Part shown: piece after piece, positions 1 to 28,779 of the stretch | How positions within the stretch are numbered: position 1 is the stretch's first letter | Layout of the letters: the number at the start of each line of letters is the position of its first letter | From: a virus | Taxonomy: Duplodnaviria; Caudoviricetes | DNA length: 28,779 bases | IMG/VR virus record: IMGVR_UViG_3300028837_001194 | Location: 1 to 28,779 of that record | Strand: one strand, 5' to 3' | Notes under the pieces: model-generated | The model's input: the letters and a program-made list of their open reading frames with translations, nothing else | What the model was told of the DNA's origin: nothing | Databases searched by the model: none | Program-made: the position numbers and the translations under genes

Positions 1-171
1 GCCTATGCCAACACCAACCGATATATATATAACCTTCAATAATTTTTTCCCGTGTGGGCAGGAGTTGACGTGAGCTGTAATAACTTTTTCAATTATATTC
101 TCTGCCGCTTTGGTTGCAAGGTTAGCAATTCTTTCGTCAATATACTTTTCTTCAATTTCAGTTAATGCCAT
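1..171 (-). CDS. Small putative membrane protein (possibly holin-like), 3' end outside the window; not in the ORF track
   Basis: Read by hand: ATG at 171 after AAAGGA; MALTEIEEKYIDERIANLATKAAENIIEKVITAHVNSCPHGKKLLKVIYISVGVGIG..., open to position 1 and ending in a hydrophobic stretch. Confidence 0.65.
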   Translation of the reverse strand, partial: MALTEIEEKYIDERIANLATKAAENIIEKVITAHVNSCPHGKKLLKVIYISVGVGIG

Positions 172-187
172 TTATCAATCCTTTCGT

Positions 188-3100
188 TTAATCGTATGGA
201 GGTAGCTTCTTAGGTTTTTCTTCCTTCATTTTTTCATAAAAGAATAATGATTTCAAATCTTTGCGTCCCGACCATATTGCCTCGTAATCTTTATAAGATA
301 GATAACCCGGTATGAAAGTCAAAAGAGAATTATACATATTTCGCTTTGCCTTTTCTCTCTTATATTCCTTCCATTTATCTGTATCGCCTGTGAAAAAACT
401 TATCAGATAGATATAAGCCCCAAGTGCAAATTGAGCTGCTGGTGGAAGACCAGTAGGTGCTGCTCCAAATAAAAAACTTCGAGTGTAACCCAAAGTATTC
501 AAAATCAGACCACCTATAACTAAATATCTAAACCATCCCAATCTTCGAGTCCAAGGCAATTTAACTGTCCCATCCGACCACCTTGGTTCACCTTTTAATA
601 GCCTATGGATGGCCTCTCTATGAAATCTTGCAAAATGATTCATCCACCAGCTTTGAAGTCGAGTAAGCGGAATTAAAGCTTTGTGCCTAAATGCTTCAGG
701 CATCCCCATCGGTATATATTGATATTGAGTAGCTCCAGCACCGAAATCCATTTCTCTTTTTATCTTTTCGAGTTCGGAAGGATATAAAAATCCTTTCTTT
801 TCTTTATATGTTCGCTTTGGGTCAGCCCATCCGTATTTTTTATATTTGGGATTTGTGATTAGCTCAATTGTATCCCAGTAAGCGGCCTTTTGAGCTTTGG
901 TTGCATTTGAAACTGCAGTCCATTGATAAGGTGCAAGCCACGCTTTTTCAAGTTTGCCCATCAAAGCCTTTGGCAATTCCTCGAAGCCCGTATATCCTTT
1001 AATAAACAAACTATCATCTATGATTTTCCGCAGTTGAGGCGAGGCTGGTATGAAACTTTTTGCGTTTGCTTTTATTCCGTAGAGGGCAAGATTCTGCAAG
1101 GTCTGAAACTTATTTCTGATAAGCTGTTTTGGTCGCCATCCCATAACACCTGAAATCACTAATCGACCGCCTTTTTGAAACAGAGTTGTTATCGGTCTTC
1201 TGCTTATTGTACGGCCAAACGGCTTTAAGATTTTATTGAATAAGCCACCTAAACCCGTTTCAGTAACAATATTATTAACGTGCCTGTCAAGTTGTGTCTC
1301 TTGGCCTTTAATTACCTGATTGACATAATCTATCACCCATCTTTTTGTCTCGGCTGGCATAACCTGTGGAAGAAGTTGTTTTTCTTTTGCAGATAGACCT
1401 TTATAAATCGGCAAATCTTTTGATATTGCCCCTAATTGTTCACTGAAAAATCTAAGTGGTTGACTTAAATGAACTTCTTTTAATCCGCTCCACAGCATTG
1501 ATTTTGTAGCATAAGCTAAATCTTTAGTAAACAGAGTTTCAACATCATCTGCAACTTTCCTCTGAAACTCCATCGGATTGAAAACCTTTTTACTTGCAAC
1601 ACGCTGTGCCCAATAAGCCATACCTTCTGGGAATGGGTATTTACCCCTAAGCATTTCTGCTGCCAGAGAGTCGGCAACGTGCCTAACATAAGCCTTTCGT
1701 TCTTTTATCGGTTCTAAGTCAAGAGCAGCCCTCACTTCATTTTCTCGTCTTAGTATTTCTTTACTCAAATCCCTGAACCAATTAAATATCTGTGCTTCCT
1801 CAATACTCAAATTGGCTGGCGGTTCTTCGTGTTTATTAAGAAGGTCTCTCATTTTCACAACAGCCTTAGTCGGTTGGTTTTTGAGTTTTGCCGCCGCTTT
1901 TTCTTTTAGCGTCGTTCCGTAATATTTATCTATTTCGTTAATCTTCTTATCTACTTCACTACTGACCTTTCTAAATTCCAAATCGAATCGCTGCTTTCCT
2001 TCTTCTAAAGGCTTTACCAATTCTTTTACGCCAAGAACCTCTGCATAATAAGTCTGCGCAGTAATATATTTCAGAAGTGTCGGTTTTCTGTATTTTCTCT
2101 GAAACTGTTTTACTGTTGCCAGTTTTGTTGTTCTTGGTATAGAGGGCGGAATAATTTTGCCGGCTCTGATAGTTGGTTCGGGCAATCTACCAAGAGCATC
2201 TATAAATCTTTCAGCCTCTTCGTAGGTCATATCCTTCATTGACTTCTTTATAGTCATTGCTTTAGCAAGGGCACGATAGCCGGGTCTCATCTTGCCTTTT
2301 TCACTTACAAATCCTTTCTTCTTTGCTATGATATGACCTTTTTGTTTTTGTGCTTTTGTAGATGGTTCTTCTGGTTTTTCTTCAAGAGCTACAGGTTTTT
2401 TAACTTTTGGTTTTTCTATTACTTTTTCTTCAATAGGTATTTCTGCTTCCAGCACTTCTTCTTCAACTTCTACACCTTTTGTCACTTCGTCCCAAATATT
2501 GCTTAAATGAGTTCTGACTTTTTCGCCCAATGTTGTAATTAACTGTTCAGACCACTTCTCAAAACTTTTCAAACCTCCTTCAAAATAATATCCGCCTATC
2601 GTTACAAGGTCTCCCCACCCCTCAATATCTTGTTCGCCTTTTTCGCTCCTGAAAAATCCTTCCCTTTCAGCAATTTTCTTTTTTATCCTGTCTATAGCAG
2701 CCTCTGCATCTGTTTTTTTGAAAATTACATTTGTCTCACCGAACTTTTCTGGCACTTCCGGCTTTTCCATCTTCGCCAGAGCTTTATCAGCCCATTCTTC
2801 GCCTTTGTATTCTTCGAGGACTTCGCGAGGGACAAGTTTTTTTTCTTTTAGAGCTTTTCTGATATATCTTTTGTGTAATGTCTCTATATTTTGAAAACCT
2901 GCCTTTTCTCTTGGTGATGGTGCTATATATTTTTTTTCTATAAATTCGTTGATAGTCATTTCCCAGGGATGCTTTTCGGCGGGGACTTCGGGCTTGGCTA
3001 ATTTCGGTCGAGTTTCTGCTAATAATCGCTCGGCTTCTTCAGCTGCTTCCAAACTTATTATCTCTTGTGGTGTTCTTTCCGTGTCTTTCCAATCAGACCA

Positions 3101-4945
3101 TTTTTGGTCTTCAATTTTTGTTCTAACTTGATTTCTTCCTTCTGTATCCTGTCTAGCTTGTATCATCATAATGCGACCATCAGGAAGTCTTTTAGCTGTA
3201 TCCAACTCTGAAAACCATTCAGGTTCTTTTCGCTTAGCTTCTGGCACTTCAGGCTTTTCGATGATTTCAGGGGCTTTCTCTACAATTTCGGGGGCTACTG
3301 GTTTCGTCTCAACAGGCTTCTTAATTGGCTCAGGCGGTCTTATGGCACGTTTTGTCATCATACCAGCAGCCATTCTCACAGCAGCAGGGAATGCAAGAAC
3401 AACACCTGTAGATGGCAAGTTTTGAAAATCCTGAAATAGTCCGGCTACAAGTCTTTCGCCAATCGTCGAATCGCCACCCGTTCCAAAGTCCTCTGTTCCC
3501 GCAATGGCCTTGAATATCGTCTCAACTTCTTCCTCTGCCAATTCGCCCAATAAAGTCGAATATTCGCCTCTTTTTAAGAGCTTGTTAACAAATTTACTTG
3601 GCGAGCCGCCTGTTTTTCTCGACCATGCTTTTTGCAATGCAGGTACGAACTTTCGGGCAAAGGGCAGTTTGGCAAGTCCCCTCATTATCGTTGTACCCGA
3701 TACCTCTGCCCCTGCTGTGATTATCTGGTTTCCCCAAGACTTCGCTATGGATTCACCTAACGATTCTTCCGGCCTTATTCCTTCCCTGATTTCAAGACGT
3801 CTCTCTGCAAGTTCTTCTGCGCCTCTGGGAGCGAAGGCTATAGCCCCTCTTGCCGTCGAACCCGAAATCCAACCCAATAATCGAGCCCCGAACCTGCCAG
3901 CCTTTGTCGTTCCCAACAGTCTTAATCCCGCTCGTCTGCCAACTGACCTTACTCCGGTATATATTCTTCCGGTTATCGCAAACTCGGCCATATAGGTAGG
4001 CAGGTTGGATATACCCCACGCTACTGTGCTGAACCAGTTATTCTGTGCGTATTTGCGACGCCTGTAATTTTCGACTATTCTCTCATCGGATTCTTTATCA
4101 GCGTATTCCGCAAATTCGTAAGGGTCGTATTCCATCACCTTGCCTTCAATTACTCTCGGCGTTACACGGCCGAGCATACGTTCGCTTACTTCATCGCGAA
4201 AACCAACTGGCGTACTGTAGTCCCAATCAGAATCAAGCCTTGTTTTCGCCGCCTCATAGGTCATTTGGTTAAACAATGCGACTAAGGCACCGCCCAAAGG
4301 CACTTTTTCCAAAGCTGTCGGCATATCCGCCATACCAAACTCTAATCTAAGTCGTTCCCAACCACCGACTATATTTCTCAATTCTTTAAGCAGTATGTCC
4401 TCTTCTAAGATTTCCTCCGGTGTTGCTTTAATTCCTAACACTCCCCATTTCGGCGGTTTGAATAGAACCTGCTTTAATGCTACTGTGGCCGGTGCCGATG
4501 GGTCTGCCAATTCGGGCGGGATTAGATAATCTCCTAAACTGTTTTTGTCGTCCAATTCACTTTTCCATCGTTCCCTAATTTCGTTAATTTTGCCCTCTTG
4601 TTTGGCTCGTGGGTAAACTAATTCGGCCATCTCATCAGTCAGTTGCCTATCCAAAGCCAATAATTGTTTGTCGAGAAAATTCTGTCTCTCAGCCTGTGGG
4701 TTTTCCGACAGATTGAAATATTCCGACATAACATTTCTTTTGCTCTTGTCGATGTAATCTTCCAGATGAGCATTTGGGTCATTAAGTAAATCAATAACAG
4801 CCGCACCTTTTACTTCTTTCCCTTCGGCGAGCGTACTGATTCTATCCCAATAAGAAACCTCTGATTTTTCTGGTAGTTGTTCGGTAATAATATCAGCCTC
4901 GTCCGTCGTTCCTGCCAATTCTGCTATTCTGTCCCAATATCCCAT
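188..4945 (-). CDS. Large internal virion / DNA-ejection protein (T7 gp16 positional analogue), 1585 aa
   Basis: Last and largest gene of the ejection cluster. It has a Gly/Ala-rich amphipathic N-terminal half, a Pro/Glu/Lys linker region and C-terminal hydrophobic segments (YLVIGGLILNTLG; AQFALGAYIYLISFF). TAATG overlap with the upstream ORF. Confidence 0.75.
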   Translation of the reverse strand: MGYWDRIAELAGTTDEADIITEQLPEKSEVSYWDRISTLAEGKEVKGAAVIDLLNDPNAHLEDYIDKSKRNVMSEYFNLSENPQAERQNFLDKQLLALDRQLTDEMAELVYPRAKQEGKINEIRERWKSELDDKNSLGDYLIPPELADPSAPATVALKQVLFKPPKWGVLGIKATPEEILEEDILLKELRNIVGGWERLRLEFGMADMPTALEKVPLGGALVALFNQMTYEAAKTRLDSDWDYSTPVGFRDEVSERMLGRVTPRVIEGKVMEYDPYEFAEYADKESDERIVENYRRRKYAQNNWFSTVAWGISNLPTYMAEFAITGRIYTGVRSVGRRAGLRLLGTTKAGRFGARLLGWISGSTARGAIAFAPRGAEELAERRLEIREGIRPEESLGESIAKSWGNQIITAGAEVSGTTIMRGLAKLPFARKFVPALQKAWSRKTGGSPSKFVNKLLKRGEYSTLLGELAEEEVETIFKAIAGTEDFGTGGDSTIGERLVAGLFQDFQNLPSTGVVLAFPAAVRMAAGMMTKRAIRPPEPIKKPVETKPVAPEIVEKAPEIIEKPEVPEAKRKEPEWFSELDTAKRLPDGRIMMIQARQDTEGRNQVRTKIEDQKWSDWKDTERTPQEIISLEAAEEAERLLAETRPKLAKPEVPAEKHPWEMTINEFIEKKYIAPSPREKAGFQNIETLHKRYIRKALKEKKLVPREVLEEYKGEEWADKALAKMEKPEVPEKFGETNVIFKKTDAEAAIDRIKKKIAEREGFFRSEKGEQDIEGWGDLVTIGGYYFEGGLKSFEKWSEQLITTLGEKVRTHLSNIWDEVTKGVEVEEEVLEAEIPIEEKVIEKPKVKKPVALEEKPEEPSTKAQKQKGHIIAKKKGFVSEKGKMRPGYRALAKAMTIKKSMKDMTYEEAERFIDALGRLPEPTIRAGKIIPPSIPRTTKLATVKQFQRKYRKPTLLKYITAQTYYAEVLGVKELVKPLEEGKQRFDLEFRKVSSEVDKKINEIDKYYGTTLKEKAAAKLKNQPTKAVVKMRDLLNKHEEPPANLSIEEAQIFNWFRDLSKEILRRENEVRAALDLEPIKERKAYVRHVADSLAAEMLRGKYPFPEGMAYWAQRVASKKVFNPMEFQRKVADDVETLFTKDLAYATKSMLWSGLKEVHLSQPLRFFSEQLGAISKDLPIYKGLSAKEKQLLPQVMPAETKRWVIDYVNQVIKGQETQLDRHVNNIVTETGLGGLFNKILKPFGRTISRRPITTLFQKGGRLVISGVMGWRPKQLIRNKFQTLQNLALYGIKANAKSFIPASPQLRKIIDDSLFIKGYTGFEELPKALMGKLEKAWLAPYQWTAVSNATKAQKAAYWDTIELITNPKYKKYGWADPKRTYKEKKGFLYPSELEKIKREMDFGAGATQYQYIPMGMPEAFRHKALIPLTRLQSWWMNHFARFHREAIHRLLKGEPRWSDGTVKLPWTRRLGWFRYLVIGGLILNTLGYTRSFLFGAAPTGLPPAAQFALGAYIYLISFFTGDTDKWKEYKREKAKRNMYNSLLTFIPGYLSYKDYEAIWSGRKDLKSLFFYEKMKEEKPKKLPPYD
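2747..3259. repeat. 21-bp direct repeat pair (2747-2767 and 3239-3259, one mismatch) encoding EKPEVPE
   Basis: ttctggcacttccggcttttc versus ttctggcacttcaggcttttc, 492 bp apart (a multiple of 3). A third degenerate KPEVPA copy lies near 2980-2998. Confidence 0.8.
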
Positions 4946-5313
4946 TATTTTTCAGGAATGATATATCCGTCCTTTTTCGCTAATTTTTCGGCCAGTTTTA
5001 TATCACCACCAGCCAAATAGTAATAATGTAATCCAATCTCGTCCGTCATAGGTTTTTCTCTTTTTCTAAATTCTTTAATCCATTGAGTAGTTCCTATTTC
5101 TTCTGCTCTTTCTGATGACATCCATTCCATTTTAGCTTTGTAAGGCAGAGCTCTTAACGCTTTTGTTCTTTCTTCTACAGGCCAATCTTCATACCACCAG
5201 TCTTTTACTGTTGGCTTAAACATAAAGAATAAATAATCCTGACTTTCCTGTGGCGATGGTGGCCTTTTATGAATTGATTGATGTTCCCTTAACCACTTAT
5301 CATAGTCGTCCAT
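4945..5313 (-). CDS. Hypothetical protein, possibly the C-terminal part of the gp15-like ejection protein
   Basis: 122-aa ORF whose frame stays open upstream to ~5379, overlapping the end of 5352..6305 in the -1 frame. Confidence 0.6.
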   Translation of the reverse strand: MDDYDKWLREHQSIHKRPPSPQESQDYLFFMFKPTVKDWWYEDWPVEERTKALRALPYKAKMEWMSSERAEEIGTTQWIKEFRKREKPMTDEIGLHYYYLAGGDIKLAEKLAKKDGYIIPEK

Positions 5314-5351
5314 ATACCTTATTTTGTCCTCTGGGGTTTTAGCAAATTCAT

Positions 5352-6305
5352 TTATTTGCGTATTGCCTTTTGTTGGTCTTCAGTCAGAACGCCGTCGTAG
5401 CTTTCAATTAAATCGAATATATCACCCGTAAAATCCTGCGGCATTTTACCCGTTTCGATAGCATCGTAAATCGTATCTTTTGCGTCCTCCTGAGCTTTCT
5501 TTAATGCTTCATCGTCAAGATTCTTTTTGAAGTTATACTGAGTCCTGACATCTTCAAAAACCTTGTCCCACTGCTCTCCTGTTATTCCGTATTTCTCTCT
5601 TGCCTCTCTTTTCCTTTTGGGGTCGTTCATCCACTTTGCAGCTTCGTCCCATCCGCCTTCTGCTGCTAACTGGTCTGTCTTTTCCTCCAACCACAAAACA
5701 GCAGCTTTTTCTGCTGCTTTAGCTTTCTTTGCGTCTATTTCTGCACCTATCAGTTCCTTCATCGTAGGCACAAGTTCTTTGTCGTATACTGTCCCTGCGT
5801 GCCTATCTAACAAATCAAAAGCCGCCTGCTTGTCCAAATTGGCGACGTGGCTTTTTAACATCATCTCCGCTTTTTCGGCTTCACGCCTTCCGACAATAGT
5901 TCCAATTTCGCCATCAAGCCGCTTATTGAGTCTTTCTTTGTTCTGTGCTAACCAATTATTCGCATAGTCTTTGCTCGCCGGCAGCTTTAGTTTTTGACCT
6001 GCCAGATTCAATCCATTTATTGCCTTTTCCTTTTGCTGTCTGATTTCATCGACACCTGCACCTGGATTCTCTATCAGCCAAGTCCTAAATCCTTCAATAG
6101 TCGTTCCCGTCTGTCCGAGAAAAGAATGTATCTCATTACCAGTTTTTATTTGATTGATTTTTGATAATATATCTCCCCCCGTTTGTGCTATAACTGCGCC
6201 AAATTGCTGTTGCCCTCTTGTATTAGCAAGGTAGTAAGGTGGTTTATGTGCAGGTAAAGCTGTCGGCGTTTGTGTTCTCTGATATAATTTTATTTCTACT
6301 CCCAC
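5352..6305 (-). CDS. Internal virion / ejection protein (T7 gp15 positional analogue), 317 aa
   Basis: Charged, helical-looking sequence between the gp14-like and gp16-like genes. The GTG start directly abuts the upstream TAA. Confidence 0.65.
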   Translation of the reverse strand: MGVEIKLYQRTQTPTALPAHKPPYYLANTRGQQQFGAVIAQTGGDILSKINQIKTGNEIHSFLGQTGTTIEGFRTWLIENPGAGVDEIRQQKEKAINGLNLAGQKLKLPASKDYANNWLAQNKERLNKRLDGEIGTIVGRREAEKAEMMLKSHVANLDKQAAFDLLDRHAGTVYDKELVPTMKELIGAEIDAKKAKAAEKAAVLWLEEKTDQLAAEGGWDEAAKWMNDPKRKREAREKYGITGEQWDKVFEDVRTQYNFKKNLDDEALKKAQEDAKDTIYDAIETGKMPQDFTGDIFDLIESYDGVLTEDQQKAIRK

Positions 6306-6869
6306 TTAAAAATTCCTCGTATAACTATAAGGTGTTGTTTTCCAGTTAAAAGTTGTATCAGGAGTCCATCCCAAAGATTGTTTATTGAGATTGAATAATC
6401 CTGATTCCCAAGATGCCATCCCTGCCCTGCCAAATCCTAATAGTCCCGTAGATAGAGACTGCCATTTAGCCTGCTCTCTTGCCATTTCGCCGTAGGCCGT
6501 TTCGTATGTAGCCCTCATCTCATATAATTCCGCAGTTTCCCTGCCCCTTTCGAGTATGTAGCCCTTATCTTTAGCGGCATCGAGTTTCGTCTGAGCCTCG
6601 ATAATTAAAGGCGCACCGATATTAATCCTTACGTTAGAAGCAGCGAATCCCACCTTTTGTGAAGCAATAAGCCTGCGTTTCTTTTCCTCTAAGATACGAG
6701 CCTTTTCCTCGGCTTCTTTCTTTACCATCTCCGCACGTTTGCGCTCCTGCTCCGCTCTGGCATTTGCCAAGTCCTGAGCCATTTTGCCCTGCTGCGAGAT
6801 TGCCCTCATCTGCATAACCGTGCCGGCAATCATACCGCCAATGAGCAATGCTGGTACTGCGGCTGCCAT
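6306..6869 (-). CDS. Internal virion protein (T7 gp14-like), likely start MAAAVPALLIGG at 6869
   Basis: Hydrophobic Ala/Gly N-terminus, coiled-coil middle and the QKVGFAASNVRINIGAP motif typical of small podovirus ejection proteins. TAATG overlap and GAGGA RBS support 6869 rather than 6887. Confidence 0.75.
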   Translation of the reverse strand: MAAAVPALLIGGMIAGTVMQMRAISQQGKMAQDLANARAEQERKRAEMVKKEAEEKARILEEKKRRLIASQKVGFAASNVRINIGAPLIIEAQTKLDAAKDKGYILERGRETAELYEMRATYETAYGEMAREQAKWQSLSTGLLGFGRAGMASWESGLFNLNKQSLGWTPDTTFNWKTTPYSYTRNF

Positions 6870-7318
6870 TATTCTGTCCTCGTCCAAATGTGCATATCTG
6901 GCTCCTTCTTGAACCCTAAATGCTCAAGAAACTTATCGCTTATTTTCGACTCTGCGAATACGCGCCAGAGGTTTTTTTCGTCCCTCGTCTTAATAAATAC
7001 ATCTTTCGTTTCTTCAAAAAGTTTTTTCTTCTGCCTTAATCTTATATGGGGAAAAGTCGCACACCACGCCTCACCCAGACCTATATAGCGGATACCGCCT
7101 ACCCCGAAAAATTCACCTTTATCCGTAAAATATGAATGAGCAGTACCGGTAATGATGTTTATGTTTGCAAGATATACCTTCTCTGCCTGAGACAATTTAT
7201 CGTAATCAGGGTAAAATTCCTTATTGGCCGCCATAACAGCCAAAAAGTCATCGGTTGTCATTTGTCTTTGTTCCATAATAAACCCTGCGCAACCACTGCG
7301 CAACCACTGCGCAACCAT
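6869..7318 (-). CDS. GNAT-fold-like phage protein (T7 gp13 positional analogue); start at 7318 or 7276
   Basis: FFGVGGI..LGEAW and KFLEHLGFKKE motifs. It sits between the nozzle and the gp14-like gene, as gp13 does. Confidence 0.7.
   Translation of the reverse strand: MVAQWLRSGCAGFIMEQRQMTTDDFLAVMAANKEFYPDYDKLSQAEKVYLANINIITGTAHSYFTDKGEFFGVGGIRYIGLGEAWCATFPHIRLRQKKKLFEETKDVFIKTRDEKNLWRVFAESKISDKFLEHLGFKKEPDMHIWTRTE
7285..7317. repeat. Perfect tandem repeat (CTGCGCAACCA)x3
   Basis: Read directly from the sequence; each unit contains the palindrome TGCGCA. Confidence 0.95.
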
Positions 7319-7320
7319 AG

Positions 7321-9339
7321 TTAGGGCGCATTCATTCCATATTGAGTAATAATCTGTCTTATCGTCAGAGGAAAAGGCGCATCGCTTTCGACGTAAATAG
7401 TCTGTTTCTTTTTCGACGCATAAGGATAAGGATATCTTCTAAATCTCGATAAACACGTAGTTAAATCCTGTGCTGTTGCGTTAGGGTCGAAATTCATATC
7501 ATTTTCAAAATTGATATATGTTAAATCATCGAGAGTTGCACTATCCCCATATTTGCAATATCCTGTTTTGTAAAAATCGAAATCAAGTGCTTGAACGTGC
7601 TTTTGCATAGCCTTGTCCTGCGGGTCTATTACCAAAGGCAAGCTCTCATATTTCGATGTGTAAGGCAGACCTGCCGTTACCCTCGCCGCCGCTCTGTCTA
7701 TTATGATTTCGCCGTTTGCATCAACTACCTCGTTAGGCTCAAAAACACCGTCGCCTAATATATATATATTTTCACCGATTAAATGGTCGAGTCCGTTAAA
7801 ATCATTCACTTCAGAACCAGTATAAGAAAGTCCCGAATCGACGAACCAGCAGTCGTTAGTATCAGTACCCCAGTCTCGCGGAGCGAATCGCTCGACGTAT
7901 TTGTAATCGTTGCCGTCTATTGTCCTGTTGACTATTACCCAAATCTCATCCTCAAATTCTATGCCGGGGATTCTGCAGACGGATTCAAAATCCCCATCCG
8001 TTGTCTGTTTAGCCCATCCTATGACCTGCTGCTGGGCATCATAAGTCAGAGTTGCAATATCACCGTTATTTAACACGCACCAAAGAATAGGTTGCGGCCT
8101 GTACTGAAAAGCAACATCTTTTATCCCGCTGTTCGTTATATCCTCGGAAAGCAGCGTTAAATCAGGTGACAGGTATTTATCGTGCTGCAAGGAATATGAA
8201 AATTCCCTTATATTCCTATTGCCTCTCTCAACGTACAATAGTGATTCGCTTGCAAGTGCCGGCATAATGGCGGCAGAGCCTACATTTGTCTGCTCCTGAT
8301 ATGCAGGACTCGTAAACTTTACAGCCTCGCCCCGCTCACCCCAAATTCCTACGCTGCCGGAAGTGCCGATAATCAGATAATCCTTAGAAGCAAGCCAGCG
8401 TATGGGATTCTGTCCCGTAAGGGCAACGAGAAAGGCTGAATCGTCCAATGCTCCTTCCATAAAATTCTCAGGGTTGCCTGTTTTGCTGAACCATAAAATT
8501 TGCGGATATGTGGTCGAGCCGCCGAATACAAGTCTCTGCTGGTGATAACAAACAGTTTTGGGCCAGCCGTAACGGTCGCTCCAATAAGGCTCTCGCCAGT
8601 GTTTTGTGGCATCTGTCGAATCCAACGCTGTTAATACTGTCCCCGTAACGACCGTTCCGCTCTCATAATCGGTAATTTTTACTACTCCGTGATTTAGCGG
8701 GTCTGTAATAGTGAAAGTCCAGTCGCAGGTGCCGCTTACATAATCGCTCATTGTAACCCTGTAGATTGCTCCATCTTCTTCTGTCTCTGCCGGATTATCG
8801 AAATGTGTGCTGTTCATCGGCACTAATGCGTTTTTCCAGGTAACACCGTTATTTGTGCTTCTCTCTAAAGTTACCGTAGCGTCCCAGGTGCCATCGGTAA
8901 TAAAGGAATAACCGCCGACAAAATAATCCGTTGAGTCGCCTGATTCGTCATCGTTTAACGAGCCTGTATAAGATGTATTTGAGCGTTTCTGGTTTATCTC
9001 CCAGATTGAGCCGTTATGCGTTTCCAGAAATATGCTGCTGCTGGCGGTGAGTGTAATCGAGTCTTTTGTACCCGAAGGTGTAATAGTTATATCCTCATCG
9101 TTTTCAGGCAGGAACGGCCCCGTTGATATGTCCATATCGGCAATCGTCCAGTCGTTATGAGCCGCTCTCGTCAGCTTTTGCGGCCAGTCGTTGCCATCGA
9201 CGAGGTACATAGTATTATCGGCCTGTGCGTACTGGACATCCCATATCTCGCAGGCGTCGAAAACAGTAGCGATGTAATATGCGTCGCCGTAACATAAAGA
9301 GCTTAAAAGCAAGAACAGTAAAATTATTAGTTTTTTCAT
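7321..9339 (-). CDS. Tail nozzle (tail tubular protein B, T7 gp12-like), main C-terminal part, with its own signal peptide
   Basis: Motifs VQYAQADNTMYLV, GWPKTVCYHQQRLVFGG..PQILWFSKTG..ENF, LSPDLTLLSEDI, WAKQTTDGDFESVC, FVDSGLSY..GLDHLIGE, AGLPYTS. The N-terminus is MKKLIILLFLLLSSLCYG|D. Confidence 0.88.
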   Translation of the reverse strand: MKKLIILLFLLLSSLCYGDAYYIATVFDACEIWDVQYAQADNTMYLVDGNDWPQKLTRAAHNDWTIADMDISTGPFLPENDEDITITPSGTKDSITLTASSSIFLETHNGSIWEINQKRSNTSYTGSLNDDESGDSTDYFVGGYSFITDGTWDATVTLERSTNNGVTWKNALVPMNSTHFDNPAETEEDGAIYRVTMSDYVSGTCDWTFTITDPLNHGVVKITDYESGTVVTGTVLTALDSTDATKHWREPYWSDRYGWPKTVCYHQQRLVFGGSTTYPQILWFSKTGNPENFMEGALDDSAFLVALTGQNPIRWLASKDYLIIGTSGSVGIWGERGEAVKFTSPAYQEQTNVGSAAIMPALASESLLYVERGNRNIREFSYSLQHDKYLSPDLTLLSEDITNSGIKDVAFQYRPQPILWCVLNNGDIATLTYDAQQQVIGWAKQTTDGDFESVCRIPGIEFEDEIWVIVNRTIDGNDYKYVERFAPRDWGTDTNDCWFVDSGLSYTGSEVNDFNGLDHLIGENIYILGDGVFEPNEVVDANGEIIIDRAAARVTAGLPYTSKYESLPLVIDPQDKAMQKHVQALDFDFYKTGYCKYGDSATLDDLTYINFENDMNFDPNATAQDLTTCLSRFRRYPYPYASKKKQTIYVESDAPFPLTIRQIITQYGMNAP

Positions 9340-9698
9340 TCTAATATCGGGCCTCCATCATTATTTGCATCTGTTCGAAAAAATCTTATACATTCATCCG
9401 TTAATTCGAGGACATAGGCATCGTCCGTCGAATAATTGAACGGAATAAGCCTTGCGAGAGTCGTACTGTTTGCATCTTCTATGTATTGCGTGCCCGGACG
9501 TCTTTCTATCGGCCCCTGCGTAAAGACGAACATATTCTCAAGCTGCCTGCATCCGCTTGTGTACCGCTGAAAGTCGCTTCTCGCTTCGAGCAAGGGTGAG
9601 AACTGCCCACCATTAAAAGATGTTAGAGCGGGTGAAAATGCGTAACATATTGCAGCTATAAGAGTTATAAACAATATTATTATTGCCTTTTTTATCAT
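9336..9698 (-). CDS. Tail nozzle N-terminal module (short paralogue), with signal peptide
   Basis: SFNGGQFSPLLEARSDFQRY..GCRQLENM..QGPIERRPGTQY..RLIPFNYSTDDAYVLEL is the canonical tubular-B N-terminus. It is preceded by MIKKAIIILFITLIAAICYA|F. ATGA overlaps at both ends. Confidence 0.85.
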   Translation of the reverse strand: MIKKAIIILFITLIAAICYAFSPALTSFNGGQFSPLLEARSDFQRYTSGCRQLENMFVFTQGPIERRPGTQYIEDANSTTLARLIPFNYSTDDAYVLELTDECIRFFRTDANNDGGPILE

Positions 9699-11155
9699 TG
9701 CATCACCTGCCCCGGTTCCCCGTTTGCATCCGTTCTGTAAAAGCCCATAAATCCACCGCCAAAAGAAAGTACATAAGAATCGTCCGTCGAGATTTCAACA
9801 GGGATAAGGCGTACTGAATCAGCAGAGACACTTTCAAGATATTCTATATATGTATCGGCTTTAGGTAGTACCACAGGTTTTGTAATAAAAGCTACCGGGG
9901 CCTGCAAAGTAATACCGCCATCTCTCGTATCGTTTGTTTCAATGAAGCTCAGGTCATCAGACGAATAAGTATCACAATAATACGGATTGCGAATCACTCG
10001 TATATTGCCGAAAGTATCAATAAAGAAAGTATAGCTGTTTATATCACCTGATGTTTCTGCCTCTATAGATGATAAATCGGCTGATAATTTCCAAATGCGC
10101 TGTATCGTGCTTGTTGTTGTGCGACCGGCGACATATACATAACCGTTATAGGTGTTAATTGAATACATTACAGGTATATTTGAATTGGCATATTTCCACA
10201 TATGAACGGTATCATCGGTAAGGCTTAAAGCAAATACACAGTAGTAACGAAACTCTGCCGGAATGTTTGGATATAGATAATTTGACCATCCGCATACATA
10301 TACATAGCCCATATCATAATCAACGCACATATCATAAGGGAACTGTATTCTGACATCCCAGTCCGGGTCGTTGTCCGAATCCTCGCTCAAATCTGATTTT
10401 ATTATGTGAGGCTGATAATGCTCACAATCCTCAGCTATACCACCCACCCTCACAATTTCATCATCATTAAGAATTTGTATTGCATAGCCCCCACCAAGAT
10501 AATTATCATCTAAATCTGTTTCATAAAGTCCAATAAGTGTGCCATCGACAGCAAATTTCATTAAGCGACCACTATGCGATGAGCCGCCGTGAGCATAAAT
10601 ATACTGGTCGTCTGCGCTAAAGTGGACATCCCAAACTGTTTTGTCGTAACCGATATCGATACCAGGCTCAAAGTCTGCCGTTATAATCTCACCTGTTGTG
10701 GAATTGTATGTAGATAAAACCGAATCAATATAATCTGTATTATTAGTCATCGCTACAATACTGCCATCGGATGATATATCTGCCGCATAGGATTCAGTAA
10801 CCTCATAATCATCATCAGGGTCGTAGCTGTTTTGTGCTAAAATAGCCTCGCAATTTCTGTCAAAAATGCCCCACCGATAGCCAGCAGGAACAATATACAT
10901 AGGCGGCCAGAATATCTCCGGCAAAAATTCAGGCTCTTCCAATTCTCCGACATATTGCGTGCCCGGTCTTCTCGTAATCGGGCCGTGAGTATAAACGAGC
11001 ATATTTTCTAAGATTCGGCAGGAGCTTAAATATTTATCAAATCCGCTTCTCGCCTCAACAGACGGGCTTACCTGCCCTGCATTGAACGATAAAAATGCAG
11101 GTGAAACAGCCAAAGCAGTCGTCGAGAATAAAAGCAAAATCAAAATCCTTTTCAT
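9695..11155 (-). CDS. Tail nozzle N-terminal module (long paralogue) with a ~370-aa inserted beta-propeller-like domain, with signal peptide
   Basis: SFNAGQVSP..ARS..KY..SCRILENM..HGPITRRPGTQYV, then the insert (AADISSDGSIVA, VWDVHFSADDQYIY, YNGYVYVAG), then RLIPVEISTDDSYVLSF..FYRTDAN. The N-terminus is MKRILILLLFSTTALA|V. Confidence 0.82.
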   Translation of the reverse strand: MKRILILLLFSTTALAVSPAFLSFNAGQVSPSVEARSGFDKYLSSCRILENMLVYTHGPITRRPGTQYVGELEEPEFLPEIFWPPMYIVPAGYRWGIFDRNCEAILAQNSYDPDDDYEVTESYAADISSDGSIVAMTNNTDYIDSVLSTYNSTTGEIITADFEPGIDIGYDKTVWDVHFSADDQYIYAHGGSSHSGRLMKFAVDGTLIGLYETDLDDNYLGGGYAIQILNDDEIVRVGGIAEDCEHYQPHIIKSDLSEDSDNDPDWDVRIQFPYDMCVDYDMGYVYVCGWSNYLYPNIPAEFRYYCVFALSLTDDTVHMWKYANSNIPVMYSINTYNGYVYVAGRTTTSTIQRIWKLSADLSSIEAETSGDINSYTFFIDTFGNIRVIRNPYYCDTYSSDDLSFIETNDTRDGGITLQAPVAFITKPVVLPKADTYIEYLESVSADSVRLIPVEISTDDSYVLSFGGGFMGFYRTDANGEPGQVMQ

Positions 11156-12081
11156 TAAGACCGTCCCCCAAGATAATCGACTTTTGTTTTCGTACGCCTG
11201 TTATACTGGCTCTGGTTAGCGACTTTTGCAGAAGATTTTACCAACTGATGATATTCGAGCAGTTTATCCTGCCGTGTTTTAAGGTCTCTACCGCAAACGG
11301 GACACAGTTCGGCAGCCAGAAGCGTCGAAAAGCACTGGACAAAATCGTCGCTGAAACCCGATTCCTTATCTTTAAGGTCGTGTACGTATTCGATAAATGC
11401 ACTATCTCCTGCGTGGTTGCTCAAAGTATTGGTTATTAAAATTTTGCCATCCTGAGCTTTATTAAGGAGAGTGTCGAACCTATATTTAAGTCTTTCTTCT
11501 TCTGTGCTTGAAAAGTCCTCGTTAATCTGTCTGACGACATACTCGCAATCGTCCGGCAAATCAAAGCAATAGCTATAACCTCCAATTTCAGGGCAATAGC
11601 TCGTTATCCCCGAATCCTCTGTATATTCCCAGCTATCCGTACCCTCTATATCATCCAGAGTAAAACTCGTTGAATCGACGACTGTAATATCGGAAATCTT
11701 GTTATTGAGGGCTAATTCAAGACCGAGCGAACCTCGTACACAATAGAATCCGATTGAGTCGCCGTCCTCATAATCGTATGCCTCTTTCGTTGTTATTGTG
11801 ATAGTACCACCGGATATGCTTATATCGGAAATTGTCTCATCATACTGCTTAAAGTCAGTACCTAAATCGGCGAATTTCAAACTCTCCCTGAACGGGCAGC
11901 CCGCCTTCGCCAAATCGAGAACTACCTGTAATCTGGCCTGAGAATATATCTCAAGTGCGAAAGTTGTTATTTTGTCCGAACCATTCAGGTTAGACAAAAA
12001 AGGATATGTTCCGAACTGGTCGCCTGCCCCGCCAATCTTGCCGAAGGCTTTATTGATAATCTCCAATTTTGTGTAACTCAT
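11155..12081 (-). CDS. Tail adaptor (tail tubular protein A, T7 gp11-like) with an internal inserted beta domain
   Basis: TKLEIINKAFGKIG N-terminus, YCFDLPDDC and FVQCFSTLLAAEL motifs. It lies directly before the nozzle genes and has no signal peptide. Confidence 0.8.
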   Translation of the reverse strand: MSYTKLEIINKAFGKIGGAGDQFGTYPFLSNLNGSDKITTFALEIYSQARLQVVLDLAKAGCPFRESLKFADLGTDFKQYDETISDISISGGTITITTKEAYDYEDGDSIGFYCVRGSLGLELALNNKISDITVVDSTSFTLDDIEGTDSWEYTEDSGITSYCPEIGGYSYCFDLPDDCEYVVRQINEDFSSTEEERLKYRFDTLLNKAQDGKILITNTLSNHAGDSAFIEYVHDLKDKESGFSDDFVQCFSTLLAAELCPVCGRDLKTRQDKLLEYHQLVKSSAKVANQSQYNRRTKTKVDYLGGRS

Positions 12082-12230
12082 TATCTTCTCCTGCCAGAAC
12101 CCTTACCTCTGCCTTTGCCCCTGCCGTATCCGGGGCCGCCTCTTGAGCAGCTACTTTTATTTCTATTCCTGCGACCGCCGCCACGCATACCTCTGCCTTT
12201 GCCCGCGCCTTTTTTTGCTCCGTATTTCAT
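12081..12230 (-). CDS. 49-aa Gly/Arg/Lys-rich peptide; not in the ORF track
   Basis: MKYGAKKGAGKGRGMRGGGRRNRNKSSCSRGGPGYGRGKGRGKGSGRRR*. It has a purine-rich RBS (AGGAAGGG), fills the gap, and its TAA overlaps the adaptor ATG. Confidence 0.8.
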   Translation of the reverse strand: MKYGAKKGAGKGRGMRGGGRRNRNKSSCSRGGPGYGRGKGRGKGSGRRR

Positions 12231-12244
12231 AAGCAATTCCCTTC

Positions 12245-13174
12245 CTAATAAAGCCTGCCATAAACGGTTATGTCACCCGCCTCGCCAGTTTGCTCAGGCA
12301 GGGCATCGTAAATAACGAATTGAACCCACTCAAGACCGGTCATATCCACTACAATAAAAGCAACTTCATTATCACCGGAATTATAGACAGCGACAGAAGG
12401 CCATTTGGTTGTTTCATCAAGATTGATAGTATCAGCCCAGAAAGAAGGATTGATTTGAACCCTTGCAGTTGTATCACTTGACGATGTTATGCCGGAACAT
12501 ACAATATTGTTAGAATCAGTTGCCGTCGTTATCGCATAATATCCGGTAGTAAGGTTTGAATCATTATCTGAAGTTACATAAGCCATCATACCGGCGACAA
12601 CATTTTCGAAGGCTTCATTAGTAACCGTGAATTTGGTTTCGCTATCGGTATAAGTTACATTAGATTCATCTACCAACGCCCCTACAGCGTCACCGCCATC
12701 GGGATATACAATGACAGCCTGATTGCCAAGAACACAATCGCCCTCGGCTATGTTCTGGAGCATACCGTTAATTCTGCTCCAGCCTATGATGTTGAAACTG
12801 AATGTATTATCAATAGCATTATCAGCACCTACATCGTAATTTTTAGCGCAAATGGCAAACATCCACGCACCGCCCGATGATTGAAATTCAGTGCCGTCAC
12901 CGCTTCCGGCATAAGAGTATATTCTGTACGGCCCGCCGTTTGCTACCGATGAGCTGTTTTTATTGGCGAAATTGCCCGCCGTAGTTAATGGATATACAGC
13001 TGCAAAAGTTGCGCCGTCCTCATCTGCCGTTTCCCTTATCAGCTTCCAGCCCGAATGATATGTATCGAGCGGGTCTGCTCTGGTCGTCGTAATAATAAAG
13101 ACAATAGCCCCTACAATTACAAAGAACAGCAAGACGGCGATAGTCGCCCGTCCTAATCTTAATATCTTTTTCAT
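12245..13174 (-). CDS. Hypothetical beta-rich protein with N-terminal signal peptide/anchor, 309 aa
   Basis: MKKILRLGRATIAVLLFFVIVGAIVFIITTTRA|DP; TAAGGAG RBS; acidic, Thr/Ser/Asn-rich mature part. Confidence 0.75.
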   Translation of the reverse strand: MKKILRLGRATIAVLLFFVIVGAIVFIITTTRADPLDTYHSGWKLIRETADEDGATFAAVYPLTTAGNFANKNSSSVANGGPYRIYSYAGSGDGTEFQSSGGAWMFAICAKNYDVGADNAIDNTFSFNIIGWSRINGMLQNIAEGDCVLGNQAVIVYPDGGDAVGALVDESNVTYTDSETKFTVTNEAFENVVAGMMAYVTSDNDSNLTTGYYAITTATDSNNIVCSGITSSSDTTARVQINPSFWADTINLDETTKWPSVAVYNSGDNEVAFIVVDMTGLEWVQFVIYDALPEQTGEAGDITVYGRLY

Positions 13175-13184
13175 TTCGTTCTCC

Positions 13185-14015
13185 TTAATATCTGTTTCTG
13201 TAATATTTTCTGTACCCGTATTTGGTTCTTGCCCTCATAATGTTCTCAGCAGTAGAACTAAGTCCAACTTCTTCCGTGCCGGTGCCGTTGTTATAAAGAC
13301 TTATGATTTGCGCTTCGGTGAGTTCGTTATCGTAGATTACGAGATTGTCTATAACGCCTTTTGCCATACTAATACTGTCTTTGCCGATGTATATATCCTC
13401 ATTGCTGTTATCGACATTAGCGAAAGTTCCGTTTATATCATCACTGTCGTCAACCTGCTGGCCATCGAGATATAATTTGACGCCGCTTGACAAAGCACCG
13501 CCGTCGTAAGTGCAGCATACGAAAATAAAGTCGCTACCCTCATACAGGGCATAGTTGGTCGTAGTATCAATCCTGCCAATCTTCGCCTGACTGGCGCTTT
13601 CGTCATAAAGGGTAAAATACATATTGTCACCACCGACATAAAAGCTCCATTCAAGGGCTGTGCCCTTTTTGTTGGCTATCATAAAATCGAGAGCGCCTTC
13701 ATCTGCCGAAAGACTTATCCACGATGTAATACTAAAAGGCGTCCCATCAGGCGTAAAAGCGGCGGCATCGGAAACCGTGATATAATCGTTTGTCCCATCG
13801 AGCTCTATCGCTGCATTTATCTTGCCCGTAGTAGTATGCGCTGAAGTGTAGTCATCGGCGCCGCCTGTGCCGTGAAAAGTGCCCGTATAGCTGCCGACGG
13901 AATCGGTAACAGTCGTATTATCGGCGTCGTCGTTCATCTTCCACTGTGCAATGGCGTCGCCGAAACAGTTGCCGGGCAAAAACAATACTAAGAACAGAAA
14001 TAATATTCGTTTCAT
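13185..14015 (-). CDS. LamG / concanavalin-A-like jelly-roll protein with signal peptide (likely start 14015)
   Basis: AQWKMND..VTDSVG, GKINAAIELDGTNDYI, FSITSWI, VKLYLDGQ, GVIDNLVIYDNELTEAQIISLY are LamG_3-type motifs. GGAG RBS precedes MKRILFLFLVLFLPGNCFG|D. Confidence 0.85.
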   Translation of the reverse strand: MKRILFLFLVLFLPGNCFGDAIAQWKMNDDADNTTVTDSVGSYTGTFHGTGGADDYTSAHTTTGKINAAIELDGTNDYITVSDAAAFTPDGTPFSITSWISLSADEGALDFMIANKKGTALEWSFYVGGDNMYFTLYDESASQAKIGRIDTTTNYALYEGSDFIFVCCTYDGGALSSGVKLYLDGQQVDDSDDINGTFANVDNSNEDIYIGKDSISMAKGVIDNLVIYDNELTEAQIISLYNNGTGTEEVGLSSTAENIMRARTKYGYRKYYRNRY

Positions 14016-14025
14016 AACATTCTCC

Positions 14026-14059
14026 AAAATATGGGAGCGAGTTTCCCCGCCCCCACATT
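14026..14059 (-). terminator. Probable intrinsic terminator after the 1525-aa gene
   Basis: Minus strand ATGTGGGGGCGGG-GAAA-CTCGCTCCCATAT (stem with G-U pairs) followed by a short T run. Confidence 0.65.
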
Positions 14060-14069
14060 AAAATTAAAT

Positions 14070-17000
14070 TTATTGAGCTACTACCGTCGTTCCATCCGTG
14101 ATACATCTCCACGTCAGATACCAGATAATAACACCGGTGGCATCTCCATCGGTGTTGGTCTGCTCAATATCACCTATAGGACAGAACCAAGAATCAAACA
14201 GACTTGTAGCACCGTTAGCGGCAGCTTCGCACGGAGTCAAGACGGATGGCGTAGCATTGGAAAAGACATATTTTGTCCCTACGGCATCGCCTTCTGTTGC
14301 TACCGCCGTGGAAAAGTCAACATCCTGCGCAGGAGTTGTGGCATCGCACCAGATTTTCATATTACCGGGACCGGCAGCAATTTCTGTCGTGACAATACCG
14401 ACAAAATCAAGGATGTAAATAGGTGCTGAAACGGCAAACAAGTCCTCTGCAAACGCCGTCGAGGTTGTGCAGACAGCAGTGTAGGTTTGTCCTGCAACCG
14501 TACTGGTTGCCGGCACTAACCTTCCGGACTCATCCGTTGCATCTATCGCATAGTTCTCAAAGCACTTCATATAACCAGGGTCAAGTATAGAGCCCCAGGT
14601 ATCGGCGTACATCTTGTTGCCGGTACACATACCTGTTGCGTTGCCTGCGAACTCAATACAATGCTCTCCGGTATTTACATTGGTAAGTATATTGTTGTGA
14701 ATGTTCAAGTTGAGGCATACCTGAGCAGCGCCCCAGATTGGTGCTTCTGAAAAATCTCCATATACTACATTATTCTCTATGGTCGTATCAACACAAGCGC
14801 CCTGGTCAAGATTGACAAAAGTGGTTACGTGCCCATCAGTTACATTAAGAGTTTTATAGGTGCAGTTCCTTACGGTAACACCGGTCGCTGTACTGTGGAC
14901 GATAATGCCATCTACAAACTCATCGACAGTAGTTTCCTCACCATCAAGAAATGCGCAATCTTCAATCGTAGCGTTAAGTCCCGTAGCTTCGATATCAATA
15001 GCTTTGAGTACGTTGGTAGCGCCGGGTCGGAACTGGATGTTCTTTATAGTGATGTTGGCCTTGCTGATTACTACTTCGGCAGCCGCATTTTCAAAATCAA
15101 TTCTCGGTCGAGCATTGCCAACACCCATACCAATAACACTAATACCAGCCACGTCAAGGTCAACAGCATCGGCGTTGCTAACGTCTTCGTAATGGCCTTC
15201 GGCTACCAGAATTATATCTCCCGCATCGGCGGTACAAGCGGCCTCGGCAAGATTGATAGTCGTAAAAGCCGAACCCCACGAACGGCCATCCTCACCACTG
15301 CCTGAGCGGTCAACATACCATACCTGGCCGGTTCCTTTACCTACCAAACCTGCGATATCGACATCGAGCGACTGGTCATCTCCAATGAGACGGCTTCCAG
15401 CGGTGGATTCAATCTCGCTGTAGGTGTTTCGAGCTAAGAACATATCCGCCCCGACAATAGATGCTTCCGGTGTGGCTACGTCGCAGAATAAAGAATTGTC
15501 GCTAATAACGCCGGTGGTCGTTTCGAGAAGCTCGATACAAGGTTCGGTATTCAAACCTGCAATTCCGCCGATAGTACCGTTGAATAAGGTATTGTGCTTA
15601 ATCACTATATGGTCGGCTGCGGTAGTATCGCTGTGAATACAAGCTGTGCTATAATCACCGTGTACTTCGTTACCGACAATCTCTGCATAGTCGGAATCTT
15701 CAAAATGAACCATAGCTACGGCGTCATTCGCACCCATCTGGAACCGGCAGTTCTTAATAACAAAGTTGTTATTTGCAGCAGCGTGGTCGATACAGTGGTC
15801 GAACTCATTCGTTGCGGAGGCAAAACTAAACTGGCAATCCTCAATCCTACAGTTTTCAGCACCCGTCTTGACCGTAATAGCAACCAGCACCGAATCCGCA
15901 CCGGCAATAAAGTGAAGGTTTTTGATTGTAATATCATCGTTGTCGATAGAGAGCGTTGCGCTTCCACCGGTATAAGTAAAGGTCGGCCTAAGGTCGCCGT
16001 TGCCAAGACCTATAATGGTAACACCGCCTACATCTATGTCGGCATATTCGGTTGTAAGTGTTCCTTCGGCGTGTCCTGCAGCGACATAAATAGTATCACC
16101 CCTGTCATCAGTACAGAGAGCCTCGGCAGCGCCAAGAGTAGCAACTGCAGTTGCCCAACTCCTACCATCTCCAGCACCAGGCGTGCCGGAATCAACGTAG
16201 AATATTCTGCCTGTGCCGTATTCGGCAACCTCATCATCAACTTCAGGTACAAGATAAGCCGAAGTGTTAATGGCATTTGAACCATAATTTTCAAAACACA
16301 TCATAGAACCGGGGTCGAGTACCGAACCGTATGTATTGGCATACAACCTATTACCTGAACAAACACCAGTCGCAGCGCCAGAACCTTCGACACACATTGC
16401 AGCCGAGGTATAGTTGCTGATAATGTTGTTCGTTATGGTCAGATTAACCGGAACGGCTGCACCCCAGTAGACAGCTGCATCTGCAAAAGTGCCGAATATC
16501 CTGCAATTCGTTATCGTGCAGTTGTCGATAGTAGTATCCTCAAGGTTGATAAACGTATCGGCTTCACCAGCTGTAGCGTTAGGATTTACATAAGTACAGT
16601 TATTAATGGTAACTACAGCTGTTGCATCAACGAGAATGGCATCTTCCCATTCATCGCCGGACTGCTCGCCGGTAATAAATGCACAATTATCCATCGTGCA
16701 GCCAATAGCGCCGGATTCAAAGTGAATACCTTTCGTCATAACCGAAGCGCTTGGATTAAAGCGAAGGTTCTTGAGCGTGACACCCGCGGCATTGATAGTT
16801 AAAACCAGCGTAGTATTGCCATCAAAATCAAACAGCGGACGGGCATCACCTTCACCTAAACCAATAATTGTCAGGTTAGCTACATCAATTATCGGTTGTG
16901 CCGCCTGAGTCCATCCTTCGTTGTGACCATCTGCTATGTAAATAACATCACCGGCGGAAGATGCGGCCTCAGCGAGAATAAGTGTAGAGTAGGCGTTTTC

Positions 17001-18647
17001 CCACGTCAGACCTGAACCATCACCTGAAGTGCCACTGTCAACATAGCGAATCGTTCCAGCACCACCTAATATGGTTGGTGTGTCAAGATTCAACTCCTCA
17101 ATACGCCTGACCATAACCTGGTCGCCACTTCCCAAAGCGGCACTAAAAGTTTCGACAGTAAATGTTCCGGTCAGTGAGACGTAATCAGTGATGTCTCTAA
17201 TTTCACCTTCCGGAGCATTGCCAACCGAATCATAGTTGAGCGTGCAAATCATAGACCAGCCTGTATTAAAGTAGTCATCGCCGAAACCGGCCAGTAAAGC
17301 AACAACAGGAGCCGTCTGGCTGGCAGCAGTATTATTACCTACATAACCGGTATCGGATAGAGCGGCTATCGAAGAGGCGATAGAGGATATTGAGGATGGT
17401 ATGTCCGTACCGGTATCCACAAGTATCGAGTCAACATTGCCTGATACCGTTGATACTGCTGAAGCAGTAGCACCAGCCGTATCGGAACCGTAAAGTAATG
17501 TTCTTGCTTCTGCTGATGTATCCCAAGCCGCTGTATCGGCAAGAATATCATCGGTATCTGAACCTATGTGGTCTAATGCAGCTTTGATGTTATCGTCAAC
17601 AGCAGAACCAGTAACGGGGCCGGTGAACGCACCGAGCATACTTTCAATGTTTCTTCCCGGTAAAGCCTCAGTCTGCATAGCTACATTGTCCGGCGATACG
17701 AACATAGCAGCACCGACAAGTTCAAAACCAGCGCCATTGGCATAGCAGGCATTGTTAATAAAAGCCCCATTAGTTGATGCTTCTACCTGTAATGTCTTAC
17801 CCGCCGTAGCATCCAGATTGACAACGTAGTTATCGGTAATCATTACACCCGTTGAGGTTGCCTGTAAAATATCGACAACACTTGCGCTCCATGTACCGAT
17901 AAATGTATTACCCTGAATGATTGTCTTATCAGAACCGCCTGCAAAATAAATCGCCGAAGTGGGGTCGGAACTGGCACCGCCGATAAATCTATTACCTGCA
18001 ATAGTCAGAGCATCGGCGTCAGTAGCCACATTAAGCATTATCAGTTGTTCCATAGAACTTGATGTTTCCCAGAACTCGCAGCCAATAATCCGTGTACCAT
18101 CGCCGTCACCGTTGATATAAATACCTGCGGTTATACCACCGGAATAAGCACCCAGAAAACGCATATTGTAAATCGTTATATCGGCCTCGCTTATTGTCAG
18201 TTCTGCTCCGGCATTTGTTATGAAGGAAATCGTCGGCTGGTTTTCACCTTCACCGAATCCGACAATAGTAATACCTTCACAATCCGCATCGAGAGCAGAA
18301 GCAGCGGTAATGTTTTCTTCGTGGTTCTCGGCGACGTAAACGAAATCGCCTAAATTCGCCGAACACAAATCAATACCTTCCTGCAAAGTTCCGACAGCAG
18401 TCGCCCACGAAAGACCTGTAGAACCATCAACGGCAGAATCGACATAGTAAATCGTACCAGAACCTATATCCATACCGCCTAAACCTGCCTCCACTTCTGT
18501 CATAAAACGGTAAACCGGGTCGTTACTGCTGCCGGTCCTTACAAACTGAAGGTTCTTTTTGTAGTTATCAGCCCCGTAAGTCAGAGCGGCCTGTGCACAA
18601 GTAGCCAATAACAGAAATATAATAGTGGCATAAATTACCTTTTTCAT
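14070..18647 (-). CDS. 1525-aa acidic protein with signal peptide and four tandem right-handed beta-helix (pectin-lyase-like) domains; putative spike/adhesin
   Basis: MKKVIYATIIFLLLATCAQA|A. The cap motif GxGxIxYVDS..G.G.SW..A..TL..A......GD.IYVAxGH.E occurs four times (~18450, ~17045, ~16200, ~15315), each followed by ITIxNxxF/IxNCxF rungs. TAAGGAG RBS. Confidence 0.82.
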   Translation of the reverse strand: MKKVIYATIIFLLLATCAQAALTYGADNYKKNLQFVRTGSSNDPVYRFMTEVEAGLGGMDIGSGTIYYVDSAVDGSTGLSWATAVGTLQEGIDLCSANLGDFVYVAENHEENITAASALDADCEGITIVGFGEGENQPTISFITNAGAELTISEADITIYNMRFLGAYSGGITAGIYINGDGDGTRIIGCEFWETSSSMEQLIMLNVATDADALTIAGNRFIGGASSDPTSAIYFAGGSDKTIIQGNTFIGTWSASVVDILQATSTGVMITDNYVVNLDATAGKTLQVEASTNGAFINNACYANGAGFELVGAAMFVSPDNVAMQTEALPGRNIESMLGAFTGPVTGSAVDDNIKAALDHIGSDTDDILADTAAWDTSAEARTLLYGSDTAGATASAVSTVSGNVDSILVDTGTDIPSSISSIASSIAALSDTGYVGNNTAASQTAPVVALLAGFGDDYFNTGWSMICTLNYDSVGNAPEGEIRDITDYVSLTGTFTVETFSAALGSGDQVMVRRIEELNLDTPTILGGAGTIRYVDSGTSGDGSGLTWENAYSTLILAEAASSAGDVIYIADGHNEGWTQAAQPIIDVANLTIIGLGEGDARPLFDFDGNTTLVLTINAAGVTLKNLRFNPSASVMTKGIHFESGAIGCTMDNCAFITGEQSGDEWEDAILVDATAVVTINNCTYVNPNATAGEADTFINLEDTTIDNCTITNCRIFGTFADAAVYWGAAVPVNLTITNNIISNYTSAAMCVEGSGAATGVCSGNRLYANTYGSVLDPGSMMCFENYGSNAINTSAYLVPEVDDEVAEYGTGRIFYVDSGTPGAGDGRSWATAVATLGAAEALCTDDRGDTIYVAAGHAEGTLTTEYADIDVGGVTIIGLGNGDLRPTFTYTGGSATLSIDNDDITIKNLHFIAGADSVLVAITVKTGAENCRIEDCQFSFASATNEFDHCIDHAAANNNFVIKNCRFQMGANDAVAMVHFEDSDYAEIVGNEVHGDYSTACIHSDTTAADHIVIKHNTLFNGTIGGIAGLNTEPCIELLETTTGVISDNSLFCDVATPEASIVGADMFLARNTYSEIESTAGSRLIGDDQSLDVDIAGLVGKGTGQVWYVDRSGSGEDGRSWGSAFTTINLAEAACTADAGDIILVAEGHYEDVSNADAVDLDVAGISVIGMGVGNARPRIDFENAAAEVVISKANITIKNIQFRPGATNVLKAIDIEATGLNATIEDCAFLDGEETTVDEFVDGIIVHSTATGVTVRNCTYKTLNVTDGHVTTFVNLDQGACVDTTIENNVVYGDFSEAPIWGAAQVCLNLNIHNNILTNVNTGEHCIEFAGNATGMCTGNKMYADTWGSILDPGYMKCFENYAIDATDESGRLVPATSTVAGQTYTAVCTTSTAFAEDLFAVSAPIYILDFVGIVTTEIAAGPGNMKIWCDATTPAQDVDFSTAVATEGDAVGTKYVFSNATPSVLTPCEAAANGATSLFDSWFCPIGDIEQTNTDGDATGVIIWYLTWRCITDGTTVVAQ

Positions 18648-18676
18648 TAAAGTATCTCCTTAATTATATTTTTGAT

Positions 18677-19015
18677 TTAAGATTTAGCGTCAGCGACCAG
18701 CTTTTTGGCCTCGGCAATGGCATCGGCTTTAGCTTTATCCGCAGCCTTTTTTGTTGCTTCAGCTTCTTTTTGGGCTTCCTTTTCGGCTGCTTCTTTAGCC
18801 AATAATTCCTTTGCAGCCGCGATTTTTGCAGCTCTTTCCTCTGCTGCCCTCTTCTTAGCAGTCGCATCTCTTTTGGCTTTCTCAATCGCAGCTTTCGCCT
18901 TCGCTCTTTTTTCTATCATTGGTGCAATCACAAACTTGATTTCTTCTATCTCGTCCACCAAGCCATCCAGAAAACTCTTTAGGGCTTCAGGATTCATATT
19001 CTCAATTTTCTTCAT
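18677..19015 (-). CDS. Ala/Lys/Glu-rich coiled-coil protein, 112 aa
   Basis: AAGGGG RBS; low-complexity AKAKAAIEKAK...AADKAKADA C-terminal region. Confidence 0.75.
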   Translation of the reverse strand: MKKIENMNPEALKSFLDGLVDEIEEIKFVIAPMIEKRAKAKAAIEKAKRDATAKKRAAEERAAKIAAAKELLAKEAAEKEAQKEAEATKKAADKAKADAIAEAKKLVADAKS

Positions 19016-19029
19016 AAGTTATTCCCCTT

Positions 19030-19054
19030 AAAAAATGGGGCGGTTTCCCGCCCC
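19030..19054 (-). terminator. Intrinsic terminator after the capsid/cement genes
   Basis: Minus strand GGGGCGG-GAAA-CCGCCCC followed by ATTTTTT. Confidence 0.85.
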
Positions 19055-19060
19055 TTGTTA

Positions 19061-19591
19061 TTAACTTCCAGCCGATGCCTTGCTTGGAACGCCAACGGGA
19101 GATTCAACCTTAATAGTCCTGTCAGCCGTCGGAGGTTTCGTTGGTGAAAGTGCGGCATTGATTGAGATATTGGCATCGCCATTACCGTCAGCAAGCGTGG
19201 ACATCAAACCGATATAGACATCATCCGAATCGGTAAGACTTTGCTCACTGCGGAAATCCCTTATTGTCTGGGAAAGTATGGCTCCAATATTGGCATAGGC
19301 TAAATGTCGTCCTAAAGTCAAAAGTCGTTTATCAGTAGCTCCGGTTATCGTAACGCTCAGAATCTCTTTGTAAGTAGTAAGAGCCGTCGTTGTGGCAACT
19401 CTCAGAGAAAAGGTATATGTTGAACTGCTCCCACCGTTGCCGTCGTTAACTGTTTCGGTATCAACAACCCACCATACATTCTCCATTCCGTGCCCTAATA
19501 CTGCGGAATCTTTTATAACATTTTCAGATACCGCAGCACCGGCCACCAAGTCCTGAGCAGTTGAAAGTTCGCCTAATTTTGCAAGTATCAT
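19061..19591 (-). CDS. Capsid cement protein (BPP-1 Bbp16-like)
   Basis: The N-terminus MILAKLGELSTAQDLVAGAAVSENVI fits the Bbp16-type pattern (MI.D....S..Q......S..VI). Directly downstream of the MCP; AAAGGAG RBS. Confidence 0.75.
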   Translation of the reverse strand: MILAKLGELSTAQDLVAGAAVSENVIKDSAVLGHGMENVWWVVDTETVNDGNGGSSSTYTFSLRVATTTALTTYKEILSVTITGATDKRLLTLGRHLAYANIGAILSQTIRDFRSEQSLTDSDDVYIGLMSTLADGNGDANISINAALSPTKPPTADRTIKVESPVGVPSKASAGS

Positions 19592-19609
19592 AATTTTTCT
19601 CCTTTAATT

Positions 19610-20680
19610 TTAAGAGGCGGCGCTTACTGCGGCTTCACCTGAACCGACTTCGTGATTAAGCGCATCCATCCTGCAAATTACGATGTCCTCGCCTATCATT
19701 GACATTTTTGTACGATATATGTTCTTATCTGATGGAAAAACCATCAGCTTATCGTTATTCGTCCGAACCAGCTTGGAGTAAAGTCTTTCGTCGCAGAACA
19801 GCAGCCAGTTGGATGGTAAATCCTGAACATTACCATCAGCATTTACTTCCATAGTGCCGCCGGTTGGTGAATTGATAATGGAAGCATCCATAATTGTGTT
19901 TACAAGGTCAACGCCGGGATTGTCAGAAACGCCGCAAGCGACGTTACATATCCTCTTAACCGCCCTCTGGTCGAGCAGGCACATTCCCTTTTGAATCATA
20001 AACTCAATCATAATGTCCCATCGGTGCTCATCGCTGTTTGTGCCGAGACCATCGACGAGAACTTCGCCCTTGTCCTCTTGCTCAATTCCCAGAGTCGGAT
20101 GGTTCTTGTTGTAGAGGAAGTGGAATGTATCTATCCCCGGCTTAATCAGCCAGGCTGAACGCCGGTCGTCACCTGAACCGCCCGCAGAGAAACAGAATTT
20201 GTTGTCGTAAGTTGTATATGGCGGACGTTTCATAAGACCTTTAAGTGCCGCCTGTTCGGGTGCCGTAGTGCCTGACATCATCAGGTTAGTTACCTGCTGA
20301 TTGAGCATCATAACGTGCTCGGTTTTGGCGGCTTTGAGCAGCTTCTGTCCGACTGCGGGTTCATAAGTTGTAAATGTATCTTTCGGCGCCTGATAGGATG
20401 AGCGGATAGTACAAAGTGCTTCATCTACCGGCTCATATTCACCTTTAGACGACTTCCAGCTACCGCCCAAAGTGACAAGATAGCCTGTCGGCAGATTTAC
20501 CTGCCGAAGTGCGTGATGGGTCAATCCTTCATTTGCCGGAAACGCGGGAATAAGACGTGAAAAATCGTCCCTTTCCGCCAGAGCGTGTGCAATCTGTTCA
20601 ACAGGACTGCCGTTTGGATGGCGGAATTTCAGCAAATCATAGACATTCCCATAAGTTAATAGTGAATTAGTCGTTGCCAT
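19610..20680 (-). CDS. Major capsid protein (BPP-1 Bbp17-like)
   Basis: IAHALAERDDFSRLIPAFPANEGLTH..LRQVNLPTG, EQEDKGEVLV, RAVKRICNV and C-terminal ICRMDAL..GEAAV patterns. 356 aa; TAAGGAG RBS. Confidence 0.88.
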   Translation of the reverse strand: MATTNSLLTYGNVYDLLKFRHPNGSPVEQIAHALAERDDFSRLIPAFPANEGLTHHALRQVNLPTGYLVTLGGSWKSSKGEYEPVDEALCTIRSSYQAPKDTFTTYEPAVGQKLLKAAKTEHVMMLNQQVTNLMMSGTTAPEQAALKGLMKRPPYTTYDNKFCFSAGGSGDDRRSAWLIKPGIDTFHFLYNKNHPTLGIEQEDKGEVLVDGLGTNSDEHRWDIMIEFMIQKGMCLLDQRAVKRICNVACGVSDNPGVDLVNTIMDASIINSPTGGTMEVNADGNVQDLPSNWLLFCDERLYSKLVRTNNDKLMVFPSDKNIYRTKMSMIGEDIVICRMDALNHEVGSGEAAVSAAS

Positions 20681-20723
20681 TTGGCATACTCCTTAAACAA
20701 ATATTTCTAATTTTCGTTTTCGG

Positions 20724-20824
20724 AGTGAGGTGTCACTTATCGTGGCTCACAACATACAAGTTCAACCACTTGCAGGTTGCGTTTCTTCCAACGCCGCCAC
20801 AAGGTTCTGCCAATGGCAAAAGTG
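20724..20824 (-). promoter_or_regulatory. Putative structured 5' leader of the capsid gene
   Basis: The 174-nt non-coding gap contains nested inverted repeats (cactt/aagtg, gtggc/gccac, caac-tacaagt/acttgca-gttg, gcgtt/aacgc, tgcca/tggca). Confidence 0.5.
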
Positions 20825-20854
20825 TCTTGCTTTATTTTTGTGAGAGGTATCTGC

Positions 20855-21124
20855 TTACGCAGGCTCTTTAATTAGCATCAATACTACCTGATAATTTTTA
20901 GTAATCTTTCCTTTGTTTAATACAAATACTTCTTCAGGATTATGGCTGAGAAAGTTAATATCAAAAGACGGAGTTTCTTCAGGAAACGCTTTTCTTAAAT
21001 ATTCTTTAAGGTCGTTCCTGAAACATTCATTAGCCTTAATTCTCGGATCAGATACCTTGCTGTCTATCGGCATTCTGAAAGTCAGATAGATTTCGTTTTT
21101 TGTTTTTTTTACTTTTACTATCAT
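20855..21124 (-). CDS. Hypothetical protein, 89 aa
   Basis: TAATATG junction with the scaffold gene; no recognisable motif. Confidence 0.65.
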   Translation of the reverse strand: MIVKVKKTKNEIYLTFRMPIDSKVSDPRIKANECFRNDLKEYLRKAFPEETPSFDINFLSHNPEEVFVLNKGKITKNYQVVLMLIKEPA

Positions 21125-21125
21125 A

Positions 21126-21911
21126 TTATTCTCCCCATAAAGCTTTTGTGGTTTTCTCTAAACCTTCCTTTTCGCCGAATGATTTTTCTTTTTCTTTTTC
21201 TTTGATTTCACCACCTTCACCTCCTTCCGTTGAACCCTGTTTTGATAGCGGTGCCATTGCCGTAATTATGGCTTTGGTGAACAATGGATTTACTGCGACA
21301 ATATTACCGTTTTCGTCAAACAGGTCGTTGACTAACTGGCCTGCTTCTTCTGGTGTTAATCCTGACTTGTTTTGCAGCGTCCTCTTGAAAAGCTCCTTTT
21401 GCACTTTGTAGTTTTCATCGCCGCCGAAAGCCTGAGATAGCTTCTGATTCGTTTCTGTAACCTGCTGCTTTAATGCCTGAGTGTGAGATTCTCTTGCCTG
21501 CCTGTTAGCTGTATTCCAAAGCTCAACTGCGTTTTCGGCTGTTGTTCGGGGCATAGGATTCTTAAACAAGAATTGCTTGAACGTATTTACCATTGTCTCA
21601 TCGGCCTGTCCCCCTTCGGCCATCCCCTTCGTCCAGGGGAAATCTTTTAGCTGCTCCTCGCTCTCGACAACACCCGTAAGCTTATTTACGCCGGACATAA
21701 ACTCCGCCTTCGTCTTATCATCCGGCAGCTTGTCCATAGATTCCGGCAGCTTAAAGGGCGCTCCTATAACTTTCTGTGCCTCCAATAAGCCAACGTGTGC
21801 ATCTTCGGGAGTTTCGTACTTGCCCATTGCCTTGTTAAACGATTCTCTGTTCTCAGCCGTTATTGATGGGTGCTCAACCCCTTCGGCCCAATGTCCTTCA
21901 CCATTACTCAT
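21126..21911 (-). CDS. Capsid scaffolding protein
   Basis: Lies between portal and MCP. Charged and helical, with a KYETPEDAHVGLLEAQKVIG..KLPE pattern typical of podovirus scaffolds. Confidence 0.75.
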   Translation of the reverse strand: MSNGEGHWAEGVEHPSITAENRESFNKAMGKYETPEDAHVGLLEAQKVIGAPFKLPESMDKLPDDKTKAEFMSGVNKLTGVVESEEQLKDFPWTKGMAEGGQADETMVNTFKQFLFKNPMPRTTAENAVELWNTANRQARESHTQALKQQVTETNQKLSQAFGGDENYKVQKELFKRTLQNKSGLTPEEAGQLVNDLFDENGNIVAVNPLFTKAIITAMAPLSKQGSTEGGEGGEIKEKEKEKSFGEKEGLEKTTKALWGE

Positions 21912-21913
21912 AA

Positions 21914-22234
21914 TTATCCTTTCGATTTACCTGCTATTAACATTATTTTTTTGGCGACTTGCTTTAGAAACTTGCGGAATCTACGCTTGCGAGCCATTTT
22001 ATTTGATAAATTAGCAGTTAGAACATTTACCATTTCTTTTATAAACCCTCCGTAGTCGTGTTCGACCATAGTGCGAATCTCTATAACCACGTCATTGTGC
22101 AAGGCTTTTTCCTCCTCTGTTTTGATTTCAATAAATATTTTCTCAATTCTATAGGCTAAATAATCGTTGCCTGCTAAAAGATAAGCCCTCTGTAGCATAG
22201 TTTTATAGCCTTTTTGTTTGTCAGTTAGTGGCAT
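21914..22234 (-). CDS. Hypothetical protein, 106 aa (small gene between portal and scaffold)
   Basis: AGGAG RBS, tight packing, basic C-terminus. Confidence 0.7.
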   Translation of the reverse strand: MPLTDKQKGYKTMLQRAYLLAGNDYLAYRIEKIFIEIKTEEEKALHNDVVIEIRTMVEHDYGGFIKEMVNVLTANLSNKMARKRRFRKFLKQVAKKIMLIAGKSKG

Positions 22235-22244
22235 TAGCCTGCTC

Positions 22245-22544
22245 CTACTTTTTCACCATAGGAAATAATGCTGTGGCTATATCGTCAGTCATTAACTCAA
22301 ACTCTTTATGCGTCATAACGAACATATCTCTGCCATCTTCGCTGCGATAATGGTTTCTTCTCTGAAAACAAGAACACTCGGCAATTTCGTGAACCAGTGT
22401 TGAAAACTGCCTGTCGTCTTTATTGTGTTTTGTACCTATAGTTACAATTTGCTTACCAGTGTCTCCTTGTCCGCCGTTATGAGCACTTGTCTTGACTACT
22501 TTATGCTCAACGCCTGAAATCATTACTTTGCTTGGTAATCTCAT
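22245..22544 (-). CDS. Small zincin-like protein with degenerate HExxH (HEIAE)
   Basis: LPSKVMISGVEHKV..G..D..KQIVTI..STLVHEIAE resembles small phage metallopeptidase-like proteins; ATGA overlap. Confidence 0.6.
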   Translation of the reverse strand: MRLPSKVMISGVEHKVVKTSAHNGGQGDTGKQIVTIGTKHNKDDRQFSTLVHEIAECSCFQRRNHYRSEDGRDMFVMTHKEFELMTDDIATALFPMVKK

Positions 22545-22759
22545 TTAGCCGCCCTTAAAATTCTTTTGCATTCGCTTTTGTTATTTAACGCATAGCAGTC
22601 AATATTAATAAATCCTAAATTTACAGACCATATTAACCAACAATGGCCTTGTGCTTCATTTCGCTTGTAATATCTCCATAGGTGATAGCGAGCCCAAATT
22701 CTGTTTATATGAATTCGATAAAATGTTTTTCTTGTCTCAATTTCTATTTTTGTTCTCAT
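22541..22759 (-). CDS. Hypothetical protein, 72 aa
   Basis: Its ATG abuts the portal TAA and its TGA overlaps the next ATG. Confidence 0.6.
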   Translation of the reverse strand: MRTKIEIETRKTFYRIHINRIWARYHLWRYYKRNEAQGHCWLIWSVNLGFINIDCYALNNKSECKRILRAAK

Positions 22760-24538
22760 TTATGTTGCTCCTACAGCCTGTTTCAATATACTGGTCTCAT
22801 CGACTGGGCCGGAAACACCTTTTGCCGCCTTTGCCATCTCAATCGCATACTCAGTCTGCTTATCCGCTGCCCTCTGCCTGGCAAGTTCATCACGCAAACC
22901 CTCGTATTCGTCTTTTGTATTAACATTCTTTTGCGGGAAATTGAGGCTTTCGAGAATACCATCGCCCGTCTCGTACGGCTTTATCATTAGACGAACATAG
23001 TCCCTGTCCCCCATAGCTGTACCTATTTCCGCAAGTGCCGCAACGCCTGTCTGTATTGGTTGTAACTGCTGAGCAATCTTTTGCGCCCGCGCCAGCAGGC
23101 TTATAAATTCAGGCATAACCTCCGCCGTTGCCATACGCGTTTTGGCATTGTTCCTAATTATGTCTATGATATTCGCCATAACAGAGGGATGAAAAGGCCC
23201 GCGACCGGCCTCGTATTCCACGCCCATAATAATATCATCTGCCGGCTTTAACAGTTCGTTGGCATACGATTCAATGCCGCCTAAAAGGGTTCTTTTCTCA
23301 CCCATCATTTGTATTATCTGCGTTGCCGTTACAGGCTGTTTTATCTGCTCCGGCAATCTTGAGAACATCTTGAATAAATCTATCTCAAAATGCCGTTCAA
23401 TAGCAGCCCTGAATACCTCTGACAATTCTTTTGTGAACCTTATATCACCCAAAACCTCAAGCGGCTTGGGCGGCCTGTCGTATTCCTGCTCATCTACATA
23501 CATAGTGCCTTCGGGATCGAAATTGAGCCTGTTTTCCATACTCTTGAGCGCAATGTGAGGCATTCTCGTTGTTAGCTGCGTACCTTCAATATAGTGCTTA
23601 TGAACCTGCTGCTGAGACGCCATATCCCATATAGCCGCTGAAGCCGGCGTCCAGGAGATACTATCCCAGGGCTTTTTATTATAGTTCCAAACCATAAACG
23701 GCCTGACGAAAAAGCCGCCTTTTGACAATGGCTCTTTTTGCTTGTCCTTTTCGGCATCTTTTTCATAGTAAGCCATATACCATTTATAATCGCCAAACGG
23801 CTTTGTGAATCCCTGAGCATCCCAGATTTCATCGTCGGACTTGAATACTGCCAGTATTATCGTGTGTTCCTTGTAATAATCGCCGTTGTTGATTTCATTA
23901 TTTAGTAAGGTGCTTAATTTCTTTTCCCTCTCCGCTTTCTTGGCTTCCGGCGTTTTGGCTGTTATGAATTTGTCGCAAATCTGCTTAACCGTCCAGTTCT
24001 TGTCCCTGATTATTAAGCCTTCAGGACGACCATACCTGTCATAGAATACAAAACAGTTCCGGTAATGGTGCGGCATAAACATTACCTTTTGCTCATTTAC
24101 AATCTCCTCGGACATCATTACCGGAGAGCCTATAGTCAAGCCATCGTGTGTAAACTGCGTAGCTATATCGTAATAATTGCTTCTGCGATATGCTGCTGTC
24201 ATATGGTCTTTAATGCCCTGACACCACACATCAAGAGCATCTATGCCCCGAAGCTCAAAGGCCGCCATAATGTACATAATCCAGTCTATTTCAGAGCTTA
24301 CTAAATTATTCTGTAAGCCCTTTGACATTACCCTTGAAGCCCAGGGGCCAGTACCCTCATAAATATCCTTGCCCAAGAAATCACCTCTGCTGTTCGAATC
24401 TGATGCAATATCCATATCCGGCCTGAACAGTTCGGCAATCCTATCCCTCGATGTATTGTAGTGAGAGTATTTACTCTCCTGAAACTTCAATTTGGCAGAT
24501 ATTTTCTCGTGAAGGTTTTTATCTTCCCAAGTACTCAT
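22760..24538 (-). CDS. Portal (head-to-tail connector) protein
   Basis: IYEGTGPWASRVMSKGL, RRSNYY..D..TIGS, GGFFVRPF, RHFEIDLF, VTATQI..EK..LLG, EFISLLARAQK patterns of T7 gp8/Bbp21-type portals; 592 aa. Confidence 0.9.
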   Translation of the reverse strand: MSTWEDKNLHEKISAKLKFQESKYSHYNTSRDRIAELFRPDMDIASDSNSRGDFLGKDIYEGTGPWASRVMSKGLQNNLVSSEIDWIMYIMAAFELRGIDALDVWCQGIKDHMTAAYRRSNYYDIATQFTHDGLTIGSPVMMSEEIVNEQKVMFMPHHYRNCFVFYDRYGRPEGLIIRDKNWTVKQICDKFITAKTPEAKKAEREKKLSTLLNNEINNGDYYKEHTIILAVFKSDDEIWDAQGFTKPFGDYKWYMAYYEKDAEKDKQKEPLSKGGFFVRPFMVWNYNKKPWDSISWTPASAAIWDMASQQQVHKHYIEGTQLTTRMPHIALKSMENRLNFDPEGTMYVDEQEYDRPPKPLEVLGDIRFTKELSEVFRAAIERHFEIDLFKMFSRLPEQIKQPVTATQIIQMMGEKRTLLGGIESYANELLKPADDIIMGVEYEAGRGPFHPSVMANIIDIIRNNAKTRMATAEVMPEFISLLARAQKIAQQLQPIQTGVAALAEIGTAMGDRDYVRLMIKPYETGDGILESLNFPQKNVNTKDEYEGLRDELARQRAADKQTEYAIEMAKAAKGVSGPVDETSILKQAVGAT

Positions 24539-24570
24539 AATCTTGTTTCTCTAATATTTACTATTCTCAT
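24535..24570 (-). CDS. 11-aa coupling micro-ORF MRIVNIRETRL
   Basis: ATGA overlap with the upstream 31-aa ORF and again with the portal start. Confidence 0.35.
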   Translation of the reverse strand: MRIVNIRETRL

Positions 24571-24662
24571 AATCTGATAACATTTTTCTTCTTCGGCTTA
24601 TGAGATTCAGCCTTTTTCTGTGTTTCTTCTAAATCCTTAGCCTTGCGTCGCTTAGATGACAT
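24567..24662 (-). CDS. 31-aa Lys-rich micro-ORF
   Basis: MSSKRRKAKDLEETQKKAESHKPKKKNVIRL*; TAATG overlap with the upstream gene and AGGAGAAGG just before it. Confidence 0.55.
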   Translation of the reverse strand: MSSKRRKAKDLEETQKKAESHKPKKKNVIRL

Positions 24663-24880
24663 TACCTTCTCCTGCGTTTACGTCTTGTCTTTCTCTTTAC
24701 TGTCTGTACGCCGCTTGCAATCGTCCTACCACCTCGCGGCCCCTTCTTTGACATAACCCTGACGTGAATATATTTGCCAGGTTTCGGCTTTATCGTCCTG
24801 ATTCGCAGAACCTTGCCACGACCCTTTACTTTGCCGCCTGGCTTGTCCGGTAGCTTTCTTTTGCAACCTTTTCCTGTCAT
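24662..24880 (-). CDS. 72-aa extremely basic protein
   Basis: Lys/Arg/Gly-rich with a single acidic residue, ending KRKTRRKRRRR. Coupled by overlaps at both ends. Confidence 0.75.
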   Translation of the reverse strand: MTGKGCKRKLPDKPGGKVKGRGKVLRIRTIKPKPGKYIHVRVMSKKGPRGGRTIASGVQTVKRKTRRKRRRR

Positions 24881-25155
24881 TGTAATTTACCCTTCTCTTG
24901 CATTTTAGCTCTGATGTATTCGCTCCTCTTTTCAAACCAGCTTCTTCTTGACATCTTTTGTGCCATAGCGTAGAATCTCATCCGCAAATTCACATTGCCC
25001 GTCATATCAAATATCAAGTCGGCAAGTTTATCCATAAACCTTGAATCGGGATGCACATCAGTTATCTCCCAAAACATATCCTCAAACGTCTTTTGCTCTT
25101 TTTTAGTTAGTGGCATCGCTAAACTCCTTCTGCATCCTTTGCCTGGCATTATCAT
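24877..25155 (-). CDS. Hypothetical protein (possible starts at 25155/25149 or 25116)
   Basis: TAAGGAG precedes the first ATGs, and a second AAGGAG precedes the internal MPLTKK start. Confidence 0.65.
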   Translation of the reverse strand: MIMPGKGCRRSLAMPLTKKEQKTFEDMFWEITDVHPDSRFMDKLADLIFDMTGNVNLRMRFYAMAQKMSRRSWFEKRSEYIRAKMQEKGKLQ

Positions 25156-25167
25156 CGCTCCTTATAG

Positions 25168-25353
25168 TCACGCCTGCTTCTTTTTCATAGGTTCATATAC
25201 TTTCCAGGCTTCCCCCAGTCCATCCAAGTATATCCATTTCCCGCATTTCATACATCTATAACATACAGCCCTAACAGAGCCATCCGGCCACATAAGTATA
25301 GGCGCCTCTTTTTCTACATACATATTTGTTGTATGTTGGCAAATATCTAACAT
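25168..25353 (-). CDS. Small zinc-ribbon-like protein, 61 aa
   Basis: CQH...CYRCMKCG motif; AGGAG RBS. Confidence 0.65.
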   Translation of the reverse strand: MLDICQHTTNMYVEKEAPILMWPDGSVRAVCYRCMKCGKWIYLDGLGEAWKVYEPMKKKQA

Positions 25354-25354
25354 T

Positions 25355-25588
25355 TTACGCTCCTGTCAATCCCAATAACGCCTTCTTGCCCAGAGTTAAA
25401 TTGTCCCAGTCCTGATTGATAAATGCGGCAGCGAGCTTGAGCCTGTTCTTTTCGTCCTCACTCACCTGCGTTACCGGTTCTGCCGTCCGCCTTGCCTGCT
25501 GTGCTGTAGCCGTCGGCATTACAACCTTATGTCCGCCGCCACCACCGCCGAATAAAGCATCCAAAACCGTAATCAATGCGAAATTCAT
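25355..25588 (-). CDS. Small virion protein of the pre-portal type (T7 gp7.3-like position), 77 aa
   Basis: LFGGGGGG near the N-terminus and KKALLG near the C-terminus, a pattern common in podovirus pre-portal proteins. Confidence 0.6.
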   Translation of the reverse strand: MNFALITVLDALFGGGGGGHKVVMPTATAQQARRTAEPVTQVSEDEKNRLKLAAAFINQDWDNLTLGKKALLGLTGA

Positions 25589-25589
25589 A

Positions 25590-25745
25590 TTACGCTCCCT
25601 TCGCTCTCAATATCTTAATTGCATCTTTTATAAGTGTGTTTTTGCTTTTGCCCGATTGACCACCCAATGCTTCTTCCAATATTTCAATAGCTCTATCTTC
25701 TTTTTTTCTCGGTTTCTCTAATATTGCTTGTTCTTCTGCTGGCAT
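25590..25745 (-). CDS. 51-aa hypothetical protein; not in the ORF track
   Basis: MPAEEQAILEKPRKKEDRAIEILEEALGGQSGKSKNTLIKDAIKILRAKGA*. GGGAG RBS; it exactly fills the gap after terL. Confidence 0.75.
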   Translation of the reverse strand: MPAEEQAILEKPRKKEDRAIEILEEALGGQSGKSKNTLIKDAIKILRAKGA

Positions 25746-25746
25746 A

Positions 25747-27324
25747 TTACGCTCCCTTTCTCTTTCTGAATCCTCTGCTGAGGACGTTATTTGAGTATGG
25801 ACTCTTCCTTGGCATTGTTATTCTCTGTATATGGTCACCAACACGAATACCCTGAACGTACAAAGTATAATACTTGACTGCCATATGGCCGAAAGAATCG
25901 GCGATATGTATGTCAATAGTATCTCTCACCGGTTCTTCAAAGAATACCGGCCTGTCATCAGTCGATAGCTGTGTATTCTTGCGCCGTCGAAACTTCATTA
26001 AGCCGACATATCCTGTTTCGCACTTTTCCTTATCAAAAAAGACCTTCGGCATAATGTTCTTTATTGACCTTATTCTGTCGTCGAAAGAGTGTGGCTCGAC
26101 CGTCCTTAGGTCAATACCGAGCCTCTTTGCTTCGTGTATAGTTGTTTCGCCTGTTTGAAAGCTTTTGCTGTTACTGCCGTGTTTAGGTTCTAAGTCGGGT
26201 CCCGCCCAATGCTCACCATATACATACGGCCTGTCCTGCAATAACTTCGCAAAGTGTGGCAAGCCCTGGCCTAAGTCATCGTAATAATGTTCAATACAGT
26301 TAATCTTCTCACCCTTGAATTGAACAAACCAAAGAGATGTATAAATATTGCCTGTGTCCCAAAAAGTGAATACCTTAGCCGATGGGTCGTGCGGTACAAA
26401 TGTTATTCTTCCCTGTTCTTCTGCAAGCGCCATTTCCTTGCCGAGATATGTACCTTCCATAGAGGCCCTGAACGCCTCATCCGCCGTTGACGGGTGCTCT
26501 TTATACATATCAGTACCCAAAGTGCGTTTCTTGACTACATACCAAGCCCTTTGTTCTGGCGTTATCTCTTTTTTATAGATGACCTCTAAAACATTGAAGT
26601 ATTCGTTCATTTTTGGTGTTATTGCTATATCTTCAGGCTCGATAACATTGTCCGGCTTTTCGTGCCATGCAAAGAAATGAAACTTATAATCCAATTTAGA
26701 CAGCTTCTGTCCGCTCTTCTTCAGCCCTTCGGCTGTCTTACATAGCGAATGAAAATCATTACCCATACCTTCGGCTGTCGATTCAATGAATATAAACCCG
26801 TTCTCGTGGACTGTCTCTGTAGCTCCATCTTTAATCTCTTTGGCCTTTTCTGGTGCGTGGGCACACACATAACCGTATTCTGATATATGAAGATACTGCA
26901 GCGTTCCCGAGCGCATAGAAGTACTGACGTAAATGCTGCTGTTATTGCTTAACAAGAGTTCTTCAACTGAATCCTTTGTCTGATATATTGTTTGTTTTAT
27001 AGACTTCGGCAGCCTGTCATAAGCATATTTGACCTTATCCCTGAAAATCTTTTTTGCATCTTCTAATCTGTGAGCGATTATGCCAGCCCTTACATTCTCG
27101 TTGAATAAGCAGGCGTCAAGAAAGAATATACAGATAAATGTCGTTATCCCGTGTTGCCTGCTTTTGAGTATGATGTTGAGCCACCACATAGCCATATATA
27201 AAGCGTACTGTACGGCGTTTAGGTGAAAACGTATCTTATTGCCTTGGTCGTCCATAATCCAATAAAGATTATTGAGCCGCCATAGCCGATTATCCAGATT
27301 GTCTTTAAGTTCTTTCGTCGTCAC
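25747..27324 (-). CDS. terL: Terminase large subunit
   Basis: WRLNNLYWI, Walker A-like ILKSRQHGITT, Walker B-like LHISEY, FIESTAEG, nuclease WDTG...HIADSF. Confidence 0.95.
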   Translation of the reverse strand: MTTKELKDNLDNRLWRLNNLYWIMDDQGNKIRFHLNAVQYALYMAMWWLNIILKSRQHGITTFICIFFLDACLFNENVRAGIIAHRLEDAKKIFRDKVKYAYDRLPKSIKQTIYQTKDSVEELLLSNNSSIYVSTSMRSGTLQYLHISEYGYVCAHAPEKAKEIKDGATETVHENGFIFIESTAEGMGNDFHSLCKTAEGLKKSGQKLSKLDYKFHFFAWHEKPDNVIEPEDIAITPKMNEYFNVLEVIYKKEITPEQRAWYVVKKRTLGTDMYKEHPSTADEAFRASMEGTYLGKEMALAEEQGRITFVPHDPSAKVFTFWDTGNIYTSLWFVQFKGEKINCIEHYYDDLGQGLPHFAKLLQDRPYVYGEHWAGPDLEPKHGSNSKSFQTGETTIHEAKRLGIDLRTVEPHSFDDRIRSIKNIMPKVFFDKEKCETGYVGLMKFRRRKNTQLSTDDRPVFFEEPVRDTIDIHIADSFGHMAVKYYTLYVQGIRVGDHIQRITMPRKSPYSNNVLSRGFRKRKGA

Positions 27325-27844
27325 TTGGCAACTTCCCTTTACTTGGCGATAACTCCTTTAACAATTCCGCCAATCCCTGTGCTTTCTGTTTTTCGTGTAC
27401 TTCGTATATACCAAAGTGCTTACCCAAATTGTCTAAAGCCTTGTTCTTATCCCAGAATCTCACTTTGTTTATATAACCATTCAGTTTCCTATTTTTGCCT
27501 GTACCTTCATACTCTTCTGTTACTTCAATCGAGGCTATAGCCTTGCGTGAATCAATAGGTATATCTTTTATGCTCATCAAGCAACCATCGTCGTCGATTA
27601 CATCAGCAACATCTAAAAGAGCTATTCGAGCCATCTCTTTAATTACATCATCCGCTTTGACTTGAAGGCGGTCTTGCTGTTCTGTTTTCAACTCCTCAAT
27701 TCTTTTTGAAATCTCAACATTTCTCAACAGGCGTTCACCTTGTGAACTTGCTGTCTTTTTACTATAACCTGCCCTTATCGCTGCTTGGGTAGCGTTTAAG
27801 TCAATTATATACTCTCTACAGAATTTTTCTTTTTTAGGGGTCAT
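27305..27844 (-). CDS. terS: Terminase small subunit
   Basis: FCREYIIDLNATQAAIRAGYSKKTA..G.RLL and DKNKALDNLGKHFG motifs; overlaps terL. Confidence 0.95.
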   Translation of the reverse strand: MTPKKEKFCREYIIDLNATQAAIRAGYSKKTASSQGERLLRNVEISKRIEELKTEQQDRLQVKADDVIKEMARIALLDVADVIDDDGCLMSIKDIPIDSRKAIASIEVTEEYEGTGKNRKLNGYINKVRFWDKNKALDNLGKHFGIYEVHEKQKAQGLAELLKELSPSKGKLPSDDERT

Positions 27845-27880
27845 ATTTTGTCGGCCTGCCTGTTTTCAATTTATCTTCCT

Positions 27881-28779
27881 TTAATCCGTCAAATCGGTAG
27901 CTGTAACAACACCATTTATAACCTCAATCCTGTAATACTTCCCGTTTGTTGTATCTTTTAGGATAACACCTTTATAAGCTTTCGGGCTGTCATCGTCATT
28001 TCTGCCGAGATAGTATGTGTCATCGTCAACAGGTTGTATATTCCCACCGACCGAAAGAACACCTGTTCCTACCTCTTTCGGATTGATAATCATATCTGTT
28101 CCATCATAATAAACAGAAGCATCTTCGCCTGTTCCGAAAAGCGTTTTCTGGCTGTCATTTGCCAACAGATTCTTGGTTGTGGCTGCTGTTTCAGCCGTAT
28201 AGATTCCATAGTTTTGAGCTGTTCCCCCCGTAGCTCTTCCAATATAAATGCCATAAACATTTGTAACATCACCAGGTAAAATATTGTGAGTACCCGCATT
28301 AAATCTTCCGCCGATTGAATTAGTAACAGTACCGCTATAATATTCACCTCCAATAACTACACTGTTTCCATACATACCTGTAACATTAGTTACATCATAA
28401 GTACCAAGAGAAACGACGGCGGAAAAATAACCGTATATTGAGGAATTATCAGCGGTTGGTTGCCAATAGGTAGAACTATCTAAAGCATAAAATAGTCCCG
28501 TCCCAGTAATGGGGTTTGCTAAATCTCCACCCACTAATACACCAGACTTTTGAGCCGATTCACCAACTATAACTGCACTACCACCTCCCGTTAAAACACC
28601 AATGCCGCCATTTACCAGAGTTTTTGAATTTGTGGTATCAACAGTAAATACATCTTTGGCATCAACATTTTGCCTTACAAGCAATGCTTCAGTTGATGTA
28701 TTATCTATAGTTAAATCACCATCCATCTGGTCGGAAGTATTAAGAAGATAATCACTATGTGCCTGAGAATTGTCCTGTG
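27881..28779 (-). CDS. Tail fibre / receptor-binding-like protein, C-terminal part (5' end outside the window)
   Basis: The frame is open from the window edge (..QAHSDYLLNTSDQMDGDLTID). It has Gly/Thr/Val-rich beta repeats (NVYGIYI, NYGIYT) and a terminal GVILKDTTNGKYYRIEVINGVV motif seen in phage fibres. Confidence 0.65.
   Translation of the reverse strand, partial: QDNSQAHSDYLLNTSDQMDGDLTIDNTSTEALLVRQNVDAKDVFTVDTTNSKTLVNGGIGVLTGGGSAVIVGESAQKSGVLVGGDLANPITGTGLFYALDSSTYWQPTADNSSIYGYFSAVVSLGTYDVTNVTGMYGNSVVIGGEYYSGTVTNSIGGRFNAGTHNILPGDVTNVYGIYIGRATGGTAQNYGIYTAETAATTKNLLANDSQKTLFGTGEDASVYYDGTDMIINPKEVGTGVLSVGGNIQPVDDDTYYLGRNDDDSPKAYKGVILKDTTNGKYYRIEVINGVVTATDLTD

Follow-up and report, generated by a model that had tools for sequence, protein, structure and literature searches.

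Why should the nozzle and appendage genes of a tailed phage begin with leaders of the Sec type, when particles of tailed phages are taken to be completed in the cytoplasm and it is the nozzle that seals the DNA? The question arises from a window of 28,779 nt, the whole stretch of DNA analyzed here (IMGVR_UViG_3300028837_001194, positions 1-28,779; Duplodnaviria; Caudoviricetes), and in particular from a block of eight genes at 7321..18647, six of which had been proposed to carry such leaders. The block is composed as follows:

14070..18647, minus strand: 1525-aa appendage with a 20-aa leader, a conserved N-terminal module of ~40 aa, repeated beta-helix-like units and 34 Cys in the mature part
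13185..14015, minus strand: LamG/ConA-like appendage with a 19-aa leader (PF13385, E 4e-18); Shine-Dalgarno sequence before the ATG at 14015
12245..13174, minus strand: 309-aa protein with a 33-aa leader, predicted as a beta-sandwich with an inserted small barrel (pLDDT 72)
12081..12230, minus strand: 49-aa Gly/Arg/Lys-rich basic ORF without leader, its stop overlapping the adaptor start (L001:7110-7259)
11155..12081, minus strand: portal adaptor, T7 gp11-like, without leader (phrog_394, E 4e-12)
9695..11155, minus strand: second nozzle N-terminal copy, 486 aa, with a 16-aa leader and a ~370-aa insert (phrog_376, 8-62)
9336..9698, minus strand: nozzle N-terminal piece, 120 aa, with a 20-aa leader and 100 aa mature (phrog_376, 5-96, E 2e-27)
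7321..9339, minus strand: nozzle main piece, 672 aa, with an 18-aa leader and 654 aa mature (phrog_376, 105-709, E 9e-135)

Leaders were called by a rule of our own (neither SignalP nor Phobius), which requires an uncharged hydrophobic 8-mer with a mean Kyte-Doolittle value of at least 2.6 and a net positive charge before it. Among 22 window proteins tested, the N-termini of six passed, exactly the six genes named in the original prediction, and the same rule was passed by 16 of 7309 internal positions. All six leaders stand on the expected minus-strand genes at supported start codons: GGAG/AGGAG Shine-Dalgarno sequences lie ahead of all three appendage starts (1525 aa, LamG, 309 aa), and the start of each of the three nozzle genes overlaps the upstream stop codon. 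Also as proposed, none of the terminase, portal, scaffold, capsid, cement, adaptor and ejection proteins of the window passes. The genes outside the block are:

188..7318, minus strand: internal virion/ejection genes of 149, 193, 317 and 1585 aa, without leader (phrog_308 and phrog_418 for 149/193 aa; the larger two assigned by position)
19061..19591, minus strand: likely capsid cement, without leader (PF21190 Bbp16 is matched by 5 of the 19 homologues aligned, but not by the window protein itself)
19610..20680, minus strand: major capsid protein, without leader (PF20911, E 1e-23; phrog_212)
21126..21911, minus strand: likely scaffold, without leader, assigned from position/gene order and composition, with no family match
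22760..24538, minus strand: portal, without leader (PF12236, E 2e-42)
25747..27844, minus strand: terminase, without leader (large subunit 25747-27324, small subunit 27305-27844)
27881..28779, minus strand: C-terminal half of a fibre-like protein of 614 aa, its leader beyond the window edge (whole in L002:4795-6639)

The last of these, located before the small terminase gene, is a seventh leader-bearing gene. An alignment of the cement against solved-structure sequences returned fusion-tag noise only. Assembly error at the gene junctions was considered and rejected: contigs from four runs of one study (two of them possibly the source of the window) carry no indels, the junction between the 120-aa and 672-aa genes is spanned by a contig from a different sample, and the same gene layout occurs in four other loci (L006, L128, L111 and L180), which argues against an artefact. 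Promoter and terminator counts in the window were at chance level, repeats were unremarkable, and no RNA holder was listed.

The podovirus nozzle identity is clear, with the family profile matching the Carin-1 nozzle (8ck1_A) at E 1e-129, homology spanning the platform, propeller and C-terminal parts, and the locus lying after the adaptor and before the internal virion genes. Here, however, three leader-bearing genes take the place of the single leaderless polypeptide of the known type. The phrog_376 match starts at residue 21-22 of each piece. The description "three nozzle pieces" holds as far as the leaders go; the 120-aa and 672-aa proteins together cover nozzle model positions 2-106 and 113-760, but the 486-aa protein (model segments 1-~70 and 67-106) is a second N-terminal copy rather than a third consecutive piece. 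A beta-propeller is predicted for its insert (TM 0.63-0.69 against models of propellers), which has no homologue among the ORFs of the loci fetched; the single-sequence fold of the whole 486-aa piece (pLDDT 32) was unusable. The 672-aa piece and either the 120-aa or the 486-aa piece may rebuild one nozzle subunit by complementation, in which case the 486-aa copy could add an extra propeller to some subunits.

Among relatives, two sites of the nozzle have seen splitting and joining, at least three times in all, with one leader per piece, and the split forms do not make up one clade (p-AU 0.003). In a FastTree phylogeny of 133 rows, 12 of 90 leader labels were set by eye and 10 rows are unlabelled. 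The breaks, at model positions ~110 and ~73, both fall in loops that bear inserts in other members, and the joint of fused forms has no internal stretch of leader strength. That splitting recurred, and that each new piece has its own leader, argues that the leaders are under selection.

In homologous loci, the leaders are conserved and confined to the same outer-part genes. By our own rule, with rows not de-duplicated and reading frames open at the start of a locus excluded, they were found in 52/52 large appendages, 13/15 nozzle N-terminal pieces, 8/10 homologues of the 309-aa protein, 6/10 LamG proteins and 99/165 main nozzles, and in none of the adaptors (0/73), capsids (0/44), portals (0/32), scaffolds (0/36), cements (0/24) and ejection proteins (0/45 and 0/24); small internal proteins gave 3/96. 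A similar leader rule was passed by 91 of 120 protein homologues among the matches listed (of 510). Fibre-like ORFs carry a leader in 179 of 212 cases beside leader-bearing nozzles versus 7 of 34 beside leaderless ones. Leader-bearing phages are not alone in having the small basic ORF (15/44 versus 9/18 loci; many are likely shadow ORFs).

With regard to the appendages, the N-terminal module of the 1525-aa protein is common to relatives with different payloads and is likely a docking module. Comparison of this protein with solved-structure sequences gave chance matches only. It also matched beta-helix clusters, which we note as a lead. The 309-aa model superimposes on YomS/XepA (Z 7.4, rmsd 3.1 over 100; Z 7.2, rmsd 3.2 over 99) within the range of common arrangements; Foldseek with the model gave no usable match, the alignment had no match among solved-structure sequences, and the protein had none among 50,697 phage records.

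Are these leaders cleaved? At the true start, all six window leaders have a positive n-region and an uncharged h-region by our rule. In leader-bearing nozzles, small residues occupy -1/-3 in 40/73 at the commonest site versus at most 6/71 inside the h-region, and they are also present in the six window proteins. The distance from the start to the FNxG motif of the family is 20-35 residues in 75/78 leader-bearing nozzles, and most leaderless ones have the motif near residue 10; G or A stands at -8 in 40/73. Cleavage at the predicted site thus gives back the N-terminus that leaderless nozzles have. The nozzle genes of the cultured phages RpY1, SPN1S and HTVC010P begin 7-8 codons before the match, and leaderless orthologues of the 309-aa protein (L077, L040) start where its mature part starts. 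A lipobox was found in 4/170 and a Tat motif in none, which speaks against lipoprotein (SPase II) or Tat signals. The leaders are thus predicted cleavable Sec signal peptides, and the nozzle pieces and appendages are very probably exported and processed, as judged from sequence.

Two other explanations of the leaders bear on this point. They might act as membrane tethers or folding brakes on the cytoplasmic face, with tails assembled there and nothing translocated, which would remove the problem of DNA retention. The 33-aa leader of the 309-aa protein is long enough that it could anchor, and early mature net charge shows no clear export signature, being negative in five of the six window proteins, +2 in the 1525-aa protein, and no different between leader-bearing and leaderless nozzles (p 0.27). 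We nevertheless regard tethering as unlikely, because the small residues at -1/-3 are sited such that cleavage restores the family N-terminus, signal peptidase I works on the outer face of the membrane, the first 18 mature residues contain fewer K/R (0.44 versus 1.18), and a motif common to host secreted proteins is present (see below). Nozzle Cys content is barely higher when a leader is present (0.80 versus 0.68%). Each gene might instead encode both a long form that is exported and, by way of an internal start, a short form that stays in the cytoplasm, and in-frame TTG codons do occur inside the leaders of the window; yet their positions differ from gene to gene, Met lies near the predicted mature start in just 6/73 nozzle homologues, and translation of the nozzle genes is coupled to the upstream stop, which makes this very improbable.

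The motif in question is D-[APV]-N, found 7 times in the nozzle pieces of the window against 1.6 expected. DAN occurs at 3.6x in leader-bearing nozzles (spread over more than 30 alignment positions), 0.4x in leaderless ones and 0.25x in head and ejection proteins. In host candidate G272, [DE][APV]N is at 1.70x in 48 predicted secreted versus 0.68x in 126 cytoplasmic proteins; in host G101, DPN is high in both classes. The three appendages of the window have no D-[APV]-N (3.6 expected), and a second leader-bearing nozzle clade is not enriched (mean 0.33 versus 0.39 in leaderless). D-S/T was not clearly enriched, CxxC enrichment was rejected, and so was PglB/STT3 N-glycosylation (N-x-S/T ratio 1.05-1.11; STT3 in 0/5 incomplete candidate host genomes). 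The host is likely a member of Phycisphaerae, an assignment based on one relative (G407) and on bins in which five other phyla are present as well; among 401 genomes of this class, no CRISPR spacer to the window was found (11 of the short matches checked, 0 in an array).

Do the exported proteins belong to the virion? The suggestion that the module has been repurposed as an exported apparatus found no support: relatives have phage genomes of 44-50 kb, which carry terminase, portal, capsid, ejection and replication genes along with just one nozzle locus. A related explanation, in which the exported proteins form a surface apparatus or a receptor block against superinfection and the virion tail comes from elsewhere, draws on payload domains typical of surface proteins (LamG, F5/8, beta-helix, propeller). 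It appears improbable, slightly more so than tethering, because four near-complete relatives (G406, G407, G409 and G410) have the leader-bearing locus as their sole nozzle locus, with their adaptor, portal and ejection genes still in the gene order of a virion, and because the nozzle core is conserved over its whole length among relatives. The absence of a leaderless nozzle from these four indicates that the virion likely uses the exported one. An inovirus-like extruded phage was rejected, given the terminase, portal and HK97-type capsid genes.

The reading that we prefer, at a probability of roughly 0.6, is Sec export followed by joining of nozzle and appendages to filled heads after breach of the inner membrane. 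Nozzle pieces and outer appendages would pass via Sec into the periplasm of the likely Phycisphaerae host and mature there; heads would be built and filled with DNA in the cytoplasm; and the exported parts would join once lysis breaches the inner membrane, probably in the periplasm or the lysate, with appendages likely first and the nozzle later. Export itself is well supported by comparative sequence evidence; the site and time at which the parts meet the heads are what we infer. Late joining faces a difficulty that the original prediction did not raise. In T7, the closed portal holds the DNA briefly, adaptor binding re-opens the portal, and the nozzle gates seal the DNA (PMC6702177). Here the adaptor stays cytoplasmic while the counterpart of T7's sealing part is exported, so the heads would have to rely on a different plug or on late binding of the adaptor, neither of which was found.

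Filled heads might instead cross or dock at the inner membrane before lysis, by budding into the enlarged planctomycete periplasm or docking at it, with nozzle attachment coupled to passage and release perhaps chronic; this would shorten the time for which heads stay unsealed. In Planctomycetota the periplasm is extended and the inner membrane forms invaginations (PMC12673574), and the planctomycete strain ZRK32 is reported to release phage-like particles without lysis, although from an unrelated 21.9-kb element (PMC10945688). Matches to canonical holins and spanins are weak, and no lysis gene was seen on the window's own contig. On the other side, relatives have leader-bearing lysozyme-like genes (G406, PF05497, E 1.5e-10; weakly in G409 and G410), and among the genes that were scanned or listed, none stood out as coding for an extrusion ATPase, a secretin or a multi-pass membrane protein for assembly. 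We therefore consider docking before lysis a minority possibility, if the foremost of the alternatives.

The benefit of export probably lies in access to extracytoplasmic folding or modification by the host, in view of the motif common to its secreted proteins, and a second possible benefit is that the nozzle is hidden from cytoplasmic sensors such as Avs13. More speculatively, and with considerable doubt, a large group of planctomycete podoviruses might build its virion in two compartments: heads would be filled in the cytoplasm, while the DNA-sealing nozzle and all outer appendages would be exported, modified at D-[APV]-N by an undescribed host enzyme and attached at or beyond the inner membrane, and export would free the nozzle to split into mix-and-match pieces and let it escape cytoplasmic sensors. 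An exported nozzle would also pose the questions of whether Phycisphaerae have a protein modification not yet described and whether export lets a phage evade immunity that senses nozzles. Repeated nozzle splitting offers a natural experiment on leaders, and the 120-aa gene is a small, easily tested construct. No cultured phage of this phage group was found, so the genomes also provide isolation targets on Sedimentisphaerales cultures.

Virion proteins with cleavable Sec leaders, added at the membrane, are familiar from filamentous phages (Inoviridae; pVIII/pIII). Those phages, however, have ssDNA, no pre-filled head and an extrusion machinery, and none of their genes was seen here. A close likeness is that to the nozzle/tail tubular protein B (gp12) of Carin-1, epsilon15/Uetakevirus-like SPN1S, Ralstonia RpY1 and Pelagibacter HTVC010P, with full-length homology at 29-37% identity and a shared portal-scaffold-capsid-cement-adaptor-nozzle-ejection gene order; their nozzles are single chains starting 7-8 codons before the core, whereas here there are two leader-bearing pieces and an extra N-terminal copy. 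Pseudomonas podophage A1002 has a split nozzle (gp39/gp42), solved in the virion, in which two genes complement each other to form the platform and propeller of one nozzle (PMC13730344), but C-terminal blades are split off there and the N-terminal ~100 residues here, and the terms "signal peptide" and "periplasm" are absent from the main text of that report. Periplasmic proteins that tailed phages send through host Sec are signal-peptide and SAR endolysins and spanins (PMC6116005), which are lysis proteins rather than virion parts. The Avs13 STAND sensor detects podophage nozzles, making a cytoplasmic nozzle an immune trigger; Avs families also sense portal, capsid and adaptor, which stay cytoplasmic here (PMC12803255). 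The literature searched, which included few subscription journals, contained no account of tailed-phage nozzles or fibres being exported. The parts belong to known families, but the assembly route would be new, as with an exported nozzle the sealing of heads, the joining of tails and lysis would have to follow one another in a different order.

The window, a single 28,779-base virus record, encodes on its minus strand a podovirus head-tail module in the order terminases, portal (PF12236), likely scaffold, capsid (PF20911), likely Bbp16-type cement, an eight-gene block and internal virion genes. Six of the eight block genes, namely three nozzle genes and three appendage genes (1525-aa, LamG and 309-aa), had been predicted to start with a leader (a basic-hydrophobic-small stretch), and their N-termini confirmed this (6/8); the other two are the adaptor and a 49-aa basic ORF. 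Leaders were called, and Sec signal peptides thus predicted, by a custom rule of this analysis (an uncharged hydrophobic 8-mer with mean Kyte-Doolittle >= 2.6, preceded by net positive charge), which passes 6/22 N-termini of the window, exactly the six named, and 16/7309 internal positions. Shine-Dalgarno sites are present at the three appendage starts; at all three nozzle genes, the start overlaps the stop codon of the upstream gene. No indels were found across the block in contigs of four sequencing runs, all belonging to one marine-sediment study (two of these runs are possibly the window's own source). A seventh leader-bearing gene, for a fibre-like protein without a Pfam match, is situated ahead of TerS and apart from the tail block. 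The features are as follows.

7276-7318: 10-base unit in three copies, at the start of a 149-aa internal virion gene
7321-9339, minus strand: 672-aa nozzle gene
9336-9698, minus strand: 120-aa nozzle gene
9695-11155, minus strand: 486-aa nozzle gene
11155-12081, minus strand: adaptor
12081-12230, minus strand: small, very basic ORF (49 aa)
12245-13174, minus strand: 309-aa appendage protein
24662-24880, minus strand: small, very basic ORF (72 aa)
27881-28779, minus strand (whole at L002:4795-6639, in a longer copy of the contig): 614-aa fibre-like gene

The true start of the 149-aa gene may lie further downstream. A small FCCH-like beta-barrel is inserted in the adaptor and likewise in the 309-aa protein; its PF16190 match is weak. 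Small basic ORFs similar to those of the window occur just before the adaptor in the related loci L006, L007, L014 and L025, near the portal in other loci, and also in L065, whose nozzle is leaderless; they possibly encode DNA-condensing peptides.

Homologue N-termini were then scored per window gene in 187 nozzle-bearing loci from three collections (the best 80 being kept in two of them); duplicate rows were retained, frames running open into the start of the locus were excluded, and for every class an ATG anywhere within 60 codons of the start was accepted. The original prediction of leaders on nozzle and appendages, and on none of the head, adaptor and large ejection proteins, holds among these relatives. 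Leaders are kept in 52/52 large appendages, 8/10 309-aa and 6/10 LamG homologues, 13/15 N-terminal nozzle pieces, 2/2 proteins of the 486-aa type and 99/165 main nozzles, and are found in 0/73 adaptors, 0/44 capsids, 0/32 portals, 0/36 scaffolds, 0/24 cements, 0/45 and 0/24 ejection proteins, and 0/54 and 3/96 small internal proteins. A similar rule passes 91 of the best 120 of 510 protein homologues. Unrelated fibre-like ORFs, a class set by composition, go along with the nozzle, having leaders in 179/212 cases near a leader-bearing nozzle versus 7/34 near a leaderless one. Two further leader-bearing proteins were observed in relatives: a staphylococcal-nuclease-like protein inside the structural block (L128:5839-6366) and a polysaccharide deacetylase after it (L203:12576-14069).

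On a FastTree phylogeny of 133 nozzles, the leader label changes five times, with at least three changes forced by strong branches, versus 29 for shuffled labels. The window nozzle sits in a group of 68 rows, 65 of them leader-bearing. An intermediate state, a leaderless nozzle beside leader-bearing appendages, was found at L045:9459-12005 and L038:9659-12205, the former falling within the window's leader-bearing group; these two loci suggest that appendages were exported before the nozzle in evolution. The leader-bearing nozzle L072:2682-5069, nested among leaderless ones, is likely an independent gain.

The nozzle sequences also look compatible with cleavage. In most leaderless nozzles the FNxG motif lies near residue 10, whereas 75/78 leader-bearing ones have it 20-35 residues from the start, and G or A occupies position -8 in 40/73; given this offset and small residue, cleavage at the predicted site would restore the usual nozzle N-terminus. 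The nozzle genes of cultured RpY1, SPN1S and HTVC010P begin 7-8 codons ahead of the match, and leaderless orthologues of the 309-aa protein begin at the start of its mature part. Translation starting downstream of the leader is counted against by the presence of a Met near the mature start in only 6/73. As for other signal types, a lipobox was found in 4/170 and a Tat motif in none. The first 18 mature residues contain 0.44 K/R in leader-bearing versus 1.18 in leaderless nozzles, with no difference in net charge of the early mature region.

The nozzle itself is split. The 120-aa and 672-aa genes jointly cover phrog_376 (5-96 and 105-709, respectively), and a profile built from 50 homologues finds the nozzle of Carin-1 (PDB 8ck1_A; E 1e-129). 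The 486-aa gene encodes a second N-terminal nozzle piece with an insert of ~370 aa, whose Atlas model resembles beta-propellers. This three-gene layout recurs in L006, L128, L111 and L180. A single clade for split nozzles was rejected (three changes on a 38-row tree; p-AU 0.003, for a group named only after the first tree had been inspected). Both breaks, at model positions ~110 and ~73, fall in loops that carry inserts in other members, leaderless ones included. Extra partial copies, matching the model at ~530-600 and carrying large inserts, were also found; those of L081 and L173 represent the C-terminal part.

L081:12003-14501: extra partial nozzle copy, with leader
L173:5030: extra partial nozzle copy, with leader
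L190:12546: extra partial nozzle copy

A leader of its own is present on every new C-terminal piece; in fused forms of 1250-1450 aa, only the first leader is found. Such a gain with every new chain is hard to explain unless all pieces must reach the same compartment.

Four relatives (G406, G407 and G409, with terminal repeats and 100% complete, and G410, 99% complete) are ordinary phage genomes with replication genes. Since no second nozzle was found in any of them, their virions likely use the exported one. Holin and spanin matches in relatives are weak. In three relatives, leader-bearing destabilase/transglycosylase-like lysozymes (L202:4585-5106, L208:10613-11113 and L210:14443-14877) sit among early (recombination) genes, not after tail genes.

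We propose that heads would be built and filled with DNA in the cytoplasm, and that nozzle pieces and appendages likely pass through Sec, lose their leaders by cleavage and fold in the periplasm, a compartment described as enlarged in Planctomycetota (PMC12673574). Exported parts would likely meet heads after inner-membrane breach, either before outer-membrane disruption, an interval described for three-step lysis (PMC6116005), or in the lysate. DNA might be retained meanwhile if adaptor binding requires the nozzle to bind at the same time, or if ejection proteins or a small basic protein plug the channel. P22 gp10 is needed for holding DNA. Likewise, the closed portal of T7 is reported to hold DNA for a short time; it opens again when the adaptor binds, and sealing is then done by the nozzle (PMC6702177). 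Under the main rival, in which heads cross the inner membrane ahead of lysis, retention would be less of a problem; an unrelated planctomycete element has been described as released without lysis (PMC10945688). Escape from Avs13, reported to sense podophage nozzles in the cytoplasm (PMC12803255), is a possible second reason for export, although sensors for portal, capsid and adaptor exist too.

A motif, D-A-N/D-P-N, was first noticed in the window nozzle and then tested. DAN is enriched 3.6x in nozzles with a leader, as against 0.4x in those lacking one and 0.25x across head and ejection proteins, DPN is enriched 5.2x in other leader-bearing proteins, and the motif is spread across more than 30 positions of the nozzle alignment. 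In candidate host G272, [DE][APV]N stands at 1.70x in 48 predicted secreted versus 0.68x in 126 cytoplasmic proteins. None of the three appendages of the window contains D-[APV]-N (0 versus 3.6 expected), a second leader-bearing nozzle clade has no rise, and DPN is high in both protein classes of candidate host G101. N-x-S/T is not enriched, and no STT3 gene was found in five candidate host genomes, which are incomplete. We therefore take the motif as a hint of host extracytoplasmic modification or folding preference, not as an established glycosylation site. G272 also encodes a 694-aa protein with ~8 predicted membrane segments (L235:14118-16202), which presumably resembles TMTC/GT-C glycosyltransferases and is a candidate D-[APV]-N modifier.

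Homologues that have a name derive from bins of Phycisphaerae. Among the genome bins with close homologues are members of Phycisphaerae and of other Planctomycetota, but five other phyla are represented too, and binning is therefore noisy. In G407, a relative whose nozzle is 59% identical, a mini-array of five repeats was found.

L205:9497-9832 (G407:C1:39497-39796): phage-borne mini-CRISPR array with Cas13b-type repeat, directly upstream of the terminase genes

Its repeat recurs in arrays of 3/401 genomes from the class that includes a Phycisphaerae-labelled genome, one of these arrays lying next to a Cas13b gene (285-kb contig); in another sediment phylum it was seen in 0/201 genomes. The phage array has four spacers, two of which have 30/30 matches within the capsid and nozzle genes of the phage itself, in opposite orientations. 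No spacer against the window was found in the 401 genomes of the host-candidate class, with 11 of the short matches examined.

No tailed phage with an exported nozzle or fibres was found in the literature searched (mostly open-access main texts). In A1002, nozzle halves are described as complementing each other in a solved structure (PMC13730344); the break lies at a different place, and the main text of that report does not mention signal peptides. The predicted assembly route would be new, with parts that are already known.

Follow-up and report, generated by a model that had tools for sequence, protein, structure and literature searches.

The window analysed here is a 28.8-kb virus record (28,779 nucleotides), about 60% complete, in which podophage terminase, portal, capsid, adaptor and internal virion genes all lie on the minus strand. 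The tail nozzle gene sits between the adaptor gene upstream (PHROG 394) and the internal virion protein genes downstream (PHROGs 308 and 418). Against the norm of this family, one polypeptide with no leader, the nozzle is encoded here by three overlapping minus-strand ORFs with a leader on each. The most downstream of them (7321..9339) encodes a C-terminal chain of 672 aa, hereafter the C-chain, which matches PHROG 376 positions 105-709 (E = 9e-135). It is preceded by a plain N-terminal module of 120 aa (9336..9698; PHROG 376 positions 5-96, E = 2e-27) and, directly upstream, by a decorated N-module of 486 aa (9695..11155), recognised by PHROG 376 positions 8-62 and by profiles of two nozzle segments, N1 and N2. 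The original prediction had described the two downstream ORFs, the ...GGPILE end of the first, their ATGA stop/start overlap (9336..9339, minus strand) and the 18-residue leader of the second, all of which we confirmed. Its two-piece split stands, but the description was incomplete, as the upstream ORF, a second N-module, had been missed. Just past the nozzle stop, at the start of a 149-aa ORF, an 11-nt unit (GGTTGCGCAGT, minus strand) occurs in about three copies (window 7290-7320).

The 672-aa ORF starts with MKKLIILLFLLLSSLCYG (18 residues; 9286..9339, minus strand), which by sequence and heuristic resembles a signal peptide with likely cleavage after CYG, and continues with DAYYIATVF. Segment profiles, built from 31 unsplit relatives, divide the plain module into a leader (residues 1-20), N1 (21-73), N2 (82-108) and the final GGPILE. 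As had been predicted, the two pieces cover the 712 positions of PHROG 376 in adjacent blocks that do not overlap. The C-chain is 58% identical to residues 114-759 of an unsplit relative (P0012); its start aligns to residue 114, with about three loop residues missing in comparison. The profile of the plain module matches the nozzle of Carin-1 (8ck1_A) at residues 11-103. Relatives of this module were also found (P0122-P0124), and one 82% identical 120-aa relative has the same end point.

The nozzle split is real. Support for the junction comes from assembled contigs, not raw reads. Logan contigs of two runs, possibly from the source sample (X1 and X2), span the stretch with zero differences, and a record from another sample of the same study (X4 record 10, depth 2.2) covers 9185-9434, also with zero differences; the contigs of a further run (X3) have no junction coverage. 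Since contigs of three runs cross the junction with no indel, the split is not a sequencing frameshift, in agreement with the earlier claim.

The nozzle fold was assessed on P0012, which matches 8ck1_A in sequence (E = 9e-84) and whose model (pLDDT 90.8) reaches a TM of 0.83 to that structure; platform, propeller and tip were all found in it. In T7 gp12, the platform receives three of its strands from the first 45 residues, with a velcro strand closing blade 1 (PMC6702177). With domain names transferred from this protein, the C-chain would comprise most of the propeller, the nozzle tip, the fibre dock and the C-terminal part of the platform. N1 of the plain module is predicted to supply platform strands and the velcro strand, and N2 blade strands.

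The decorated module contains a leader (residues 1-16), N1 (18-70), a cargo (about 78-439) and N2 (446-474), and it shares 59% identity with the plain module across the first 66 aligned residues. The cargo (about 370 aa; 9839..10924, minus strand) is an insert in the loop between N1 and N2, which is otherwise short. In the ESM Atlas, the model of the 486-aa protein resembles WD40/PQQ-type propellers over residues 80-430 approximately (TM 0.64-0.70). It is predicted to be a WD40/PQQ-like beta-propeller, with a likely role in adhesion or receptor binding. A single-sequence AlphaFold model of the mature 486-aa protein had a pLDDT of 32 and was set aside. The cargo had no Pfam match and no homologue, either at E 0.001 in a word search of 1805 candidates or by phmmer among 48 other cargos; a weak pairwise extension (27%) links it to the cargo of one related locus (L155).

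A library search with the 486-aa protein matched 1397 representatives, the best 150 of which were examined. Among these 150 are 12 plain modules and 49 proteins with the order N1-cargo-N2 (query included), 38 of the latter with a leader. The decorated proteins are sequences without genomic context, and 48 of the 49 stop 0-12 residues past the F-x-R motif in N2, a regularity not expected of fragments. Their cargos range from 179 to 854 aa and fall into a propeller-like group (22), a GLUG-type group (20) and small groups that include LamG. A fused form of the decorated module also exists in P0128 (1244 aa), whose single chain makes up a whole nozzle and holds a GLUG-type insert of 473 aa in its N1|N2 loop. 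In a separate set of 150 whole nozzles, no N1|N2 loop was longer than 13 residues. We had considered a steric reason for the bare module, namely that the cargo is never found on a whole nozzle, but the P0128 insert weakens this argument, as six cargo copies seem possible there.

To model the complex, we used residues 17-486 of the decorated module and C-chain residues 19-78 and 243-672, without the tip domain; the model was run on our own alignments. The pair scored 0.88, against 0.30 for the best of three controls, a pass that may show likeness only because the 8CK1 structure is solved. In a benchmark the same mark was reached by 116/157 solved complexes and 2/215 mismatched pairs, counts that are only roughly valid for our own alignments and three chains. 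Contacts agreed between runs at 85% or more, and the pLDDT of the partners was at least 74. Within the decorated module, confident contacts were confined to the nozzle segments (residues 17-77 and 440-486), and the cargo made none with the C-chain. The original prediction held that the N-terminal piece completes the beta-propeller. For the decorated module the model agrees with this, with the same caveat of likeness to 8CK1, and the contacts with C-chain residues 560-571 and 657-665 indicate that the platform is completed as well. The loop at which the gene is cut is likely exposed, as an insert occupies it in 32 of 150 whole nozzles, and most of the inserts scanned were tandem LamG.

The proposed completion in trans fits the profile coverage, the predicted complex and a precedent, and we regard it as very likely. 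In the Pseudomonas podophage A1002, strand complementation between a nozzle-base protein (gp42) and a nozzle-rope protein (gp39) has been solved (PMC13730344). There, as proposed here, two chains rebuild the platform and the seven-bladed propeller by strand exchange, and one chain bears an appendage. The two systems differ in several respects. A1002 gp42 has 398 aa and the cut is late, near residue 400, whereas the window gene is cut after about 100-110 residues of the precursor; the rope is on the C-terminal part, whereas the window cargo is on an N-module; and A1002 has one partner where the window has two alternatives. The main text of the A1002 paper does not contain the term signal peptide, while in the window every piece has a leader. 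The nozzles of Carin-1 (8CK1 chain A, from a Cobetia phage), LME-1 (orf18, 9EFK) and T7 (gp12) share family (PHROG 376) and fold with that of the window, yet each of the three is one chain with no leader and no alternative module. Unsplit nozzles with LamG inserts (L005, L012, L013 and L016) carry tandem LamG at the junction where the window gene is cut. In those nozzles every one of the six subunits bears the cargo permanently, whereas the window cargo lies in a different loop and on an optional piece.

The order decorated module, plain module, C-chain was also found in five other loci (L004, a complete genome with terminal repeats; L029, whose decorated-module N2 is degenerate and was recognised by eye only; L083; L099; and L155). 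All six loci that are split at the site of the window and have DNA reaching the adaptor gene, the window included, possess two N-modules; in three others (L084, L088 and L089) the DNA ends too early to show upstream modules. Where 2 kb or more of upstream DNA was available for an unsplit locus (81 cases), no extra N1 ORF was present. Module exchange, raised in the original prediction as one possible benefit of the split, gains support from this second, cargo-bearing N-module directly upstream, here and in the five other loci. In the window and L099 both N-modules keep a GQIL-type strand that the C-chain lacks, and in L004 and L155 both stop at FFRTxx and the C-chain begins with that strand. 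The two N-modules of each lineage thus end to suit the local C-chain. We consider it probable that both use the same C-chain slot. The decorated modules are mutually 39-64% identical and more divergent than most plain ones.

Several related loci showed other arrangements. L114 (2282-6333) has a different split, after N1, with a single N1 piece; this piece of 91 aa ends in GQYGYGAYGEGIYGE, and an unrelated leader-bearing beta-helix gene (471 aa) separates it from the rest. ORFs just downstream of whole nozzles in L144 (5030-6082) and L147 (3018-3758) match the nozzle profile near 533-614 and are possibly duplicated fibre-dock modules. P0058 and P0025, used as queries against viral contigs, gave 15 loci; 14 of these were new, and none of the 14 holds a split. 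Eight contigs of the clade lie in genome bins, where they carry six phylum-level labels (Planctomycetota for three of them), and Phycisphaerae is the label of two homologues; no consistent host emerged.

Some loci have, between their tail genes, antisense genes that carry CxxC and HH..C..CH motifs and look, by eye, like HNH/zinc-finger endonucleases (L083:3357-3821, minus strand; L084:400-500; L015:4535-5137, minus strand; L149:5980-6570; L155:81-560). Related sequence occurs in 13 loci, and the L083 gene has no Pfam HNH match. Shadow frames of these genes give false long N-terminal extensions in database proteins such as P0010 and P0017. In L083 and L084 such a gene or its remnant lies between the nozzle N-module and the C-chain, a situation reminiscent of the Aeh1 nrdA gene, which is split by the mobE endonuclease gene and whose products assemble without splicing (PMC3045599). 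Both cases concern an essential phage gene in two ORFs. Aeh1 nrdA, though, encodes an enzyme with no export and no alternative piece, whereas the window nozzle is a virion part with no element at its junction. We rejected an endonuclease origin for the window split, the junction element being absent from the window and five other loci.

Among the 119 non-self homologues listed, 37 are N-truncated, lacking N1 but retaining the next blade. A new leader stands at the start of 36 of these 37 chains; the remaining one begins in the middle of a strand and resembles a fragment. Of the 119, 35 are full C-chains that have a leader of their own. The truncated chains begin at one of three breakpoints, which precede YxI, GQI and RLIP, respectively. 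For a C-chain tree, rows more than 97% identical were removed (240 to 189), as were six proteins lacking the C0 segment, rows in which the last domain is missing and open-ended fragments; the tree comprised the 36 split rows in full and a subset of 42 from the 153 whole ones. Split state changes nine times on this tree, at least five of the changes being forced by well-supported branches, and gain and loss are indistinguishable in these counts. A single split clade was rejected (p = 3e-164, or 2e-66 without two distant rows). Most split modules group together in the N-module tree (90 columns, support 0.85), so that recombination may inflate the count of origins. On the evidence of the C-chain tree, nozzle splits arose repeatedly and in several lineages. 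After L099, the nearest relatives of the window C-chain are unsplit signal-peptide nozzles, including the four with LamG inserts mentioned above.

Leaders were scored with a home-made n/h/c heuristic. By this measure 6 of 27 window genes encode signal-peptide-like leaders, half of the six being the nozzle pieces and the other half fibre-like genes, each with a basic n-region, a hydrophobic h-region and small residues at -3 and -1. Comparison with leaderless relatives places the leader as a graft where leaderless nozzles begin. The original prediction had remarked on the signal peptide at the break; 112 of 153 whole nozzles (from the non-redundant set of 189) also have one. Of the 41 without, several look like mis-called starts and the rest are distant. 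Judging by these homologues, the signal peptide is a trait of the clade and is not peculiar to the split. No leader was found in homologues of the adaptor (0/43), the capsid (0/10) or the internal proteins (0/42 and 0/28), and homologues of the three fibre-like genes nearly always have one (5/5, 23/26 and 21/21). That a leader was gained repeatedly at new internal starts suggests that every piece must take the same route. From their sequences we infer that the three nozzle chains are probably truly exported. The suggestion that the split prevents premature folding found no support in anything tested; in most relatives the nozzle is exported or carried as one chain.

The neighbouring genes include the adaptor itself (11155..12081, minus strand; PHROG 394), which resembles tail tubular protein A, has no signal peptide and is likely the docking ring for the nozzle. 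Its residues 91-149 show a weak E1_FCCH-like insert, below the cut-off; an E1_FCCH domain also occurs in several nozzles and cargos. Upstream lie the three genes with signal peptides (12245..18647, minus strand; 309, 280 and 1525 aa), assigned by the heuristic and their homologues and likely encoding fibre or outer-tail proteins. The 280-aa product is a stand-alone, leader-bearing LamG protein (window 13185-14027), and LamG lies inside the nozzle in the nearest unsplit relatives; a weaker Toxin_R_bind_N match overlaps the LamG match, likely through a shared fold. The 1525-aa leader-bearing product (window 14070-18647) has repeated YVDS/YVAEGH units and 35 cysteines, has no match in PHROG or Pfam at E 0.001 and is likely a fibre. 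Two relatives carry further genes of interest. G001, a complete relative with the same layout, encodes a Destabilase/i-type lysozyme that has a leader or anchor at its N-terminus (L190:4585-5103), a candidate exported endolysin that would fit a walled host. No lysozyme of this type was recognised in G002, which carries two integrase-like genes and a likely ejection protein of 2070 aa with an ART-PolyVal ADP-ribosyltransferase domain (L193:5729-11938).

Taken together, we favor, with reasonable rather than high confidence, a split nozzle gene that yields one C-chain and two alternative N-modules for one slot, with a signal-peptide-like leader on each, likely export and a mixed six-fold product. 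All three chains would be exported by Sec, and cleavage of the leader would free the normal nozzle N-terminus. The chains would then fold and pair in the periplasm, where either N-module is predicted to fill the same slot of the C-chain, N1 giving platform strands and the strand that closes the propeller and N2 giving blade strands. In the resulting six-fold nozzle, some subunits may be bare and others may bear the propeller, a cargo perhaps acting in adhesion or receptor binding. Such a nozzle would join the leaderless adaptor and head once the inner membrane is breached at lysis.

No export would be needed if the leaders were uncleaved anchors or targeting tags that keep the tail parts on the cytoplasmic side of the inner membrane, where the chains would complete one another. 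Heads, adaptor and internal proteins are all leaderless, and such parts are normally joined by the nozzle in the cytoplasm, as is established for T7 (PMC6702177); moreover, open-access literature listings yielded no tailed phage with an exported nozzle. We nevertheless consider this unlikely. Each leader opens with basic residues, followed by a short hydrophobic stretch and a cleavage motif of small residues whose end coincides with the start of leaderless nozzles. Mature tails would stay tethered to membrane if all three chains kept an uncleaved anchor.

The decorated protein might also have no place in the nozzle. Only the plain module would then build it, with the decorated protein docking elsewhere, forming separate particles or being secreted as a free decoy or chaperone. 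The greater divergence of decorated modules among themselves is in keeping with such a role. Against it, N1 and N2 have both been kept around cargos of very different lengths, nearly all decorated proteins end at the split site, the module ends match the local C-chain, and the predicted complex uses the canonical slot. We regard a separate fate of the decorated protein as quite unlikely.

Far less probable is a single covalent nozzle with two alternative first "exons", produced by splicing, translational bypass, frameshifting or DNA rearrangement. The three-gene layout does resemble mutually exclusive exons, and the C-chain leader, at about 54 nt, has almost the length of the T4 gene 60 gap (50 nt). 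A bypass of the gene 60 type was rejected, as five of the six loci have no matched take-off and landing codons within 36 codons, the match in the sixth would delete conserved residues, and the gap is not fixed, the junction spacing being -4, -1 or +557. The stretch that a bypass would skip is, in addition, a conserved hydrophobic peptide. A group I or II intron at the junction was discarded after Rfam gave no match in the window at gathering score, as was a recombination switch, the longest repeat family in the window being only 30 nt at about 70%. An assembly error or a decaying gene can practically be dismissed: read depth is modest and a single second-sample contig bridges the junction, but three runs show no differences, the 82% identical relative ends at the same point, and full leader-bearing C-chains recur among the homologues.

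The exported nozzle with two interchangeable N-modules thus remains our preferred account. The split alone has precedent in A1002; the surprising part is the exported, interchangeable, cargo-bearing modules. The open-access literature listings covered also held no alternative N-modules. For the clade as a whole, we tentatively propose a quite conceivable extension, in which these phages would build a DNA-gating nozzle in the periplasm as a plug-in system. A display-scaffold module with a propeller, GLUG or LamG domain would be titrated against a bare copy, and the product would join cytoplasmic heads at lysis. As part of this same proposal, the module of about 100 residues that completes the nozzle fold would be a natural display scaffold.

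If this is true, one of the core tail components of a tailed phage passes through an assembly stage outside the cytoplasm, and the new leader gained nearly every time the nozzle was cut would be independent evolutionary evidence that export is required. The duplicated N-module would likewise offer a simple way to swap adhesion domains and to set their copy number on a six-fold tail. Such swapping of adhesion domains would bear on host range in uncultured sediment phages.
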